64,000 nucleotides of DNA from positions 28,869 to 92,868 of the forward strand of contig JBBISL010000005.1 of NCBI GenBank assembly GCA_037441285.1. Direction: 5' to 3'. The notes beneath the pieces were generated by a model. It searched no databases and was not told the origin of the DNA. It was given only the letters and a program-made list of their open reading frames with translations. Below, piece after piece: positions 1 to 64,000 of the stretch. Positions within the stretch are counted from its first letter, which is position 1. Every line of letters begins with the position of its first letter. This DNA is from a candidate division WOR-3 bacterium (GTDB lineage Bacteria > Hydrothermota > Tepidihabitantia > Tepidihabitantales > Tepidihabitantaceae). A program made the position numbers and the translations under genes.

Positions 1-1112
1 TTGCGCCTGAGGCACAGGTGGAACGGGTGGTTGGTGATTCTATCAATCCAGCGCTGGTTTGTTCAACCACGGTGGTGGTGCCGTTTAAGGTGACAAGCGA
101 TGTTTACGAGTTAAGGTTCCTGGGTCCGAGCTGGACCGGTTCGAGTGCCAAAGCCCTTTACTCCTATTATGTGGTCAATACGAGCCGGGGTGATTCGCTA
201 ATTGGCGACACCAGTTCGTTCACCTATACAATCGCCACTTCACCAACAACCGCATCAATTCAGGTGCCGGTGTTGAATGGCCAGGCGTTGCAGATGAAGA
301 TGAGGATGAAAATCCCGACCGCACCGTTTGATGGGGTGAGCGTGGTGAGCGGTAGCTATCCGGCAGAGTCGTTGAAGGTTGGAGGAGCACCTTCTCAGGC
401 GTACTGGGCGTTCCGCGGTTCGGACTATCGGATTGAATGGATGAACAATGGCGGTTATTTGACCGCGAAGGTTTACGATGTGACCAACGGTGATATTGAG
501 GTGCCTTTTGCGAAGTTCACAACTACCGGCACCGGTCCGCAGAATGCCAATGGCTGGTGTTTTGTTGACCGGGCGTTCCGCAATCCGACCGACACGCTCA
601 AAGGAACGGTGGCGAGCATCTATATCTGCGGTGGTTATCTCGGGCTCAAGCCGTCCGGAGACTCGTTGCGCGGGCTTTTGAGTTCAATCAATGATGGTGA
701 TGTGTGGAGTGTTGTTGGACATCGCGCCGAAGGTGCGGCGCCCTACTTCAATGTGTTCCGAATCAGCGCGACACCGGGTTATACCGATACGACCACCAAG
801 CAGAAGTTGATGGTGAAGGTTGTACCGAACCCGTACATCGTGTTCAATGTCTGGGAAAAGACATCAGAGCAGCGGGTGATTAAGTTTACCCATCTGCCCG
901 GCACCTGCACGATAAGAATCTTCACAACCGCGGGTGACCTGTTGAAGGTGATTGAGCACAAGGACACGAAGAATCAGCCGCTGGATGAGGGTGGAACCGC
1001 AACCTGGGATTTGATTAACGACTACGGACAGTTGATTGCTCCGGGTGTTTACATCTTTCATGTGGAATCGCCGGTGGGTGAGTTTACCGGTAAGTTCATG
1101 GTCATCCATTAA
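1..1112 (+). CDS. 5'-truncated secreted protein ending in a T9SS (Por) C-terminal sorting domain
   Basis: The frame is open to the window edge: the track start at 18 is a GTG and there is no in-frame stop upstream. The last ~90 aa (KVVPNPYIVFNV...GVYIFHVESPVGEFTGKFMVIH) follow the T9SS CTD pattern that recurs on many proteins here. Confidence 0.55.
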   Translation, partial: APEAQVERVVGDSINPALVCSTTVVVPFKVTSDVYELRFLGPSWTGSSAKALYSYYVVNTSRGDSLIGDTSSFTYTIATSPTTASIQVPVLNGQALQMKMRMKIPTAPFDGVSVVSGSYPAESLKVGGAPSQAYWAFRGSDYRIEWMNNGGYLTAKVYDVTNGDIEVPFAKFTTTGTGPQNANGWCFVDRAFRNPTDTLKGTVASIYICGGYLGLKPSGDSLRGLLSSINDGDVWSVVGHRAEGAAPYFNVFRISATPGYTDTTTKQKLMVKVVPNPYIVFNVWEKTSEQRVIKFTHLPGTCTIRIFTTAGDLLKVIEHKDTKNQPLDEGGTATWDLINDYGQLIAPGVYIFHVESPVGEFTGKFMVIH

Positions 1113-1126
1113 GAGGGAGGTGAAGG

Positions 1127-2194
1127 ATGAGACCAGTTGATTACAGAGGTGATAAAGTCGGAAAATGGGGCAGGGCGATTTTAATCGCCCTTGTGCTATT
1201 TTCAATGGGCTGGGCGGCTTTTTCCAAGGTAGCGACGACCGGTGCCCAGTTTTTGAAAATCAGTGTTGGTCGGGCATCGGGCATGGGCGACGCCTTTACC
1301 GCCCTAGCCGACGACGCTTCAGCGAGTTATTTTAACCCGGCGGGAATCGCTTACATCAAACGGCAGGCGCAGTTTAATCACGCCAACTGGTTTGCCGATA
1401 TCAACCACGACTATCTGACGGTGGTGCTGCCGGTGACGAACTTCGGAACCGTGGCAATCTCGGCAACCGCCTTGACGATGGGTTCGATTGAGCAGACAAC
1501 AGTGGATAACCCGCAGACACCGCTGCGCGAGGATGAGGGCACCGGTTTGACAATCGGCGCCTCGGATTTGGCACTCGGTCTGTCTTATGCCCGAATCATC
1601 ACCGACAAACTGTCGTTTGGTTTGACGGTTAAGGGTATCAATCAGACGATATGGGACCTGTCGGCTTCGGCGCTGGGGGTTGATGTCGGGTTGTTCTACA
1701 ACACCGGGTTCAAGTCGTTGCGGCTCGGTGCGGCGGTTACCAATTACGGTAGCCAGTTGACCTATGCTGGTCCGCATCTTGACTACAACTTCTACTGGTC
1801 CGATTCCGGTCCCAGTCAGTTGCAGGGTTCTTACAAAACAACACCGGTGCCCCTGCCGACAACATTCCGGTTCGGGGTGGCGATGGATGTTTTGAAGAAC
1901 GATAACAACCGGCTGACCGCAGCCATTGACCTGGTGCACCCTTCTGATATCAACGAGACGGTCAATTTCGGACTGGAGTACGGACTCGCGGATATGCTGT
2001 TTCTGCGTGCCGGCTACATCTTCAACACCGACCAGCAGTATATGAAGAAGCTGGGTGATTTCACCGGATTGTGTGCTGGTGCCGGTGTGAAGGGCAAGGT
2101 GGTTGAAGGGCTGGAACTGGGGCTTGACTACTCGTTCCGGTACTACAGTTATCTGAAGCCGACCCATCGTTTGATGTTGACGGTTGGCTTCTGA
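1127..2194 (+). CDS. PorV/PorQ-family-like outer membrane beta-barrel (T9SS-associated)
   Basis: RBS AGGGAGG lies upstream of the ATG. N-terminal conserved block GAQFLKISVGRASGMGDAFTALADDASASYFNPAGI matches the PorV/PorQ N-terminal signature. The rest has alternating beta-strand character. It lies between two T9SS cargo genes. Confidence 0.5.
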   Translation: MRPVDYRGDKVGKWGRAILIALVLFSMGWAAFSKVATTGAQFLKISVGRASGMGDAFTALADDASASYFNPAGIAYIKRQAQFNHANWFADINHDYLTVVLPVTNFGTVAISATALTMGSIEQTTVDNPQTPLREDEGTGLTIGASDLALGLSYARIITDKLSFGLTVKGINQTIWDLSASALGVDVGLFYNTGFKSLRLGAAVTNYGSQLTYAGPHLDYNFYWSDSGPSQLQGSYKTTPVPLPTTFRFGVAMDVLKNDNNRLTAAIDLVHPSDINETVNFGLEYGLADMLFLRAGYIFNTDQQYMKKLGDFTGLCAGAGVKGKVVEGLELGLDYSFRYYSYLKPTHRLMLTVGF

Positions 2195-2203
2195 CCACAG
2201 GGA

Positions 2204-4336
2204 ATGCAGGTTAAACCAGTGGGGGGATGGTTAAATGCCATCCCCCTGCTGATTTGTTTTTCGGTGTTGTCCGCGGCACAATGGACCTTGGGGGTTTATA
2301 TGGCGGCGGACAACGGAATGAGCGAGCAAGCCGCGGTTGATATCGGCGAGATGTTGCGGATTGGTTCGACCGAAGAGGTTAACATCGTTGTTCAGGTGGA
2401 CAACGCGGCTCGGGATACCAATCCCAGCTGCCGGCGCTATCTGGTCCGTAAGGACACCCTAATGCTGCTTGGTGACCTCGGGGAGCGAGATATGGCAGAC
2501 ACCGCAACCCTTGCCGAGTTTATCGGATTTCTGGGTCAGCGGTATCCGGCGCGAAACTACTTTTTAATTATCTGGGACCACGGTGATGGCTGGCGCAAGG
2601 GTTATGGTCCGCAGCGGGCGGTGGTGATTGATGAGTCGGATGGGCATATGATGGGCGTTGCCGGTGGTGAGTTAAAACGGGCAATCCGTTCTGGTAAGAG
2701 GAAACTGGGGAAGGATATTACCGTTATCGGATTTGATGCCTGTCTGATGGGTACGGTTGAGGTGGCAACAGAGCTTTTGGGTTCGTGCGACTATCTTTTG
2801 GCATCAGAGGCGGTTGTTCCCTGGGAGGGGTTTCCTTACGATGCGTTTTTGAGTCGGTTGGTGGCATATCCGACCGCAACCCCAGGGGAGTTTTTGCCCG
2901 AGATGTGTGCCGATTATGTTGCTTCGTACCCGGGGGAGGATGTGTGTCTGTCCGCGGTTGATATGAAGCAGCTGGCGCGGGTTCTGGCGAGCGCCAAACG
3001 AGCGGTGGGTGATAGCCTTGCGCCCAATAGTTTAGGGTTTGAACTGGCACGCCAGGGGGTGCAGACATTTTCCGGAAATGCGATAAGTCCACCCTGTTAT
3101 CAGGATGAGCAGGTTGATTTTATCCATCTCTGGCAACTGGCACCCGGAACCGGTTTGAGCGGTTTGCGCGCGGCGCTGAACCCGCTAATTGTTGCCAATG
3201 CGGTGAGCGGAAATTATAGCAATGCCCGGGGAATTTCGGTATGGTTCCCGGCTGGTTATCTGAGATTTAAGCAAAAAATCGATGAGTATCGGGCACTGGA
3301 CTTTGCCGATTCGGTGCCCTGGCTTCATTTCCTTAACAATTACTATTGCCGGGACGATGTCAAGCCGACGCGCCCGGGAATCGTCCATCATCAAACGGGT
3401 AAGCGGGGTGATGTGCGGCTCTGGTGGAAGCCGGCGTTTGACCTGAGTCCGGTGGTATATGAACTTTATCAGGCGGCAGAGCCCGAAAATGTTTTTTTGG
3501 ATAGGGCGGACAGTCTTGGTAACTGGGAAAGTTCGGGCTGGACCGTTTCCAGCCGGTACTTCCGCTCACCGGGAACCGCATTCTTTTCCGGCTCAGCGTC
3601 TAACCTTGACAACAGGCTTACACTACAACAACCGCTTAGCCTTGAGGCGGGCGGGTTGCTTTCTTTTTATGCGTTTTACTGGACCGAAGAGGCCGAGGAC
3701 AGCATGGGTGATATCAGCCGCGATGTGTGTTATGTTGAGTGGTCCAGGGATAAAAATAACTGGTATTCACTGGATTCGCTCTATGGCCAGGCGGACACCT
3801 GGCAGGAGTACCGTTATCTTCTGCCCGCGGGCGAGGTTTACCTGCGGTTTTATTACCAAACCGATGAGGGGGAGAATCGGTTAGGGGTGTTTATTGATGA
3901 CATCAGAGTTGAACGGTTTGACCTTTTGCGCCGGGTGACAGTAACACCGGATACTACCGCCTATCTGTTTAACCTCGCCCGGGACACAGCCGGTTACAAC
4001 TTCTTTGTTGTTGCGGTTGACTCTTTCAAGAACCGTTCAATGGTAAGCCAGCGCTACCCGGTGCAAATTTCGGACTGGGCAGAACCGTACACAATGCCGG
4101 CGCCGTTTTCTGGTGACTGTAAACTGGTGCTGGACTTTCCCGAGGAGGAAACGCCCGATGTTTTAATCTACACCCTGTCGGGAACAGTGGTGAAAAAATT
4201 TGCCCGGGTTTCAAGTAGGATAATCGAATGGGATGGCAAAAATGAGGAGCGCCAGGACCTGGCGGCCGGCGTTTATCTTGTTGTTGTTCAGGGTAAAAGG
4301 TTTAAGAAAATAGGGAAAATTGCCCGGGTAGAGTGA
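2204..4336 (+). CDS. Clostripain-like cysteine peptidase (family C11) with T9SS C-terminal sorting domain
   Basis: IIWDHGDGW (catalytic His-Gly) and IGFDACLMG (catalytic Cys) occur in C11 order and spacing. There is an N-terminal signal peptide. The C-terminus ...GVYLVVVQGKRFKKIGKIARVE is a T9SS CTD. Confidence 0.7.
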   Translation: MQVKPVGGWLNAIPLLICFSVLSAAQWTLGVYMAADNGMSEQAAVDIGEMLRIGSTEEVNIVVQVDNAARDTNPSCRRYLVRKDTLMLLGDLGERDMADTATLAEFIGFLGQRYPARNYFLIIWDHGDGWRKGYGPQRAVVIDESDGHMMGVAGGELKRAIRSGKRKLGKDITVIGFDACLMGTVEVATELLGSCDYLLASEAVVPWEGFPYDAFLSRLVAYPTATPGEFLPEMCADYVASYPGEDVCLSAVDMKQLARVLASAKRAVGDSLAPNSLGFELARQGVQTFSGNAISPPCYQDEQVDFIHLWQLAPGTGLSGLRAALNPLIVANAVSGNYSNARGISVWFPAGYLRFKQKIDEYRALDFADSVPWLHFLNNYYCRDDVKPTRPGIVHHQTGKRGDVRLWWKPAFDLSPVVYELYQAAEPENVFLDRADSLGNWESSGWTVSSRYFRSPGTAFFSGSASNLDNRLTLQQPLSLEAGGLLSFYAFYWTEEAEDSMGDISRDVCYVEWSRDKNNWYSLDSLYGQADTWQEYRYLLPAGEVYLRFYYQTDEGENRLGVFIDDIRVERFDLLRRVTVTPDTTAYLFNLARDTAGYNFFVVAVDSFKNRSMVSQRYPVQISDWAEPYTMPAPFSGDCKLVLDFPEEETPDVLIYTLSGTVVKKFARVSSRIIEWDGKNEERQDLAAGVYLVVVQGKRFKKIGKIARVE

Positions 4337-4338
4337 TT

Positions 4339-7095
4339 TTACTCCATAACCACAACCTTTTTTCGCACCGTCCCGGAGGCGGATTTCACCTCAATAAAGT
4401 AAACACCGTTCCCGAGTCCGTTCGTTGTAAACGTAATAGAGTGAACACCAGCCATTACCCTTTTTCTGGTGAGCAGGTTTTTGACCAATCGACCATCAAT
4501 TGAGTAAATGTCGGCGGTGATTTCGTCTTCTATTGGGGTTGCAAAATGTAATACACCCTGGGTTTTCAGGGGGTTGGGTTTAATGGCAATTTCCCGGGGC
4601 AAAGTGGCACCGGCTTTTTCCTGGGCACCAATGGGTTCAAGATAAAAGGCACCAAGCGCCTTGTCGGTTGCGAGCGGAGGGTAGTAGCCCCAAAAAGTCA
4701 AAAGAAACTGGGTTTCTGTTTCCCCTTGTGGCCCGCGACAGATATTAGAGTTAATCCGCCACTGTTCGTTAGAGATTAAGCGCAAACCCTGAGTGTCAAT
4801 GACCACGCCGGCGGTTGTTACCCGCGCACCGTAGATGGCACTGACACCTGATTCCCGATAGTCTTCCCAAACCACCAGATATTTACCAGCGCCATAGGCA
4901 AGGCGCGGATAGGTTTTACTGTCATTGGTGAGCGAAATCGGTCGAGGCAAGGGGTCAAGTACCATGCCATCCTCTCTTACCATTTTGCCGTAGATATCAA
5001 ATATTCCGTTCGCATCGGCACGCTGGTAAACAACAAAGTAGTTGGTACCATCAAAGGCAACATCGGGAAACATTTTTTCATATCCACTTGCAGTGTCAAT
5101 CGGTATTCCATCGGGGTCGATTAGTTCGCCGGCGCGCGTTACCCTTGCTCCATAGATGTGGTCATAACTCCCGTCGTACTGCATGCGCGTAATAAAGTAA
5201 TGGTCGGTTCCTGCGACAACTCTCGGGTAACCCACTCCCAACTCAGTTCGGGCAATTTCAATGTTGTCCAGGACGCGGCCTTCCGGAGTGACGCGCGCCG
5301 CATAAACTGAATACTGTGCGTTACTATTGTCGTAAGCCATCCAGGAAATAAGATAGTACGGGTCGTTAAATGTCACCGCCGGGTAGAAGTCGTCAATGCC
5401 GCTGTTCTGTGAAACCTGGATTCCGGTTGAATCTAAGAGTACCCCCTGGCGCGTGACCCGGGCAGCAAAGATGTCAGCTTCCCCATTGCGAAAGTCGGTC
5501 CACACGACAAGGAAGTTCTCGCCGTCAAAGTCCGCCACCGGTTTTTCAGATGTATTGCCGCCCGAGGAGATGAAAATGGCGCCTGAGTCAAGAATCTGAC
5601 CCGTGGGTGTCAATCTCGTCCCGTAAATGGCGCCCTCCGGTTCCCGAAAGTCCTCCCACACCACGAGGTAGTTTGACCCGTCAAAGGCGGCTTGCGGATA
5701 GGTCTGAGGGATGCTTCTTAGTCCCCGGGATGTCAATATGCCGTCCGGGTCTAAGATTGTGCCATCGGTGGCGACGCGGGTGGTCAGGATATCGGAGTCC
5801 ATTTCACCATAAATTGAGTAAGATACGAAATAGCGGTTTTGGCCGAAGGTCGTTGCGGGAGGCGAAAATGAGAAGTTGGAGTTAACCATAAAACCGCCCG
5901 TGTCAATCACCACACCTTCCCGGGTAATGCGCATTCCATAAACGCCATCAGCCCAGAGATAGGTGATAAAATGGTTTGTTCCGTCCGATGTAATGTCAGG
6001 AAAGGAGATGTCCATTTCGCCCAGCGGGATACCACTGGAGTCGAGCGGGTTTGCGGAGGTTGATATCCGGGAACCAAAAAGACGGTATGATTCAAGGGCT
6101 TCGCGGTCATCCATCCATACAGCAAAGTAGTTGGCACCATCAAATATCAATCGGGGGAGGAGCTGACTGTTGACTTCCCGAATGATTGGTTTGCCATTGG
6201 TGTCGATTACCACACCGCCGGGCCGGACGCGAGACCCATAAATATTAAAGTACTCATTACCTTCGTCTCGACCATCAGACCAGAGAATAAGGTAATTATT
6301 ACCATCGTAGGCGATACTGCGAAAGACAAACTGGTCATAGGAGGTGGTGCAGATGGGAATGCCGGATGGTTCTAACACAACACCGGCGGGAGTAACCCGG
6401 GCACCATAGACATCGTAGGAAGAATCGCCGTCCCGTTCATCGCTCCATGCGATAAAGTAGTTGGTACCGTCAAAGGCGATTGATGGGTAAAGATGGTCAC
6501 CACCCGAAGAAATCGGTATACCTTCGGGGTCAAGAACCACGCCGGTTGAGGAAACCCGGGCACCGTAAATGTCAAACAGCGCATCGTTGTCGCGGTCATC
6601 CATCCATACGACAAGGTAGTTATTGCCATCAAAGGCGATTGATGGCAATACCCGGTTTCCTTCGCCGGTGGCGATGGTTATCGGGAATGTATCAAGGAGT
6701 GTACCTTCTGCCGTGATGCGGGCGCCGCAAATTTGGGCATATTGATTGCGCCAATCGGTCCAGACGACAAAAAACTGCGTGCCATTGAAGGCAATTGCGG
6801 GGGAATCCTGGTCGCCTGGTGCCGCTCCAAGAAAAGAGGTAGTATCAAAGGCGAACTCTTCAAGAAATGAAGTGTTCAACCCGGTAATGCCGATTTGGGA
6901 GCGGCGGTCTCTAAAATCAAAGAGGTTTCTACGAGCATTTTTATTGTTTTGTTTTAGGTTGCTAAACATGAAGAATTGCTGTTCGTGCCGGCGATTTTGC
7001 GGTCGCGGCATTTGTCGCTTTACCATGAAAAAATTTGTTTGGGGTAAGGTAAATTGACTCAGGCAAATCAGGAGATTTGTGATTAAAAAATGCAT
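4339..7095 (-). CDS. 918-aa secreted protein made of ~13 tandem ~50-aa repeats, with T9SS C-terminal sorting domain
   Basis: AGGAGG sits 5 nt upstream of the ATG at 7095. Repeat consensus is P-x-IAFDG-x-NY-LVVW-x-D-x-R-(5-7)-DIYGARVT-x-x-G-x-VLD-x-x-GIPI. C-terminus is GVYFIEVKSASGTVRKKVVVME. Confidence 0.7.
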   Translation of the reverse strand: MHFLITNLLICLSQFTLPQTNFFMVKRQMPRPQNRRHEQQFFMFSNLKQNNKNARRNLFDFRDRRSQIGITGLNTSFLEEFAFDTTSFLGAAPGDQDSPAIAFNGTQFFVVWTDWRNQYAQICGARITAEGTLLDTFPITIATGEGNRVLPSIAFDGNNYLVVWMDDRDNDALFDIYGARVSSTGVVLDPEGIPISSGGDHLYPSIAFDGTNYFIAWSDERDGDSSYDVYGARVTPAGVVLEPSGIPICTTSYDQFVFRSIAYDGNNYLILWSDGRDEGNEYFNIYGSRVRPGGVVIDTNGKPIIREVNSQLLPRLIFDGANYFAVWMDDREALESYRLFGSRISTSANPLDSSGIPLGEMDISFPDITSDGTNHFITYLWADGVYGMRITREGVVIDTGGFMVNSNFSFSPPATTFGQNRYFVSYSIYGEMDSDILTTRVATDGTILDPDGILTSRGLRSIPQTYPQAAFDGSNYLVVWEDFREPEGAIYGTRLTPTGQILDSGAIFISSGGNTSEKPVADFDGENFLVVWTDFRNGEADIFAARVTRQGVLLDSTGIQVSQNSGIDDFYPAVTFNDPYYLISWMAYDNSNAQYSVYAARVTPEGRVLDNIEIARTELGVGYPRVVAGTDHYFITRMQYDGSYDHIYGARVTRAGELIDPDGIPIDTASGYEKMFPDVAFDGTNYFVVYQRADANGIFDIYGKMVREDGMVLDPLPRPISLTNDSKTYPRLAYGAGKYLVVWEDYRESGVSAIYGARVTTAGVVIDTQGLRLISNEQWRINSNICRGPQGETETQFLLTFWGYYPPLATDKALGAFYLEPIGAQEKAGATLPREIAIKPNPLKTQGVLHFATPIEDEITADIYSIDGRLVKNLLTRKRVMAGVHSITFTTNGLGNGVYFIEVKSASGTVRKKVVVME

Positions 7096-7334
7096 TTTAC
7101 CTCCTTCTTGTAGGATATTTTAGCAAAAGCGTTTTATCTGTCAATAAAGTTGCCAACAGGTTCTGGTTTCAGGTTTAGAAAGGGCGTCTTGAAAAGAGGC
7201 AGGGCATTTTGTCGGGCGGCATGCGGCGCAATTTTAGGGATTAGAAAAACTTGACAAAAGCGGGAAATCTGGCAAAATAAATAAAGGAGGGAATCGGGGT
7301 TTTTATGGTATTAGAATTAAGAAAGGAGGTTAGG

Positions 7335-8711
7335 ATGCGTTGTTTGTTTGTATTAGCCGGGGTAAGCATACTTTTGTTTGCCGGTACCCAAACATCCCAG
7401 CCTTCGGCTGAGGTTGTAACCAAAGACGGTGTGCCGATGTACATCAATTATCAGGGTTACCTTACCGATGCCAATGGTACTCCCATCAACAACACGAGTC
7501 CGGGTCTGGCGATGGCGTTTGAGATTTACGATGCCGAAAGCGGTGGTCTGCGGCTTTTTGGTCCCCAGTTGCAAACCGTGCCGGTGCGTCAGGGTGTGTT
7601 CAATGTTAAATTACTGCTGAGCGAAGGCGACACGACCATTTTCCGAGCCGGGGAGCGGCGCTGGTTGCAGTTGACAATCAGCGGACAGGTTATGACGCCC
7701 CGCACTGAGATTACTTCTATGGCATATGGGATTCATTCGGCAAAGGCGGACAACGCCGATATGCTTGACAATAAACACCACACCGATTTTATCTGGAATG
7801 GTACCACGATGCAGGCGCCTGCTAATTTTTACATCAGCGGTGCCGGTATAAGCAACGGGATTTTTGCTGCGTACGGAGTGGGAGTTAGCGGCAATCATAC
7901 GCCGACGATTTATGGCAGGAGTGAAAAGGACAGCAGTTTCGGCGTTTATGGAACTAACATTAGCACTCGAGGCACCGGCGTTGCTGGTTGCGGCAATTAC
8001 GACACCCTGTTTTATTTGACCGCGGGTTCGGGCGGTACATTTTCCGCCCGGCGGTTTGGTCTTTTTGCCTATGCGCACGACACCAATGGTACCGGTATTG
8101 CAACTATGGGTAACAGAATCAGTGATACCGTTTATACTCTTGCCCAGGGCTGTGGTGGTGCGTTCAACGGTACCACGGTCGGTGTTTACGGTCTGGCACG
8201 GAATTTGAACGGTAATCGCGCCGGCGGATATTTCCGGACATTTGGTACGACCGATTCGACCTATGCCTATGTTGCCTATCGCTACAACGGGCAGAACTAC
8301 AAAATCCTGGGTGATGGCCAGGTCTCAACGATAATGGCAACCCGGGAAGGGAAGAGGATTCTGTTTGCACCCGAGGCACCTCAGCCCTTCTTTGAGGATT
8401 TTGGCGAAGCCCGGCTTGTCAATGGTCATTGCCGGGTGAACCTGGACCCGCTGTTTTTGGACTGTGTTGCCGTGGATGCAAGTGCACCGTTGCGGGTTTT
8501 TGTGACCCTAACCGACGACTGCAATGGTGTATATGTCAAAACTGACCAGACCGGATTTGATGTGTACGAGTTAAAAGGCGGGCGTTCCAATGCCGGGTTT
8601 TACTGGCGGGTGATTGCGACAAGGAAGGACGGTAAGGATGTCCGGTTACCGGTAGCCCCACCGCCGGCTTCCGAGATTGGTATTCCAATAAGAATGCAGC
8701 CCAGCCGGTAA
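7335..8711 (+). CDS. Secreted Gly/Thr-rich hypothetical protein
   Basis: AAGGAGG lies 5 nt upstream of the ATG at 7335, followed by signal peptide MRCLFVLAGVSILLFAG. The track start at 7305 is in frame but has a poor RBS. Short degenerate xVYGxxxxxxGTGV motifs recur. No family recognised. Confidence 0.5.
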   Translation: MRCLFVLAGVSILLFAGTQTSQPSAEVVTKDGVPMYINYQGYLTDANGTPINNTSPGLAMAFEIYDAESGGLRLFGPQLQTVPVRQGVFNVKLLLSEGDTTIFRAGERRWLQLTISGQVMTPRTEITSMAYGIHSAKADNADMLDNKHHTDFIWNGTTMQAPANFYISGAGISNGIFAAYGVGVSGNHTPTIYGRSEKDSSFGVYGTNISTRGTGVAGCGNYDTLFYLTAGSGGTFSARRFGLFAYAHDTNGTGIATMGNRISDTVYTLAQGCGGAFNGTTVGVYGLARNLNGNRAGGYFRTFGTTDSTYAYVAYRYNGQNYKILGDGQVSTIMATREGKRILFAPEAPQPFFEDFGEARLVNGHCRVNLDPLFLDCVAVDASAPLRVFVTLTDDCNGVYVKTDQTGFDVYELKGGRSNAGFYWRVIATRKDGKDVRLPVAPPPASEIGIPIRMQPSR

Positions 8712-8737
8712 AATTCCGGCCGGAAACGGAGGCGAAT

Positions 8738-10552
8738 ATGAGGCGGCTTTTTTTAGCGGGCGCGTTTGGACTATCAATTTTGCTCGGCACCGTCGTGATG
8801 GCGCAGAGTTATCGGCTACCGGAATGGGTGATTGATGAAGGCGGGGTGGAGGCAAGAAGTAGCGGTTATATACTTAACGGCAGTTTTCATCAGACGACAA
8901 TCGGATATGCGACCGGCGGTAACTTTATCGCCTGGATTGGTTTCTGGCATCCCAGACCACAATGGGTCGGCGAACACGATGTTGCGGCGGTGCGGATTGT
9001 GGCACCGGTGGGCAGGGTTGATACGATGAACGATGTTACCCCGAAGGCGGAACTGGCGAACTACGGCACCGAGGCGGAAAATTTTACCGCGATATTTAAG
9101 ATTTACATCGCCGGGGGTGTGATTCCGGTCTATCAGAATTTTAAACTGGTTCATCTTGAGCCCGGTGAGTCGCGAATCGAACAGTTTGTTTCCACACGGT
9201 TGCATGGCCTTGGTCCCAACATCGCCCGCTGTTCGGTGGCACTGGCAAACGATGCCCATCGGGAAAACGACACCGTTTCGTCTGTATTTAAGGTTCTGGG
9301 CCGACCCGCATTACCCGAAGGTTGGTCTGAAGTGGAACAGATTCCGGCACCGCCGAGCGGGCGAGGTGTTAAAGATGGCGGATGGATTGCCGCGGATGAG
9401 GAAACGGGTGTGATGTATGTTTCAAAAGGGAACAAGGTGGCGGATTTTTATCTTTACGACCCGAACGCTTCTCCGGTATGGCGCGAACTTGACCCCTGGC
9501 CCAAGGGCAGTGAGGGCAAGAATCCCGGAAGGGGTTCGGTGGGTTATGTCGCGAGCGATGGTTGTGTTTATGCGACAAAAGGCAACAATACGCTTGGATT
9601 CTGGCGTTACAGTGCTTTGCTCGGCTGGGAGGCTTTGCCCAATGTGCCTTATGGTCCGAGCCATCGAAAGGTCAAAGATGGCTGTGATATGGTGTTTGTC
9701 GAAAGGGATGGACTTCCTTACATTTATCTCCTGAAAGGGACCCGTAACGAGTTTTATCGATACAACATTATCAGCGGTGTCTGGGAGGAGCTGGCACCGG
9801 CGCCCGGAACATCGAAATGGTACCGCGGTTCCTGGCTGGTTTACGACGGGGAAAATACGATTTACGCCCACAAGGCAAAGTATCATGAGTTTTATGCGTA
9901 TGATATCGCGGCGGGCGAGTGGCGGCAAACACCATTGGTGCCAATGCCAATCGCAAGCGAGCGGATGTTGACCCGGAAACGGGCAAAGGATGGCAGTTGC
10001 GGCACCTGGGCGTTTGGTTCAATCTTTGCCTTGAAAGGCGGCAACACCTGTGAGTTCTGGCGGTATATTCCGGATGGCGATTCCTGGGTGGAGATGGACA
10101 CAATCCCTTCGGTAGGTTCTTCTGGTTCTAAGAAGCGAGTGCGCAATGGTGGTGACATTGCGTTTTCCAGTGGGGAGGTTCTCTATGCGCTTAAAGGTAA
10201 CAAGACGCTGGAGTTGTGGCGGTTTGTACCCGGTGCAGAGATTGTCAATCCCGCACCACCGCAGCGGTCAGCCGTGATGGCGGAAGGAGTCAATTTATCG
10301 TCGGTGCCGGGTCTTCAGGTAATCAATTCGGTGGGGCGAGAGCAGGTCCAGGTGCGATACCAGCTGGGTGGCGCGGGGCAGGGTAGTTTGGAACTGATGG
10401 ACATTACCGGCCGGGTGATTGCGACGCAGAAAATTGTGGGTCAGGAAGGCAGTATCGTGCTGGGTGGGCACGGGATGAAGTCGGGAGTGTACTTTGTCCG
10501 GCTTCAGACCGAGACCCGCACCCTTGTACAGAAGGTGGTTTTCGCCCCTTAG
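8738..10552 (+). CDS. Kelch-like beta-propeller protein with T9SS C-terminal sorting domain
   Basis: Signal peptide present. Repeated GGWIAADEETGVMYVSKGNK / YATKGNNTLGFWRY / FALKGGNTCEFWRY blades. C-terminus GVYFVRLQTETRTLVQKVVFAP. It is paralogous to the C-terminal half of 30697-33891. Confidence 0.6.
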   Translation: MRRLFLAGAFGLSILLGTVVMAQSYRLPEWVIDEGGVEARSSGYILNGSFHQTTIGYATGGNFIAWIGFWHPRPQWVGEHDVAAVRIVAPVGRVDTMNDVTPKAELANYGTEAENFTAIFKIYIAGGVIPVYQNFKLVHLEPGESRIEQFVSTRLHGLGPNIARCSVALANDAHRENDTVSSVFKVLGRPALPEGWSEVEQIPAPPSGRGVKDGGWIAADEETGVMYVSKGNKVADFYLYDPNASPVWRELDPWPKGSEGKNPGRGSVGYVASDGCVYATKGNNTLGFWRYSALLGWEALPNVPYGPSHRKVKDGCDMVFVERDGLPYIYLLKGTRNEFYRYNIISGVWEELAPAPGTSKWYRGSWLVYDGENTIYAHKAKYHEFYAYDIAAGEWRQTPLVPMPIASERMLTRKRAKDGSCGTWAFGSIFALKGGNTCEFWRYIPDGDSWVEMDTIPSVGSSGSKKRVRNGGDIAFSSGEVLYALKGNKTLELWRFVPGAEIVNPAPPQRSAVMAEGVNLSSVPGLQVINSVGREQVQVRYQLGGAGQGSLELMDITGRVIATQKIVGQEGSIVLGGHGMKSGVYFVRLQTETRTLVQKVVFAP

Positions 10553-12210
10553 TCGAGAATCGCCTTCAGGTCTTCTTCGGGTGTTGCGATCGGCGTTAGA
10601 TTAAATTTGTCCACAAGTATCTGAACAATCCCGGGCGTGAGAAATGCGGGTAGCGACGGTCCGAGACGGATGTTTTTGATGCCGAGATAGAGCAGGGTCA
10701 AAAGCACCGCTACCGCCTTTTGTTCATACCAGGAAAGGATTAGCGAGAGCGGAAGTTCGTTTGGGTTGACTCCGAGCGACTTGCTTAAGGCGATGATAAA
10801 CTGGATTGCCGAGTAACTGTCGTTGCATTGGCCCACATCCCAGAGCCGGGGCAGACCTTCAATCGTCCCGAACTCCAGTTTGTTGAACCGGTACTTACCG
10901 CAGGCAAGGGTTAAGATAAGACATTCGTTCGGGACGAGCTGGGCGAACTGGGTGAAGTAGTTCCTGCCCGGTTTTGCACCGTCACAGCCACCAATCAGAA
11001 AGATGTGACGCAGGCGCTGCGATTGAATCAGTTCGGTTATTTCGTCCACTTTGCTTAACAGGGTGTTGCGGCCAAAGCCCACGGTAATGTAATGCTCGGC
11101 ACCCTCAGTGCCAAATCCGGGTTGGGCAAGTGCCGCTTCAATCACCGGGGAAAAGTCATCGCGGTGCACATGACGCACCCCGGGCCAGGCAACGAGTCCG
11201 GATGTAAAGATGCGGTCTTTGTAACTCTCCTGAGGCCGCTGGATACAGTTGGTGGTCATCAGAATCGCACCGGGGAAGAGCGGGAACTCCTTTTGCTGGT
11301 TCTGCCAGGCAGAGCCGTAGTTGGCCACGAGGTGTTTGTAGGCTTTAAGTTTGGGATAGCCATGAGCCGGCAGCATTTCCCCATGGGTGTAGATGTTGAT
11401 ATTTTTGTCTTTGGTCTGCTCAAGGAGGGCGGCGAGGTCACGCAGGTCATGACCGGAGACACAGATTGCTTTGCCCCGCACCGGGGTAATCCGAACCCGG
11501 GTTGGAACTGGCTCGCTATAGTTTAAGGTGTTTGCCAAATCAAGCAGTTCGGTTACGCTCAGATTGAGTGCGCCGACCGCTAAGGCGTTATTTAACAGTT
11601 CCTGGGTGTCAAACTGGTCCCGCGTCAGGTAGTCAAGTAGTTCGTGAAACCGGGCGTAGAGCCGGTCGTCTTCTTTGCCCAGAATCGCAGCATGGTCGGT
11701 ATAGGCGGCAGCGCCTTTAAGACCGAAGAGGATGAGGTCCATCAGGTCGGCTTGTTCGTCGCCAAAGCGCGCGTGCCGGCTGAGGATGCCGGCCTTTTTG
11801 CCCTGTGCGATGAGGCCATCAATATCAGGCGCCGGAGTCCAGCTGGCAGGTCCAGAAAGGGTTTCCGGTTGAACCCCTTTAGTTCGGCAGGCGTCAAGGT
11901 AAAGTTTTTGTGCCCGAGCCTTTAAATCAGCGGCACGGAACAGAAGCCCTTTCAATCTTTCCGGGTCAAAGTCCACATTGGTGATGGTGGAAAACAGCGC
12001 CTCAACCGTAAACAGGTTGATTTCGCAGTCGGTGGCACCCAAACGCCGGGCACGGTGCGCAAACTGGGCGATGCCTTCGGTCGCGTAGATTAACAGGTCC
12101 TGCAAGGTTGCGGTCGTCGGGTCTTTGCCACAGACTCCCTGAGTTGTGCAACCGGTACCGCCTTTGGTCTGTTCACATTGATAACAGAACATCTTTACTT
12201 CTTCATTCAT
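10549..12210 (-). CDS. hcp: Hybrid cluster protein (hydroxylamine reductase)
   Basis: N-terminus MFCYQCEQTKGGTGCTTQGVCGK is the canonical Hcp cysteine motif. Full length is 553 aa with the conserved C-terminal Cys/His/Glu ligands region. Confidence 0.9.
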   Translation of the reverse strand: MNEEVKMFCYQCEQTKGGTGCTTQGVCGKDPTTATLQDLLIYATEGIAQFAHRARRLGATDCEINLFTVEALFSTITNVDFDPERLKGLLFRAADLKARAQKLYLDACRTKGVQPETLSGPASWTPAPDIDGLIAQGKKAGILSRHARFGDEQADLMDLILFGLKGAAAYTDHAAILGKEDDRLYARFHELLDYLTRDQFDTQELLNNALAVGALNLSVTELLDLANTLNYSEPVPTRVRITPVRGKAICVSGHDLRDLAALLEQTKDKNINIYTHGEMLPAHGYPKLKAYKHLVANYGSAWQNQQKEFPLFPGAILMTTNCIQRPQESYKDRIFTSGLVAWPGVRHVHRDDFSPVIEAALAQPGFGTEGAEHYITVGFGRNTLLSKVDEITELIQSQRLRHIFLIGGCDGAKPGRNYFTQFAQLVPNECLILTLACGKYRFNKLEFGTIEGLPRLWDVGQCNDSYSAIQFIIALSKSLGVNPNELPLSLILSWYEQKAVAVLLTLLYLGIKNIRLGPSLPAFLTPGIVQILVDKFNLTPIATPEEDLKAILD

Positions 12211-13028
12211 TTCTCCTCCTTGATATTACCATCGATACCAAGGGTGATTTCCTTAAATGGGATGTTTTTCCCGCTGGTAGCAAGCGCGTGACGGGCAATT
12301 TGCACCAGGCCATAACAGCAGGGCACCTCCATATGTAAACAGGTTACCGAAAGGATGCTATTCTCCTGGAAGATGCTTGTCAACTTCTCTAAGTAGAACT
12401 GGGCATCGTCCAGTTTGGGACAGGCGATGAGCAGGACCTTACCGGCAAGGAATTCGGGATGAAATGCGGTGCTGGTAAAACCGGTGCAGTCAGCAGCGAG
12501 CAGGAGGTGGGCGTTGTTAAAGTATGGAGCATGGACTGGGACAAGGGTTAACTGAATGGGCCAGGTGGTGAGCTGTGATTCCGGGCGAGTGGTATCAGGT
12601 GCCGGTTTTTCTTTTGGTGTCAGACGGCGTACCTGAGTGCCCGGGCAACCACAGGCAAGCGCCGGTTTTTCGTCTGGTATCGGGATGTCGTGTTCTTTCA
12701 GGTAGGCGATTGCTTCCTCATAAAATTTCTGGGCACCGTGCTCTTTTAAGTGCTTAAGATGGGCGCGGATGGTATTGGCACCGGCGCGCACGATATTCCC
12801 CATCACCTTTCGTTCATCATAGGGTTCGGCAGGTCGTTCTTCAATGGTGAGCGCGCCCTCTGGACAGGTGCCAACACAGGCACCCAAACCATCACAAAAC
12901 AGGTCAGAAATCAGCCGTGCCTTGCCGTCAATTACCTGCAGCGCACCTTCCGGGCAGTTGGGGATACAAAAACCACAGCCCGTGCACTTTTCTTCATCAA
13001 TACGGATTATTTTTCTTGTCTTCTTCAT
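12207..13028 (-). CDS. 4Fe-4S dicluster ferredoxin-domain protein (Hcp-associated redox partner)
   Basis: Two CxxCxxCxxxCP motifs (CTGCGFCIPNCP, CDGLGACVGTCP). Its stop overlaps the hcp start by 4 nt (ATGA), indicating translational coupling. Confidence 0.7.
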   Translation of the reverse strand: MKKTRKIIRIDEEKCTGCGFCIPNCPEGALQVIDGKARLISDLFCDGLGACVGTCPEGALTIEERPAEPYDERKVMGNIVRAGANTIRAHLKHLKEHGAQKFYEEAIAYLKEHDIPIPDEKPALACGCPGTQVRRLTPKEKPAPDTTRPESQLTTWPIQLTLVPVHAPYFNNAHLLLAADCTGFTSTAFHPEFLAGKVLLIACPKLDDAQFYLEKLTSIFQENSILSVTCLHMEVPCCYGLVQIARHALATSGKNIPFKEITLGIDGNIKEEK

Positions 13029-13441
13029 TTTTCCTCCAGATTTAATTTAACTGCGGCTAAACTGGTCGTCTTCAAGTACCGGACCAGTTGGCGATTGGTT
13101 TTTAAAAGGAAATTTCCCACCGGGCAGCCACCGTGGCATATCGGGATGGCAAAAGGACAGTGGTTGACTTCGACTGTGCCAACGACCGCCTGATAGACCG
13201 CAAGCAGGCTTATTTCCTTTGCCGGTCGCGTCAGAAGATAACCGCCCATTGGTCCGGTTTTTCCCTTGACCAAACCGGCTTTTTCCAGTTGCACCAGTAC
13301 TTTTGCCAGATGGGCAGCAGAGACACCAAGGATTCGGGCAAGGCGGTTGATTGTCCAGCGTTCAGCGGGATGATGGGCAAGGATTAATGCGGCATGGAGC
13401 CCGAGGCGGGCTGCTTCCGGGGTGTTAACCAATTCTGCCAT
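13025..13441 (-). CDS. Rrf2-family transcriptional regulator (NsrR/IscR-like)
   Basis: N-terminal wHTH typical of Rrf2 (LGLHAALILAHHP...WTINRLARILGVSAAHLAKVLVQLEKAGLV). Cysteines present in the C-terminal half. It is the first gene of the Fd-hcp operon, with a 4-nt overlap to the next gene. Confidence 0.8.
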   Translation of the reverse strand: MAELVNTPEAARLGLHAALILAHHPAERWTINRLARILGVSAAHLAKVLVQLEKAGLVKGKTGPMGGYLLTRPAKEISLLAVYQAVVGTVEVNHCPFAIPICHGGCPVGNFLLKTNRQLVRYLKTTSLAAVKLNLEEK

Positions 13442-13442
13442 T

Positions 13443-13478
13443 ATGGTATAATAATACCATATTTATTGGTTTTGTCAA
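13443..13478 (-). promoter_or_regulatory. Sigma70-type promoter with overlapping 7-4-7 palindrome (candidate Rrf2 operator); near-leaderless transcript
   Basis: Minus strand reads TTGACA-16nt-TATTAT, with the ATG about 10 nt after the -10. Perfect inverted repeat ATGGTAT-AATA-ATACCAT (plus 13443-13460) overlaps the -10 and TSS. No SD is possible. Confidence 0.45.
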
Positions 13479-14042
13479 GAAAATTCTTCATTGAACTTGA
13501 TGGTGGGGCGTACGGGTAATGAGAAGCGGAAAATGTTTGCCCGATTGCCTTAACTATATTTATATTATGGGGTTCTCCCGGCGGGTTGCAAAAAATCGCC
13601 CGATTTGGGCTTATGGGGTGTTGGAAGTTGTAAATTTTAATGGAATTTTTCGGGTAAAAATTAAGAGAGTCTGCCCGGAGGTAGTAGGAATCTTACAGGA
13701 TAGTAAAGAGTTTATTTTGCCGGATTGGTTATTGAGGGGAATTTAAGGTATAACATTACAGATTTTCAATAAGATAGACTTGGGGAGGGAGTTGGAAATT
13801 GGTTGCAGGGTGAAAAGAGGAATGGTTAAATGGACGGGGCGTAAATGGGTGGTGAAGACTATCCCGGTGATTGCCCCCGGGCAGGGGAGGGTACGAAAAC
13901 CTTGCGGTTTGACAGGCGGTAACGATTGGCTACACTTGATTGATAAAGGAGAAAAGGTTGATAGACGCATCAGGTTTGCCTTCCTGGTTTAGATACCGGC
14001 GCTACGGGATTGGGGTGATGTCAGGATTTTGGTGGTAGACCG

Positions 14043-14735
14043 GTGCGGTTGATATTGATTATCAGTTTTGTGGCGCTTGTTGAAGCTATGCCGGTAGTGC
14101 CCGATATCGGGCTGGGGTATCGAATTGAGCCCGGAGTTGAGAAAAAAGTGGTTATTGGGGGTGGGGTACTGGTGACATTCAGAAGCAGGATAGCGCTTGA
14201 TGCCGGGGTTTACGGAAATTTCGGGGAAAATTCCGGGCTGGGCGGCTATGCGTTCAAGGGTGAATTCGGTTTGCCGGTAATTTCCCAATGGCGTTGGGTA
14301 TTGGGGTTTCAGCATCAGGAGTGGCGGGACTGGCGGTGCGGTGAGAATCGGACTTTTTTCTTGCTTAATTGCACAGGTTTCGGGCGGTTGGCGGCAGGAG
14401 TTGGGGTTGCCCGGCGTCAAGGGGTATTTGATACCACAAAGTTTAGCGAGCCCTGGGTGTTTACCGGTGCGGCGGGCGAATGGAACCTTTTGTATCGGCT
14501 CGAGTGGACGGTTTGGGAGACGGCTCGAGCGGAGTTAGGGTTGTTTTTGTCCAATATCAGTCGGTACCAGATTCATAACCCGCAGATGTTTCCTTTTGGT
14601 GTTAGCGTTGGCTATCAGGTGGCACCGCACTGGCGGATGTCATTTGTCGGGCGAAGCACGGTAAAGGGTTTTTCCGCCTTGCTCTTTTCACCCGGGGAGT
14701 TTGAGGCGTGCCTTGGGGTCAGGTATGAGAACTAG
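14043..14735 (+). CDS. Hypothetical secreted/outer-membrane protein
   Basis: GTG start with hydrophobic N-terminus. Aromatic/Gly-rich alternating pattern. No family recognised. Confidence 0.3.
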   Translation: MRLILIISFVALVEAMPVVPDIGLGYRIEPGVEKKVVIGGGVLVTFRSRIALDAGVYGNFGENSGLGGYAFKGEFGLPVISQWRWVLGFQHQEWRDWRCGENRTFFLLNCTGFGRLAAGVGVARRQGVFDTTKFSEPWVFTGAAGEWNLLYRLEWTVWETARAELGLFLSNISRYQIHNPQMFPFGVSVGYQVAPHWRMSFVGRSTVKGFSALLFSPGEFEACLGVRYEN

Positions 14736-15552
14736 GATAAGTCTATTTTTCGGGGTTCTTTTACTGGTTATTTTCGGGTGTGAGGCGGACCTGAAAGAGG
14801 CGTTTTTCCATCCCGATGGGGAAAAGAGGGTAAAGGAAAGTTTTGCTCTTACCGCGCCGGCACCGGTTCCGGTAGGTGACACATTTGAGTTTGCGGTGTT
14901 TGGTGATGTGCACATCGGGAAAGCGGCGGGGTGTTATCTGGAACGGTTTCGGCGCGATGTGGATTCGCTGGGAATTGATTTCTTTTGTGTTTTAGGCGAC
15001 ATTACTGACCACGGCGCAGGAGTGGAGTATGACTCCGCCCGACAGGTGCTGGCAGCAATCGCCCCGTTTTATGCGACGACTGGGAATCACGACCTTTACT
15101 CTACATCAGGTTGGGAAGATTTTAAGCAGACCTTCGGACCGGCGACTTATGAGGTGCGGATGGGTACAAAGCTGAAACTAATTTTCTTCGACACAGCAGA
15201 GGGTGAGGTGGGCGAAACCCAGTTTGACTGGCTGGAGAAGGTTCTTGCCGATACAAACACAGTAAAACTGGTTTTTACCCACTTTCCGCTCTACGACGGC
15301 ACTCTACCCGGCCCATTTCGACTTGCCTCCAATTCCGAGCGGGCGAAGTTGATGAGTTTACTTGTTAAAAATCGGGTTTATGCCTATTGCTGCGGCCATA
15401 TCCACGGCTGGCGGCAAAGCACAATCAACGGTGTTCATCACCTGATTGTGGGCACGATGTCCCAAGCCCTGGACTTTGGTCCCCCAGGCTACCTTCTGTT
15501 TGTTGTAAAAGGCGATTCAATCTCCTGGCGGTTTGTATCGTTTACCAGATAA
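14725..15552 (+). CDS. Calcineurin-like metallophosphoesterase lipoprotein
   Basis: Signal/lipobox MRTRISLFFGVLLLVIFGC. Motifs GDVHIG, GDITDHG, GNHD and GHIHGW occur in order. The internal Met at 14725 is preferred over the track start at 14701. Confidence 0.75.
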   Translation: MRTRISLFFGVLLLVIFGCEADLKEAFFHPDGEKRVKESFALTAPAPVPVGDTFEFAVFGDVHIGKAAGCYLERFRRDVDSLGIDFFCVLGDITDHGAGVEYDSARQVLAAIAPFYATTGNHDLYSTSGWEDFKQTFGPATYEVRMGTKLKLIFFDTAEGEVGETQFDWLEKVLADTNTVKLVFTHFPLYDGTLPGPFRLASNSERAKLMSLLVKNRVYAYCCGHIHGWRQSTINGVHHLIVGTMSQALDFGPPGYLLFVVKGDSISWRFVSFTR

Positions 15553-15687
15553 GGGGTATTTAGCTGAAAGTAACAGCAAAATTTAGAAGAAGATTGCTTA
15601 TAATTTAATGCCATGGGGGCGGTAATTGACTTTCTCGAGTTAATATCAATAATTAAACTGAAGGCAAATAACTTGAAAGGAGTGTTT

Positions 15688-16281
15688 ATGACAACCGCAG
15701 GGAATATCATATACCGCACCAGTGTTGGTGTGGTTTTTGTTGCATTGCTTGCCGGGTGCGTCGCTACCCCAGCGATGAGGAAGGCGATGCAGCCTTATTC
15801 GATTTCGGCACAGTTTGACCTTTCTAAGCCGTGGCGGATTGCAGTGTTGCCGGTTCAACTGACCGGTGATTCCGATAATGAGATGAGTACCGATTTGGTG
15901 GAACGGGCTCAGATGCAGTTGATGAAGGTTTTAAACTTTTCGGTTGTTGACCGGAGTGCGGTGGAGGCGGTTTTGAAGGAGCAGGAGTTTTCTTACTCCG
16001 GGTTAGTTGACCCCGAGACCGCCGCCCGTTTGGGAAAGTTGATGGGTGCTTCAGCGGTGCTGTTGATTAAGGTGGGACAGGTAAAGCACGACCCGTTTTT
16101 CTCCGACTCACCAAACCAAAGGGATGCACAGTTGAATGTACGCATCATCGGGGTTGAGACCGGTGAGGTTTTGTATTCGGCGCAGGGGCAGGGTTCCAGT
16201 TTTGAAGGACCGGAAGAAGCACTGGCGAGCGCGCTGGATGTTGCGCTACTGCCTTTGCTGGAAAAAGGAGGTGTTAAATGA
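15688..16281 (+). CDS. Lipoprotein with LpoB / TolB-N / CsgG-like fold
   Basis: RBS GAAAGGAG precedes the ATG at 15688. Lipobox LLAGC. Core RIAVLPVQLTGDSDNEMSTDLVERAQMQLMKVLNFSVVDRSAVEAVLKEQEFSYSGLVDPETAARLGKLMGASAVLLIKVGQV fits the LpoB/TolB-N pattern. Confidence 0.5.
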   Translation: MTTAGNIIYRTSVGVVFVALLAGCVATPAMRKAMQPYSISAQFDLSKPWRIAVLPVQLTGDSDNEMSTDLVERAQMQLMKVLNFSVVDRSAVEAVLKEQEFSYSGLVDPETAARLGKLMGASAVLLIKVGQVKHDPFFSDSPNQRDAQLNVRIIGVETGEVLYSAQGQGSSFEGPEEALASALDVALLPLLEKGGVK

Positions 16282-17261
16282 AAACGGTCGGTTTTTTGCT
16301 CTTGACGATTGTCCTTTTTGTCTCCTGTGTAAGTTCTGGTGTCGGTGTACGGAATGCAGGTACCGCCCAAATGCCAACCGAGGCGCCGGCAAGTGGACCA
16401 GTACAGATGCCCCCGATGCCGCGCGAGACAAGCGAGGTTGTGCCCCTGCCCGTGGAGGAGATTGTTTCTCCGGGTGAGGTGGTGGAGCCGGTGCCAGGTG
16501 GAGTTATTGATTGGGGTGCTAAGGTGGTGCGAGCGCGCGGTTCGGGCGTTGTTGACCCCGGAGACCCAAATCCGGCGCGTGCCCGGTTGATGGCAGAGCG
16601 CGCCGCGGTGGTTGTTGCCCAGCGCAACCTCCTCGAGATTATCAAAGGGGTGCGGGTTGATTCTGACACCAAGGTGGAGAACTTCGTTACGAAATTTGAT
16701 GTGATTTACACCCATCTTGAAGGGATAGTTAAAGGGGCGCGCCAGGTAGGGCCGGCGCGGTTCGATTCGGCGAGTGGTGTGGTTGAGGTGGAACTTGAGG
16801 TCAACCTTACCGGTCCCCAGAGTGTAAGCGATGCGCTGGAGCCAGCGATTTTGCAACCCGGAGGGGCGGTGCCGGAAGTTCAAGCATCAGCAAGCGTCCG
16901 GGAGTTTTTGCAGAAGTATTCGGCGCTGGTTTTTGACGCCGGGAACAGCGGCTTAAAGCCGGCGCTTTTCCCGAAGATTTACGACGAAGCGGGCAACCTG
17001 CTTCTTGATACAAAAGAACTGTATCAGTACACCGGAACAACGGGCCAGAAGGTGGTTCATTATATCGGGAAACTGGATGAGATTCTTTCCCGTCCCGAGT
17101 TTGCCAACCAGCCCTTAGTTTTGAAGATTAAACAGGTCCGGGGTAAGATGGGTGCGGATATTGTCCTGAGTAAAGAGGATGCGGATAAACTTAAGTGGCT
17201 TAAAGATGGTGCTCGTTTCCTGTTTGATGCCGGCCGGTTTCTCATAAAACTTCTTCTGTAA
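16278..17261 (+). CDS. LPP20/FlgP-family-like lipoprotein
   Basis: Lipobox LFVSC, followed by a Pro-rich linker. Segment ARARLMAERAAVVVAQRNLLEIIKGVRVDSDTKVEN matches the LPP20 core. It overlaps its neighbour by 4 nt. Confidence 0.5.
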   Translation: MKTVGFLLLTIVLFVSCVSSGVGVRNAGTAQMPTEAPASGPVQMPPMPRETSEVVPLPVEEIVSPGEVVEPVPGGVIDWGAKVVRARGSGVVDPGDPNPARARLMAERAAVVVAQRNLLEIIKGVRVDSDTKVENFVTKFDVIYTHLEGIVKGARQVGPARFDSASGVVEVELEVNLTGPQSVSDALEPAILQPGGAVPEVQASASVREFLQKYSALVFDAGNSGLKPALFPKIYDEAGNLLLDTKELYQYTGTTGQKVVHYIGKLDEILSRPEFANQPLVLKIKQVRGKMGADIVLSKEDADKLKWLKDGARFLFDAGRFLIKLLL

Positions 17262-17262
17262 G

Positions 17263-18477
17263 GTGGCGGAAATGGCGAATGGGAAAAGACTAATACTGTT
17301 TTTCGGGCTTTTTTGTTTGTCCTGTTACTACCCCGGATACAGTCCGACACCGGTTCAAACCCAGACGACTGAGGTTGTGCTGAGCGGTGGTGAAGGAACT
17401 GAAATTCTCGCCGAAGGCGTGGCAGCAATTACCGGCGATGTAGCGATGGCGCGGGACCAGGCATTGAAGGATGCCCTGCGTAAGGCGGTAGAGCAAGGGG
17501 TGGGTACTTTTATCAACTCCGAGACCCGGGTTGAGAACTTTCAGTTGCTCTCGGACCGGATATACTCCCAGGTGCAGGGTTATGTTTCTTCTTATCGGTT
17601 GATTAGTGAATCAAGGGAGGCTGGTCTTTATCGGGTCGTGGTGCGGGCAAAGGTGAAACTGGAGCGGATTGAGGACGACCTGAGGGCGATTGGGATTTTG
17701 ATTGCCGAACAGGGGAGGCCCAGGGTGATGGTGGTGGTGCGAAAGGTGGCAAATCCGGTTGCAGTTACAATCAGTGCAGAGACGATGGCACCGGAATTGG
17801 TGGAAACGATGTTGACCGCAGCGTTTCAGGAAAAAGGTTTTCCGGTAGTTGACCGGGCAACCGTGGAGAAAAATCTGGACCGGGAGCGGTTGCGCAAGAT
17901 TCTCGAAGGAGATACGCAAGCAGCAATGCTTTTAGGGACTGCCACGGGCGCGGAAATCGGGGTGGTGGGAACTTTGCAGGAGACGATGGCGCGAAAAAAG
18001 GTTCCTTATACTCAGGAGGAACGAGATTATCACCGCATTGAGTTAAGTGCGCGAGCAATTAACCTGAGCAGCGGTGAGGTCCTTGGTGCCGGCGTGGTAA
18101 ATGCCGAGGCGCCGTTCAGTGCCGAAGCGGCAAGGCGGGTGGCGGCAGACTCAATTAGCCGAATTTTGATTTCCCGCATCCTTTCCGGCTGGAAGCGGCG
18201 GGAGAATGTTACTTTGATTTACGCCCGTAATGCGGATTTCCAGAAAGTAGAGATTTTTAAGTCCGAGGTGCGAGCAAAAGTGCGAGGGGTGAGTGCGGTA
18301 CTTACCAGGGAGTTGAGCGGCAGTGATGCGGTGATTGAGATTGTGTCCGAGACGGCAACACCCGAGGTCATCGAGCAGATTAGTAGCCGGGAAATGGCGG
18401 TTCGGTTTCAGATTGAGGGCATTGCGGGGAACCGGATTGACATCAGGTTTTTGGAAGAAACCGAGCGGCAGAATTAG
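17263..18477 (+). CDS. Multidomain envelope protein: LPP20-like N-domain + LpoB/TolB-N-like middle domain + C-domain (FlgT-like size)
   Basis: Signal peptide present. AMARDQALKDALRKAVEQGVGTFINSETRVENF is LPP20-like. PRVMVVVRKV...ELVETMLTAAFQEKGFPVVDRATVEKNLDRERL...GAEIGVVGTL is LpoB/TolB-N-like. Confidence 0.5.
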   Translation: MAEMANGKRLILFFGLFCLSCYYPGYSPTPVQTQTTEVVLSGGEGTEILAEGVAAITGDVAMARDQALKDALRKAVEQGVGTFINSETRVENFQLLSDRIYSQVQGYVSSYRLISESREAGLYRVVVRAKVKLERIEDDLRAIGILIAEQGRPRVMVVVRKVANPVAVTISAETMAPELVETMLTAAFQEKGFPVVDRATVEKNLDRERLRKILEGDTQAAMLLGTATGAEIGVVGTLQETMARKKVPYTQEERDYHRIELSARAINLSSGEVLGAGVVNAEAPFSAEAARRVAADSISRILISRILSGWKRRENVTLIYARNADFQKVEIFKSEVRAKVRGVSAVLTRELSGSDAVIEIVSETATPEVIEQISSREMAVRFQIEGIAGNRIDIRFLEETERQN

Positions 18478-18582
18478 CAGGTATCAACGGTAATTAATCT
18501 GCTTTTTTGAAATCGGCAGCGGGCGCTTTACTTTGACAGGGTGCAATTGAAAGGTAAAATTCCGTTAAGAAAGGAGATGAAG

Positions 18583-19128
18583 ATGCGGATAAAAACAGGT
18601 ATTTTCGCAGTTATAATACTTTGTTTTGGGTTGAGTATCGCCAGTGAGACTGATACACTTAAACCGTCTGCGGTATTTATTCATCCTGACGCCCGGGGTA
18701 AACTGCCGATAATTGGGAATGTGGCGGTGGCACTCAGCGGGGTTGACGAGCAGAGCACCCGATTGCTGGAAGATGCGCTGGCGCTACTTTTGCTTGCTGA
18801 GAGCGTCAAGGTGGTTTATCCTTCGGACAAGGATGTCGGTAAAATGCGCGCCCAACTGCCCGAACCGATTGAATGGGCGAAGAAACAGGGTGTGAATTGC
18901 CTTTTGACCGGAACCGTGGTGGCACGATGCACCCATTGTGCTCACGGTAAGTCGCGCTGCTCAAATGAAGGGATAAGGGCGGTTTCGTTTACCCTGGTGG
19001 ATGTGCCTGAGGACAAGATGCTCCTCTGGGCGCTTTATGAACCAACAAATACCGTGACCCCGACCGATTTTGCCCGGTCGTTTATCGGTTTAATAAAAGA
19101 AAACCTTAAAGAGGAGGAGAAAAAATGA
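18583..19128 (+). CDS. LpoB/TolB-N-like secreted protein
   Basis: Own promoter TTGACA-16-TAAAAT (18533-18560). AAGGAG lies 7 nt before the ATG at 18583. Signal peptide present. GNVAVALSGVDEQSTRLLEDALALLLLAESVKVV...QGVNCLLTGTVV fits the LpoB pattern. Confidence 0.5.
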   Translation: MRIKTGIFAVIILCFGLSIASETDTLKPSAVFIHPDARGKLPIIGNVAVALSGVDEQSTRLLEDALALLLLAESVKVVYPSDKDVGKMRAQLPEPIEWAKKQGVNCLLTGTVVARCTHCAHGKSRCSNEGIRAVSFTLVDVPEDKMLLWALYEPTNTVTPTDFARSFIGLIKENLKEEEKK

Positions 19129-19697
19129 AACGGCTGGCTTTTCTGGCGCCGGTGCTTTTATTCTTTGCCTGCGCCACATCTCATTATGTCCGTCCCGATG
19201 AGGTAACCGAATGGGACTACACTTATAGCGATACCGATATGAAGCTTCTTGCCGAAAAGATGGTGCAGTCACTGGCAGAGTTAAACCTGCCAGCACGGTC
19301 CGACACCGGCAAACCGGTACTGGCTTTTCTTGCCATTGGCAACCGGACCTCCCAGCACATCGACACCGAAGGGATTGCGGAGAAGATTATGGTGGCGCTG
19401 GTAAAACTGGGGAAGTTCCGGATTGTGGACCGAGAACTGTTGAAACAGCAGGCAAAGGAGATTGCGCTCCAGGAGACGCAACGGATTGATGTTGAGGGGG
19501 CGGTAAAACTGGGAAACCTCATCGGTGCCGACTACTTCCTTACCGGGGATGTGATGAGCATTGAGAAGACCAAGGGCGCGACAACGCTCGCCTATTACAA
19601 ACTGACGATGCGGCTGGTTAATGTCCGGACTTCAGAAATCGTCTGGGCGGATGAACAGGAACTGAAGAAGAAGAGCACCAAGTCCTGGTACGAGTAA
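19125..19697 (+). CDS. Penicillin-binding-protein activator LpoB homolog (lipoprotein)
   Basis: PVLAFLAIGNRTSQHIDTEGIAEKIMVALVKLGKFRIVDRELL...GAVKLGNLIGADYFLTGDV...YKLTMRLVNVRTSEIVW aligns motif-for-motif with the E. coli LpoB globular domain (VDSVNNRT...GKF.LVS...GAHYVLYSS...LQMQLMLVQTGEIIW). Confidence 0.6.
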   Translation: MKRLAFLAPVLLFFACATSHYVRPDEVTEWDYTYSDTDMKLLAEKMVQSLAELNLPARSDTGKPVLAFLAIGNRTSQHIDTEGIAEKIMVALVKLGKFRIVDRELLKQQAKEIALQETQRIDVEGAVKLGNLIGADYFLTGDVMSIEKTKGATTLAYYKLTMRLVNVRTSEIVWADEQELKKKSTKSWYE

Positions 19698-19704
19698 ACG
19701 GCTA

Positions 19705-20853
19705 ATGAGCCGAGCGGGCGTCCTTTTACTCCTGGGCGCGCTGTTTTTTATAACCTGCGTGCCGGTTGCGCCCACCGTACCATCAGCACCCACGCCCCGC
19801 TACTTCTCAAACCTCTCCTATGAAAATGCGATTGAACGGTATCGAAAAGTTGTTGAAGAGAAGTTTCAAAAGCAGGACCTTTCCTACATCCTTTCCCTTT
19901 TGAGTTACGGGATTACCAACTTTTACGGCGGAAAGCAGGCGGATGCCAAACGGGCGTTTCTCGCGGCGTACAAAGTTGATGCCGGTGAGCGTCCTGAGGC
20001 GGCAAAGCTTTATGACTGGTTGGTGGTGGATTCGAGAACAGTTTACAAATTGAAGAAGCGCGAGCGGGAACTGGTCCACTTATATCTCGGGCTGTGTTAT
20101 CTTTTTGAAAATAACCTTGAGGAGGCGCTGGTGGAGTTTAAAAAACTGCGCCAGTTTGACCAGGATGCTTCCACCCTCCCGATTGTCAACTTTTATACCG
20201 GACTGTTGTACGAGAAGATGGAGAAGTTTGATGATGCGCTGATTGAGTTCCGACAACTCGAAACACTCGGTATCAAAGGCTTGGTACGAAATGTTGAACT
20301 GATGCGGGACAGCGGTTATATCCTTGCCGGCGATTCAATTGAACTGGTGGTCCAGGTGGAGCATCAAACGGTTGGTTCAATCGGAAGAACAGAGGTATAT
20401 GCGGACAGTTCCCTTTTAGTGACGGTTCTACCTGAGGTGAGCGACAGTTTTGCGGTACGGTTAAGCCGAGCCGAGGCGAATCGTAAAGCAGCACAGGAGG
20501 CGGGTGCCAAAGCAGCGCGTATCGGGCTGCGGGTTTTATCGGCGGTGCTTCTGGAAAAGGCGTTGCCCGGTATCGGGGAAGAACTGGCGGACAATATCGC
20601 TGATATCACATTGGGCAAGGAGGAAGAGAATCGGGACATCCGTGCCTGGGGTTATGCACCATTAAACTTCGCCTTTGCCCGGATGCGGATTCCCAAGTCA
20701 ACCAGCAAGGCGCGGCTGGTGTTTTACAACCGGGCAGGCAGTATGCTGGGCTACTGTGACTATCCGCTCCGGGGCGAAAATAGCCGGGCGGCTTATGCGG
20801 CGGGGATGTTTTTCATCGTCGCCGGTCTGGCTGAGGAGTTTTATGTGTATTAA
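19705..20853 (+). CDS. Lipoprotein with helical/TPR-like repeats
   Basis: Lipobox FFITC. Helical repeat character (LYLGLCYLFENNLEEALVEFKKL..., YTGLLYEKMEKFDDALIEFRQL). No specific family recognised. Confidence 0.4.
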   Translation: MSRAGVLLLLGALFFITCVPVAPTVPSAPTPRYFSNLSYENAIERYRKVVEEKFQKQDLSYILSLLSYGITNFYGGKQADAKRAFLAAYKVDAGERPEAAKLYDWLVVDSRTVYKLKKRERELVHLYLGLCYLFENNLEEALVEFKKLRQFDQDASTLPIVNFYTGLLYEKMEKFDDALIEFRQLETLGIKGLVRNVELMRDSGYILAGDSIELVVQVEHQTVGSIGRTEVYADSSLLVTVLPEVSDSFAVRLSRAEANRKAAQEAGAKAARIGLRVLSAVLLEKALPGIGEELADNIADITLGKEEENRDIRAWGYAPLNFAFARMRIPKSTSKARLVFYNRAGSMLGYCDYPLRGENSRAAYAAGMFFIVAGLAEEFYVY

Positions 20854-20866
20854 AAAGGAGGTTAGA

Positions 20867-21280
20867 ATGAAGAGATTCTGGGCAGCAGCAGGCGGTCTGA
20901 TGCTAATCCTTGCCTGTTCAACCACGATTAACTCCCTCTGGATTAACCGGGAGACCGAAAGCCGGCGCTGGGTAATCAACAACCCGGTTCTGGCATCAGA
21001 CATCCGGGTGCTGGATGTAAAAGAAGAGGAGAGTGGCGGCGCGTTGATTGTCAATGTCCTGTTGAAGAATGGCTGGCATATGCCAATTGGTGGTAAGGTC
21101 AAGATGCTTTTTTACGACCAGAATGGCGTGCAACTTGATGACCCCTGGGGCTGGCATCAAATCAACCTCGAATCCAATCAGGAGCAGTGGGTGAAGTTCG
21201 TGGCACCAAAGCCCGCGGACCAGATTTCCAAGATGAAACTGATGATTCGGGGAATCAACCGCTACTCCTCTTCAGGCTAA
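20867..21280 (+). CDS. Small (138 aa) lipoprotein, possibly YcfL/DUF1425-like
   Basis: AAGGAGG lies 6 nt before the ATG at 20867. Lipobox MLILAC. The size and the position next to LpoB-like genes recall the E. coli ycfL-lpoB pairing. This is the weakest assignment in the block. Confidence 0.4.
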   Translation: MKRFWAAAGGLMLILACSTTINSLWINRETESRRWVINNPVLASDIRVLDVKEEESGGALIVNVLLKNGWHMPIGGKVKMLFYDQNGVQLDDPWGWHQINLESNQEQWVKFVAPKPADQISKMKLMIRGINRYSSSG

Positions 21281-21363
21281 GCGAGAACTTTCTTTGACCG
21301 GGATGTAATACAAACGCGAGAGCGTTAAAATTTCTGAATATTAGAGGATGTTAGTTAGGCATT

Positions 21364-22365
21364 TTGATGCTCTTATTTATTGCGCTTATCAGCGGTATTA
21401 TTGAGTTCCACGGCCAGGCAATTGGGCAAATCGGCATCAGTGATTCGTTAAGCCATTGCTCCGTAAATATGGAGGGGGAATACCGACCCAGAGTTGAGTA
21501 TGAATCTGTAACACCAACACGCAGACTTGACTTTGTGGCATCGGTGCGGGCGGCCATCGGCAGCGTAATTCATTCCAAGAACACCAGTTGCCGTGCGGAG
21601 ATAGACCTCTATCGGCTGTTTTTAAGTTATGGCAGTGAGCGTTATGAGGTACGCCTTGGTCTGCAGCAGATTAACTTCGGCTCGGCGATGATTTTACGAC
21701 CCTTGCGCTGGTTTGACCGAATTGACCCGCGCGACCCGCTTCAGACTACGGCGGGTGTTTACGGTGTGCTTTACCGGTGCTATTCGGGCAACGACAATGC
21801 CTGGTTCTGGGGGCTTATTGGTAATTCAAAACCCAAAGGGCTGGAGACAACCCCAACCCCGAAATGGTTTCCTGAGGCGGGTGCCCGGCTGGAAAAGGCT
21901 TTGTCGGGCGGTGAGATGGCAGGCAGTTTCCATCATCGCTGGACGGTTGTTGAGGGTGATACGGTACTGGAAGACAAGTTTGGTCTTGATGGTCGCTGGG
22001 ACATAGGTCCTGGTGTCTGGTTTGAAGGGACGCTGGTGCATACGGGTAAGCGGTGGCAAGGGCAAATAATGGGGGGTGTGGACCATACCTTTGGAATCGG
22101 CAACGGGTTGACCGTCCTTCTGGAACATATGATAACCAGTAATCATACAAACGGGCAAAATCTCTCAGCGCTGTCTTTAACCTATCCACTCGGGCTCAAC
22201 GACAACCTGAGTCAGTTGACATTCTTTGACTGGCAGGAGCACAAGCCCTATATTTATCTGGCTTGGCAGCATACGCTGGATAACTGGCAGTTCCTTATCG
22301 CCGGTTATTTCAATGCGGCGGGAAAGACGAGCGGGATAGTCAGTCGGGTATTTTTTAACCATTGA
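21364..22365 (+). CDS. Hypothetical outer-membrane beta-barrel-like protein upstream of the ABC/LolA-like module
   Basis: Aromatic-rich alternating pattern with a C-terminal aromatic residue. No family recognised. Confidence 0.3.
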   Translation: MMLLFIALISGIIEFHGQAIGQIGISDSLSHCSVNMEGEYRPRVEYESVTPTRRLDFVASVRAAIGSVIHSKNTSCRAEIDLYRLFLSYGSERYEVRLGLQQINFGSAMILRPLRWFDRIDPRDPLQTTAGVYGVLYRCYSGNDNAWFWGLIGNSKPKGLETTPTPKWFPEAGARLEKALSGGEMAGSFHHRWTVVEGDTVLEDKFGLDGRWDIGPGVWFEGTLVHTGKRWQGQIMGGVDHTFGIGNGLTVLLEHMITSNHTNGQNLSALSLTYPLGLNDNLSQLTFFDWQEHKPYIYLAWQHTLDNWQFLIAGYFNAAGKTSGIVSRVFFNH

Positions 22366-22371
22366 CAGGAG

Positions 22372-23079
22372 TTGAAGATGAATGACCGCCAGGTTATTAT
22401 CGAGACGATTAATCTAATAAAGCGTTATCCGATGGGACGGCAGGAACTGGTGGCACTCAAAGGGGTAAGTTTGAAGTTTTACCGCGGGGAGTTCAGTGGT
22501 GTTATCGGTCCTTCAGGTTCGGGCAAGACCACCCTGCTTAATATCATTGGAACCCTGGATGCGCCCAGTGCCGGTTCGGTCCTGGTGCTGAATGAGCGGG
22601 GGGAATCGCTTTCCCCGCAGCGGGCAGCGGAACTGCGCAGCCGGCATATTGGCTTTATCTTTCAGACCTTTAATCTTCTGCCGGTTTATACCGTTTACGA
22701 AAATGTTGAGTTCCCGCTTTTGCTCTTAAAAATACCGGCAAAAGAGCGAAGCAAAAAGGTGATGGCGGCGCTGGAATGGGTTGGGCTGGCAGACCGCGCA
22801 AACTCAAAACCTTCCCAGCTGTCGGGCGGTGAATGTCAAAGGGTGGCGATTGCCCGGGCGGTGGTAAAAGAGCCAGCGCTCATCCTTGCCGATGAGCCAA
22901 CCGCCAACCTTGATGCCGAGAACTCATATCATATTCTCACAACAATGGTAAAACTCAACCGAGAACTGGGTACGACATTTATCTTTTCCACCCACGACGA
23001 AAAGGTAATTAAGTTTTTGCGGCGTCGCATTAAACTGGTTGATGGTGCGGTGGTGGCAGATGAGGAGGTAAAAGGGTGA
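22372..23079 (+). CDS. ABC transporter ATP-binding protein (LolD/MacB/FtsE type)
   Basis: Walker A GPSGSGKTT, signature LSGGECQRVAIARA and Walker B ILADEPT. Size and order match LolD-like proteins. Confidence 0.85.
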   Translation: MKMNDRQVIIETINLIKRYPMGRQELVALKGVSLKFYRGEFSGVIGPSGSGKTTLLNIIGTLDAPSAGSVLVLNERGESLSPQRAAELRSRHIGFIFQTFNLLPVYTVYENVEFPLLLLKIPAKERSKKVMAALEWVGLADRANSKPSQLSGGECQRVAIARAVVKEPALILADEPTANLDAENSYHILTTMVKLNRELGTTFIFSTHDEKVIKFLRRRIKLVDGAVVADEEVKG

Positions 23080-24245
23080 GTGCGATTAAACTGGCGTTGC
23101 GCAACCTGCGCGGAGCAGGGATTAGAACCTGGCTCAATGGTTTTGCCCTGTCCCTGGCGTTTGTTGCGATTATCTTTGGTCAGGGGCTATTAGCAGGGGT
23201 AAACCGTCAGGCAGAAAGGTCATCAATAGATTTTGAGTTCGGGGGCGGACAGTTTTGGTGTGAAGGTTTTGACCCCTATGACCCGTTGACATTGGAGCAG
23301 TCACACCGGGTGCTACCAGATACGCTTGCGCAACTGGTAGAATCCGGTCAGGCGGTAGCGATTCTGGTTGTTCCCGGGACGGTTTTTGTTCAGGGAAGGA
23401 TGGTACCGGTACTGCTCAAGGGGATTTCAACGCCGCAGACCGTTTTGAAGATTCCGACACAAGTACTGATTGACTCAACCGGTGATTTACCGGTTTTGTT
23501 AGGGGCGCAAATGGCAAAGAAGTTGAATGTCAAGGTGGATGATTACCCGACACTGCAGTGGCGGGACAAAGAGGGCGCATTTGACGCCCGGGAGGTTCGG
23601 GTCGCAGGAATAATGCAGACAAGTGTCGGGACAATTGACCAGGGTCAGGTGTGGCTGCCCTTAAACCAGCTTGAGAATTTGACCGGGTTGGAAAGGCAGG
23701 CAACAGTCGTGGTTCTGAAACCCGGTGTGAAAGCGCCGCCCGTTGTTGAAGGCTGGGAGTTTCGCACTGCCGAATTTCTTCTTTCTGATTTGCGGCAGAT
23801 GATAAAGACAAAGACCGTGGGTCAGTCGATTATGTTTGTCGTGCTATTTCTTCTGGCACTCTTAGCGATATTTGACACCCAGGTGTTTTCTATTTTCCGC
23901 CGGCGCCGGGAGATTGGCACGCTCATCGCGCTGGGAATGACGCGCGGTGCGGTGATTGCGATGTTCACCTTTGAGGGTGCGATGTACGGGGTGCTGGCAG
24001 CGCTGTTGGGTGCGATTTACGGTACGCCGCTGTTCCTTTATCTAAGTGCCTATGGGCTGGCAATGCCGGGTGGAAATCAGTGGGGGTTTGCGCTTGAAGA
24101 GCGAATGTATCCGGCATGGACTGCAGGGTTGATTGTCGGCACAACGATACTGGTTCTGATTACCGCAACCGTTGTGTCGTATCTGCCAACCCGGCGCATC
24201 TTGAAACTGAAGCCAACCGACGCTCTCCGGGGAAAATGGGTATGA
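23076..24245 (+). CDS. FtsX/MacB-LolC-type ABC permease
   Basis: N-terminal TM, a large periplasmic domain and three C-terminal TMs. 4-nt overlap with the ATPase gene. Confidence 0.7.
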   Translation: MSAIKLALRNLRGAGIRTWLNGFALSLAFVAIIFGQGLLAGVNRQAERSSIDFEFGGGQFWCEGFDPYDPLTLEQSHRVLPDTLAQLVESGQAVAILVVPGTVFVQGRMVPVLLKGISTPQTVLKIPTQVLIDSTGDLPVLLGAQMAKKLNVKVDDYPTLQWRDKEGAFDAREVRVAGIMQTSVGTIDQGQVWLPLNQLENLTGLERQATVVVLKPGVKAPPVVEGWEFRTAEFLLSDLRQMIKTKTVGQSIMFVVLFLLALLAIFDTQVFSIFRRRREIGTLIALGMTRGAVIAMFTFEGAMYGVLAALLGAIYGTPLFLYLSAYGLAMPGGNQWGFALEERMYPAWTAGLIVGTTILVLITATVVSYLPTRRILKLKPTDALRGKWV

Positions 24246-25513
24246 CCGGTTTCATTATCAAAGGGCTGGTGCGGGATCGCAGTCGCAGCCTTTTCCCATT
24301 TCTGACGGTTGCGATTGGTGTTGCGCTGGTGGTATTTCTGGACGCCTATTTGCGCGGGACAGAGGACAGCGTTTTTGATACCACCGCCCGACTGGTGACG
24401 GGTCATTTGATGGTAACGACCCGGGCACAGGCGCAGGAAGGTGAAGCCGGTTCTCTGGAGACGGCGCTGTTCGGAGTCAAGGGTTTAAAGGCGGAGTTGA
24501 AAAGCAGGCATCCGGATATCATCTGGACCGAGCGCATCCGGTTCAGCGGCATACTTGATGTGCCCGATTCGCTGGGCGTGACCCGGGCACAGGTACCAAT
24601 TACCGGTTTGGCGGTTGACCTGACACCGGGCTCGGTTGAGCATCAACTTCTCCAGTTGGAGAAGGCGCTGGTGCGGGGCAGGATTCCGGAAGAGAGCCGC
24701 GAGATTTTGCTCAGCGAGGAGTTGTGTCAGCGGCTGGGAATTTCGCCGGGTGCGCGCCTTACCCTGATATCAATGACCGCAGAAGGCGGTATGGCAATTG
24801 CCGACTTCACGCTTGCGGGCACGGTGCGGTTTGGTGTTACCGCTTTAGACCGCAGTATGGTTATTGGCAAATTAGAAGGGGTGCAGGAGGCGCTCGGGCT
24901 GGAAGACGGTGCGAGTGAAATTGTGGGATTTTTTACGGACGGGGTTTATGACGACCGGCGCGCGGGGCAAATCGCCCGGGAGTACAACGCCGGTTTAAGC
25001 AGGATTGAAGACGAGTTTGCACCGATGATGCGGTCTTTACGGGAGGCAAGCGATTTGGGTTCACTTATTGACATCGTTTCGGGCGCTACCGGCTTAATAA
25101 CCCTGATATTCATTGTCGCGATGGCGGTGGTACTCTGGAATGCGGGATTGATGGGTTCACTCCGGCGTTACGGTGAGATTGGCATCCGGTTGGCGCTCGG
25201 TGAGTCCAAACCGGCGCTTTACCTTTCGCTTCTTGCCGAGGCGTTTTTTATCGGGCTGGTCGGTTCGGTTGCGGGCACGCTGGTCGGACTGGTGCCGGCG
25301 TATTATCTACAGAAGGTCGGGCTCAACATCGGCGGGATGATGAAAAATACCACGGTAGTAATAAGTGAGGTGCTGCGCGCCCGGATTGCACCGGCAAGTT
25401 TCTTTGTCGGATTCCTGCCCGGGTTGATGGCGACCTTTCTGGGCAGGGCGATTTCCGGGCTGGGAATTTTCCGGCGTTCAACCGCCCGGCTGGCAAAGGA
25501 GTTTTCCGAATGA
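24236..25513 (+). CDS. Second FtsX/MacB-LolE-type ABC permease
   Basis: Same topology as 23076-24245. The ATG at 24236 overlaps the preceding stop. Confidence 0.7.
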   Translation: MGMTGFIIKGLVRDRSRSLFPFLTVAIGVALVVFLDAYLRGTEDSVFDTTARLVTGHLMVTTRAQAQEGEAGSLETALFGVKGLKAELKSRHPDIIWTERIRFSGILDVPDSLGVTRAQVPITGLAVDLTPGSVEHQLLQLEKALVRGRIPEESREILLSEELCQRLGISPGARLTLISMTAEGGMAIADFTLAGTVRFGVTALDRSMVIGKLEGVQEALGLEDGASEIVGFFTDGVYDDRRAGQIAREYNAGLSRIEDEFAPMMRSLREASDLGSLIDIVSGATGLITLIFIVAMAVVLWNAGLMGSLRRYGEIGIRLALGESKPALYLSLLAEAFFIGLVGSVAGTLVGLVPAYYLQKVGLNIGGMMKNTTVVISEVLRARIAPASFFVGFLPGLMATFLGRAISGLGIFRRSTARLAKEFSE

Positions 25514-26229
25514 GCACAATTCTGGCTCTGCTACTGTTTTTTACCGGAGAACTGCCCAATGGTGATACGCTCCTTGTCCGAATTGATGAAAACATCTTTG
25601 TTAGGAGCCGGATGGTTGTTGCCAGTATGCGCATCACCGGCAGAAGGGGCATGCGGACCGTGCGCATCCGTTCTTATAGCCGGGGTGACAGCGCCTTTGT
25701 TGAGTATCTGGCACCGGAACGGGAAAGGGGCACCAAGATGCTGAAGTTAGGGCGTGACCTCTGGATTTACACACCAGAATCGGACCGGACAATCCGTATC
25801 TCCGGTCATATGTTGCGCCAGTCGGTAGCGGGTTCGGATTTGTCTTATGAAGATATGATGGAGGAGCCGCGTTTGAGTCAGATTTACAGCGCGGTTACAA
25901 CGGGCAGCGATTCAATCGATTCCAGACCGGTCTGGGTCTTAGAACTCAACGCCCGGAAACCGGATGTTGCCTATCCAAAACGAAGAATCTGGGTGGACCG
26001 CGAAAGGTTGATTGTGCTCAAAGAGGAACGGTTTTCCAAGAGTGGTAAGCCGTTAAAAAGAGCCGAGGTGCTTGAAACAAAATGGATTGACAGCCGCTGG
26101 CTCGCAACCCGGGTGGTTTTCCGCGACCTGTTGAAAACCGGAGCCGGCACCGAATTTGTCATTGAAGAGATGCATCAGGACATTTCAATTCCGCCCGCGC
26201 TTTTCACTAAGGCGTCATTGCGGCGGTAG
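25510..26229 (+). CDS. LolA-like outer-membrane lipoprotein-sorting protein
   Basis: Signal peptide present. KMLKLGRDLWIYTPESDRTIRISGHMLRQSVAGSDLSYEDM resembles the LolA-like family core. It overlaps the permease gene by 4 nt. Confidence 0.5.
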   Translation: MSTILALLLFFTGELPNGDTLLVRIDENIFVRSRMVVASMRITGRRGMRTVRIRSYSRGDSAFVEYLAPERERGTKMLKLGRDLWIYTPESDRTIRISGHMLRQSVAGSDLSYEDMMEEPRLSQIYSAVTTGSDSIDSRPVWVLELNARKPDVAYPKRRIWVDRERLIVLKEERFSKSGKPLKRAEVLETKWIDSRWLATRVVFRDLLKTGAGTEFVIEEMHQDISIPPALFTKASLRR

Positions 26230-26231
26230 GG

Positions 26232-26954
26232 TCAGACCGAACGCAGATACCCGGAAAATGATTTCGGATTTTCGACGGTTTTACCCGCTGTTCGGCTGAA
26301 TGCGCCCGGTCCGAACCCGATAACAGGCTTGTTGCCGGCTAAGGCGATAAGATGGTGGTTTTCTTTGCCGGGTAAGGCAAAGTGTCCGGGTAAAAACTGG
26401 TTATATTCACTGGTTAGTTTTTCGGTCAATTTGGGTTGGGCTGATTCTGGGTAAAATGTGATATGGTCGGGTTTGAGCGTAAGGATGCGGTTAAAGGCTG
26501 TTTCCGGAATTGCGACGGGCAGTTCAAATCCAACCGAGAAGAAGCCAGCATCTTGCAGGATGAGGAAGTCGTTTTCGGGCAGGGTTTGGGTATCAGGTTT
26601 GAGCCGTAATGTCATCTGGTCAAATCCAGATTCGCGCAGGACCTTTGCCCGTGCCAAATCCACGGTGTCGGGTAAAACGACGAATGTCTGTTCTTCAGGC
26701 TGGATTACAAGGTGGTCGTAAAGCGCCTGTAAAATCCGGTACAACTGGTCAAGGGTAAGGCAGGATGGTCCACAGCCACCAAAGTAGATGGTGGTAAAGG
26801 TGTGTTTGCGCTGGGTTTTGCTCCGGGAGCGAATTTCCCGAATAAGGGCGGTGACGAATTTTTCAGCGGTTTCCGGGTTATAAGGCAAGGGCTGGGTGCC
26901 AAATCGCCAGTCCGGTTCACTGCCAAACGGAACGGTGACGGTGATGCCGGACAA
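26232..26954 (-). CDS. HemW/HemN-like radical-SAM fold protein lacking the CxxxCxxC cluster cysteines (degenerate)
   Basis: TTG start 4 nt after the lepB stop. ITVTVPFGSEPDWRFGT-(~35 aa)-TIYFGGCGPSCL aligns to HemW LYIHIPFCxxxCxYCxF-(~35)-tIffGGGTPSlL with identical spacing, but with G, D and F at the three Cys positions. The track N-terminal 79 aa lie in another frame inside lepB and are discarded. Confidence 0.45.
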   Translation of the reverse strand: MSGITVTVPFGSEPDWRFGTQPLPYNPETAEKFVTALIREIRSRSKTQRKHTFTTIYFGGCGPSCLTLDQLYRILQALYDHLVIQPEEQTFVVLPDTVDLARAKVLRESGFDQMTLRLKPDTQTLPENDFLILQDAGFFSVGFELPVAIPETAFNRILTLKPDHITFYPESAQPKLTEKLTSEYNQFLPGHFALPGKENHHLIALAGNKPVIGFGPGAFSRTAGKTVENPKSFSGYLRSV

Positions 26955-26958
26955 GGGT

Positions 26959-27783
26959 TTAACGGACCAGTCTGCCAATCCGATTGAATCGGATTGCCCA
27001 GGGTGAGATGATGATGCGGGCGATGTTGGGTGCGGCACTGGAGGAGAAGTACAAAACGAGCGGTTTTCCCCGGAGATAACGCAGGGGAAGCGGTCCCCAG
27101 AAGCGGGAGTCTTCGGAGTTGTCCCGGTTGTCACCCATCGCAAAGATGTGTCCTTCGGGTACAACCACCGGACCAAAGTTGTCCCGAACATAGGGGGAAA
27201 GTTCCGAGCGGTAAAAACTACGGTTTTCCCAGAGGTGCTGGAAGTCGGGTTTCAACTCCTGTGGCAAAGGAGGCAGGGTGTAGTAGAACTTGTGGACCGC
27301 GTAGGGCGCAACCACTTTTTTACCGTTGATAAACAGTTCTTTGTTGCGTACTTCAACGGTGTCACCGGCAACCGCAACGCACCTTTTGACAAAGTTGCGC
27401 GGGGTGTACCAGGTGAAGAAGTTGGTCTGTTTATCCCAGAACAAAGGCAGTAGCGGTAACCAGGATGGGAAGATGCGAGCATAGCGGTTGGGGTGCAGGG
27501 AGTCAACCGGCATATCCGGGTCAACCGGAAACCGGAAGATGACGATGTCCCCGCGCTTCGGGCTGGAAATGGGGATAAGGGTGCGGTCGGTGAAAGGGAT
27601 TTTGACCCCATAGACGAATTTGTTGACGAGCATAAAGTCGCCGACCAAAATGGTGTCTTCCATTGAGCCGGTGGGTACCATAAACGCCTCAACAAGAAAG
27701 GAGCGAATGAGAAGGACGGCGATGATAACCGGGGTCCACTCGCGAAAGAACCGCTTTACACCGCTGCCAAATCCATCAGCCAT
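26959..27783 (-). CDS. lepB: Signal peptidase I
   Basis: N-terminal TM, then GSMEDTI (catalytic Ser box), KRGDIVIF and GDNRDNSEDSRFWG boxes. Confidence 0.85.
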   Translation of the reverse strand: MADGFGSGVKRFFREWTPVIIAVLLIRSFLVEAFMVPTGSMEDTILVGDFMLVNKFVYGVKIPFTDRTLIPISSPKRGDIVIFRFPVDPDMPVDSLHPNRYARIFPSWLPLLPLFWDKQTNFFTWYTPRNFVKRCVAVAGDTVEVRNKELFINGKKVVAPYAVHKFYYTLPPLPQELKPDFQHLWENRSFYRSELSPYVRDNFGPVVVPEGHIFAMGDNRDNSEDSRFWGPLPLRYLRGKPLVLYFSSSAAPNIARIIISPWAIRFNRIGRLVR

Positions 27784-27891
27784 AACAGGTTAGTTTAGAG
27801 AAGGGTAAGGTAAAGTCAAGCATCAGGGGAATAAGTAATGGTGTTCAACCATCACTGTTGACCCGGAGATGGATAAGGATAGAATAAATCT

Positions 27892-28875
27892 GTGAAGGTT
27901 AAAGCGGTCTCGTTACTATCAGGCGGGCTGGACTCCATCCTTGCCTGCCGGGTGATACTGGACCAAGGGGTTCAGGTTTTTGGCTTAAACTTTGTCAGTC
28001 CGTTTTGCACCTGTACGAAAAAGGGGTGTCGGCATGAGGCGCGCCGCGCTGCGGAGCAACTCGGGATTCCTTTGAAGGTGGTGGCAAAGGGTGAAGAGTA
28101 CATCCAGATGATAAAGAAGCCCCGGCACGGTTACGGCTCGGCAATGAACCCGTGCATCGACTGCCGGATTTTTACCTTTGCGCGGGCAAAGGAGTATATG
28201 GAGGAGATTGGCGCCCAGTTTGTGTTCACGGGTGAGGTTTTAGGCGAAAGGCCTATGTCCCAGCATCTGCAGGCGTTGAAGTTGATTGAACGGGAGTCCG
28301 GGCTGCAGGGCAGGGTTTTGCGGCCGCTCTCGGCAAAACTGCTGGAGCCCACAGTCCCGGAAATTGAAGGTTGGGTTGACCGGCAGAAACTGCTCGCGAT
28401 TCAGGGACGGTCGCGCAAGCCCCAGATTGCGCTTGCTGCCCATTACGGTATCAAAGATTATCCCTGTCCTGCGGGTGGTTGCCTTTTAACCGATAAAAAC
28501 TTTGCCCAGCGGCTGAAAGATGCGTTTGCCCATAATGAAGACAGTCTGCGTGATATGAATCTGTTAAAGGTGGGCAGGCACTTCCGGCTGCCTTCCCGCC
28601 GAAAGGTGGTTGTGGGCAGAAATGAGATGGAGAACAGGGTGCTCACCAATCTAATTGATGCCAATGATGTTGTGATTGAGCCGGTTGATGTTGCGGGACC
28701 GGTGGTGGTTGTCTGGCAGGGAGGTGATGATAAAGATGTTGAGGTTGCTGCCCGGCTTTGCGCCCGGTACTCGGACGGCAAAAGCCTGCCCCGCTTAAAG
28801 GTGCGGGCTGGTAGACGGGTTTTTGAGGTGGCACCGCTTGAAGAGGAAGCGACCCAGGCGTTGCGGGTCGGCTGA
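27892..28875 (+). CDS. PP-loop ATP pyrophosphatase, ThiI-like AANH domain (tRNA sulfurtransferase-like)
   Basis: SLLSGGLDS PP-loop. TGEVLGERPMSQHLQALKLIE...RVLRPL matches the ThiI catalytic-domain pattern. Cysteine pairs NPCIDC and YPCPAGGC. Confidence 0.5.
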   Translation: MKVKAVSLLSGGLDSILACRVILDQGVQVFGLNFVSPFCTCTKKGCRHEARRAAEQLGIPLKVVAKGEEYIQMIKKPRHGYGSAMNPCIDCRIFTFARAKEYMEEIGAQFVFTGEVLGERPMSQHLQALKLIERESGLQGRVLRPLSAKLLEPTVPEIEGWVDRQKLLAIQGRSRKPQIALAAHYGIKDYPCPAGGCLLTDKNFAQRLKDAFAHNEDSLRDMNLLKVGRHFRLPSRRKVVVGRNEMENRVLTNLIDANDVVIEPVDVAGPVVVVWQGGDDKDVEVAARLCARYSDGKSLPRLKVRAGRRVFEVAPLEEEATQALRVG

Positions 28876-28906
28876 TTCAGGCTGCCAATTAAGACATCTG
28901 CATATA

Positions 28907-28934
28907 TTGCAAGGGGTTAGAGATTTGGTATAAT
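28907..28934 (+). promoter_or_regulatory. Sigma70 promoter TTGCAA-16-TATAAT giving a leaderless transcript for 28942
   Basis: Perfect TATAAT at 28929-28934 lies 7 nt before the ATG at 28942. No SD is present. Confidence 0.45.
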
Positions 28935-28941
28935 TTATTAG

Positions 28942-29493
28942 ATGAGGGCGGTCCAGTTTAGTGTTGTCAGTTTCCCTAAATTACAACAGGATAAGGAACT
29001 TTTGCGATTGCGGGAGCGGTTTGCGCCCGGGATATTTCAACTGGAGCCGCACATTCCGGTGGTTTTGCCCTGGGTGCCGGTTGCGTTGGGTGATGTGGTT
29101 ACAATGGTAAACTGTTTGAGTGAGACCCGAAGGAAGTTACACCCCATTGCGATTGTGTGCGACAACTGGCACCGCCAGGGTGAACTCCTGCTTGGTGATG
29201 TAACCCAGGGACAGGAGGCGGTGCTGGAGTTGAGAAAAAGTATCACCGGTATCGAGCCGGTCCCTTTAATAAATGATGAAGCGTCCCGGGGTGTGTATCT
29301 TGTGGTTTGCCGGGTTCCAGAAGAGGAGAAATGGGATTCTCTACTTAAAGAGGTGCAAACTGTGGGCAGAAGTTTAGGGGTGGTTGATTCGGTGGTGCTG
29401 CTCCGCACCCTGCCGGACGGTTCGTGGCAGCGGGTGGCAAACTTTCCTTTTGGTGTCGGCAGGGTCGATTTTTACGAGCAACTGGTGGGATAA
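28942..29493 (+). CDS. Hypothetical protein (183 aa)
   Basis: Leaderless ATG. No family recognised. There is a weak resemblance to 2H-phosphoesterase-size proteins, but the motifs are not convincing. Confidence 0.35.
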   Translation: MRAVQFSVVSFPKLQQDKELLRLRERFAPGIFQLEPHIPVVLPWVPVALGDVVTMVNCLSETRRKLHPIAIVCDNWHRQGELLLGDVTQGQEAVLELRKSITGIEPVPLINDEASRGVYLVVCRVPEEEKWDSLLKEVQTVGRSLGVVDSVVLLRTLPDGSWQRVANFPFGVGRVDFYEQLVG

Positions 29494-29661
29494 AGACCAA
29501 ACTGTTTTGTTCCAGAAAAGCCAATTCTGAACACAAAAGTCCAGCGTCCGTAATTTCCTAACACAACAACTCGTTGACAATTAGTTACTTACAATCTTGG
29601 CACACCGGTTGTAATTATATCGGGTGATGGCAAGTAGAATTAAAAAAACAGGAGGTCAAAA

Positions 29662-30549
29662 ATGAAGAAACTGCTTGCGTTCGTTATAATCGGAACCCTG
29701 GTCGGCATTGGATTTGCCGGCACCGGCGGTATCGCGGGAAGGGTATTCAATGTCGCTACCGGTCAGCCTGTCGTCAATGCGATTGTTACCGCTTGCGGCG
29801 ACAGTACGCCCGCAGGCAGGGCGGTGACCAATGAACAGGGCGAGTACCTGATAGAAGGTTTAGATGCAGGGAGTTATCAGGTGATAGCCCGAGCAAGGGG
29901 TTTTGTTCCGGCTCACGCTCCGATTCTGGTGGTGGTGCGGGAGGGCAGTATCACCCGGGGTGTTGATTTGCGGTTAAGGCCCTTGCCCAGACGCACTGGA
30001 GCGATTAGCGGTAGAGTTGTAGACCGTGTCACCCGGGAGCCTTTGCGGGGTGCGGTGGTGATTGTGCGCAATCCGTTGGGCACCCGTCGGGCACGAACCG
30101 ACCGTAACGGTTACTACATCATTCGCGGATTGGTTCCGGGAAGGTATCAGGTGGCGGCAAAGGCACGGCGCTACTTTGGTGAGGCGTATCCCCAGCCGGT
30201 TGAGGTAATTCAGGGCGTGGTTACAGAATATATAAACTTTGCCCTGCAACCCAAGCCCCGGCGTGGTGGAATTTCCGGTCAGGTGGTTAATGCGAAGACG
30301 GGCAGGCCCATCGCTGGAGTTCTGATTACCGTTCAGGGTTTGCAGGGTAACGGTTTTGCCCGGACCGATGGCCATGGGTTTTACCGGATTGTGGGTCTTG
30401 AGCCCGGTCGGTATACGGTTTCGGCGACTAAGCCCGGTTATCAGGCGGCGACATATCCCGAGCCGGTTGAGGTCAATCCCGGTGAGTTAACCCGGGGCAT
30501 TGACTTCCGGCTGCGACCGTTGCGTGATAATCAGATTGACAGCGACTGA
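29662..30549 (+). CDS. Secreted protein with three tandem carboxypeptidase-regulatory-like (CarbopepD_reg/Cna-B-like) domains
   Basis: Signal peptide present. Three ~95-aa repeats of the form G-RV-D-x-TG-PL-GA-V-(..)-T-x-NG-Y-I-GL-PG-Y-V-A-x-GY-(..)-PV-V-x-G-x-T-x-x-F-LRPL. Confidence 0.6.
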   Translation: MKKLLAFVIIGTLVGIGFAGTGGIAGRVFNVATGQPVVNAIVTACGDSTPAGRAVTNEQGEYLIEGLDAGSYQVIARARGFVPAHAPILVVVREGSITRGVDLRLRPLPRRTGAISGRVVDRVTREPLRGAVVIVRNPLGTRRARTDRNGYYIIRGLVPGRYQVAAKARRYFGEAYPQPVEVIQGVVTEYINFALQPKPRRGGISGQVVNAKTGRPIAGVLITVQGLQGNGFARTDGHGFYRIVGLEPGRYTVSATKPGYQAATYPEPVEVNPGELTRGIDFRLRPLRDNQIDSD

Positions 30550-30569
30550 ACCCGTTCCGGATTTTAATC

Positions 30570-30612
30570 ATTACCCTCTGGTGCGATGCCACCAGAGGGT
30601 AATCTTTTTGTT
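30570..30612 (+). terminator. Rho-independent terminator
   Basis: Perfect 14-bp stem ATTACCCTCTGGTG / CACCAGAGGGTAAT with a 6-nt loop, followed by CTTTTTGTT. Confidence 0.6.
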
Positions 30613-30696
30613 GACAAAATCTCCTACGGTTTTATGCTTTAATGACAAATCGGGTTACATCCCAGGATAATTTTAATAAGTTGCCAAGGAGGTGTC

Positions 30697-33600
30697 GTGA
30701 AAAAAGTTCTGGTTTTACTCTTGCTGGGGTTTTTGCTCGCCGGGGCAGAAGAGGGCGCGCGCTATTTGATTGTTGCCCCGGATTCGTTCGTTTCTGCCGC
30801 TTTTCCCCTTGTCCACTGGAAGACCGCAAAAGGGATGCTCGCAAAGGTTGTGCCGACGAGCGAAACCGGAACCGACACCGCCTCAATTCGCAGTTACATT
30901 CGCTATGCCTGGAACAACTGGGACATTCCACCCGAATATATTTTGCTTCTGGGTGGTCCGACTCATATCCCGAGCCTCAACTACAACAACGACAACTACT
31001 ACGGCGATATGACCGGCAATTACTTGATGGAAATCCCGGTGGGAAGATTTCCGGCACAGACGGTGCGCGACTGCAGCACATTTGTTGCCAAGGTCCTGGC
31101 GTATGAAAATCCACCGGCGGACATTGATACGCTCTGGTTTTACAAAGGAACAACCGTGGTTCGGGAAGATGTACCCCCGGACTCTTTTTATCAAAAGGAT
31201 TCGCGGATTTTACGTCAGTACTGGGTGGCGCGGGGTTTTGCCCTGGCAGAGAGTTTGTGCGACCTTTATGGTGACTCGAGTCGGGAGGTGAATGCGGCAG
31301 CGCACGACGGCAGGCTTTTCATCACCTATCGGGGTTCTGGTGTCAGCACCTGGTACTCGCCTTTCAATGCGGTTGATGCCACTGGCTGGGGAAATGGTGC
31401 GAAAATGCCGGTGGTGGTGAGCGGTACCTGTGCGACGATAACTCTGGCACCGGGTGAGTCGATGTATGGTGACCGGTTTGTGCGTGCCGGTTCACCAGGG
31501 GCGCTGGGCGGTGCAATTGCGTTTTTTGGAACAACCCGTGCGGGAAACCACCTTTCCCGGTACCGGAGCGCCTGTTTTCGGGGGTTTTTCCATTCGCTTT
31601 ATGAAGAGGGTGAGTACCGATTGGGAAAGGCGGCGTTGCGCGGTAAGTTCTGGATTGATTCAATTTATGGAGATTCGGTGCGCTATCTTGAATGGAACCT
31701 GTTGGGCGACCCGGAACTCAATGTCTGGACCGGACCGGTAAAAACCTTACAGGTGGCGCACGATTCGGTTGTCCTGCGAAAGCCCCAGAACTTTGTCGTG
31801 ACAGTGCGGGCGGGTGGTGTACCGGTGCCGAATGCGGTGGTCTGTGTCTCAATGGATTCAACCGTTTATGAGTACACGAGCACAAACAGCCAGGGTCAGG
31901 CGATTTTTGAAATCAATCCGGTCAACACCGGCTCACTTCAGATTGTGGTTACGGGTAAAGACCTAAGACCCTATATCGGGAGTTGCGAGGTTATCGCAAA
32001 GGATGTTGCGTGCACAGCGATTCTGGCGCCGGCTGGAGTGGTAGATTCGGGGATGGGTGTGACACCGGTGGTGAAACTTTTCAACTACGGCAGCAGGATG
32101 GAGAGTTATCCGGTGCGGCTCAGAATCGGCACAAATTACTGTCAGGTGGAAACGGTCTATTTTCATCAGCCCACCACCGAAAACGAGTTGATTTTCCCGC
32201 GCTGGTATGCCCGGGAAAGGGGCAGTCTGGTGGTCAGTTGTTCAACCGAACTGATGAACGATGTTGTGCCGGAAAATGACCGGGATACCGGTGCGGTTTT
32301 TGTCCGGGTGCGCGATGTCGCAGTGTCAAGGATTGTGGTGCCGGTGGACCGGTATCCAGCAGGAAGTGTGATTACGCCGGTGGTCGCAGCCCAGAACCCG
32401 GGCAATGTGAATGCGACATATCAGATGTGGTTGACGATTACCAACGCTCAGGGGCAACCGGTTTACACCGCTCAACAGAATGTTGTGAACCAGCCCCCAG
32501 GCGATTCGGAACTGTTTGTTACATTTGCGCCCTGTTCCTTGAACACCGGTGGCAAATGGGCGGTGCGGTGCAGCGTCTATTATCCATTTGACCAGGTGCC
32601 GGCAAACAACATCAAAACCGGTGAGTTCTGGGTGACGCCGGTATGGCAGGCAGGCTGGCACGAGGTGGTGGCGATGCCGGCGGCACCTTCAGGCGCAGCG
32701 GTCAAAGATGGGGGCTGGATTGCGGCAGATGAGAATTCGGGTGTGATTTATGCGGGTAAAGGCAACAAAACAGGCGACTTTTATGCCTATGAGCCGTTTA
32801 CCGACACCTGGCGTATCCTATCGCCGATTTTGCCGGGAAGAGAGGAACGGTTGCCGAAAAAAGGTGCGCGGGGTGTTGCCGATGGTGCGGGAAGGGTGTA
32901 TTTAGTTAAAGGGAATAATAGCCGGGGTTTCTGGTGCTACCACGCAACCGAAGACCGGTGGGAACAGTTATCTGATATTCCGCTGGGTAATAGCGGCAAA
33001 GCGGTGAAGGGCGGGGGCGATATGTTGTATCTATTGAAAAACGACACCGGCTATCTGTACCTGTTAAAAGGTTATTACAGCGATTTCCTGTGTTACAACA
33101 CCGCAACCGGTGAGTGGCGTGTGCTCCCGGATGCGCCGACGGGAAAGTGGAAAGAGGGTTCCTGGCTGGTTTACGACGGCGCTAATAACATCTATGCCCA
33201 TCGGGCAAACAGCGAAGAGTTGTGGGTGTTTGAGATCGAGAGCAACCGCTGGAGCACAACACCCCTGCCGGGCATTCCGCGGCAGAGCACGCGGACCGGT
33301 AAGAGTAAAAAGTCCAAGGATGGAAGTGCGGCGGCGTATTACGACGGTTGTATTTATGCCCTGAAAGGTGGCAATACCGCGGAGTTCTGGTGCTATCGGA
33401 CCACGGAAGCCCGCTGGGAGGAACTTGACACCATTCCCCAGCAGGGTTCTACCGGTAAAAAGAAACGGGTGAAAGCCGGCGGTGATATCGCCCATTTTGG
33501 CGGCGGCGTGTTTTTTGCCCTGAAGGGCAACAAGACCCGGGAACTGTGGCGCTATGTACCAGCAATGGGTTTGGCTTCAGGACCCACAATGCCGCGCTCC

Positions 33601-33891
33601 GGAGTTAGGGGCGAAGCGAGTGACGAAAAGGGGGTTAAGTCAATGCCGACGGTGTCAAGTGTGGCGATGCTCGAGAGATATCGGACCGAACTGGCAAGCG
33701 AGAGCGGTGCAAAAGGCGTCCGGGTCTGGATAGTGGACATTACGGGTCGGGTGGTGGCAGAGATGCATTCAATAAATTCCGGTAAGGCAGAAAAGAGCCC
33801 GATTGGCAGTTTAGCACCCGGTGTTTACTTCTTGCAACTGGAAACCGATGCCGGTTATCGCGGGGTAAAGAAGATAACGGTGGTGCGGTGA
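30697..33891 (+). CDS. Gingipain-like (peptidase C25 family) N-domain + Ig-like linkers + Kelch-like beta-propeller + T9SS C-terminal sorting domain
   Basis: GTG start after an AAGGAGG RBS, then a signal peptide. The N-terminal ~350 aa have C25-like layout (YRGSGVSTW ... VVVSGTCATITL). The C-terminal half is paralogous to 8738-10552. It ends GVYFLQLETDAGYRGVKKITVVR. Confidence 0.55.
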   Translation: MKKVLVLLLLGFLLAGAEEGARYLIVAPDSFVSAAFPLVHWKTAKGMLAKVVPTSETGTDTASIRSYIRYAWNNWDIPPEYILLLGGPTHIPSLNYNNDNYYGDMTGNYLMEIPVGRFPAQTVRDCSTFVAKVLAYENPPADIDTLWFYKGTTVVREDVPPDSFYQKDSRILRQYWVARGFALAESLCDLYGDSSREVNAAAHDGRLFITYRGSGVSTWYSPFNAVDATGWGNGAKMPVVVSGTCATITLAPGESMYGDRFVRAGSPGALGGAIAFFGTTRAGNHLSRYRSACFRGFFHSLYEEGEYRLGKAALRGKFWIDSIYGDSVRYLEWNLLGDPELNVWTGPVKTLQVAHDSVVLRKPQNFVVTVRAGGVPVPNAVVCVSMDSTVYEYTSTNSQGQAIFEINPVNTGSLQIVVTGKDLRPYIGSCEVIAKDVACTAILAPAGVVDSGMGVTPVVKLFNYGSRMESYPVRLRIGTNYCQVETVYFHQPTTENELIFPRWYARERGSLVVSCSTELMNDVVPENDRDTGAVFVRVRDVAVSRIVVPVDRYPAGSVITPVVAAQNPGNVNATYQMWLTITNAQGQPVYTAQQNVVNQPPGDSELFVTFAPCSLNTGGKWAVRCSVYYPFDQVPANNIKTGEFWVTPVWQAGWHEVVAMPAAPSGAAVKDGGWIAADENSGVIYAGKGNKTGDFYAYEPFTDTWRILSPILPGREERLPKKGARGVADGAGRVYLVKGNNSRGFWCYHATEDRWEQLSDIPLGNSGKAVKGGGDMLYLLKNDTGYLYLLKGYYSDFLCYNTATGEWRVLPDAPTGKWKEGSWLVYDGANNIYAHRANSEELWVFEIESNRWSTTPLPGIPRQSTRTGKSKKSKDGSAAAYYDGCIYALKGGNTAEFWCYRTTEARWEELDTIPQQGSTGKKKRVKAGGDIAHFGGGVFFALKGNKTRELWRYVPAMGLASGPTMPRSGVRGEASDEKGVKSMPTVSSVAMLERYRTELASESGAKGVRVWIVDITGRVVAEMHSINSGKAEKSPIGSLAPGVYFLQLETDAGYRGVKKITVVR

Positions 33892-33922
33892 TAAAAGCGG
33901 TGCAGTAAAGGAAGTATTTCAG

Positions 33923-35191
33923 GTGCGGCGGTTCACCATTTATGCGCTGGTATTGACGGTGCTGGTGATTGCGGTTTTCAATGTCCACAGCTGGCTGGTG
34001 CTGTCGCGGAGTCGGGCGGCGCTCGAAGAGGAGTTAGGGAACCGGCTGGAAACGGTGGCAAAGACGATTGCCACGCAGTTGCGAACCCGGGAGTTGACAC
34101 CGGAGCAGGTGCGGGCGCTGAATGAGACGATGAACGAAGCGGACCTGTTCAACATCTTTCTGGTTGACGAGAGTCTGCGCTATGTGTTTAATGTGCGGGA
34201 GCCCGCAGTGGCGGGCAAAACCGACCCGATGCTGGAACTGGATGCAACCGAAATCTTATCCGCTTTCAGCGGGATGCCAAGCCGGACCCGGCTGTTCGCA
34301 GCCGGACCTTACTATCTAAAAACCGCCTATGCGCCGGTTTACCGTGCCGGCGGTACGATTGATGGCGTGCTCGGGGTTGAGGCGGATGCGCGGTTTTTCC
34401 GCAGTCTGACCCTTTACCGCAATTCGCTTTTGTTTGTCAACGGGTTGAGTCTGATAGCACTGGTGGCGCTGGTTCTGGCGCTGCTGAGCATTGCCCGGCA
34501 CGCCCTGAAACTGGAGCAGGCAGCGGCGCGCGCCAGCACATTCGCCCTGCTCGGTGAAATGGCGGCAGCGCTGGCGCACGAAATCCGGAACCCGCTTGCC
34601 ACCATCCTTGCCACAACCGAGCGGCTGAAGATTCGGTACGGAGCAGAAAACGACCCGACATTTGATTACATCCGGGAGGAGGTGGAACGGCTCAATCGGA
34701 CACTGACCAACTATTTGAGCATCGGCTCGGGCAAGCCCGGTGCGATGGAAGAGGTGGACCTGGGCGCACTGATTGGTCAGGTTCTCACCCGAATGGAGGA
34801 GGAGTTGAACCGCAACGGGATACGGATTGAAAATCGGCTGGAACAGTTGCCCAAAGTCCGGGGTTCGGAGTTGCAGTTGCGCCAGGTGTTTATGAACCTG
34901 TTTCTCAATGCGCTGCAGGCACAACCGCAGGGCGGGTTGTTGAGGATTGAGGCAAAAACCGCGGAGAAAGGCGGCAGGCGCTGGTTGGTGGTGCAGGTTA
35001 CCGACCATGGTTCGGGTATACCAAGAGAGTACCAGAGCCGCGTGTTTGAGCCGTTCTTCACGACCAAAGAGAAGGGGAGCGGACTCGGGCTGTTTGTGGT
35101 GCGGCGGATTGTTGAGTTGCATCAGGGTGAAGTGCGGCTGCGCAGTGCGCCGGACAGCGGTACAACGGTGGAGGTGTGGTTGCCGGTATGA
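33923..35191 (+). CDS. Membrane sensor histidine kinase
   Basis: Two TM segments flank a periplasmic domain. H-box AHEIRNPLATI, N/G boxes and GSGLGLFVVRRIV are present. Confidence 0.8.
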   Translation: MRRFTIYALVLTVLVIAVFNVHSWLVLSRSRAALEEELGNRLETVAKTIATQLRTRELTPEQVRALNETMNEADLFNIFLVDESLRYVFNVREPAVAGKTDPMLELDATEILSAFSGMPSRTRLFAAGPYYLKTAYAPVYRAGGTIDGVLGVEADARFFRSLTLYRNSLLFVNGLSLIALVALVLALLSIARHALKLEQAAARASTFALLGEMAAALAHEIRNPLATILATTERLKIRYGAENDPTFDYIREEVERLNRTLTNYLSIGSGKPGAMEEVDLGALIGQVLTRMEEELNRNGIRIENRLEQLPKVRGSELQLRQVFMNLFLNALQAQPQGGLLRIEAKTAEKGGRRWLVVQVTDHGSGIPREYQSRVFEPFFTTKEKGSGLGLFVVRRIVELHQGEVRLRSAPDSGTTVEVWLPV

Positions 35192-36522
35192 AGATTTTAC
35201 TGGTGGACGATGAGCGGCGGTTCTGCGAGATGACCGCGGCAAACCTGCGTGACCTCGGTTATGAGGTGAAGCCGGTTTTCAGTGGTGAAGAGGCGGTCCG
35301 GGTTCTGGAACAGGAGAAGTTTGATGTGGTGATTACCGATTTGAAGATGGTACCGGTGGATGGAATGGCGGTTCTGGCAAAGGCGAAGAGAATAAATCCC
35401 GAAGGCGATGTTGTGGTTATCACCGGTTATGGCACGATTGCGCTGGCGGTGGCGGCGATGAAGCAGGGGGCGTTTGACTTCATCACGAAACCGGTGGCGC
35501 TCGACCACCTCCAGGCGGTACTGGAAAAGATCAGGGAGCACCAGAAGACCAGAGTTGAGAACCGGCAGTTGAAAGAGGAGTTGAAACTGACCAGCCGGTT
35601 TGCCGAACTGGTGGGTGATAGTCCGGCAATAGCAAAGGTCAAGGGTTTGATTGCCAAGGTGGCACAGAGTGACGCCACGGTACTCATCACCGGTGAAAGC
35701 GGCACGGGCAAAGAACTGGTGGCGCGGATGATTCACCGTTTGAGCAACCGGGCGCAAAACCCGTTTGTCGTGATGCATGCCGCGGCGCTGCCTGAGACCC
35801 TGCTGGAGTCGGAGCTTTTTGGCTATGAAAAGGGTGCGTTTACCGGCGCGACGAGCCGAAAATCGGGCCGGCTGGAGCAGGCGCAGGGTGGAACACTATT
35901 TCTGGACGAGATTGGCGAAATCACCTCGTCGTTGCAGGTGAAACTTTTGCGTTTTCTCCAGGACAGAAGTTTTGTTCGGCTGGGCGGCAGAGAGACGATA
36001 ACGGTTGATGCCCGAATTGTTGCGGCAACCAACCGCAATTTGCCCGAAGCGGTGCGTGCGGGCAAATTTCGCGAGGACCTTTACTACCGGCTCGCGGTGT
36101 TTCCAATTCATCTGCCACCTTTGCGTGAGCACAAAGAGGACATTCCGGCGCTTGCCCGGCACATTTTGTCCCGGCTGGGCTATCAACAGGAACTTTCCGA
36201 GGATGTGGTGCAGACATTGCTAAGTTATGACTGGCCCGGTAATGTGCGGGAACTGGAGAATGTGCTGGAGCGGGCGCTGATTTTGTCCGAGAAGGGCGAG
36301 ATAAAACCCCAGTTTATTCAGTTTCCCGAGCCGGTGTTTGCCCGGAAATCGGATTCGGACTCACCCGGTTCCTTATGGGAGATGGAACGCAAGATGGTTG
36401 AAGAGGCGCTGGCGCGGGCAGGCGGCAACAAGTCCAAGGCGGCAAAACTGCTCGGGATTACACGCAGGATGCTCTACACAAAACTGGCAAAGTTCGGGAT
36501 TGAGGCACAGGAGAGCGAGTGA
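35188..36522 (+). CDS. Sigma54-dependent response regulator (NtrC family)
   Basis: REC domain (MKILLVDDE...D54). AAA+ sigma54 activator motifs GESGTGKELVARMIH and ESELFGYEKGAFTGA (GAFTGA). C-terminal Fis-type HTH. The ATG overlaps the kinase stop (ATGA). Confidence 0.9.
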   Translation: MKILLVDDERRFCEMTAANLRDLGYEVKPVFSGEEAVRVLEQEKFDVVITDLKMVPVDGMAVLAKAKRINPEGDVVVITGYGTIALAVAAMKQGAFDFITKPVALDHLQAVLEKIREHQKTRVENRQLKEELKLTSRFAELVGDSPAIAKVKGLIAKVAQSDATVLITGESGTGKELVARMIHRLSNRAQNPFVVMHAAALPETLLESELFGYEKGAFTGATSRKSGRLEQAQGGTLFLDEIGEITSSLQVKLLRFLQDRSFVRLGGRETITVDARIVAATNRNLPEAVRAGKFREDLYYRLAVFPIHLPPLREHKEDIPALARHILSRLGYQQELSEDVVQTLLSYDWPGNVRELENVLERALILSEKGEIKPQFIQFPEPVFARKSDSDSPGSLWEMERKMVEEALARAGGNKSKAAKLLGITRRMLYTKLAKFGIEAQESE

Positions 36523-36610
36523 ACATTTTGAGCCATAAAGGTTCGAAAATGTTCAGTTTGTTGAACCGTCCGAAATGGTTAAGTTACATATTTTCAATGT
36601 GTTTGGATTC

Positions 36611-36626
36611 TGGCACATGGGTTGCT
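36611..36626 (+). promoter_or_regulatory. Sigma54 (-24/-12) promoter TGGCAC-N5-TTGC
   Basis: cTGGCACatgggTTGCt matches the consensus exactly. It lies 23 nt upstream of the ATG at 36649 and directly downstream of the sigma54 activator gene. Confidence 0.6.
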
Positions 36627-36648
36627 TTTGATTAAGGCAGAGGTGGAT

Positions 36649-37665
36649 ATGAAAAGGTTTACGCTACTGATTCTGGTCCTACTGGGCACGGTTCTTGCCC
36701 AGAGTCCGGACAAGGTTCGTGCGGAACTGCAGCGGACCGACGAGGTTATTGAACGGGCACGAGTTGTGGTTGAGCCGTCCGGTAATGAGGAAGCCCGGAC
36801 CGTGCTGAGAAGCGCAGTTGAGATTCAGAACAGCGCCTGGGAGGGGTATCGAGGTCGGCGTTATCGCTGGGCGTTGAGCCGAACCCTGGCGGCAAGGCAG
36901 CGCGCGTGGCAGGCGCTTGATATGGTGGTGAACAACCCGGAGCGGGTCCGGCAGGAGATAGAGCGGACCGCACAGTTGATGCAGGAGGCAGAGCCGCTGG
37001 TCAATCGGATTGAGGACCAGCGGGCGCAGGATTTGTGGCAGATGGCACGTTCGGAGCAGGCAGCGGCGGAAGACAACTATCGTGCCCGGCGCTACCGGAT
37101 GGCGCTGCGGTTCACAATCACCGCGCGCGAGCACATCGGGGCGGCGCTCAAACTGCTCCGGCAGGTACTGGCACCGGAAAGGGTGGAACTGGAACTGGAG
37201 CGGACCGAACGGGTTCAGGAACGGGCAAAGGGCCCGATTCAGGCGGCAAAGAATGTTCGGGCACAGGAGATGTTCCAGCGCGCCCTGGAGTGGCAGGTTC
37301 AGGCACGCAATCGGTTTCGGGAGCGGTTTTTCGGCAGGGCGCTGCGGTTGACCCTGGCGAGCCGGGATTTGACTTTGCGTGCCTGGGTATTGGTCAACAA
37401 GGATGTCAGCCCGGAACTTCTTGAGACTACGCTCAGTGAGACCGAGCGGTTGTTTGATTTGTGGTCTGAACAACTGGAGAAGGAGAAAAGCGGTGAAGCC
37501 CGGAGGTTGCTCTCTGAGGCGCGCAACCACCAGCAGACCGCCCGTGAACTGCAAAAGGCAGGAAAGTTAGCCGCGGCATTGCAGGAGGCGACGCAGGCAC
37601 AGCGGTTGATGAACCGGGCGCTTGAGGTTTTGGAAAGCGGAACACCTGCGCCCGATTCGGAATGA
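36649..37665 (+). CDS. Secreted all-helical protein with four ~75-aa internal repeats
   Basis: Signal peptide MKRFTLLILVLLGTVLAQ. Four Arg/Ala/Gln-rich repeats with a conserved YR-x-RRYR-x-AL-R core. No family recognised. Confidence 0.5.
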   Translation: MKRFTLLILVLLGTVLAQSPDKVRAELQRTDEVIERARVVVEPSGNEEARTVLRSAVEIQNSAWEGYRGRRYRWALSRTLAARQRAWQALDMVVNNPERVRQEIERTAQLMQEAEPLVNRIEDQRAQDLWQMARSEQAAAEDNYRARRYRMALRFTITAREHIGAALKLLRQVLAPERVELELERTERVQERAKGPIQAAKNVRAQEMFQRALEWQVQARNRFRERFFGRALRLTLASRDLTLRAWVLVNKDVSPELLETTLSETERLFDLWSEQLEKEKSGEARRLLSEARNHQQTARELQKAGKLAAALQEATQAQRLMNRALEVLESGTPAPDSE

Positions 37666-38903
37666 TTTACCTCTGGCTTTTAGTCGGGAGCCTTAACCCC
37701 CGGAATGAAATCGGCGTGAGCGGCGACTACTTCGCCCAGCGCTATGTTGTCATTGACACCGTAACGCGGGACACCAGCGCCCTTGACACCGAACTGCGGC
37801 TTTTCTGGGACTTCGGGCTGGAACCAAAGAAAACTGAGAAAATGGAGCGGGGCGAATGGAGCGCCGGCAACGGCGTTGCCTTTTCCACCCGTTCAATTCG
37901 CGACCGGCTCAATTTAAGCGGTACCCTACCGGTCAACTCCTGGCTACAACTGCAGGGTAACTATGACGGTGAACTGCGCTACTACCACCCGGGTTTTTTA
38001 CTGAAGACCGATTCGGTCTCTTATGCCTCTTATCTAAACAACAACCTGAGTCTGGGGGTTGATTTCACCTTGGGGTCAGGCTGGAACTTCAGTCTCAGTG
38101 AAGGGCTGGAACTGCAGCGCTATCTACCCGAAGACAGTTATAACACCAGTTATCTTTTGAATCGGGTTCGGCTCGGTGCCGAGTTGAAGCCGGATGATGG
38201 ACTGTTCTTTATTCTGGTCTATGGTAACAATCGGTTGCTCGTGCCGAGCGCCGACACGAACAACTATGCCGAGCACACCGTTTACGGTGGGGCCGAGGTT
38301 TACACAATGGGCGGCAGCCGGTTCGGGATTGACAACTACTTCACGAGGCGGCGCTATTGGGACCGGTTCCGCTCTTACTGGGAGGAGCATCCGAATGTGA
38401 CCTTTACCCAGGATTTGGGCACCGATTGGGCGCTGACGATTGAGGAGGATTTTCGGTTGACGGAGTTTGATGAGACCACCGCGGTTTATCAAAATCAGGC
38501 GGAGAATCAACTCAGGCTGGAAGCGGAGTGGCGGCTGGGTTCGAGTTTTGCCTTACGGTTTGGACCGCAATGGGAGTTGAGCCGGAATGTCGAGCGTGCG
38601 GATGAGCAGGACTACAACGAATGGGCTCTTTCCCTCGGCGGCGAGGTGTTTACGCGGACCGGGCTTAGTCTGACGATTGAAGACCGGCTGGGCATGCGGC
38701 ACTACATTGCCGCTGATTCCGGATTTCAGTCCGATTACCGATTCAATGAGTTCAATCTGTATGGCAACTGGCAGTTTCTCACCACCCGGCGCGGTGGTCT
38801 GGTTCTCGAAGGGATGATAAACATCGCACCGGAGTGGCACCGCGAGGCGATTGACAACCTTGCGGCGTTCAGTTACTCTTTGGGACTGAAGTTCCAATTC
38901 TGA
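37662..38903 (+). CDS. Outer-membrane beta-barrel protein (hypothetical)
   Basis: 4-nt overlap with the upstream gene. Alternating aromatic pattern. The C-terminus SLGLKFQF ends with Phe, as OM barrels typically do. Confidence 0.45.
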   Translation: MIYLWLLVGSLNPRNEIGVSGDYFAQRYVVIDTVTRDTSALDTELRLFWDFGLEPKKTEKMERGEWSAGNGVAFSTRSIRDRLNLSGTLPVNSWLQLQGNYDGELRYYHPGFLLKTDSVSYASYLNNNLSLGVDFTLGSGWNFSLSEGLELQRYLPEDSYNTSYLLNRVRLGAELKPDDGLFFILVYGNNRLLVPSADTNNYAEHTVYGGAEVYTMGGSRFGIDNYFTRRRYWDRFRSYWEEHPNVTFTQDLGTDWALTIEEDFRLTEFDETTAVYQNQAENQLRLEAEWRLGSSFALRFGPQWELSRNVERADEQDYNEWALSLGGEVFTRTGLSLTIEDRLGMRHYIAADSGFQSDYRFNEFNLYGNWQFLTTRRGGLVLEGMINIAPEWHREAIDNLAAFSYSLGLKFQF

Positions 38904-38977
38904 ACAAGGCGGTTTAGCACCGGCAGCGGATTGGTGACTGTGTTGACAGGGGAGACCTTTCGGCTAAATTTTGAGTA

Positions 38978-39760
38978 ATGGCGCGCCGGATTGCCATCTG
39001 TAATCAAAAAGGCGGCGTGGGCAAAACCACGACCGCGGTTAATCTGGCGGCGGCGCTTGCCCTGCGGAAGCCGCACACCCTTTTGGTTGATATGGACCCG
39101 CAGGCACACGCCACAATTGGGCTGGGGGTGGACCGCAGCAAGGTTCAGGTATCGGTTTACGAAGCTCTGCTGGAAGCCCAGCGCGTTGACGATGCGATTG
39201 TCCATAACCCGTTTCCCGGGATGGATTTACTGCCGGCGACCATCAACCTTGCCGGTGCCGAGGTGGAACTGGTGGATGCGGAACAGCGCGAGTTTCGGTT
39301 GAGTCGGGCGCTCGGCTTAATTGAACCCAAGTACTCGTTTATCATCATTGACTGCCCGCCTTCCCTTTTGCTCTTGACCATCAACAGTTTGACCGCAGCG
39401 CGCGGGGTGATTATCCCGGTCCAGGCGGAGTACTACGCCCTCGAAGGGATGTCAAGACTTTTAGAGACGCTCAATTTGGTGCGCACCAGTCTCAACCCCC
39501 TACTCGAGATTGAGGGGGTGCTCTTGACGATGTTTTCCAGCCGGCTCAACCTCTGTCAGCAGGTGGAGAAGGAGGTGCGGGAGTTTTTCAAGGAGCAGGT
39601 GTTTGACACGGTGATACCGCGCAGTGTCCGACTTGCCGAAGCGCCCAGTTTTGGCAAGCCCATCTTCGCCTACGACGGGCAGTCGGCTGGTGCCCAGTCC
39701 TATCTGGCGCTGGCGGATGAACTGCTTGCCCGCTACGAGAAGAAAGAGGAGGAAAAATGA
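38978..39760 (+). CDS. parA: ParA/Soj chromosome-partitioning ATPase
   Basis: Deviant Walker A KGGVGKTTTAVNLAAALA, with full-length ParA motifs. Confidence 0.9.
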   Translation: MARRIAICNQKGGVGKTTTAVNLAAALALRKPHTLLVDMDPQAHATIGLGVDRSKVQVSVYEALLEAQRVDDAIVHNPFPGMDLLPATINLAGAEVELVDAEQREFRLSRALGLIEPKYSFIIIDCPPSLLLLTINSLTAARGVIIPVQAEYYALEGMSRLLETLNLVRTSLNPLLEIEGVLLTMFSSRLNLCQQVEKEVREFFKEQVFDTVIPRSVRLAEAPSFGKPIFAYDGQSAGAQSYLALADELLARYEKKEEEK

Positions 39761-40635
39761 GCGACAGCGCCCAGGAAAAGCGTCGGGCATTGGGTAAGGG
39801 AATTCGCGCCATCATTCCCGAGCGGACCCAGGCATCGCTGGCAGCGGAGTTCCGGCCCATTCCGGTTGAGGAGATTCGGCCCAACCCGTTTCAGCCCCGG
39901 ACAATGAAGGAGCCAGAAAACGACCCGAAATTTCAGGAACTGGTGGCGTCAATCAAGGAGAAAGGGGTTTTGCAACCGGTGGTGGTGCGCCGGCGCCGGG
40001 ACGGATATGAACTGGTGGCGGGTGAGCGGCGCTGGCGCGCGGCAAAGGCGGCAGGATTGACAACCGTGCCCGCGGTGGTGCGGGCGGTTGAGGACCGGGA
40101 GATGCTGGAGCAGGCGCTGGTGGAAAACCTGCAGCGCGAAGACCTGAACCCGATTGAAGAGGCGCTTGCCTACAAAAAACTGGTCGATGAGTTTCACTTG
40201 ACCCATGAGGAGGTTGCGCGGCGGGTCGGCAAGGACCGCTCCACGGTAACCAATGTGATGCGGCTCTTGACGCTGCCCTTCCGGGTGCGGGATGCGCTTG
40301 CCGCCGGTTTAATCACGCCGGGGCATGCCCGGGCGCTCTTGAGCATCAACAGCCGGCGCGAACAGGTGGAGTTGTGCGAGCGGGTGATAAATGAAGGGCT
40401 GTCGGTGCGGGCACTTGAAGGGTTGTGTGGCGGGGGGAAACGGCGCGTCCGGGTGCAGGAAAAGGAAAAGGATGTCCACATCAAAGAACTGGAAGAGGCG
40501 CTGCAAGCGCTGTTTCAGACCCGGGTCACAATCTTCCCCGCCGCCGGTGAGAAAAAACCGGGCAGGGTGGTGATTGAGTTCTTTTCCGAAGACGACCTGA
40601 ACCGCATTGTCAAAATTCTGAAAAGACAACCGTAA
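39757..40635 (+). CDS. parB: ParB/Spo0J partition protein
   Basis: ParB box GERRWRAA with an HTH, and a C-terminal dimerisation region. 4-nt overlap with parA. Confidence 0.9.
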   Translation: MSDSAQEKRRALGKGIRAIIPERTQASLAAEFRPIPVEEIRPNPFQPRTMKEPENDPKFQELVASIKEKGVLQPVVVRRRRDGYELVAGERRWRAAKAAGLTTVPAVVRAVEDREMLEQALVENLQREDLNPIEEALAYKKLVDEFHLTHEEVARRVGKDRSTVTNVMRLLTLPFRVRDALAAGLITPGHARALLSINSRREQVELCERVINEGLSVRALEGLCGGGKRRVRVQEKEKDVHIKELEEALQALFQTRVTIFPAAGEKKPGRVVIEFFSEDDLNRIVKILKRQP

Positions 40636-41388
40636 GTGGCACGCAAAGAGATTACCGTTTTCATCTTTGGCAACTACACACCCAACTCGCTACGCTTCAG
40701 CCTCTCGCTCGGACTGGCGCGCTTTCTGTTTGTCGTGCTCGTGTTTATGACGGTGATGCTGTTCGTTGCGTTCGGACTCGTGGCGTCCGGGGCGTACCGA
40801 TTCAGCCGGATGGTGTATCTGGCGCGGCGCAACCGGCAACTGGAACAGGAGTTCAAAAAGGTGACGGCGCTCCAAGAGCGGCTCGAGTTTCTTGAAAAGG
40901 AGCGGGAGAAACTGGCAAAGATGCTCGGGGTTGACCTGACACCACCACCGGTGAACTGGCAGACCGGAATGGTTGACTCAGCCGGCGTGCCCGACTGGGT
41001 CAAAAATCAACCCTGGGGCAGTCAACCGCTGCCGGTACTGGTGCCGGTGAGCGGCTATGTGGTCTCACGCGGGGCGAGTGTTGAGCATATGGCGATTGAC
41101 TTTGCCTGCCAGAAAGGCAGTTTAGTGCGGGCAACGGCCGATGGGATTGTTCTGGAAAAGGGGGTTGACAAACAGTTCGGCAGATACCTCCTTTTACGCC
41201 ACGAAAAGGGCTACGACAGTTACTATGGACATCTCGAAAACTGGCTGGTCCAGCGCGGGGACACGGTCAAGGTGGGTGCGATTATCGGTAAGGTCGGGAT
41301 GACCGGACAGGCAAGTGCGCCCCATCTCCACTTTGAAATCAGAAAAAATGGCAAACCGATTGACCCGGCAACGCTCCTGAAACTGTAA
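40636..41388 (+). CDS. M23/LytM-family peptidase with N-terminal TM and coiled coil (EnvC-like)
   Basis: HMAIDFA...GYDSYYGHL...APHLHFEI matches the HxxxD / HxH zinc ligand pattern of M23. GTG start. Confidence 0.8.
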   Translation: MARKEITVFIFGNYTPNSLRFSLSLGLARFLFVVLVFMTVMLFVAFGLVASGAYRFSRMVYLARRNRQLEQEFKKVTALQERLEFLEKEREKLAKMLGVDLTPPPVNWQTGMVDSAGVPDWVKNQPWGSQPLPVLVPVSGYVVSRGASVEHMAIDFACQKGSLVRATADGIVLEKGVDKQFGRYLLLRHEKGYDSYYGHLENWLVQRGDTVKVGAIIGKVGMTGQASAPHLHFEIRKNGKPIDPATLLKL

Positions 41389-41632
41389 AATCGGGCTTAA
41401 GCACAGAAACAGCGGTTTATTTTACGGCGATGGGTGCCTTATCTTTTAGACCCCAATTTCCCGCCCTTTTAACGCTCTGTTAACTCATTGAAATCCTGTT
41501 GATTACCGCAGGGGGTACGGTATAGGTAACGACCCTCTGGGTCGTTCCGGGGGTAGTATTCAGGGCTCTCTTTTGTCTGGCTAATAAGGTGGAATCGGTG
41601 GCGACTTTTTCGGCTGATGCCGTTTTTATGGT

Positions 41633-42076
41633 TTGGAACCTGCCCGATTTTTACTCCGGCGCGGGCGGTGTTTATCGAGTGGTATAAAAAAAGCGGCTTA
41701 TCAGAAGATTGGCGAAAGGTTGCGGTGGTATGCAAGTAAACGGGGGTTTGAGTATCGAGCGCTGCGCATTACCAATGCGACGAAACGCTGGGGGTCTTGT
41801 TCACAGAACAAAACTCTTAACTTCACCTGGCGACTGGTGATGGCACCGTTACCGGTGCTCGACTATGTTGTAGTGCATGAACTGGTTCATCTGGAAGAGA
41901 GGAGACATAATAAAAATTTCTGGAGTATTGTGAAGATGCTGATACCGGATAGTGAAAGATGTGAAGAATGGTTAAAGACGAACGGGTATTTGTTGAATTT
42001 GTCGGGATTTTTGCAAAGGCTTATAGCCGCACGGTGGGCAGTGCGTTTTATAGAGGAAGAAAAGGGTGCGAGTTGA
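41633..42076 (+). CDS. YgjP-like metal-dependent hydrolase (DUF45/M48-like, HExxH)
   Basis: WGSCSQNKTLNFTWRLVMAPLPVLDYVVVHELVHLEE matches the YgjP family core. TTG start, with an in-frame stop at 41615 upstream. Confidence 0.6.
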   Translation: MEPARFLLRRGRCLSSGIKKAAYQKIGERLRWYASKRGFEYRALRITNATKRWGSCSQNKTLNFTWRLVMAPLPVLDYVVVHELVHLEERRHNKNFWSIVKMLIPDSERCEEWLKTNGYLLNLSGFLQRLIAARWAVRFIEEEKGAS

Positions 42077-42121
42077 CAGGGGCGAAGTTGCGGGTAGAAT
42101 GGAAGGAGAACCAAAAAGGAG

Positions 42122-42912
42122 GTGCGTTTGTTGAAGTTCGTTAAGGTTGGTGCAATGGCGCTTTTGCTGTTGGCACCGGCTTTGGTAATGGCTTGGCCCC
42201 AACCCGGCGACCCCGCTCCGGATGTTTCAGTTCCGGACACCGCCTGGGTTACACATCTTGTGCCTTCGGAGTACCGGGGGCATGTTGTCCAGCTCTTTTT
42301 CTGGCAGTCCACCTGACCAGGTTGTCTCGCGAGTTGCCGCGAATCCAGGCAATGTATGATGAGTATGGCGCTCAGGGTTATCTGCCTTTGGGAATAAATC
42401 TGTTTCAGGATATGAATTCGGTGGTGAAGGTTTATGCCCGGCAGTACACCTATCCGTTTTTCCGTGACGGCGGTCCTGCCTGGAGCGCCTATCGGATGAA
42501 TGGTTATATCCCGCTGAACTATGTGATTGATACCGCGGGCATCGTGGTCGGGTCAATGGAAGGTTTTGATGAGGCGACGGTGCGGAGCTGGATTGAGCCG
42601 TATCTGACCGGTGTGAAGGAGGAGAAGAGGTCAGCGGTGCCGGAGCTGGTGCGCGTTTTCCCGAACCCGGCAGGGATGAGTCAAAGGCTGAGTTTCAGTT
42701 TGCCCGCCGCAAGTCCGGTTACGGTGCGGGTCTATGCCGCTTCCGGGGAACTGGTGCGCACGGTGTTTTCCGGTACGCTGACAGCGGGCAATCAGTCGGT
42801 GGTCTGGAATCTAACCGATGATGGGGGTAAGTCGGTGCCGAATGGTCTTTACTTTTACGAGGTTGCCGCTGGTGCCAGTAGCGTACGGATGAAGGCGTCA
42901 GTTTTGCGATAG
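42122..42912 (+). pseudogene. TlpA/ResA-like thioredoxin-fold oxidoreductase with T9SS CTD; in-frame TGA at the first CxxC cysteine plus a 1-nt frameshift 10-15 nt later (candidate selenoprotein with an indel, or a pseudogene)
   Basis: Frame A gives a signal peptide then ...APDVSVPD...YRGHVVQLFFWQST-TGA-PGCL. Frame B continues (A/R)ELPRIQAMYDEYGAQGYLPLGIN...YIPLNYVIDTAGIVV. Restoring one G in GCGAG (42329-42333) gives FWQST-U-PGCLAELP, which matches FWASWCxPCRAEMP. The C-terminus NGLYFYEVAAGASSVRMKASVLR is a T9SS CTD. Confidence 0.5.
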
Positions 42913-42929
42913 CGCAAACGGGTTTTAAA

Positions 42930-42958
42930 GGGCGTCCGATTTTCGGGCGCCCTTTTTT
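42930..42958 (+). terminator. Rho-independent terminator
   Basis: GGGCGTCCG / CGGGCGCCC 9-bp stem (one G-U pair) with a 5-nt loop, followed by TTTTTT. Confidence 0.55.
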
Positions 42959-42993
42959 GTTGACCGGTTTTGAGAGGTTTTTAGAATAGTGGT

Positions 42994-44241
42994 GTGAAAA
43001 GGTTGCTGATTTTTAGCCTGATTTTTCTTGCGGTTGTAACCGGGTGCCGGACCAAGTCGAAGCGGGTCACGGTGCGGTTCTGGCATGCGATGGGTGGTGA
43101 GGCGCAGAAGACCTTGAAGGCGATGGTTGAGCGGTTTGAGAAGGAGAATCCGGACATTCGTATTGAACTAGTGGGGATGGGGAATTACGATGCGCTGGCG
43201 CAGAAGTTGCTGGGCGCGGTGGCGGTGCAGAGTCCACCAACAATTGCCCAGATGTATGAGAACTGGACAACGCAGTTGTTTGCCGCGGGCGAACTGGAGT
43301 TTTTAGAGGATTATATGAACGGTCCTGAGGGGTTGAGTGCAGAGGAGCGGGCTGATATTTATCCTCGGTTGCTGGAGAACAATCGCTGGGAGGGGAAGAT
43401 TTTAACCCTGCCGTTTAATAAGAGTGTGCCGGTTTACTATTACAATGTGAATATGTTGAAGGCGGCGGGTTATGATTCGTTTCCGGGTACCTGGGAGGAG
43501 TTTCGCAGGATGTGTCGTCAGGTGGTGCGGCGGAATGAGCGGGGCGAGGTTGAGGTGTGGGCAACGGCAAACGGGACCGATATCTGGATTTTTGGCTCGA
43601 TGCTGTTTCAGCGGGGCGGCAGGTTTTTAGACCAGGAGGATGGCAAACCTGAGTTTAACGGTCCGGTCGGGGTTGAGGTTTTGCGGTTTCAGGTGGATTT
43701 GATTTACCGGGACAGTGTGCAGACAACAGTGACGGGCCGGAATCCGATGGACGACTTTCTGGTGGGAAGGATAGCAACCCTGACCGGCAGTTCAACCTGG
43801 CGGGCACCAGTGGTTGATAAGGAGAGTTTTCCGGTGGGGATGGCACCGGTGCCAGTTTGGGGTAAGGAGCGGGCGGCGATTATCTACGGGACGAACATCG
43901 GGATGTTTAAGCGGGCAAAGCCGGAGGAGAAGAGGGCGGCGTGGCGGTTTATTAAGTGGTTTATTGCGCCCGAGCAGCAGGTGGAGTGGTCTTTGGGTAC
44001 CTGGTATGTGCCGATTCACCGCCGATGTCTTGACGACCCGCGGCTTAAGGAGCGGCTGGAAAAGACACCGGGTTTGCGCGCGGCGTATGAGCAGATGGAG
44101 TTCGGGGTATTTGAGCCGCGCGGGCTAAAGTGGCTTGCCGGCAGGAAGGCGCTGGTTGAGGAGCTGGAGGCGGCAACGCTTGGCATCAAAACGCCCGAGC
44201 AGGCGCTGAACGATGCTGCCCGGCGTTATCAGGCTCAGTAG
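42994..44241 (+). CDS. ABC transporter extracellular solute-binding lipoprotein (family 1, sugar type), orphan
   Basis: Lipobox VVTGC. Family-1 SBP length and motifs. No permease or ATPase genes adjacent. Confidence 0.75.
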   Translation: MKRLLIFSLIFLAVVTGCRTKSKRVTVRFWHAMGGEAQKTLKAMVERFEKENPDIRIELVGMGNYDALAQKLLGAVAVQSPPTIAQMYENWTTQLFAAGELEFLEDYMNGPEGLSAEERADIYPRLLENNRWEGKILTLPFNKSVPVYYYNVNMLKAAGYDSFPGTWEEFRRMCRQVVRRNERGEVEVWATANGTDIWIFGSMLFQRGGRFLDQEDGKPEFNGPVGVEVLRFQVDLIYRDSVQTTVTGRNPMDDFLVGRIATLTGSSTWRAPVVDKESFPVGMAPVPVWGKERAAIIYGTNIGMFKRAKPEEKRAAWRFIKWFIAPEQQVEWSLGTWYVPIHRRCLDDPRLKERLEKTPGLRAAYEQMEFGVFEPRGLKWLAGRKALVEELEAATLGIKTPEQALNDAARRYQAQ

Positions 44242-44972
44242 CGCACCGATTCGAGGATGAGCCCGTTGGCAGGTGCGGTCGGGAAGGAACGATGCGCCCT
44301 ACCGGCAAGGGCAGCACGGATTTGTTGCTTTGTGAGGCGGCACGCCGCATAAGCGACCATTGCCCCCACAATTCGGCGCACCATTTTGTAGAGGAAGCGG
44401 TCACCCTGGATAAAAATGGTTATCTGGTCGTGAGCGGTTTTTATCCGGATTGAGAAAATCTGGCAGACGCCGTTCGGTTCCCGGGTGTGGCAGAAGGGGT
44501 TGTAGTCGCGTTTGCCGAGAAAGAGGTGGGCGGCAGATTTGAGTCGGTCAAGGTTTAAGGGGTAAGGGTATTCCCAGGCATAGCGGCGGCGGAGTGGTGA
44601 GCGGTTGAGGACAATGGCGTAGGAGTAGGTTTTGGCTCGAGCCGAGTAACGGGCGTGGAATTCAAGGGGAACGGGTTCGGCAGATTTCACGAAGATGTCA
44701 CGGGGTAGATAGAAGTTGAGCGCCGGCGCAATCTTTTTTACCGGGAGCGCAGAGTCGGTGAAGAAGTTGGCAATGTAGTTGCGCGCCGAGACCCCGGCAT
44801 CGGTGCGGCTGCAGCCGTAGATTTCGGTGGCGGTGCCGAACAGCTTTTGGAGGGCATTCTGGAGTTCGGCCTGAATGGTTGGTGTGTTGGGCTGAATCTG
44901 CCAGCCGTAGTAGTTTGTGCCGTCAAATTCAATTGTCAGCCGGATGTTGCGCAGGAGAGTGGTTTGGCTCAT
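44235..44972 (-). CDS. truA: tRNA pseudouridine(38-40) synthase
   Basis: IEFDGTNYYGWQIQP and catalytic RTDAGVSA motif. Length 245 aa. Confidence 0.85.
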   Translation of the reverse strand: MSQTTLLRNIRLTIEFDGTNYYGWQIQPNTPTIQAELQNALQKLFGTATEIYGCSRTDAGVSARNYIANFFTDSALPVKKIAPALNFYLPRDIFVKSAEPVPLEFHARYSARAKTYSYAIVLNRSPLRRRYAWEYPYPLNLDRLKSAAHLFLGKRDYNPFCHTREPNGVCQIFSIRIKTAHDQITIFIQGDRFLYKMVRRIVGAMVAYAACRLTKQQIRAALAGRAHRSFPTAPANGLILESVRY

Positions 44973-44975
44973 CGG

Positions 44976-45626
44976 TCAGAAGACAAAGGAGAAAATGGTG
45001 CACAGGGCAGCAGGGATGAGGAGAAAAAGGTCGGTAATAAAGAGTTTTAACCGGCGGTCGGAAGGGTTGAGAGAGATTGGGGTTTGGTTCAGGCACTGGT
45101 GCTGTGCCAGTTGGAGGCGTCGGGCGATGGCGTCGGGAAGCTGACGCAGTTCCGGGATGCGGATGTCGGCGAAGATGGGGACAAGTTGCAGGGTGGTGGT
45201 CAAGAGTGAGGCGAGTTGTTTGCCAAAGATGTTGTGGAAGAAGTCAAGGAGTTCGGGTTGCGGACAGGCGGTGACGAGGATAGCGGTTAGTAAAACACCC
45301 CAGATAAGACGGTAGGAGATGAGGATACCATTGAGGGCGCCCGGGGTACTGAAGAGATTAAGGAGTTTGGGTTTGGGTCCGAGCAGGGCGTTAGAGAGTA
45401 CGAGCGCGGGCGCCAGCCAGATGAAGGTACGCAGGGGGATAATGTTTTTGCGAGTTGGTTTAAGCATAATGTAGAGGTAGAGGATGAGCAGCGCCGAGAC
45501 GGCAATCTCGAGTTCGTGGTTGATGGTTAAGAGTCCGGGAAGGGAGAAGAGAAGCGTGCCGATTCGGCCCGAGACCGAGAAGCGTTGATGGTTTGTCAGA
45601 CTTCTTTTTTCGCTTTTTGCGCACAC
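44976..45626 (-). CDS. Hypothetical polytopic membrane protein
   Basis: Several hydrophobic segments. Its 5' end overlaps the dksA/traR-like gene by ~30 nt, so the true start may be internal. No family recognised. Confidence 0.3.
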   Translation of the reverse strand: MCAKSEKRSLTNHQRFSVSGRIGTLLFSLPGLLTINHELEIAVSALLILYLYIMLKPTRKNIIPLRTFIWLAPALVLSNALLGPKPKLLNLFSTPGALNGILISYRLIWGVLLTAILVTACPQPELLDFFHNIFGKQLASLLTTTLQLVPIFADIRIPELRQLPDAIARRLQLAQHQCLNQTPISLNPSDRRLKLFITDLFLLIPAALCTIFSFVF

Positions 45627-45994
45627 TTCATACAGAACCGGGCAGCGGGCACCGCCTCAAGCCGGGCAAGAGGTATTGGTTCGCCGCACAGTTCGCAGAT
45701 GCCGTAGGTGCCGGCAGCAATTTTGCTGAGGGCATCGTCAATGTCGCGCAGGGAGCGGGATTCAATCGAGCGTAACTGGGAGGCGAGTTCGCGCTGGAAG
45801 TTTTCGGTGCCCTGGTCGGCAATATGGGTGCGATGGCTGGAAAGGTCGCCGGTGTCGGCGGGAACATCCATTACCTGACGGGTGAAGTTACCCTGGCGCA
45901 GGATGCGTTGTTTTTCATTGAGGAGCGCCTGTTCCAGACGGCGCAGGTCTTTCGTTGAAATGGGGCGGACGGTTTTTTTCTTTGCTTTCGCCAT
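45596..45994 (-). CDS. DksA/TraR-family C4 zinc-finger protein
   Basis: C-terminal CELCGEPIPLARLEAVPAARFCMKC four-Cys finger, with coiled-coil N-terminal part. Confidence 0.75.
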   Translation of the reverse strand: MAKAKKKTVRPISTKDLRRLEQALLNEKQRILRQGNFTRQVMDVPADTGDLSSHRTHIADQGTENFQRELASQLRSIESRSLRDIDDALSKIAAGTYGICELCGEPIPLARLEAVPAARFCMKCAQKAKKEV

Positions 45995-48930
45995 TATGTT
46001 TTTACCCTCCTGATGGCGAGCCGTGCGGGCTCGCGGTTTACGGTAATTTCCGTTTCAATTTCCGCCTGGTCAAGGGGCACAAATTTCAGTTCTACCGCCA
46101 GGGTTTCCTGCTGGAGGTACTCTTTAAACTGCTGGACTGCTTGAGTAAGGCGGTCTGAACCCTGACAGGAAAGGGCGATGCGGTCGGCAACCTCAAATCC
46201 GGCGTTTTTGCGCAGGTTCTGAATCCGGCGGATGAGTTCACGCACCAAGCCTTCGGCTTCCAGTTCCGGGGTGAGCTGGATGTCAATCCCGATGGTAAAA
46301 TGGTCACTCTCTTCCATTGCCAATCCTTTGGGCAATGTTCCGGTGGTAAAGGTGATGTTGCGGATGTTCAGTTCGTCTTTGACAATCTCGATGTCGGGTT
46401 CAAGGCGGTGTTGGTCAACCGGTGGTTTTGGCATAACGAACATCCGGGATAGCGGCTGGCGCACTTTGATGCGCGACTTTTCCCGGGCGGCATGGCCCAG
46501 CGATACCAGTTCGCGGGCAAGTTGCATATCGGCTTCCAGTTCTGGGTCGATGAGCGTTTTGTCGGGTTCAGGGTAGAATGTAAGGTGGACGCTGTCGGGC
46601 GCCTGGGGGTCACAGGAGCGGACGAGGTTCTGGTAGATTTCTTCGGTAAGGAAGGGGATGAATGGCGCAAGGAGTTTGACGAGGGTTACGAGGCAGGTGT
46701 AGAGGGTGTGGTAGGCGGCGTTTTTGTCCTGGTCGGCAGCAGACTTCCAGAATCGGCGCCGGCTGCGGCGGACATACCAGGTGGACAAGTCGTCGATAAA
46801 CTGTTCCGCCGCCAGTGCCGCGGCGGCACAGTCGTAGTCTTCAAGCCGTTCGCGGGTGAACAAAACGAGGTTGTTGAGACGGGAGAGAATCCAGCGGTCA
46901 AGGCGGCTGAGGTGTTCTTTTTTCACATTCAGGGTTGTGGGGTTGACTTTGTCGATGAGGGCGTAGGTGACAAAGAAGCTGTAAACATTCCAGAGGGTGA
47001 GGAGTTTGCGCTTGACCTCTTCGCCGACCTTGAATCCGAAGAGGAGGTTCTGGGTCGGGTTGTGGCGGCAAAAGACCCAGCGCATCGTGTCGGCACCCAT
47101 TTTTGCCACCGCCTCTTCGACTTCAATGGCGTTGCCCCAGGATTTGTGCATCTCCCGGCCATCTTCAGCCTTCATCGTTGCATAACCGAGTACGGTGCGG
47201 AAGGGCGAGCATTTTTCGAGAACGGTGCTCATCGCGAGAATGGCGTAGAACCAGTTGCGGAATTGACCGGGGAAGGATTCGGTGATGAAGTCAAAGGGGA
47301 ACCATTCCTGCCAGTAGTTGCGGTTGGTAAGGTAATGGGTGGTAGAGAAGGGCACGATGCCGGCATCAAGCCAGGGGTTGCCAACATCTTTGATGCGGGA
47401 GACGAGGTTGCCGCATTTGGGGCAGCCGATTTTTACTTCATCAATCCAAGGGCGATGCGGTGTGTGGCCCGCAAACTTTTCCCAGCCGGTGTGCGCCCTT
47501 TCTCTTAACTCCTCGGGTGAACCGATGACATCAAACCAGCCGCAGGAGCATTTGTAGATGGGAAGGGCGAGTCCCCAGTAACGCTTTTTGGAGATGCACC
47601 AGTCACCCATGTTGCGCAGCCAGTCCAGTTCCCGTTCAAGACCAAATTCCGGAATCCAGCGCACCTGTCTTGCCGATGCCATAATCGCCTCCCGCAATGG
47701 GTCCATTGCGATGAACCACTCATCAACGAGGCGGAATACCAGTTCCTCACCACAGCGCCAGCAGACCGGATAGCGGTGGGTGTAATCTTCTACCCGATAG
47801 AGCAAACCTTTCTGTTTGAGGTTTTCAAAAATCTCGGGTGCAACCCGGGCGGCGTCTTTGCCCGTGAGCCAGTCAAAACCTTCTTTGAATGTGCCGTCTT
47901 CGTTCAGGGGGGCGATGACAGAGAGGTTTTCCTCTTTGCCAAGGAGGAAGTCCTCTTTGCCGCAGCCCGGGGCGATGTGCACGATGCCGGTACCTTCGGT
48001 GGCGCTGACCTCTTTCCAGAGCACGACGCGATGTTCAACCCCTTGCTGCGCCGGGAGTTCATCAAATGGACCCTGGTATTTCAAACTGGCAAGTCTGCTA
48101 CCCGGAAACTCTTCAATTACCTCTGCGCCGTTGCCGAGGACCCGGAGGAGTTCTTTAGCGAGGATCAACACCTCACCGTCCTTTTTTGCCCGGACATAAA
48201 TGAGGTCGGGATGAACCGCGGCAGCGGTGTTGGAAGAAAGTGTCCAGGGTGTGGTGGTCCAGACCAGGAGCGATTCGCTGGTACGGTTTAAGATGGGGAA
48301 GCGGACATAAACCGCCGGATGGGTTAATAGCCGGTAACCTTCAGTGGCGATTTCCATATCAGAAATGGCGGTGCCACAACGGGCACACCAGGGCATCACA
48401 TCGGTCCCTTCATAAATTAAGCCGAGTTCGTGGCACTTCTTAAGAAAATACCAGATAGAGTAGTTGTTTTCTTCCGACATCGTGTAGTAAGAGTTTTCCC
48501 AGTCCATCCACTGACCGATAAGGATTGACTGCTGGGTCTGAATGCGGGAGAACCTCATCACCCGTTCTTTGCACTTTTCCACAAACCGGGCGATGCCAAA
48601 CTTTTCGATGTCCTTTTTGGACTTGAAGCCCAGTTCTTTTTCCACCTCGACCTCAACCCAGAGCCCCTGGCAGTCAAAGCCGTTCTGGAACCGCTGGTCA
48701 AAGCCGAGCATCGCCTTATAGCGCTGGAACAGGTCTTTATAGGTTCTACCCCAGGCGTGGTGGACGCCCATCGGACCATTGGCGGTAATTGGTCCATCCA
48801 GAAAGCGGAATTTAGGGTTACCGCGGTTGCGTTCTTTCAGGCGGTGAAAATGGCGACCTTCTTCCCAGAAGCGGAGTATCCGCGTCTCAATTTCGCGATG
48901 GTCAAGTTGAGGGGGTACAGGATTAAACAT
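45994..48930 (-). CDS. ileS: Isoleucyl-tRNA synthetase
   Basis: Class I HIGH-region variant GPMGVHHAWGRTYKD. WCISKKRYWGLALPIY (IleRS W-ISRQR-WG-P box). KMSKS-like MHKSWGN. CP1 editing domain. C-terminal zinc cysteines. Confidence 0.9.
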   Translation of the reverse strand: MFNPVPPQLDHREIETRILRFWEEGRHFHRLKERNRGNPKFRFLDGPITANGPMGVHHAWGRTYKDLFQRYKAMLGFDQRFQNGFDCQGLWVEVEVEKELGFKSKKDIEKFGIARFVEKCKERVMRFSRIQTQQSILIGQWMDWENSYYTMSEENNYSIWYFLKKCHELGLIYEGTDVMPWCARCGTAISDMEIATEGYRLLTHPAVYVRFPILNRTSESLLVWTTTPWTLSSNTAAAVHPDLIYVRAKKDGEVLILAKELLRVLGNGAEVIEEFPGSRLASLKYQGPFDELPAQQGVEHRVVLWKEVSATEGTGIVHIAPGCGKEDFLLGKEENLSVIAPLNEDGTFKEGFDWLTGKDAARVAPEIFENLKQKGLLYRVEDYTHRYPVCWRCGEELVFRLVDEWFIAMDPLREAIMASARQVRWIPEFGLERELDWLRNMGDWCISKKRYWGLALPIYKCSCGWFDVIGSPEELRERAHTGWEKFAGHTPHRPWIDEVKIGCPKCGNLVSRIKDVGNPWLDAGIVPFSTTHYLTNRNYWQEWFPFDFITESFPGQFRNWFYAILAMSTVLEKCSPFRTVLGYATMKAEDGREMHKSWGNAIEVEEAVAKMGADTMRWVFCRHNPTQNLLFGFKVGEEVKRKLLTLWNVYSFFVTYALIDKVNPTTLNVKKEHLSRLDRWILSRLNNLVLFTRERLEDYDCAAAALAAEQFIDDLSTWYVRRSRRRFWKSAADQDKNAAYHTLYTCLVTLVKLLAPFIPFLTEEIYQNLVRSCDPQAPDSVHLTFYPEPDKTLIDPELEADMQLARELVSLGHAAREKSRIKVRQPLSRMFVMPKPPVDQHRLEPDIEIVKDELNIRNITFTTGTLPKGLAMEESDHFTIGIDIQLTPELEAEGLVRELIRRIQNLRKNAGFEVADRIALSCQGSDRLTQAVQQFKEYLQQETLAVELKFVPLDQAEIETEITVNREPARLAIRRVKT

Positions 48931-48936
48931 ATTGAT

Positions 48937-50415
48937 TTACTCTGCTCGACCGGTGTTTTTGATGTCACCACCAAACATGGGCCAGGAGGAGTCGGCCGGA
49001 CCACCGTAGCCAACAACACACCAGGCACGGGTGCCATCGCCGATGTAGATGTAGCCGGCATCGTCAATCTTCGGGGCGGAAATAAAATCGCCGGGTGTGC
49101 CAATGCCCAGTCCCGCAGCCCAGCGCCTTGAGCCGTCACTGTTGACCGCATAGAGTGAATCGCGGTCACCTTGCTGGTCAATCAGTCCAACACAAAGGAA
49201 GTAGACAACGCCAGTATTGCTAACCGCCGGAGTTGAGGCGTCACCAGTTAGCGGTGGAATGAACTGCCAGTTGATGTTGCCGTTCTGTGGGGAAACGGCG
49301 AGCAGTGTGCCACTCAGGGTGATGTAGATTGTGCCATCACCACCGATTACCGGAGCCGAAAGTTCGCCCACAAAGCGCACCGCCCAGTTTTCATTTCCAT
49401 CGGCAATGTTCACCGAGGCAAGCCAGCCATCCTCGTCGGTTACATAGAGAACAGAACTTCGGGTGTCGATTGCGGGCGGTGCCGCTATCGCCTGTCGCAT
49501 ACCGTAACGCCATTTTATCTGACCATCTGAAGGGCTAATGGCATAGAGGGTATCGTCCTGAGAAACAAACACCGTGCCGTCCGGACCGATTACCGGTGAA
49601 TGTTCTCCGCCACCGGCATAGAAAACCCATTTCCGGGCGCCATCGTTTGGGTCAATGGCAAAAACCGAGTCGTTTTCGGTCTGGATAAAGATTGTGCCAT
49701 CGGACCCAAGAGCGGGCAGGGCGGTTATGCCGGAGCGGAAGGTTACCTTCCATTTTTTCTGGCCGGAGGGAGTGACGGCGTAAAGGTTACCTTCTTCGGT
49801 GCCGAAGTAAATTGTGCCGTCCGGGCTGATTGTTGCACCGATGGAAAGTTCGTCTTCATCTTCCGGTATGAACTCCCAGCGCCGGTTGCCGTTGGCGTTA
49901 CGGCACATCAGTGCCGGAATGTCCGCGGCAGGAATGTAGACATTGCCTTCGGGTCCGATACTGAAGATGTGGTTGGAGAAGTCGGCAGAGTCTTCGGGTG
50001 CTTCCGGGTCAGTATAGGTAAATCGCCAGCGGACTTCGCCTTCACCCGGGCTGATTTCGATAATCAGCGGCTCAGACCAACCGGAAACCCGGCCTTTGGA
50101 GTTTTTTGCCCGGGCTTTAATTTCCATCGAGCCCGCGGTAGTATAGGTGTGGGTATCGGCATAGGCGATACCACCATCAACCCAGCCGGACCATTGAGAT
50201 TGCGAGCCATCGCCCCAATCGAACTGGTAGGCAACCTGACTACCTGATGGGTCGGTGGTGCGAGTGGAGCAGGTGAAGACAACATTTTTGTATCCGAGAA
50301 GCGGGCCACTGGGTTTTTCCGGAACAAGCGGTGGTTTCGGACAGCCCGAAAAGATGAGCGCCGCGAGGAACACAATCCCCGCGCCGAGCCATGTCGGCGT
50401 AATCTTAAACTTCAT
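48937..50415 (-). CDS. Lipoprotein with PKD-like domain and PQQ/BamB-like beta-propeller
   Basis: Lipobox IFSGC. AAGGAGG RBS. PKD-like FDWGDGSQS segment, then repeated GTIYFGT...LYAV / GTIFIQT...VFAI PQQ-type blades. Confidence 0.7.
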   Translation of the reverse strand: MKFKITPTWLGAGIVFLAALIFSGCPKPPLVPEKPSGPLLGYKNVVFTCSTRTTDPSGSQVAYQFDWGDGSQSQWSGWVDGGIAYADTHTYTTAGSMEIKARAKNSKGRVSGWSEPLIIEISPGEGEVRWRFTYTDPEAPEDSADFSNHIFSIGPEGNVYIPAADIPALMCRNANGNRRWEFIPEDEDELSIGATISPDGTIYFGTEEGNLYAVTPSGQKKWKVTFRSGITALPALGSDGTIFIQTENDSVFAIDPNDGARKWVFYAGGGEHSPVIGPDGTVFVSQDDTLYAISPSDGQIKWRYGMRQAIAAPPAIDTRSSVLYVTDEDGWLASVNIADGNENWAVRFVGELSAPVIGGDGTIYITLSGTLLAVSPQNGNINWQFIPPLTGDASTPAVSNTGVVYFLCVGLIDQQGDRDSLYAVNSDGSRRWAAGLGIGTPGDFISAPKIDDAGYIYIGDGTRAWCVVGYGGPADSSWPMFGGDIKNTGRAE

Positions 50416-50473
50416 ACATCCTCCTTGCGATTAAAAACATCAGACATATAGAATAACAGGAAAAAGACCCCTG

Positions 50474-51097
50474 TCAAGGGTTAGCGGCGGTAGATTGAAT
50501 AACGCGTCTATCCAAAAAGTCTAAGACGGTGGGTTCGATTTCATCCCAGATGTAGTCATGGTCTGGGATGTGCCACACCTCTTCGAGGCGGTGGTTTTTC
50601 CCTTTAACCCAGCCGATGAGAAGATTCCCGATGTCTTCAAGTAGGGAGGCAAGAACAGTTTCAACTTCACCGGTCGTGAGAGGGTCAGCGCCTTCGTTGT
50701 CGAGAATCAGGTTGTTTTCGCTGCGCAATAAACCATGCCAGAACGGTGGACCGAGTTCGATAGAGAAGGTCCGCGCCGCCAATTGGGGAGGGAGCAGCTC
50801 CATAACCTGATTTGAGAAAACCGCACCGTTTGAGATACTGATAAAGATAAATTTTAGTTGCCTATTTGCCTGAGCCAGAGATTCAATTTTGGATACGAAA
50901 TGACGCGCCTGACAGTGGTGGAGGTCTAACATCTCAGTTAATGTCTTCAACTGGGTAGAAAAGTTCGGGGTTGTGGCAGGGGGTTTGACTGGAGCCCGGT
51001 GATAAGGAATGACAGCCGAGGAAACCCCTTTGCGGACAAGGTAATCTTGAATGCCTTTTACAATCGGGAAAATGTCGGGCGATTTTTTTAGCGGCAC
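50474..51097 (-). CDS. Hypothetical protein
   Basis: ORF only. No motifs recognised. Confidence 0.25.
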   Translation of the reverse strand: MPLKKSPDIFPIVKGIQDYLVRKGVSSAVIPYHRAPVKPPATTPNFSTQLKTLTEMLDLHHCQARHFVSKIESLAQANRQLKFIFISISNGAVFSNQVMELLPPQLAARTFSIELGPPFWHGLLRSENNLILDNEGADPLTTGEVETVLASLLEDIGNLLIGWVKGKNHRLEEVWHIPDHDYIWDEIEPTVLDFLDRRVIQSTAANP

Positions 51098-51223
51098 ATT
51101 ACCCCAGCCGCCACGATGGGTGATGATGACAACATCAAAATGTTCTGGTTTCTCAGTAATGGTTGAAAAGGAGGATTGGGTGAGCAGTGGTAAAAGCAGA
51201 TGCAGGAGAAGGCTGGGCGTAGG

Positions 51224-51883
51224 CTATTTTTTGTTTGAGGTGCTGTCCTCGGGTACGGGTTCAGGTTTTGGAGCAAGGCTAAAAGTGTAACTGGACTTCC
51301 TGGCGTGTTTGGCTTTGAAAGATGGGCTTTTCGGGTTGCGGGCAAGGATAAGGCTGTAAGTCTGTCCCGGGGCCAATTCTGAAATCGCCGTACCTTTTAA
51401 CCCGGTCCATTTAAGCGGATAGGCGAACTCAATCACCATTTCGTCGGTCTCATCGTCGTAATCAATTTCCCAGTCTTCAAGGAGATTGGTATCGGTCACC
51501 GGTTTGTGGGACCAGCCGGCACCGATGTGGTTTTCGAGGTTTGTCGAGTCTTCGGTATAGTAGCCAATAAAGATGTTAGATTTGTCCATTTTGGGTGAGC
51601 CGAGACCCAGTGCAATCCAGCCGGTTCCTTTTGCCGAGAGCGCTACATAGAGCAGGCTATCGTCATAACCCCAGTAGATAGTAACACCAGTAACCGGGTC
51701 ATAAAAAGAACCGGGATACTCCTGGCCCTCAATATCAACGAATCCATCAGCACTAACCCTATCTTCTAGTTCCGGGTCATAAGGCACAACCGGTGTTTCG
51801 GGTTTGCCTTTTTCCTGAGCGAGGGCAAACGAAAAGGTGATTGTTGTCAAAAAAAGCACGGTCAATGCGATTTTTTTGCTCAT
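51224..51883 (-). CDS. Secreted hypothetical protein (DOMON/CBM9-like beta-sandwich suspected)
   Basis: Signal peptide MSKKIALTVLFLTTITFSFALAQ. Conserved Trp/Gly/aromatic spacing is compatible with DOMON-like heme/sugar-binding folds. Weak. Confidence 0.35.
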   Translation of the reverse strand: MSKKIALTVLFLTTITFSFALAQEKGKPETPVVPYDPELEDRVSADGFVDIEGQEYPGSFYDPVTGVTIYWGYDDSLLYVALSAKGTGWIALGLGSPKMDKSNIFIGYYTEDSTNLENHIGAGWSHKPVTDTNLLEDWEIDYDDETDEMVIEFAYPLKWTGLKGTAISELAPGQTYSLILARNPKSPSFKAKHARKSSYTFSLAPKPEPVPEDSTSNKK

Positions 51884-52221
51884 TTTATGCTCCTTTTGTT
51901 TTTATTAAATTTTAGTAGTTAAAACCTTAAAGTCAAGCATTAAAAGATTAGCGGCGTCCTAACTTTACAACAGAATACCGGCGAATCGAGATTATTTGAC
52001 AGCCGTGTTTTTATGCTGTATTCGCCGTTTTTTTCGGCAGTAATTAATTCGGTGTCGCATGCGGTATAAAGATTTGTTAAATAACTTATTCTATTATAAT
52101 GCGTTATTTATTTTAATTTTGTGCGACACATTTGGAACATAAATTGCATATAAGTATTATAAGAATTGATTGTGGGAGAGGCTTTTGAGGGGGTAGAGAT
52201 GCGTCGTAGCTCTGCGCCTGG

Positions 52222-52251
52222 CCGCCCGCTTTATTCCGGGCGGTCTTTTTT
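52222..52251 (+). terminator. Intrinsic terminator-like hairpin + U-tract in AT-rich leader region
   Basis: CCGCCCG / CGGGCGG 7-bp stem with an 8-nt loop, followed by TCTTTTTT. It lies inside a 25-codon ORF (52199-52276) that has a GAGGGGG RBS. Confidence 0.35.
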
Positions 52252-52317
52252 AATAACTGTTGATGTCGCATAGGGCTTATGTTATAATCAATCAAAAGAA
52301 AACAAAAACTTATATTT

Positions 52318-52824
52318 ATGGATAAGAGAATTTTGCCGATTTGTTTACGGCGTAGTGTTCGGGACTATCTTGATGTACCGGTGCAAGAGGCGGATGTGAT
52401 TGCTCTGCTCGAGGCGGGAATGGCGGCACCTTCAGCCAGAAATCTTAAACCCTGGCATTTTATTGTGATAAAAGCACGGGAGATGTTGCGCCGGATAGCC
52501 GAAATTCACCCTGCAGCGCAGATGCTTAATCAGGCACCGCTGGCGATTGCGGTCTGTGGTGATAAGGAGGTTTCGCCCCATTTCTGGGTGCAGGACTGCT
52601 CAGCGGCGACCGAAAATATTCTGATAGCCGCTGCAATGCTTGGCTTGGGTGCGGTCTGGCTTGGTGTTCATCCAAGGGCGGAACGGGAAAGGTCGTTAAA
52701 AGAGCTGCTTAAGATTCCTGATAAATTTGGGCTGTTGTGTGTGATTTCGGTGGGGGTGCCGAAGGTCAAACCTGAGCCCCGGACCCAGTTTGACCCGAGT
52801 CGGATTCATCAGGAGCGGTGGTGA
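52318..52824 (+). CDS. Nitroreductase-family protein
   Basis: RRSVRDY...APSARNLKPWHFIVI... pattern of the NfsB/NfnB-like FMN nitroreductase fold. Confidence 0.8.
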   Translation: MDKRILPICLRRSVRDYLDVPVQEADVIALLEAGMAAPSARNLKPWHFIVIKAREMLRRIAEIHPAAQMLNQAPLAIAVCGDKEVSPHFWVQDCSAATENILIAAAMLGLGAVWLGVHPRAERERSLKELLKIPDKFGLLCVISVGVPKVKPEPRTQFDPSRIHQERW

Positions 52825-54844
52825 ATCGGGTGCCGAGGATTGCGGCACCAATCTGGGAGAGGTGAAAGTTAGCCCGCTCCAGGTCTGCTATTATATCCAG
52901 ATGAATGGTTGAGGTGTCCAGCGACTCTTTTAAGCCGCGGGATAAACGGGTGAGGTGGCGGTTGTGGAGCTCCCGTTTGCGCTCTACCCCCCAGCTGCGT
53001 TTTTGCACAAGTTGCTGGGCGAGATTTTTGTCCCAGGTGGTAAGGCAGGCAAGGGTAAGGGTAAAGTTTTCCTGAACCTCGTGGTGGAACTGTTTGATTT
53101 CCTCCAAACCATCTTCTGAGAAGGCAAGGTTTTCGTTCAGTTTTTTGCGGGTGTAGTTGACGAGATTTTTGGAGACGATGTCGGCGATGTGCTCGAGCTC
53201 ATCGGTAATGTAGAAAAGGGCAAGGGTCTTTTTGGATATTTCCGGACCGAGCGATTCTTGAGAGATGCGGGCGAGGTAGCCGGTGAGCGCTTCTTCAAGC
53301 CGGTCAACCTGGTCGTCCTGGGCAACAAGTTGTCGGCAGTCGGTTTTGTCACCACGAAGAAATACGGTAATCGACCGCTGGAACATCTGTTGCACAAGTT
53401 CTGCCATCCGGAGAAGTTCACGATTAACCTGCGCCAGCGCCAGTTCCGGTGCATCGAGCGATGCCTGGTTAATGTATCTGGTGGCCAGGTACTTCTGTTC
53501 TCGGTCCGGTACGATAAGGCAGAGCAGTTTCTGATAAGCGGTCAAAAAGGGGAGAAAGAGCAGGGCAGAGCCGATGTTTAATAGGGTGTGGGCGTTGGCA
53601 ATCTGCCGGGCAACGGTGTTACCGGTGGCAGAGAAAAGATGGGTGAGCGGGTTGAGAAATGGCAGGCAGATGATAGCGACGGTAATTTTAAACAGAATCT
53701 GCGCGGCGGCGATACGCCGGGCTTCGGTGGTGGTGCGCCAGGATGCGACGATGGCGTTGAGGGCGCTGCCGATATTGGCGCCGATGATGAAAGGGATAGC
53801 GGCTTTAAGTTCGACCAGTCCGGCAAAGGAGAAGCCAACCACGATGCCAATCGTTGCCGCTGAGGAGCGAATGAGTGCGGTGAGCAGAAGGGCAAAGAGA
53901 AGGGCAAGAATGGGGTGGGAACTGGCGGCTTTGACCGTTTGCTGAATCGCCGGAACAAACGGCAGGGGTTCGGCAGCATTCAGCACAACCTTGAGGGAGT
54001 AAAACACCAGTCCGAAGCCAAATAGCGCCTGACCGATGTCTCGGACCCGGGGAATAGTGTTCATCAACACAAGACCGAGGAACACAACAATCAAAGAGTA
54101 TTCAAACAGCTGGAAGGAGAGGAGCTGGACGGTTATTGTGGTGCCGATGTCGGCACCGAGGATGACGCCGAGCGATTGGCTCAGGGTAAGCAGTCCGCTG
54201 GAAGCGAGCGAGATGAGCAGACTGATGACCGCGGTTGACGATTGAAAGATGACCGTTACGACAATGCCAACGAGCAGACTAAAGAACCGGTTTCGGGTCA
54301 GGGTGAAGAGCGCTTCACGCAAGCGGTTACCGGCAAGTCGGCGCAAACCCTTGGAGCCGTAGTACAGGCCAAACAGGAACAAAGCCAGACCGCCGACAAT
54401 TTCCACGATGGTGAGCCAAAGCCAGTGCCGTTTTAACCCGCGCAGGGAAAACATCAGTTCCTGACCATTGGCGACGGCGCGGATGCGGTAGTCACCGGCA
54501 CCGCTGCCCAGTTGCACGCGGGTCCGGGCAAAACCCAATCGGTCGGTGAAGACGAGGGTGTCGGTAATGCGTGCCGATTTGCCGGGATAAAACCGATTCT
54601 CATCCGGTTCGCTGAGGAGCGAGAATCGTACCGGCAGGCCGGCAATTGGTTTGCCGCCACTCAACACCTGCACCGTAAGCGGCTTTGGCAGTTCGGTTCC
54701 GGCTTCGGTTACCTGGTTGTTCCCGGAGATGTCTTCATCGCCCAGTCGGGCAAAGCGTAACTCCAGTTCGCGGCTGAAGCCCAACGAGGTGCCAAGGAGC
54801 GCCCCGATAATGAAAAAGATTTTAAGTTTGTGCCGCTGCCGCAT
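52766..54844 (-). CDS. Na+/phosphate cotransporter (NptA family) with PhoU-like C-terminal domains and an extra N-terminal periplasmic Ig-like domain
   Basis: Duplicated GANIGT-type Na/Pi cotransporter boxes (GADIGTTITV, GANIGSALNA). Two PhoU-like helical repeats at the C-terminus. The ~140-aa N-terminal extension has a signal peptide and beta-sandwich character. Confidence 0.8.
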   Translation of the reverse strand: MRQRHKLKIFFIIGALLGTSLGFSRELELRFARLGDEDISGNNQVTEAGTELPKPLTVQVLSGGKPIAGLPVRFSLLSEPDENRFYPGKSARITDTLVFTDRLGFARTRVQLGSGAGDYRIRAVANGQELMFSLRGLKRHWLWLTIVEIVGGLALFLFGLYYGSKGLRRLAGNRLREALFTLTRNRFFSLLVGIVVTVIFQSSTAVISLLISLASSGLLTLSQSLGVILGADIGTTITVQLLSFQLFEYSLIVVFLGLVLMNTIPRVRDIGQALFGFGLVFYSLKVVLNAAEPLPFVPAIQQTVKAASSHPILALLFALLLTALIRSSAATIGIVVGFSFAGLVELKAAIPFIIGANIGSALNAIVASWRTTTEARRIAAAQILFKITVAIICLPFLNPLTHLFSATGNTVARQIANAHTLLNIGSALLFLPFLTAYQKLLCLIVPDREQKYLATRYINQASLDAPELALAQVNRELLRMAELVQQMFQRSITVFLRGDKTDCRQLVAQDDQVDRLEEALTGYLARISQESLGPEISKKTLALFYITDELEHIADIVSKNLVNYTRKKLNENLAFSEDGLEEIKQFHHEVQENFTLTLACLTTWDKNLAQQLVQKRSWGVERKRELHNRHLTRLSRGLKESLDTSTIHLDIIADLERANFHLSQIGAAILGTRFTTAPDESDSGQTGSGAQV

Positions 54845-54852
54845 AGGAAAAC

Positions 54853-54888
54853 CTTAGAGGCAAAATTAGCATCTGTCAAGGATTGGTC
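54853..54888. repeat. 36-nt intergenic element (copy 1), contains TTGACA on the minus strand upstream of the Na/Pi gene
   Basis: AGAGGCAAAATTAGCATCTGTCAAGGATtGGTCGG matches 63089-63124 at 35/36. Confidence 0.6.
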
Positions 54889-55229
54889 GGGGAAGTTCTC
54901 TGTTAATCCACAGCGAAATGTCACAGAGGTTTTCTGATTCCGGGGTAGTTTTGGGATAGTAGATGGTTTCGTTCCTTGCCCAAGGCGGATAGTTCTAACA
55001 CCGATGATGGTGCGCATGTCAACTCCGATGACAATGTTGGGATTTATTGTATAATTATATAAGACAGGATATGAATGAGCATAGCGGTTTGGCCGTTATA
55101 TTAGTGCCGTACATCAGAGAATTGTTGCTCAGACAGACAGAAACTCCCGCTTTAGACAATTTATCCGGATTGAAAAATCGCAGGCGGTTTGTCTGCTTTA
55201 GCCTTTTTGCTCTTTGAAAATCAGGAGGG

Positions 55230-56606
55230 CTATTTCAGGACGAGAACCTTACGGATGATGCTCTGGTTGTCTTTTGTAATGCGGAGGAAATAGCTGCCGG
55301 GTGTCACGGTCGTGGTGTGCCAGGCATTTTCTTCAGGTCTGGCAATAACCCTGCCCGAGGCATCAACAACGCTCACCGCGATATCGCTCAACCCGGATAT
55401 TTTCACCGTCTCTCCCCGGCGCACAACTGAAGGGTAGATATTAACTCTTTGTAATTCAGCCGATTGGCTTTCGCCAAGACCAAGTGAAACATACTCACGG
55501 ATGACGGTCCACTGGGTTGAGTCTCGATACCGGTCGATGAGTTCTGCTTTTCCGTCGGAGTTGATGTCATACAGGGTCATTTCGCCCCCAACCCACTCAG
55601 TCTGCCAGAACTGCTCATACCGGTCGTTGCCGGTGCAGCGGAATAATCTCACACCCGCACCATCTGTAACCGCAAACTCGGGTCTGCCATCGCCATCCAC
55701 ATCGCCAACGCCGATTGAATTGCCGGGGTATGCCGGATAAAAATAGGTGACCCAGACGAGTTCAAAGGAGTCGTTGCAAGGGGACTCCAGGACACCGAGG
55801 ATGCCCCTGTCATCCGAATCTATCCCGAACACGATTGCCTCGTTTCTGCCATCTCTGTCCATATCCGGCGCTGCACCAAGAGCATGGGGGCGAGCACTGC
55901 TGGGGAGAAGAAATCTGTATTTTACAACCATTGAGTCGTCAGCCACAGCCTCATAAATGTATCCATAGATGTCTTCTAAAACCAGGAGTTCAGGAATGCC
56001 ATCCCGGTCAAGGTCAGGAGTCTGTATGAAGTCCGTTAACCAAGAATGAGATTTACGGCACACAAGGTTATATCTGTCCGGGCCGGTGCACTCATAGACC
56101 TTTATCTCACGAGTAATAATGGATTCTGTATAAAAGGTGACCTCGCGTGCTCCATCCGCATCTAAGTCAGTGATTCTCGCGGGATCAAGCCCACCACAAC
56201 AGGCATATGCTTGCCACACTATTACAGAGGGCAGGGACATTGAATCGGCGCTTTCAAGAACGCTAAGAAAGCCCGTTATTGAGGTTGTGTCTGCTTCTGT
56301 TAACAGGTCGGTCTTACCGTCCTGGTCAACATCCCCAATGTCCCAGACGGGTGTTTCGATATAGCCAAGTGGAAAGGTGTCAAACTGCGAGCCACCAGTG
56401 TATTCCAAGATGTAGTTTGTCCACCCACCTTCTTTGAGGAGCATCATATAGATTTCCTGTTTACCATCGTGGTCGGCATCACCGCACACATACCGGTCCC
56501 AGGCGAAACCTTGCACCCGGGCAATTTCCCGCATCTCAAAAGAGTCAGGGGGGGTGGCAAGCAAGGATAACAGGAACAGAAGCCCCATACGAAATAATAA
56601 TAACAT
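55230..56606 (-). CDS. FG-GAP/VCBS-repeat beta-propeller protein with T9SS C-terminal sorting domain
   Basis: Seven D-x-D-x-DG-xxE calcium-loop repeats (DADHDGKQE, DVDQDGKTD, DLDADGARE, DLDRDGIPE, DMDRDGRNE, DVDGDGRPE, DINSDGKAE). Start at the internal Met (MLLLFRMGLLFLLSLLA signal peptide, AGGGG RBS). C-terminus GSYFLRITKDNQSIIRKVLVLK. Confidence 0.7.
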   Translation of the reverse strand: MLLLFRMGLLFLLSLLATPPDSFEMREIARVQGFAWDRYVCGDADHDGKQEIYMMLLKEGGWTNYILEYTGGSQFDTFPLGYIETPVWDIGDVDQDGKTDLLTEADTTSITGFLSVLESADSMSLPSVIVWQAYACCGGLDPARITDLDADGAREVTFYTESIITREIKVYECTGPDRYNLVCRKSHSWLTDFIQTPDLDRDGIPELLVLEDIYGYIYEAVADDSMVVKYRFLLPSSARPHALGAAPDMDRDGRNEAIVFGIDSDDRGILGVLESPCNDSFELVWVTYFYPAYPGNSIGVGDVDGDGRPEFAVTDGAGVRLFRCTGNDRYEQFWQTEWVGGEMTLYDINSDGKAELIDRYRDSTQWTVIREYVSLGLGESQSAELQRVNIYPSVVRRGETVKISGLSDIAVSVVDASGRVIARPEENAWHTTTVTPGSYFLRITKDNQSIIRKVLVLK

Positions 56607-56739
56607 ATCCCCTACCGCTGTCAAGGTTTGAAGGAAGCCAGACCCGTCTGCGGGTGTCGCAGGCAAAGGAGGTGAAGAGAAGAACATAAAAGGCAGGAAA
56701 AGGTCTGAGGCTCGACAAAAACAATGAAAGGAGTAAAAA

Positions 56740-59700
56740 GTGAAAAGGTTTGTAGCAGTGTGCGCCGTCCTGGTTATCGCAACGACGGCATATGCGGGTG
56801 ATGCTTACCCGCTGTTTTACAGATGGGTGATAGGACCCGCGAGTTTGGTAGAGAGATGCCAAGATTCCTTGGAGTGCACCGCCAATAACGGCTGGGCGCT
56901 GTGCGAACAAACTGCCGACGGCAACATCGGTCGCATCCATATTGTATACACGAAATGGACAGGTAGGGTGAGCAAGGTGTACACCAGGTACACCACTGAC
57001 AGAGGGAAAAGTTGGTCCTCTATCAGAAATCTCTCCTATTCCGACAGCGCGCGGGATGCGGCGATAGCCTGTCTTGGCTGTACCCTTGCGGTGGCATTTT
57101 CGGATATATGGAGAGGTATGAGGCATATGATGTACGCCCAGGACACGGGCCGTAGCGGCACCAGGTGGTTAACATACGGGGAAAAGCCTCTCTCGGATGA
57201 TGATACGTCGCAGTTTGACAACCGGCATCCGTCGGTCGCGGTTACCTGGAGAGCGAAGTCTGATGAAGACAGTTCGGACGCTCGCTACGGGGCTTTGGCA
57301 CGGATAGCGTGGATAGATTCAGTGGACGCCACAAATCCAAGAGGTCGTGACGCTTGGATGACCGAGTTCACTGTTAATATGCACAAGTTGGGCACTACTT
57401 GGTGGGAGGAGTATGTGTCGGACAGCTGGGCAGAATACCCATCAGTCTGTTGGAATGGTGTTCGGGATAAAGTCAATGATGCCTGGTTTGCATTTGAAGG
57501 AATAGGTACCGCTGGGTCTGACCACGAGATATTCGTTTTACGTTCCATTCCTAACGCTGGGAAAATTCCGAAGCTACTCACAGACAACGCTTGTTATGAC
57601 GGCCGTCCCTGCATTCAGATTCTTGATACCATCCCACCCCAAGACCCAAATGGGAGTGAGCGAATGGACACGGTCATTACCGTTTACGAGAGTAAGCCTG
57701 GGAACCGTACCAGAATTTACCGGAAACGATGGCACTTTGATAGTAACGGCATTGTTAAGGTGGACACAAGTGGCGAGGCGTTTCCTAACTGGAATAGTAC
57801 CTGGAACATCGGGCGGCCCAACATCTGGCGCCGACATTATCCGCCCAATAACGCCAACGATACGGTGTTTATGGTGTTTGCCGGTGAGTATCCTACAGGA
57901 CTCGCCCAGTTCTGGAGTATCTCTATAAACCGAGGTGACAACTGGAAGACCCCGGAGCGTGTGGTGGGTCCGATAAGTCCGAACGCATCCATCATCGGCG
58001 GTTACCGGTATGCAAACATCCTGGCTTCGCTTCACTACAGAGGTTGGCATTACCTTGTTTTCTTTCCTGTTTCCTACGTCAATGTAGGTGAAATTGGGGA
58101 TGATGCGGTGGTGGCTCCAACAGGTCGTCTTCTTCAGCGAGACGCATCGTGCAGCCCCAGACTTTGGTGTGTAGGTAGTACCGGCGAGTATCCTCTCGTA
58201 TTGACCAGCACTGACAACGGACTTAACTGGGAAAACTACGGCAGTCCTGGCTGGGGCGATTCTCCTGCCCTATCACTTGACTCCGACACCATGCCCGTCG
58301 CGGCATTTATGGACAGTAATTCCCTTTACTGCAGCCAACCTACTATTGATAAAACCATCTGGTGTCCGATAAAAGTCTATGAGGCGGTTGCCGGTGAGGT
58401 AATCAGAACACCTTCGGTTGCGCTTTATCCGGGCAAGGTGAGCGGTGTGAAGGTGGCGGCGGTTACTTTTGCGGTCTATGACACGGTAGCGGGTACATCA
58501 AAGATTATGTTTGCGAAGGTTGACACAGGCACGGTCATCCTGGATACGATTGATACCAGAAATGACCTCACGGATAGTTTTCCCTGCATCAGCATCGCTA
58601 ACACCGACTCGGTTTATGTAACCTATCAGCGGGGAACCGAAGTGGTGGGCAGCGCCCTTTTTGACTACGCTGCCGCTTCTACAGAAAGACCGCCAGTCTG
58701 GAAAGCGCTTGGTGCAATCGGCGAGGGGTATCATCCGATGTCAGAGATTGAGGGCGGAATTCTCCACTGTGTCTGGACAAAACGGGTAGAGAATAATAAT
58801 GTGCCAGACACTATGGTTATCTCCCACTCAACCTTCGATGTTAGCGACTCTCCGCAGTTTTCCGGCTGGCAGGCGGGTGCAACCCTAAGTTGTCGAGACA
58901 CAACAGACAAGGCGAATCCGGTTTATGCCGGGATTGGGGTAACGGTCTGGAACGAGCTGGTGAATGGCAAATGGGCAATTAAAGCCAAAGTCAGGGATAG
59001 CATCCGAACGTTTGTAGCAAACAGCCATAACTGCCGCTATCCCCAAGCGCTGGCTGAATCCAGCGCCATATCTCCATCTATTGACCAGATCAGATTGGCG
59101 GTGTTATGGTACGAAGAAGTTGCGCCCGACACCACGGTGTTGGGTTTCAAAGTTGACTCTTTCAATATCTCTCATGCGCGCGCGAATGCCACAAGTATCA
59201 ACAATGGGACAAAGTTAATCCGCAAGGCTAACTCAGACTCACTCTTTGCGGTCTATACCGCCCTTGACGGTGCAGTGATGTTTGCCCGAAGTGCGAATGG
59301 TGACTCGTGGAAAAGAGATGTCCTTGCTGAAGGTTGTGAGTTCCCAGCGATTGCGGAGGACGGCACGGGTAGGAAATGGGCGGTGATGAACTATACGGGC
59401 AACACCCACGCCAACGGAGTTGAGGCACGCTATCTCAATACCAACGACACTTGGTCAAATGCTCAGACCGTTTATTCCTTCTCGAAGCAGGGTTCGGCAG
59501 GACCGGTTGCCATTGCCGCCACTTCTGATGGAAGTAACCCCTGCTGTTATGCCGCATTCCTTTATAACAACGGCGCAGGTAATAAGTTTCTTATTGTGGC
59601 GAAGTTTAACGGTGACAGCCTGAGAATAGATACGGTTGCTAATGGCAGTAATCTTGGTGACCCGGCGATTGCAGTTGAGCCTGATGCTCAAGGGGACTAC

Positions 59701-60582
59701 CTCCATCTGGTCTGGAGTGATAATGGCGAGGTGAAATACACGATGAGCGAGAGCCGGATTCAGGCAAACAACTGGAGCAGCGGTTTCCCTTCAGATTGGA
59801 AGGACGCGATCAATCTCTCCAACAGCCAAGTGCCGTCTGTTCATCCGGTGATTGGTGCGAATGAGAGCCGGGTTGTTGTCAGTTGGGCTGAGGGTGTAAT
59901 CCCGGATGTCTTTGCCCGCCAGCGCTTAACCTCTGATGATTACAACAACTGGCAGGAAGCGGTCAATCTGAGTAACACTCAGGACTACATTTCCGACTAT
60001 CCGACGATCGCTATAGGTGATACAGTGCTTATTTCCTATCAGGAGGAGGGCGAGAATGGGGACTATGACATAATGGTTGCGGTTGAGTTCAATGAGCCAC
60101 TCAACATCTGTGACAATCCTACCGCCTCAACCTATCCGCAGGTGCTATTCCAGAAGAAGCCATCGGGCGACACTACTATTCCCTACCTCCACTGCATCTG
60201 GAGTGAAGAGCCGTCTCAGAACTACTACGAGGTGCGCTACCACAAGTTGAATCTCAAACAGACCGGTGGAGGTGGCCAGCAAAGTGGCGCTGGGTTTGAA
60301 CTATTGGCACCCAGACTCTATCAGAGTGCGCCCAACCCGTTCTCAACAAGGATGCAAATCAGATACCAGATTGGTCAGGAGGGTGATGTCCGGCTTAAGG
60401 TTTATGATATTCAGGGTAGACTGGTCAAGAGTCTGGTAAGTGCCAAGCAGCGACCTGGCAGTTACAGTGTAATCTGGGATGGCAGCGATGAGCGCAATCA
60501 GCAGGTTCCCAATGGCATCTACTTCTATCGTATATACGCACCGGGGATTAATGATACGAAGAAAGCGGTGCTGATGAGATAA
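56740..60582 (+). CDS. 1280-aa BNR/Asp-box (sialidase-like beta-propeller) repeat protein with T9SS C-terminal sorting domain
   Basis: Signal peptide present. Asp-boxes TDRGKSWSS, INRGDNWKT, STDNGLNWEN and SANGDSWKR. C-terminus NGIYFYRIYAPGINDTKKAVLMR. Confidence 0.7.
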   Translation: MKRFVAVCAVLVIATTAYAGDAYPLFYRWVIGPASLVERCQDSLECTANNGWALCEQTADGNIGRIHIVYTKWTGRVSKVYTRYTTDRGKSWSSIRNLSYSDSARDAAIACLGCTLAVAFSDIWRGMRHMMYAQDTGRSGTRWLTYGEKPLSDDDTSQFDNRHPSVAVTWRAKSDEDSSDARYGALARIAWIDSVDATNPRGRDAWMTEFTVNMHKLGTTWWEEYVSDSWAEYPSVCWNGVRDKVNDAWFAFEGIGTAGSDHEIFVLRSIPNAGKIPKLLTDNACYDGRPCIQILDTIPPQDPNGSERMDTVITVYESKPGNRTRIYRKRWHFDSNGIVKVDTSGEAFPNWNSTWNIGRPNIWRRHYPPNNANDTVFMVFAGEYPTGLAQFWSISINRGDNWKTPERVVGPISPNASIIGGYRYANILASLHYRGWHYLVFFPVSYVNVGEIGDDAVVAPTGRLLQRDASCSPRLWCVGSTGEYPLVLTSTDNGLNWENYGSPGWGDSPALSLDSDTMPVAAFMDSNSLYCSQPTIDKTIWCPIKVYEAVAGEVIRTPSVALYPGKVSGVKVAAVTFAVYDTVAGTSKIMFAKVDTGTVILDTIDTRNDLTDSFPCISIANTDSVYVTYQRGTEVVGSALFDYAAASTERPPVWKALGAIGEGYHPMSEIEGGILHCVWTKRVENNNVPDTMVISHSTFDVSDSPQFSGWQAGATLSCRDTTDKANPVYAGIGVTVWNELVNGKWAIKAKVRDSIRTFVANSHNCRYPQALAESSAISPSIDQIRLAVLWYEEVAPDTTVLGFKVDSFNISHARANATSINNGTKLIRKANSDSLFAVYTALDGAVMFARSANGDSWKRDVLAEGCEFPAIAEDGTGRKWAVMNYTGNTHANGVEARYLNTNDTWSNAQTVYSFSKQGSAGPVAIAATSDGSNPCCYAAFLYNNGAGNKFLIVAKFNGDSLRIDTVANGSNLGDPAIAVEPDAQGDYLHLVWSDNGEVKYTMSESRIQANNWSSGFPSDWKDAINLSNSQVPSVHPVIGANESRVVVSWAEGVIPDVFARQRLTSDDYNNWQEAVNLSNTQDYISDYPTIAIGDTVLISYQEEGENGDYDIMVAVEFNEPLNICDNPTASTYPQVLFQKKPSGDTTIPYLHCIWSEEPSQNYYEVRYHKLNLKQTGGGGQQSGAGFELLAPRLYQSAPNPFSTRMQIRYQIGQEGDVRLKVYDIQGRLVKSLVSAKQRPGSYSVIWDGSDERNQQVPNGIYFYRIYAPGINDTKKAVLMR
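60405..60490 (+). repeat. Duplicated CTD-coding segment (copy 1)
   Basis: GACTGGTCAAGAGTCTGGTAAGTGCCAAGCAGCGACCTGGCAGTTACAGTGTAATCTGGGATGGCAG is ~95% identical to 62907-62992. Confidence 0.65.
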
Positions 60583-60675
60583 AAAGAAAGAGGCGGGTGG
60601 CTGATGCAGAGACCCCGCCTTGGGTGAGTTAATTGACAGGAAAAGGGGATGAGGTAAAATGAGATAAAGGTCTGC

Positions 60676-63099
60676 GTGCGGAATAAAATCCTATTCTTGG
60701 TGTGTCTTATGATAGTGGCTGGTTCAGCCCAGTTTCTGGAGACGACCGTGTTCCTTCCTGATTCGTTTGGCGGTTTAGTTCATCCTCGGTGTCTGGAGTT
60801 CAATCCTAACAGCAGGGTCGTTTATGTGGGCGGTGAGGCGGGTGAGTGTGTGATTGCCTTAGATGCGCGGACCGGTGAGAAGGTTGCCCGGATTCCGGCT
60901 GGCAAGTGGATTGGTTCTATGTGTTACACCAACGGCAGAAATAAATTGTATTGTGCCAATGAATCCAGTCGGACCGTAACTGTGATAGACTGTGGCACCA
61001 ACTCACCACTTACCACTTTAGGGACAAGGTCTGTACCACTTTCCCTTTGTTATAACCCGGTTCGCGGCAAGGTCTATTACACAAACTGGACTTGGCCCGA
61101 CTCAACGGTTGCGGTTCTGGATGAGAGGTCAGATAGCCTCTTGAGGTTAATTTCGGTATCTTACCTCCCAAAGGGGATTGCCTATGTCGAAGGTATTGAC
61201 CGGATATATGTTGGAAGCTTGGATTACTATAACAACTATATTTGTGCTATTGACGGTGCAGGAGATTCGGTCATCCATAGAATCCCGGTAGGCTGTTTCT
61301 ATACATTTGCTTACAATTCGGAAAATGATAAACTTTATGCTTCCAATCCATCTGAGGTTCTTATATTGAAACCCGGTCCGGATACAGTGCTCGCCAATAT
61401 TTCCGTGGGTGGGTATCTTGAGGCGCTAATTTACAACCGGTTTGTAAACAAGGTCTATTGTGCGAGAAGGGACGATAACGAAGTGTGGGTTATTGATGGT
61501 AAGGACGACACTGTCCTAAAGCGGTTGAGGGTAGGAGGAACGCCCGTTGCCCTGGGTTTTAATTCTTCTTTAAACAAGGTTTACTGCGCCAATTCTGCCA
61601 GTGGGTCGGTTAGTGTGATAGATGGTTTCAGAGACACCATCCGGGCAACGATTGCGGTTGGGGTCCAGCCCTGGGCTTTGCTTTACGACTCGGCTGACAA
61701 TCGTTTGTTCTGCGCGAACCGGGGTAGCCATACTGTAACGGTGGTTGACGGTTCTACTGAGAGCGTGCTTGGCAATGTTGTGCTCGGCGATAACCAGCGC
61801 GCAATATGCTTTGCTGCGGGGCACAACAAGGTTTACTGTGCGAACCTGCATAGCGGTCTGGTTACGGTGGTGGACTGCGCAAGGAATAAGGTCGTCGCCA
61901 ATCTCAAAGTCGGAAACTCTCCGGGGGCGTTGGGTTATAATCCGATAGCCAACAGGGTTTACTGTGCTAACGAAGCAGACCGGAGCTTGATTGTGATTGA
62001 TGTTCTTGGCGACTCGGTTGTTACCTCTATTCCGGTGGGTAGCGGACCTCGTGCCCTGTGCCAAAATCCGGTTGAGAATAAAATGTATTGTGCCAATTAT
62101 GGTTTCTGGCCCGAGCAGGACTCAACCGTAACTGTGATAGATGGCGAAGCGGACACGGTGATTAAGACAGCATTCGTTGGCAATCGTCCCATCGCCCTGT
62201 GTTATAATTCACAGGCAAACAAGGTCTATGTCGCGTGTTACGGTGCAGAGCGAGTGGCGGTGATTGACGGAACTGCGGATACGATGTTAAAGGCACTTAG
62301 GGTTGGACGGTTGCCATCGGCGCTGTGCTATAATCATCTGAGGAACAAGGTATATTGCGCATCATCCTGGTCGGATGAGGTGGCGGTGATTGACGGCGCT
62401 CAAGACTCGGTGATAAGAAGGGTGGGGGTAGGTGCATTTCCTTCGGCGCTGGTGTATAATCCGGCAAATGACCAGGTCTATTGTGCTAACTTGTTAGGCG
62501 GAACGGTAAGTGTGATTGACTGCGCTGTTGACTCGGTGATTGCGACAATCAATTTATATGGCAAGCCGGTCGCCCTGAGTGTGGATACAATAAGGAACCG
62601 GGTTTATTGCGCGGACTCTGCTTTAGACCGTGTGTGGGTAATTGATGGTCGTATAAATCAGAGAATTCGGGAAATCCTTACTGGCATTGACCCGGTGGCG
62701 ATGGTTTTTGTTCCGGCTTATGGACGGACATATATTGCCAACTATAACAGCTCAAGCCTTTCGGTAATTCGGGATACGACGACAGGAATCGCCGAAGGAT
62801 ATCAGGTAACACCTTCAATGTCCGGGATATTTATCCACCCGTTTGCTGGTTATTTAACGGTCCGCTATCAAATTCCTTTCGGAGGTAATGTGCGCTTGAG
62901 ACTCTATGACACTCAGGGCAGACTGGTCAAGAGTCTGGTAAGTGCCAAGCAGCGACCTGGCAGTTACACTATAATCTGGGATGGCAGAGATGAGCAAGGC
63001 CGGATAATGGCAAATGGTGTCTACTTCTACCGGCTTGATGCGCCCCATTTCAGCGACACTAAGAAGGCGGTTTTTTGCAATAGACAGAGGCAAAATTAG
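60676..63099 (+). CDS. YVTN-family beta-propeller repeat protein (~14 repeats) with T9SS C-terminal sorting domain
   Basis: Promoter TTGACA-16-TAAAAT lies upstream. Repeated ~40-aa units N-KVYCAN-x-x-SG-x-VSVIDG-x-x-D-x-V. The C-terminal ~60 aa are nearly identical to those of the preceding gene. Confidence 0.7.
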   Translation: MRNKILFLVCLMIVAGSAQFLETTVFLPDSFGGLVHPRCLEFNPNSRVVYVGGEAGECVIALDARTGEKVARIPAGKWIGSMCYTNGRNKLYCANESSRTVTVIDCGTNSPLTTLGTRSVPLSLCYNPVRGKVYYTNWTWPDSTVAVLDERSDSLLRLISVSYLPKGIAYVEGIDRIYVGSLDYYNNYICAIDGAGDSVIHRIPVGCFYTFAYNSENDKLYASNPSEVLILKPGPDTVLANISVGGYLEALIYNRFVNKVYCARRDDNEVWVIDGKDDTVLKRLRVGGTPVALGFNSSLNKVYCANSASGSVSVIDGFRDTIRATIAVGVQPWALLYDSADNRLFCANRGSHTVTVVDGSTESVLGNVVLGDNQRAICFAAGHNKVYCANLHSGLVTVVDCARNKVVANLKVGNSPGALGYNPIANRVYCANEADRSLIVIDVLGDSVVTSIPVGSGPRALCQNPVENKMYCANYGFWPEQDSTVTVIDGEADTVIKTAFVGNRPIALCYNSQANKVYVACYGAERVAVIDGTADTMLKALRVGRLPSALCYNHLRNKVYCASSWSDEVAVIDGAQDSVIRRVGVGAFPSALVYNPANDQVYCANLLGGTVSVIDCAVDSVIATINLYGKPVALSVDTIRNRVYCADSALDRVWVIDGRINQRIREILTGIDPVAMVFVPAYGRTYIANYNSSSLSVIRDTTTGIAEGYQVTPSMSGIFIHPFAGYLTVRYQIPFGGNVRLRLYDTQGRLVKSLVSAKQRPGSYTIIWDGRDEQGRIMANGVYFYRLDAPHFSDTKKAVFCNRQRQN
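62907..62992 (+). repeat. Duplicated CTD-coding segment (copy 2)
   Basis: See copy 1. The flanks diverge, so the identical core suggests gene conversion or recent duplication. Confidence 0.65.
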
Positions 63100-63124
63100 C
63101 ATCTGTCAAGGATGGGTCGGCAAT
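63089..63124. repeat. 36-nt element (copy 2) spanning the stop codon of the YVTN gene
   Basis: AGAGGCAAAATTAGCATCTGTCAAGGATgGGTCGG. It supplies the last codons (..RQN-stop) of the YVTN protein, which therefore has a C-terminal tail that its paralog lacks. Confidence 0.6.
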
Positions 63125-63180
63125 GATTTCTTGACCGGCAATCGGATTTGGATAGAATGGTAGAAACAAAAGGAGGTCTA

Positions 63181-64000
63181 ATGAGTTTAACTCGGTTTTT
63201 TGTTTATGCCCTCCTTTTCGTTACCATCGGAACGGCGGCACCGATTGAGCCGCTTTTGATGGAGCGGATGGGAAAGGCACAGGCCGATGAGTATCTGCCG
63301 GTGATGGTTGCGCTCAAGGAGCAGTTTGATGCGGTGTCGGTCATCAACACCGTGAAGAACAAGGAGGCGCGCTGGCAGATAACGGTCAACGGTTTGAAGG
63401 AACTGGCGACGCGGAGTCAGGCGGGTTTGTTAGCGGAACTTGCCGGATTTGAGCGTCAGGGTAAGGTGCGCAATGTGAACCCCCTGTGGATTGTCAATGC
63501 GGTTTACTTTGAGGCGACGAGCGATGTAATTTTGCAGTTAAGTGAAAGGCCGGATGTTTGGTTCATTCAGTGGGATTTGATTCCGACTGAGAATGCGTTA
63601 GGGGTTGATGTCAAGCGACCGGCGGCTGATGTTACCGGCGGTACCTTCGCCATTGAATGGCATGTGAAGAAGGTGAAGGCGGATAGCGTCTGGTTTGTTT
63701 ATGGCTATACCGGCGAAGGGGTGGTGATTGGCAACATCGACACCGGTTGCGACTACAACCATTCCGACCTTGCCGACCATATGTGGGAGGACCCGAACTA
63801 TCCGTATCACGGCTGGGATTTTGAAAACAATGACAACGACCCGATGGATGAGAATGGCCATGGCACGCACACCTGCGGTATTAATGCCGGTGATGGCACC
63901 GGCGGTGATACCACCGGAATGGCGCCCAATGCCCGGATTATGACGATTCGGACTAAGACCAGTCTGGAGCAGCCGTTTCCTGATACGATTGCGGAGAATA
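63181..64000 (+). CDS. Subtilisin-like serine peptidase (S8) with N-terminal propeptide, 3'-truncated by the window edge
   Basis: Promoter TTGACC-16-TAGAAT, then AAGGAGG 5 nt before the ATG. Signal peptide present. Catalytic Asp box VVIGNIDTGCDYNHSDL and His box HGTHTCG. The frame is open to the window end. This ORF is absent from the supplied track because it has no stop. Confidence 0.75.
   Translation, partial: MSLTRFFVYALLFVTIGTAAPIEPLLMERMGKAQADEYLPVMVALKEQFDAVSVINTVKNKEARWQITVNGLKELATRSQAGLLAELAGFERQGKVRNVNPLWIVNAVYFEATSDVILQLSERPDVWFIQWDLIPTENALGVDVKRPAADVTGGTFAIEWHVKKVKADSVWFVYGYTGEGVVIGNIDTGCDYNHSDLADHMWEDPNYPYHGWDFENNDNDPMDENGHGTHTCGINAGDGTGGDTTGMAPNARIMTIRTKTSLEQPFPDTIAEN

Follow-up and report, generated by a model that had tools for sequence, protein, structure and literature searches.

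In Escherichia coli and Salmonella, ZraP is a secreted, all-helical periplasmic protein that is driven by sigma-54 and encoded beside its own two-component system (PMC4987338). The zraSR genes are sigma-54-autoregulated, and the Zra targets and regulators are divergently arranged. Further points of reference are AtoSC and the generic NtrB-NtrC systems, which share with the locus described here the placement of regulator genes beside a sigma-54 target and palindromic enhancer sites about three helical turns apart. This locus lies in a 64-kb stretch (64,000 nt; hereafter the window, whose positions are used for all coordinates) of contig JBBISL010000005.1 from a candidate division WOR-3 bacterium, a group in which a cultured strain is diderm (PMC12285271). 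Its features (Table 1) support the reading that an NtrC-type two-component system is here dedicated to a sigma-54 promoter (P1) and a neighbouring output operon of two genes, HEL and BAR.

Compared with ZraSR-ZraP, the output operon adds a large barrel (BAR), the locus has a further sigma-54 unit (CPD), the targets follow the regulator genes in the same direction, and the regulator genes are apparently sigma-70-driven. HEL, at 338 aa and with four three-helix bundles, is unrelated to ZraP/CpxP. In contrast to AtoSC and NtrB-NtrC, the kinase carries neither PAS nor HAMP, and the outputs are exported envelope proteins rather than catabolic enzymes or transporters.

Table 1. Features of the locus, given as window positions
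Feature	Position	Strand	Description
Candidate activator-binding site of P2	29528..29543	+	TGAACacaaaaGTCCA (palindrome); GTCCA 59 nt before TGGCAC; putative function
Second sigma-54-type promoter, P2	29598..29613	+	TGGCACACCGGTTGTA; one mismatch, -12 GC is GT in the window genome
CPD	29662..30549	+	Secreted, 295 aa, pI 10.5; three CarboxypepD_reg beta-sandwich domains (Pfam PF13620 x3, E 1.9e-45)
Intrinsic terminator of CPD unit	30570..30603	+	14-bp stem and T run
Sigma-70-like promoter	30611..30638	+	TTGACA-16-TATGCT; consensus match alone, putative function
C25-family peptidase	30697..33891	+	Kelch repeats; weak, below-threshold match to T9SS sorting tail (Pfam)
Sensor histidine kinase	33923..35191	+	HisKA and HATPase_c (Pfam); two transmembrane segments flanking a periplasmic domain of ~140 aa
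NtrC-family sigma-54 activator	35188..36522	+	REC, AAA+ with GAFTGA (Sigma54_activat), HTH_8 (Pfam)
Candidate upstream activator site of P1	36520..36566	+	TGAAC at -91 (overlaps activator TGA stop), GTTCA at -60, TGAAC at -49; putative function
Sigma-54 promoter, P1	36611..36626	+	TGGCACATGGGTTGCT; exact TGGCAC-N5-TTGCT; predicted transcription start near 36637
HEL	36649..37665	+	Secreted, 338 aa, pI ~10; four three-helix-bundle repeats; no family assignment
BAR	37662..38903	+	413-aa outer-membrane beta-barrel, ~20 strands, plug-less, pI 4.8; member of an unannotated family

Regulators and conservation of the gene order

By Pfam, the kinase has no HAMP or PAS domain, and its periplasmic domain returned a dCache_1 hint alone (E 0.12). 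With ZraS it shares two transmembrane segments, a periplasmic sensor and the lack of HAMP and PAS; the sensor domains themselves are dissimilar, and the 34% identity to E. coli ZraS is confined to TM2 and the kinase core. The proposed ATGA coupling of the two regulator genes was borne out, the activator ATG at 35188 overlapping the kinase TGA at 35189-35191. Over its full length the activator shares 45% identity with E. coli ZraR, itself an NtrC-family activator. Its receiver domain (PF00072, E 1.5e-24) has Asp51 aligned with the acceptor Asp of ZraR, its AAA+ domain (PF00158, E 1.1e-70) is full length with an intact GAFTGA at 35833 that is the only one in the window, and it ends in a Fis-type HTH_8 (PF02954, E 1e-15). 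With receiver Asp, GAFTGA-bearing AAA+ domain and HTH_8 all present, the protein is classed as an NtrC-family enhancer-binding response regulator. AtoS and AtoC were the best NCBIfam matches of kinase and activator. Scores for kinase and activator, respectively, fell below the NCBIfam equivalog cut-offs of ZraS/ZraR (172 vs 479 and 406 vs 760 bits) and AtoSC (192 vs 646 and 434 vs 714 bits), and below the thresholds of PEP-CTERM PrsK/PrsR (96 vs 300 bits, TIGR02916; 412 vs 503 bits, TIGR02915). No RpoN box was found in a six-frame translation of the 64-kb window.

More than 20 WOR-3 loci share the gene order kinase, activator, HEL, BAR, and no locus with sufficient flank departs from it. The same four-gene core was also found, among unrelated neighbours, in three uncultured lineages that are far more distant. 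HEL identity there is 29-32%, and BAR homology was detected at E 1.5e-32 or by hhalign (99.3% and 98.8%); BAR has there diverged much further than HEL from its WOR-3 relatives. A fourth distant contig (P0012) carries kinase, activator and HEL before it ends, so that HEL follows the two regulators in 4/4 distant lineages examined. CPD is absent in the three distant lineages with DNA. In every locus examined with upstream flank, the HEL-BAR pair has its own sigma-54 two-component switch. As judged from these comparisons, the four genes are supported as an evolutionarily coherent unit.

Sigma-54 promoters and their candidate upstream sites

A sigma-54 promoter was defined as GG and GC 10 nt apart within TGGCAC-N5-TTGCW, on the correct strand and upstream of a gene. 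The letter-perfect -24/-12 motif reported by the initial annotation 88 nt after the activator stop (which ends at 36522) was recovered exactly, and is the only exact match in the 64-kb window. By chance 0.09 exact matches were expected, and at least one was obtained in 8 of 100 shuffles (p ~0.08, marginal); since the exact match alone is marginal, P1 was accepted as real because the motif is conserved. A site with 0-1 mismatch stands at the same place upstream of the HEL gene in every related locus with enough flank (more than 20 loci), the barrel proteins of these loci being just 33-70% identical to BAR. The distance from activator stop to P1 is fixed at 87-88 nt (five lineages). The predicted ribosome-binding site (GAGGTGG, 36640-36646) and ATG (36649) were found as described downstream of P1. 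The predicted HEL mRNA leader is just ~3-12 nt long; the Shine-Dalgarno sequence would thus lie upstream of the predicted transcription start in some lineages, which counts against the P1 model.

The second promoter, P2, lies ahead of the CPD gene. Its single mismatch falls in the near-invariant -12 GC, which counts against it. In the related loci examined (at least 17), a P2 site with 0-2 mismatches precedes the CarboxypepD_reg gene at the corresponding position; it is exact in L005, L007, L012, L014, L022 and L027. CPD adjoins the cassette in most loci with enough flank, on a side that varies (upstream of the kinase or downstream of the barrel gene), and its gene is followed by an equivalent strong hairpin in 7/7 lineages examined. 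Downstream of the CPD terminator, the sigma-70-like promoter at 30611-30638 probably drives the C25 peptidase, kinase and activator genes, as suggested by its consensus match; the kinase gene begins 31 nt after the peptidase gene with no promoter or terminator in between, and in L005 and L007 a TTGACC-N16-TAAATT element is found between the CPD terminator and the kinase start. The peptidase itself is not a constant part of the module. It stands between CPD and kinase in the window lineage only, is absent from that position in L005, L007 and L014, lies downstream of the barrel gene in L006, and is reduced to a C-terminal piece in L013 and L020. The initial annotation had placed sensor, activator, promoter and outputs in one 5-kb cassette; all of these are present where it put them, but it overlooked the conserved sigma-54 unit at 29598-30603, which lies outside its coordinates, and the apparent co-transcription of the regulator genes with the upstream peptidase gene. 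In the window the cassette is accordingly less self-contained than described.

TGAAC/GTTCA half-sites, a candidate site for activator binding, stand ahead of both promoters at constant distances (about -60 and -91). In anchored alignments, GTNCA was found at -60 to -58 in 14 of 21 P1 and P2 regions (background 0.9%), and an unbiased k-mer count ranked CTGAAC and TGAACA at the top (p ~1e-7). L007 carries an identical 13-mer at an identical offset ahead of both promoters. In L018, the palindrome TGTACC-N4-GGTACA is found 4 nt after the activator stop and again beside a divergent sigma-54-like promoter. Because half-site orientation and spacing vary between lineages, the binding-site model is a loose one. 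An upstream activator sequence had been expected within the 3' end of the activator gene; the candidate found is instead located in the intergenic region, overlapping the activator stop codon.

Two alternatives bear on how this region is read. The TGAAC...GTTCA inverted repeat after the activator stop could be a plain intrinsic terminator of the kinase-activator transcript, with the enhancer elsewhere or unneeded; positions 36505-36610 do fold in the window genome as a hairpin of ~18 bp followed by GUUUGUU (-29 kcal/mol, z -3.2), and L001 folds similarly. This reading appears improbable. The hairpin is not conserved in L005, L006, L014, L015 and L027 while the half-sites and promoter offset are, the same words stand at the same offset before P2, where the preceding gene differs between the two arrangements and the distance to its stop varies, and the terminator scan made no call at the repeat; the two roles are in any case compatible with each other. 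It is less probable still that P1 is conserved yet inactive or irrelevant, with HEL-BAR expressed from transcripts that begin at the sigma-70-like promoter ahead of the peptidase gene and read on through the kinase and activator genes, and the activator acting elsewhere in the genome. Such read-through would fit the very short P1 leader and the lack of a strong conserved terminator between the activator gene and HEL, but it would not account for a motif that retains 8-10 of its 10 core positions across more than 20 loci amid otherwise unalignable intergenic DNA, for a spacing from P1 to the start codon held to 13-22 nt in related loci, or for the sigma-54-like site 43 nt before the start codon of an orphan HEL homologue that has no adjacent two-component system.

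The output proteins HEL and BAR

HEL agreed with its earlier description as a secreted, all-helical four-repeat protein. It has a standard signal peptide and four repeats of ~78 aa, and was modelled as 12 helices (4 x 3-helix bundles; pLDDT 87.8). The outputs had also been taken to belong to undescribed families, and HMM and structure searches of the proteins encoded at 36649 and 37662 returned no above-threshold family, nor any natural solved structure by sequence. For HEL, no Pfam or NCBIfam match was above threshold, the best Foldseek E-value was 0.36, and no solved structure spans the four-repeat architecture. DUF4398 (PA2901, 4fm3) and DUF357 (AF1782, 2oo2), which are single three-helix bundles, give generic matches to one HEL repeat only, and designed helical proteins score equally. 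Membership of the ZraP/CpxP (LTXXQ) family was rejected, with no Pfam match in HEL or 14 relatives and an hhalign probability of 0.5% between the HEL profile and E. coli ZraP. YfdX (PF10938) was likewise rejected (15.9 bits vs a cut-off of 26.6; hhalign against E. coli YfdX 0.3%); weak YfdX matches were seen in 4 of 15 HEL members (best E 9.9e-6). HEL contains 2 His, 0 Cys and 7 Met and is thus poor in the usual soft-metal ligands. It represents a four-repeat helical family without a solved or annotated relative.

The HEL stop overlaps the BAR start in an ATGA, as first proposed (HEL end 37665, BAR start 37662). BAR was modelled as a closed antiparallel barrel with a C-terminal aromatic beta-signal, as expected of an outer-membrane barrel. 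Its putative signal peptide is short, hydrophobic and atypical (MIYLWLLVGSL), lacks a basic n-region and is kept in relatives; the first strand was modelled at low confidence, and both points weigh against the model proposed below. The most conserved motifs (DETTAVYQN, DSGFQSDYRFNEF and PEWH) lie in longer loops on one face of the model. BAR gave no Pfam or NCBIfam match above threshold and no PDB sequence match. Its structural neighbours are 22-strand TonB-dependent receptor, OprD/Occ and MtrB barrels, at 7-14% sequence identity. A TonB-dependent receptor was rejected: neither PF07715 nor PF00593 was found in BAR or 52 sampled relatives, and the protein has just 413 aa. Unlike the 22-strand receptors, BAR has neither plug domain nor TonB box, and it has ~20 strands. 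The barrel family comprises 213 clusters at 50% identity among 1.8 billion representatives, and has no Pfam model. HEL and BAR are oppositely charged in nearly all orthologues examined (about +8 vs -19).

Working model and significance

The regulation is of an ordinary, textbook type. We consider it rather likely that the module is a dedicated sigma-54-dependent two-component switch that installs exported envelope proteins, and the sensor-activator pair probably switches on three of these (HEL, BAR and CPD). The model proposed here builds on what the analysis showed: which genes are present and that their domains are intact, the two promoter motifs and how far they are conserved, the upstream words common to both, the terminator, and the fold classes of HEL and BAR. 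The membrane kinase would use its periplasmic domain of ~140 aa to sense a cue in the periplasm and would phosphorylate the NtrC-type activator, which would then bind TGAAC/GTTCA half-sites that precede the -24 element by ~60 and ~90 nt and, through its GAFTGA loop, open the closed complex of RNA polymerase and sigma-54 at both promoters. P1 (36611) would drive the translationally coupled HEL (basic, periplasmic) and BAR (acidic, plug-less), P2 (29598) would drive the monocistronic gene of the basic 3x CarboxypepD_reg protein CPD, and kinase and activator would be made constitutively from the sigma-70-like promoter. The most likely output would be an outer-membrane channel, BAR, that is induced by the signal and works together with HEL as its helical partner in the periplasm.

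The initial annotation took the unit for a likely envelope-stress or nutrient-responsive module; the check made of this, homology of HEL to ZraP/CpxP or YfdX, came out negative. Tentatively, HEL and BAR (with CPD in WOR-3) may form a previously unrecognised outer-membrane machine, in which a periplasmic rod of four three-helix bundles gates or serves a ~20-strand plug-less barrel, and through which a specific substrate would be taken up, exported or displayed at the surface; were this so, distant barrel relatives that bear an additional helical part at the N-terminus would represent fusions built on the same principle. A Zra/Cpx-like envelope-stress loop is a rather unlikely alternative to the switch model. 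Here HEL would act as a chaperone in the periplasm, as a feedback modulator binding the periplasmic domain of the kinase in the way ZraP does for ZraS, or as both, and BAR would be a secondary, stress-induced porin. The resemblance of the regulators to ZraR and ZraS speaks for it, as do the sigma-54-driven, helical and periplasmic nature of ZraP beside its own two-component system, the persistence of HEL after the regulators in all four distant lineages examined, with CPD absent from the three with DNA and BAR far more diverged, and the weak YfdX matches, YfdX proteins being stress-linked periplasmic proteins with chaperone-like activity (PMC4941729, PMC6394985). Weighing against it are the lack of homology between HEL and ZraP, CpxP or E. 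coli YfdX, the few soft-metal ligands in HEL, the sigma-70-like promoter ahead of the regulators in place of zraSR-type sigma-54 autoregulation, and the tight translational coupling to a large barrel along with the presence of a third co-regulated secreted protein, features foreign to Zra and Cpx.

The module is a further example of the general connection of sigma-54 with the cell exterior (PMC3162934). Its regulatory logic is standard and therefore offers a reliable handle on two uncharacterised protein families, HEL and BAR. With the switch, its two promoters and a candidate binding site defined, one could reconstruct the module in a sigma-54-bearing host, which would permit screening for the inducing signal and for the roles of HEL, BAR and CPD. 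It would be one of the few experimentally approachable envelope systems in WOR-3 and neighbouring uncultured lineages.

Composition and conservation of the four-gene unit

On re-checking of the sequence, all coordinates given for the cassette in the initial annotation proved correct (Table). The kinase open reading frame encodes HisKA and HATPase_c domains, and the activator carries REC, Sigma54_activat, AAA_lid_14 and HTH_8 domains (Pfam) with an intact GAFTGA motif, the sole GAFTGA within the window; the periplasmic domain of the kinase, at residues ~28-168, returned only a faint Cache match (E 0.12). Both proposed gene overlaps were found, that of the activator ATG with the kinase stop codon (ATGA) and that of the stop codon of HEL, the secreted helical protein, with the ATG at 37662 of the 413-aa outer-membrane barrel protein BAR. 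HEL comprises 338 aa, with a standard signal peptide (…VLA/QSPD) and the four repeats described for it, each of ~78 aa, and was modelled as 12 helices forming four three-helix bundles (pLDDT 87.8). BAR was modelled as a barrel of ~20 strands without a plug (pLDDT 77); its C-terminus is aromatic, likewise in 14 of 15 relatives.

Neither HEL nor BAR passed a Pfam or NCBIfam family threshold, and PADLOC linked neither to a defence system. Pfam assigned no family to 52 sampled BAR-family members. Among PDB sequences, the HEL profile matched designed helical proteins only and the BAR profile matched none. Weak YfdX matches were obtained for 4 of 15 HEL relatives; homology of HEL to E. coli YfdX (0.3% in profile comparison) and to ZraP (0.5%) was rejected. 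For each protein, ~14 relatives were recovered at 90% clustering of 5.8 billion proteins, the named ones labelled candidate division WOR-3 or 'bacterium'. In a full HMMER search against 1.84 billion representatives, 213 clusters were assigned to the BAR family, 31 of them below 1e-30. The WOR-3-type barrel was found in only 4 of 185,579 GTDB species representatives, a scan that relied on two WOR-3-specific peptide patterns and so underestimates how far the wider family extends.

The order kinase, activator, HEL, BAR was kept in all related loci with sufficient flank, covering close relatives (L001-L004, L013, L020, L021) and loci at ~42% (L005-L007, L014, L015, L022, L027, L040) and 33-37% barrel identity (L012, L016, L023, L026, L028, L031-L034). 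The HEL profile search extended to members of 29-32% identity. Three of these, for which DNA was available, one on a 4.58-Mb contig, lie in unrelated neighbourhoods and all have the same four genes, the downstream genes belonging to the BAR family (E 1.5e-32; hhalign 99.3% and 98.8%); a fourth distant contig (protein P0012, gene list only) carries kinase, activator and HEL, followed by the contig end. Since the same four genes recur amid unrelated neighbours in distant lineages, the unit is a real evolutionary module reaching well beyond the WOR-3 loci. No description of the whole combination was found in the searched sources, in agreement with the earlier view of it as undescribed.

Around the WOR-3 module, a conserved block of a ThiI-like gene, an unannotated 183-aa gene, the module, parA, parB and an M23 peptidase gene is kept in the window, L001-L004, L007, L013-L015, L020, L022, L027 and L040, and is disrupted in L005 and L006 as well as in the second arrangement, in which the gene of the secreted CarboxypepD_reg protein CPD lies downstream of BAR. 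Among the distant BAR relatives, 17 (within P0112-P0187, 489-606 aa) are extended at the N-terminus by 90-180 aa that include a conserved helical hairpin (…RLqRW…eLl.eA..fA..gDYe.A..lLe…). The layout recalls a barrel with a helical periplasmic domain; the extension was rejected as a fusion that would support a HEL-BAR partnership, HEL homology not being demonstrable (no hmmsearch match; hhalign 7%).

Features of the module, its promoters and related loci (window coordinates unless a locus is named)
Feature	Locus	Position	Sequence	Remark
CPD	window	29662-30549		
Kinase	window	33923-35191		
Activator	window	35188-36522		
HEL	window	36649-37665		
BAR	window	37662-38903		
P1, promoter before HEL	window	36611-36626	TGGCACATGGGTTGCT	then GAGGTGG, then HEL ATG
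P2, promoter before CPD	window	29598	TGGCACACCGGTTGTA	GT in place of -12 GC
P1 candidate site	window	36520	TGAAC	overlaps TGA stop
P1 candidate site	window	36551	GTTCA	
P1 candidate site	window	36562	TGAAC	
P2 candidate site	window	29528-29543	TGAACacaaaaGTCCA	GTCCA at 29539
P1 -12-to-HEL-start spacer	window	36626-36649		
P1 -12-to-HEL-start spacer	L005	6971-6985		
P1 -12-to-HEL-start spacer	L007	6971-6985		
P1 -12-to-HEL-start spacer	L022	4947-4963		
CPD terminator	window	30570-30603		
Sigma-70-like promoter	window	30611-30638	TTGACA-16-TATGCT	3' of CPD terminator; consensus match
-24/-12-like sites	window	7970, 8087, 8194, 17786, 18779, 42171, 43196, 48361(-), 52133, 53379		
Conserved block flanks	window	27892-29493 and 38978-41388		
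C25/Kelch peptidase	window	30697-33891		
C25/Kelch peptidase	L006	9399-12557		downstream of BAR
Sigma-54-like site	L006	9347	AGGCACCTTGGTTGCA	ahead of peptidase
C25/Kelch peptidase, C-terminal piece	L013	3749-4228		
Lipoprotein-like gene region	L018	5088-6406		
Lipoprotein-like gene region	L019	4606-6135		
Sigma-54-like site	L018	6263, minus strand	cGGCAT-N5-TTGC	lipoprotein-like gene
P0013 gene region	L010	4592-5718		
P0013 gene region	L011	2497-3623		
TGAACA word	window	38903-38908	ttcTGAACAagg	includes BAR stop

Predicted sigma-54 promoters and candidate activator-binding sites

The exact sigma-54 motif reported between the activator stop and the HEL start codon is present and occurs once in the window (P1). 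By chance 0.09 occurrences were expected, and 8 of 100 shuffles contained at least one match, so that the motif alone, without comparison, is only marginally improbable, and the case for P1 as a promoter is drawn from comparative evidence. In five lineages P1 lies at a constant 87-88 nt from the activator stop, the intergenic sequence being otherwise unalignable. In every lineage only 13-22 nt separate the P1 -12 element from the HEL start codon, which predicts an HEL mRNA leader of ~3-12 nt; the predicted start in L005 and L007 would fall downstream of the Shine-Dalgarno-like sequence, which implies near-leaderless translation. The window also holds 12 sites within one mismatch of TGGCAC-N5-TTGCW (2.4 expected, a fivefold excess; 0 of 100 shuffles reached 12). 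Several of these sites are within open reading frames: ORF 7305-8711, which is unannotated, holds three, and the solute-binding protein gene conserved in L001 and L013 holds one. No RpoN box was detected within the window, a literature search for WOR-3 together with sigma-54 returned nothing, and Rfam over 28800-39200 gave zero known RNA elements.

The claim that sensor, activator, promoter and outputs form a single 5-kb cassette is incomplete, as it misses a second, conserved putative sigma-54 unit. CPD is a secreted protein of 295 aa with three CarboxypepD_reg domains, and its gene adjoins the cassette in most of the loci whose flanks are long enough, either directly 5' of the kinase gene or directly 3' of BAR; no CPD gene was recovered from L023, L025 or L033. 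A sigma-54 motif (P2 in the window) precedes the CPD start codon by 36-50 nt, is exact in L005, L007, L012, L014, L022 and L027, and predicts a leader of normal length, roughly 25-40 nt. A strong intrinsic terminator follows the gene in all seven lineages examined. Given its own motif and this conserved terminator, the CPD gene is predicted to be a separate monocistronic sigma-54 unit. Positive autoregulation by read-through from P2 into the kinase gene was rejected because of the same terminator. A sigma-70-like promoter lies after the terminator in the window, where the peptidase stop and the kinase start are just 31 nt apart; in L005 and L007, TTGACC-N16-TAAATT occupies the interval between terminator and kinase start. 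The regulator genes thus appear to be sigma-70-driven, without autoregulation. The peptidase, a C25/Kelch protein with a weak T9SS-tail match, lies between the CPD and kinase genes in the window and its closest relatives, and elsewhere is missing, 3' of BAR (L006, with a sigma-54-like site ahead of it) or a C-terminal remnant (L013 and L020).

The candidate binding site is a statistical one. Of 21 P1 and P2 regions aligned on TGGCAC, 14 have GTNCA beginning between -60 and -58 (background 0.9%; binomial p 1e-24, a figure that overstates the strength since the loci are not fully independent). Near -91 to -96, most of these regions have a TGA(A/G/C)C word, and an unbiased count of 5- and 6-mers over -105 to -41 ranked CTGAAC and TGAACA first (p ~1e-7, uncorrected for the roughly 2,600 words). 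L007 has the identical 13-mer TCATTTCGGTTCA before both P1 and P2 at the same offset; in the second arrangement (L012, L016, L023 and others) that offset is taken by TGTAC-N5-TGCAC. The distant L018 has two copies of TGTACC-N4-GGTACA. The first is 4 nt past the activator stop, with a sigma-54-like site 110 nt downstream of it, before HEL; the second is beside the sigma-54-like site facing a divergent 365-aa lipoprotein gene. L018 and L019 share a homologous lipoprotein-like gene (365-369 aa) divergent from the kinase gene. In L018 this gene has the palindrome seen at the HEL promoter, and it looks like a second putative regulon member, analogous to CPD.

The P1 upstream repeat folds as an RNA hairpin in the window genome (z -3.2); the fold is not conserved elsewhere, so any terminator role is at most an extra, lineage-specific one. 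A search of the window for further regulon members with the upstream-site plus promoter pattern matched P1 only. The hexamer TGAACA overlaps both the activator stop and the BAR stop, the latter probably by coincidence.

Proposed circuit and its alternative

The account we favour, and hold to be moderately probable, is that the kinase would sense a periplasmic cue and phosphorylate the activator, which would bind the shared upstream sites and open RNA polymerase-sigma-54 at P1 and P2, yielding three exported proteins, with HEL and BAR in coupled amounts plus CPD. HEL may act as a periplasmic partner and BAR as an outer-membrane channel, a reading drawn from their constant pairing, translational coupling and opposite charge (in nearly all orthologues examined, HEL is basic, pI ~10 and net +8, and BAR acidic, pI 4.8 and net -19), and from the large plug-less barrel, whose strongly conserved motifs map in the model to longer loops on one face. 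A distant HEL homologue, P0013, is acidic (pI 4.6) and has neither a two-component system nor a barrel gene adjacent; the sigma-54-like site TGGCACGGTTTGTGCT lies 43 nt 5' of its start codon, and one cluster member is labelled Zixibacteria.

The observation in the initial annotation, which had proposed that the module may be an envelope-stress or nutrient-responsive one, is confirmed and extended; its interpretation as a whole is partly supported. The chief functional alternative is a stress loop of the Zra/Cpx type, with HEL as chaperone or feedback modulator. The activator is 45% identical to ZraR, the kinase has a ZraS-like architecture, and in each of the four distant lineages examined HEL is still 3' of both regulator genes; HEL, however, is no relative of ZraP/CpxP or YfdX and the wiring of the circuit differs, which leaves such a loop unlikely. 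Kinase and activator also miss the NCBIfam equivalog cut-offs for ZraSR and AtoSC, and those for PrsKR. The regulatory part adds a member to a very well-known design, in which a two-component system of the NtrC family stands next to its sigma-54 target. The module joins this sigma-54 switch to a four-bundle periplasmic protein and an unannotated large barrel, to which WOR-3 adds a beta-sandwich protein with a predicted sigma-54 promoter of its own.

Sigma-54 governs parts of the cell exterior and occurs in almost all diderms (PMC3162934), and WOR-3 is diderm (PMC12285271); the module agrees with both generalisations. The regulation proposed for HEL, BAR and CPD is of an ordinary kind and offers a clean path to experiments.

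Follow-up and report, generated by a model that had tools for sequence, protein, structure and literature searches.

A TlpA/ResA-like redoxin gene of candidate division WOR-3 with a predicted selenocysteine codon, a T9SS sorting domain and a single-base frameshift

Introduction

The UxxC selenoproteins catalogued so far include the 'Prx-like thiol:disulfide oxidoreductase' (PF00578), the 'Redoxin family protein' (PF08534) and the 'UGC-containing TlpA family' (PMC13188914). The first two of these (Table 1 of the same source) combine the AhpC-TSA and Redoxin Pfam domains with an N-terminal UxxC and an in-ORF bacterial SECIS (bSECIS) just past the UGA, a combination that is also seen in the gene described here. 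According to the published bSECIS criteria, a stem of 4-16 bp closes a loop of 3-9 nt that has a G within its first two positions and lies 16-37 nt past the UGA, and the minimum free energy (MFE) is -7.5 kcal/mol or lower (PMC13188914).

Two groups of proteins that use ordinary amino acids resemble this gene in other respects. TlpA, ResA, DsbE (CcmG) and StoA (structures 3gl3, 4nmu, 1st9 and 3erw) have the thioredoxin fold, a W-x-x-W/T-C-x-x-C site and a signal peptide; they are periplasmic or membrane-anchored and function in the maturation of cytochrome c or Cu centres. The type A cargo of the type IX secretion system (T9SS) is recognized by a C-terminal sorting domain (Por_Secre_tail or TIGR04183); none of this cargo is described as a selenoprotein in the searchable literature, and the function of T9SS in WOR-3 is inferred from gene content alone. 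Here we analyze a redoxin gene within a 64,000-nucleotide stretch of the genome of a candidate division WOR-3 bacterium, hereinafter the window, in which a TGA codon occupies the position of the first active-site Cys.

Layout of the locus

Frame A, when read from GTG 42122, encodes a signal-peptide-like N-terminus and extends to ...GHVVQLFFWQST, where it meets the TGA, which is followed by P-G-C in the same frame. The remainder of the gene is in frame B, which ends with a stop codon at 42910-12. The features of the locus are as follows.

42073..42100, forward strand: promoter-like site, TTGACA-16 nt-TAGAAT, with 11 of 12 matches; a candidate based on the consensus match only
42118..42133, forward strand: Shine-Dalgarno sequence GGAGG (42118-22) and the candidate starts GTG 42122, TTG 42128 and TTG 42131, from reading of the sequence
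42122..42313, forward strand: N-terminal coding part in frame A, with the signal peptide (...LLLLAPALVMA, then WPQPGD) and the first thioredoxin-fold strand, ending in FFWQST
42314..42316, forward strand: in-frame TGA, the predicted selenocysteine codon (U of UxxC); the homologous codon is TGA in relatives, and its counterpart in DsbE (3gl3) is the first Cys of WCxxC
42317..42326, forward strand: 10-nt spacer CCAGGTTGTC, which holds the xxC of UxxC, with the resolving Cys codon TGT at 42323-25
42327..42342, forward strand: SECIS-type hairpin UCGCG-AGUUGC-CGCGA, damaged in the window (5 bp)
42331..42332, forward strand: window-specific 1-nt deletion, GCGGAG to GCGAG, which causes a -1 frameshift and costs the stem one pair
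42331..42912, forward strand: rest of the gene in frame B, ELPRIQAMYDEYG..., with the remainder of the redoxin fold (IPLNYVID motif), a linker and the FlgD_ig / T9SS type A sorting domain
42927..42955, forward strand: hairpin resembling an intrinsic terminator, with 13 pairs, 8 of them G-C, and a T run behind it, immediately 3' of the stop

Given the position of GGAGG at 42118-22, TTG 42128 or TTG 42131 is more likely to be the real start than GTG 42122; initiation at TTG 42131 would yield MKFVKVG..., and TTGAAG at this site is kept in the relative L001. The signal peptide (...LLLLAPALVMA before WPQ) was called by eye. The terminator is a strong one and, like the promoter-like site and the Shine-Dalgarno sequence, it is intact. 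Directly upstream of the redoxin gene lies a truncated YgjP-like fragment that is specific to the window. We consider it very probable that the locus comprises one monocistronic gene for a secreted selenoprotein.

A preliminary description of this DNA had reported a TGA at the first CxxC position, a hairpin 10 nt past it, a frame switch that could be mended by one G in GCGAG (42329-33) to give CLAELP, and a C-terminal T9SS domain. The TGA and the hairpin are present in the sequence as reported, the closest relatives carry exactly the proposed G, and the C-terminal domain passes the TIGR04183 cutoff.

Conservation of the TGA among relatives

A protein search yielded about 120 homologs, and nearly all of the named ones come from candidate division WOR-3. 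Most are called as proteins of 186-192 aa that start just past the active-site motif, and a minority are full length (255-265 aa); gene callers shorten about 100 of the homologs to some 186 aa, and public databases consistently label the shortened protein 'T9SS sorting domain / FlgD Ig-like'. Given that an N-terminally shortened annotation is a classic mark of an unrecognized selenoprotein, these ~100 entries support the reading of the TGA as selenocysteine (Sec). Taken at face value, the listing of the downstream part as a stand-alone 186-aa protein would instead favor the rival explanation that the UGA does not encode Sec, being either a stop, with two separate products or a dead gene as the outcome, or a site where a standard amino acid such as Cys is inserted, through a SECIS-dependent tRNA(Sec)-like tRNA(Cys) or through readthrough. 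We regard this explanation, in all its variants, as very improbable, for reasons that come primarily from the comparison of DNA sequences.

This comparison covered L001 (an NCBI WOR-3 MAG), L030 (from Logan), 28 species-representative genomes and 79 metagenome contigs. L001 is syntenic with the window (ParA, ParB, M23 peptidase, the redoxin gene, SBP and TruA). Across the genome, metagenome and Logan data, the closest relatives show 88-90% identity, and look-ups of the 186-aa ORF and of ParB as exact proteins gave no match. An in-frame stop stands precisely at the position of the first CxxC residue in 27 loci of the first set (L001-L030), and in each of them it is TGA. With 75 further TGA genes from the metagenome set, the total comes to at least 100, of which 90 are unique. 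In the 27 loci that were measured, the frame is open for at least 60 codons 5' and for 196-412 codons 3' of the TGA.

Between the TGA and the first Met lies a linker of 12 codons, in frame in every case and free of stops, which retains an invariant Cys, for which both TGT and TGC are used, together with the conserved motif x-A-E-L-P-x. Such conservation is evidence against two separate products, of which the C-terminal one, standing alone, would have neither the signal peptide nor the active site, and it is not credible that ~100 independent 'pseudogenes' were stopped at one identical codon. On the sequence comparison, then, the TGA is ancestral and is not a lesion. Several MAGs contain two paralogs, each with a TGA and a covarying hairpin (L015/L018, L016/L020, L011/L021 and L017/L022), which constitutes a strong indirect argument for a Sec trait.

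Other residues at the Sec codon occur in two groups of genes. One lineage (WOR-3 UBA3079 / JGI_Cruoil_03_51_56, represented by P0037, L013, L073 and L074) is a Cys form, with CPYC and TGC at the Sec codon, and a few paralogs have Asp (GAC) at this position (hereinafter D-form). The preliminary description had suggested looking at whether orthologs carry Cys or TGA at this codon: TGA is found in at least 100 orthologs and paralogs, and the Cys form in L013 and P0037. It had also considered a gene with two lesions 12 nt apart; the deletion is indeed a lesion, whereas the TGA, conserved in relatives, is not.

TGA is the commonest ordinary stop in the window, where it ends 25 of the 49 genes; global reassignment of TGA is thereby ruled out, and its normal use as a stop elsewhere in the window also weighs against the non-Sec explanation. 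A scan of the window for other ORFs joined by TGA revealed only adjacent genes in the same frame or antisense ORFs.

The hairpin downstream of the TGA

In the relatives, the hairpin consists of a 6-bp stem (NCGCGG/CCGCGN) and the loop AGUUR, and starts 11 nt after the UGA, that is, behind a 10-nt spacer. It is present in every TGA-bearing gene except for the divergent L024, which has a different hairpin; a stem closing an AGUU loop can be drawn there by eye, and the computed folds differ from it. Taken alone, the window hairpin is unremarkable (z = -0.74 in a 41-nt context), so its significance rests on the comparative data. In the alignment of 27 sequences, standard pairs fill 162 of the 162 pair cells, compared with 27-72% in registers shifted by 1-3 nt, and three of the six pairs show double (compensatory) changes.

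Because shared ancestry inflates counts taken from an alignment, the changes were also counted on a tree: a neighbour-joining tree of the 90 unique TGA genes was built from the protein outside the hairpin, and changes of state were counted by parsimony. Pair 14-30 has undergone at least 12 changes (among UA, GC, GU and UG) and pair 15-29 at least seven (among CG, UA and AU), neither of them ever being unpaired, and the stem as a whole is effectively always paired in these 90 genes.

Codon usage within the hairpin is nearly fixed, the Ala, Glu and Pro codons being GCG, GAG and CCG in 88-89 of the 90 genes (window background 36%, 52% and 45%, respectively); the 10-nt spacer is represented by 59 distinct sequences in the same set. 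The Cys-form lineage encodes the same R-A-E-L-P with GCA GAA CTG CCC and is without the hairpin (-1.5 to -3.5 kcal/mol). The hairpin overlaps the codons for the conserved peptide AELP, which accounts for part of the conservation but explains neither the fixed synonymous codons nor the compensatory changes.

In the orthologs and the repaired window, a 6-bp stem closes a 5-nt loop (AGUUG) whose second position is G and whose third is U; the loop lies 16 nt from the UGA and the energy is -10.0 kcal/mol, all within the published bSECIS limits. As sequenced, the window has only 15 nt between the UGA and the loop, a stem of 5 bp and an energy of -7.2 kcal/mol, which places it outside two of the thresholds. 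With the SECIS of the E. coli fdhF type and the bSECISearch consensus, the element shares the location within the ORF, the G followed by U early in a small apical loop and the UGA-to-loop distance of 16 nt, which is the minimum allowed by the bSECIS model. It differs from the fdhF type in its very short and uniform stem of 6-7 bp, in having no bulged U, in its near-invariant loop AGUUR and in its double role, its six codons specifying the conserved peptide L/R-A-E-L-P-R as well. A search of the window for further copies of the motif found none.

The D-form paralogs, which lie ~2.1 kb downstream of Sec forms (L050, L052-54), keep the hairpin, and this counts against the Sec reading to the extent that the hairpin can exist without a TGA. 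We read these genes as duplicates of Sec-form ancestors that retain a SECIS relic; relic SECIS elements have likewise been described for Cys forms derived from Sec forms (Zhang et al., 2006; PMC1794560).

The initial interpretation, in which the locus encodes a TlpA/ResA-type selenoprotein with a UxxC site and has a bacterial SECIS at the TGA, thus gains support on both counts, the former from the conserved TGA, the covarying hairpin and the Cys homolog, and the latter from covariation and from agreement with the bSECIS criteria once the G is restored.

Selenocysteine machinery and decoding of the UGA

Within the window, no tRNA (ARAGORN), no Rfam match and no SelA, SelB or SelD domain (Pfam, ~40 ORFs) was found. 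A tblastn search of 828 kb of related loci, with probes modelled on SelA, SelB and SelD of E. coli, yielded two weak matches, which proved to be ThiL and TypA/BipA; selA, selB, selD and tRNA-Sec were not found in these loci, each of which is a small fraction of a genome, so this result is uninformative. The failure to find the machinery is nevertheless the kind of observation that the non-Sec explanation would predict, and for some bacteria there are reports of Cys being inserted at UGA in a manner that depends on SelB and a SECIS, which provides a precedent for one of its variants. The hairpin favors the opposite conclusion, given that covariation in a hairpin located at the canonical SECIS distance is specific to SelB-type recoding. 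The UGA in this family most likely encodes selenocysteine, and the identification of the window gene as a selenoprotein gene with a single-base frameshift is well supported.

By extension from the established bacterial Sec pathway, UGA 42314 would be recoded as Sec by SelB and Sec-tRNA(Sec) acting on the hairpin 11 nt past the UGA. The full reading, namely a signal peptide, a TlpA/ResA/DsbE-like domain with a U-P-G-C site, a T9SS sorting domain and a UGA read as Sec, appears to us highly likely to be correct. The actual insertion of Sec, the export route and the enzymatic role are what we infer from this architecture.

The single-base deletion in the window copy

The five closest relatives have GCGGAG where the window has CTCGCGAGTTGCCGCGA (the corresponding sequence is CTCGCGGAGTTGCCGCGA in L001, L002, L031 and L032 and CTCGCGGAGTTACCGCGA in L030), and in all five the gene is a single frame of 263 codons. 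Among all homologs examined, the deletion is found only in the window, where frame A meets a TAA ~26 codons after the TGA. The window copy as written cannot yield the full-length protein and is non-functional as sequenced.

Two origins of this single-G deletion in the 5' arm of the SECIS stem would be conceivable: (i) an error of consensus, assembly or sequencing, in which case the living organism would have an intact GCGGAG gene and make the selenoprotein, or (ii) a genuine and very recent strain-specific inactivation, which would have shifted the frame and weakened the SECIS at once. The chances of the first are about even and those of the second close to even, so we rate the two as about equally likely.

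Patterns of substitution are compatible with an intact gene. The dN/dS values between the window and its relatives are 0.15-0.19, compared with 0.165-0.167 among the intact relatives themselves, and downstream of the frameshift in the window copy the values are 0.13-0.16. According to our own arithmetic from the pairwise distances, in which L001 served as outgroup, the dN of the branch to the window does not exceed that of the L030 branch. An old pseudogene is ruled out by these values, which show no decay. Selection on the window branch shows no sign of relaxation, even past the frameshift, which favors an error, as does the intact state of all other homologs at the deletion site; for a genuine deletion, dN/dS indistinguishable from that of intact orthologs implies that any inactivation was very recent, and the intact promoter-like site, Shine-Dalgarno sequence and terminator also speak against it. 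In support of a genuine deletion, one can point to the sequenced hairpin, which is below the bSECIS thresholds for distance and energy, to the early TAA in frame A and to the truncated YgjP-like fragment directly upstream, which marks a true rearrangement at this spot.

The quality of the assembly bears on both explanations. In ~23 kb aligned to L001 and L002, no window ORF other than this gene, with its deletion at 42332, is broken by an uncompensated indel, and none is apparent in the Pfam coverage of ~40 window ORFs; the assembly is thus clean elsewhere, which favors a real deletion over an error. The site is a GG dinucleotide and contains no long homopolymer, which is a further point against an error, but it is located inside a GC-rich perfect hairpin, and such hairpins are prone to sequence-specific errors. 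Moreover, the MAG L002 has an isolated 1-nt frameshift of its own, in a conserved histidine kinase, which puts the frequency of such events in MAGs of the clade at roughly one per 20 kb and lends weight to an error in the window as well.

Two other possibilities were considered and rejected. A generally error-ridden assembly could have been suspected from overlapping ORF pairs (19705/20675, 23076/24116, 26232/26959 and 55230/56545), which are separate intact genes. Programmed -1 frameshifting was dropped in view of the lack of a slippery heptamer at CUC GCG AGU and of the intact frame in every relative.

Domain architecture and predicted export

The repaired protein, with Cys placed at the TGA and one G added, has 263 aa and was compared with Pfam, where it matches AhpC-TSA (PF00578; 9.7e-15, 55 bits, cutoff 26), Redoxin (PF08534; 5e-09, 36.5 bits, cutoff 26.6) and FlgD_ig (PF13860; 4e-11, 43 bits, cutoff 27). 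In NCBIfam, ResA is the best redoxin match; no named subfamily is reached at the NCBIfam cutoffs (ResA 41 vs 170, StoA 29 vs 210) and no NCBIfam selenoprotein model either (WAxxUGC_long 18 vs 300, redoxin_TUGYCR 17 vs 100). The active-site motif W-x-x-x-[C/U]-x-x-C is present as FFWQST-U-PG-C. Among solved structures, those of DsbE/CcmG (3gl3), ResA, StoA and the DipZ C-terminal domain come closest, and the TGA of the window aligns with the N-terminal active-site Cys of DsbE, ResA and StoA. Where those proteins use Cys, the window protein has a predicted Sec together with a tag for secretion and sorting at the outer membrane; identity to them is low (E ~1e-9), and the family cutoffs of ResA and StoA are far above its scores.

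The C-terminal ~75-80 residues (about 179-256) of the repaired protein form the sorting domain, which scores 30 bits against a cutoff of 23 for T9SS type A (TIGR04183, NCBIfam). PF18962 scores 19.6 bits in the window protein, below its cutoff of 27, and is above the cutoff in the relatives L024 and L102. The combination of a signal peptide, a Sec-redoxin and FlgD_ig/Por_Secre_tail is common to the 263-aa WOR-3 group, to a group of ~472-aa WOR-3 paralogs, and to L024 and L102; relatives in Phycisphaerales and Gemmatimonadota keep the Sec-redoxin and have another C-terminal domain.

The window also encodes a PorV-like protein (1127-2194; 31 bits vs 27), C11 and C25 (gingipain-like) peptidases and one or more other CTD proteins, which would suit T9SS-dependent export. 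The T9SS core genes porK/L/M/N, sov and porU were not seen within the window. The full-length protein would be exported via SecYEG, after which T9SS would carry it over the outer membrane for attachment to the cell surface or release. There it could act as a thiol-disulfide oxidoreductase, or possibly as a thiol peroxidase, with a selenenylsulfide (Se-S) redox centre.

Novelty and implications

The catalytic kind represented here, a UxxC TlpA/Prx-like redoxin, is already known, and the WOR-3 clade may already be counted inside one of the families listed in PMC13188914. Judging by their descriptions, those families are set apart from the present one by its C-terminal FlgD_ig / T9SS type A domain and its occurrence mainly in WOR-3. 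The searchable literature contains nothing relevant on a selenoprotein or selenocysteine in WOR-3, on type IX secretion in WOR-3 or on a selenoprotein in connection with type IX secretion; the T9SS fusion and the use of Sec in WOR-3 accordingly appear to be undescribed so far. Whether these genes amount to an undescribed selenoprotein family, that is, a T9SS-routed surface TlpA-like UxxC redoxin that is widespread and multi-paralog in WOR-3 and has relatives in Phycisphaerales and Gemmatimonadota, we consider evenly balanced.

For the window itself, what follows in practice is modest, namely that the annotation should present this gene as one for a selenoprotein that carries a single-base frameshift. 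More broadly, ~100 database entries have lost their signal peptide and active site, and the alignment together with the hairpin model would allow a dedicated family model to correct them. As a natural case of a minimal bacterial SECIS, the family is also a clean one: compensatory changes arose many times independently, a Cys form is without the hairpin and D-form paralogs keep it as a relic; if the proposed decoding is true, this SECIS is unusually minimal and near-invariant (6 bp, loop AGUUR) and is written into the codons of a conserved peptide.

If true, the present reading would further provide the first evidence of selenocysteine use in WOR-3 and the first T9SS-exported selenoprotein. The family implies that the uncultured phylum WOR-3 uses Sec and that, via T9SS, a selenol redox centre would be placed outside the outer membrane, where both its substrate and the reductant that restores the extracellular Sec redoxin become points of interest.

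Homologs and paralogs of the redoxin gene

Beyond WOR-3, in the more distant homologs of the redoxin gene from Phycisphaerales and Gemmatimonadota MAGs (L025-L029), the TGA is retained, as are the UxxC motif and a covarying hairpin, with the stems UUGCGG/CCGCAA, GUGCGG/CCGCAC and UUGUGG/CCACAA represented among them. In these proteins, the T9SS (type IX secretion system) domain is replaced by a C-terminal domain of ~110 residues that terminates in FDF-x-x-VP and produced no match in a Pfam search.

At four of the loci with homologs, a single contig encodes two tandem TGA-bearing paralogs, both accompanied by a hairpin of their own. In one subgroup, the loop is closed down to GUU (GAG TTT codons), resulting in a stem of 7-8 bp. 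In other paralogs, the Sec codon is replaced by GAC (Asp), with the motifs DSSC, DSTC, DSAC or DSVS, the last of which leaves neither redox residue. Several of these Asp-form genes have a Sec-form gene ~2.1 kb upstream, and most retain the SECIS-like hairpin; they are probably redox-inactive duplicates with a SECIS relic.

Positions of TGA-bearing tandem pairs and of GAC paralogs
L102: 3500 and 4334, TGA pair
L108: 3501 and 4334, TGA pair
L061: 2288 and 3166, TGA pair
L071: 2262 and 3139, TGA pair
L050: 2265, GAC
L052: 2834, GAC
L053 and L054: 5281, GAC
L009, L010 and L051: GAC

An isolated single-base frameshift was also detected in the related MAG L002, where a histidine kinase gene (1990-3257) homologous to window 33923-35191 is split by a 1-nt deletion (GGG-TGC vs GGGATAC in the window) into two ORFs of 305 and 123 aa, whereas the window gene is intact (422 aa). 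This case gives a rough base rate for such frameshifts in related MAGs.

Genomic context

Upstream of the redoxin gene, alignments to L002, the syntenic WOR-3 MAG L001 and the Logan relative L030 break at non-homologous DNA (41570-42108) that surrounds a YgjP-like metallopeptidase fragment matching positions 106-206 of the 207 in the PF01863 profile. This fragment is missing from all three relatives, and L030 has a different, AT-rich gene (494 aa) at the same spot; therefore, this site varies among relatives.

T9SS-related genes are present at 1127-7095 and 30697-33891, and an apparent operon at 10549-13441 is in keeping with an anaerobic organism that responds to nitrosative or oxidative stress.

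Genes in the window
1127-2194: PorV-like protein
2204-4336: C11 clostripain-like peptidase
4339-7095, minus strand: 918-aa protein with Por_Secre_tail domain
10549-13441, minus strand: apparent operon of Rrf2-family regulator, 4Fe-4S ferredoxin-domain protein and hybrid-cluster (Prismane) protein
30697-33891: C25 gingipain-like peptidase with Kelch repeats
41633-42076, plus strand: YgjP-like metallopeptidase fragment, C-terminal half only of PF01863
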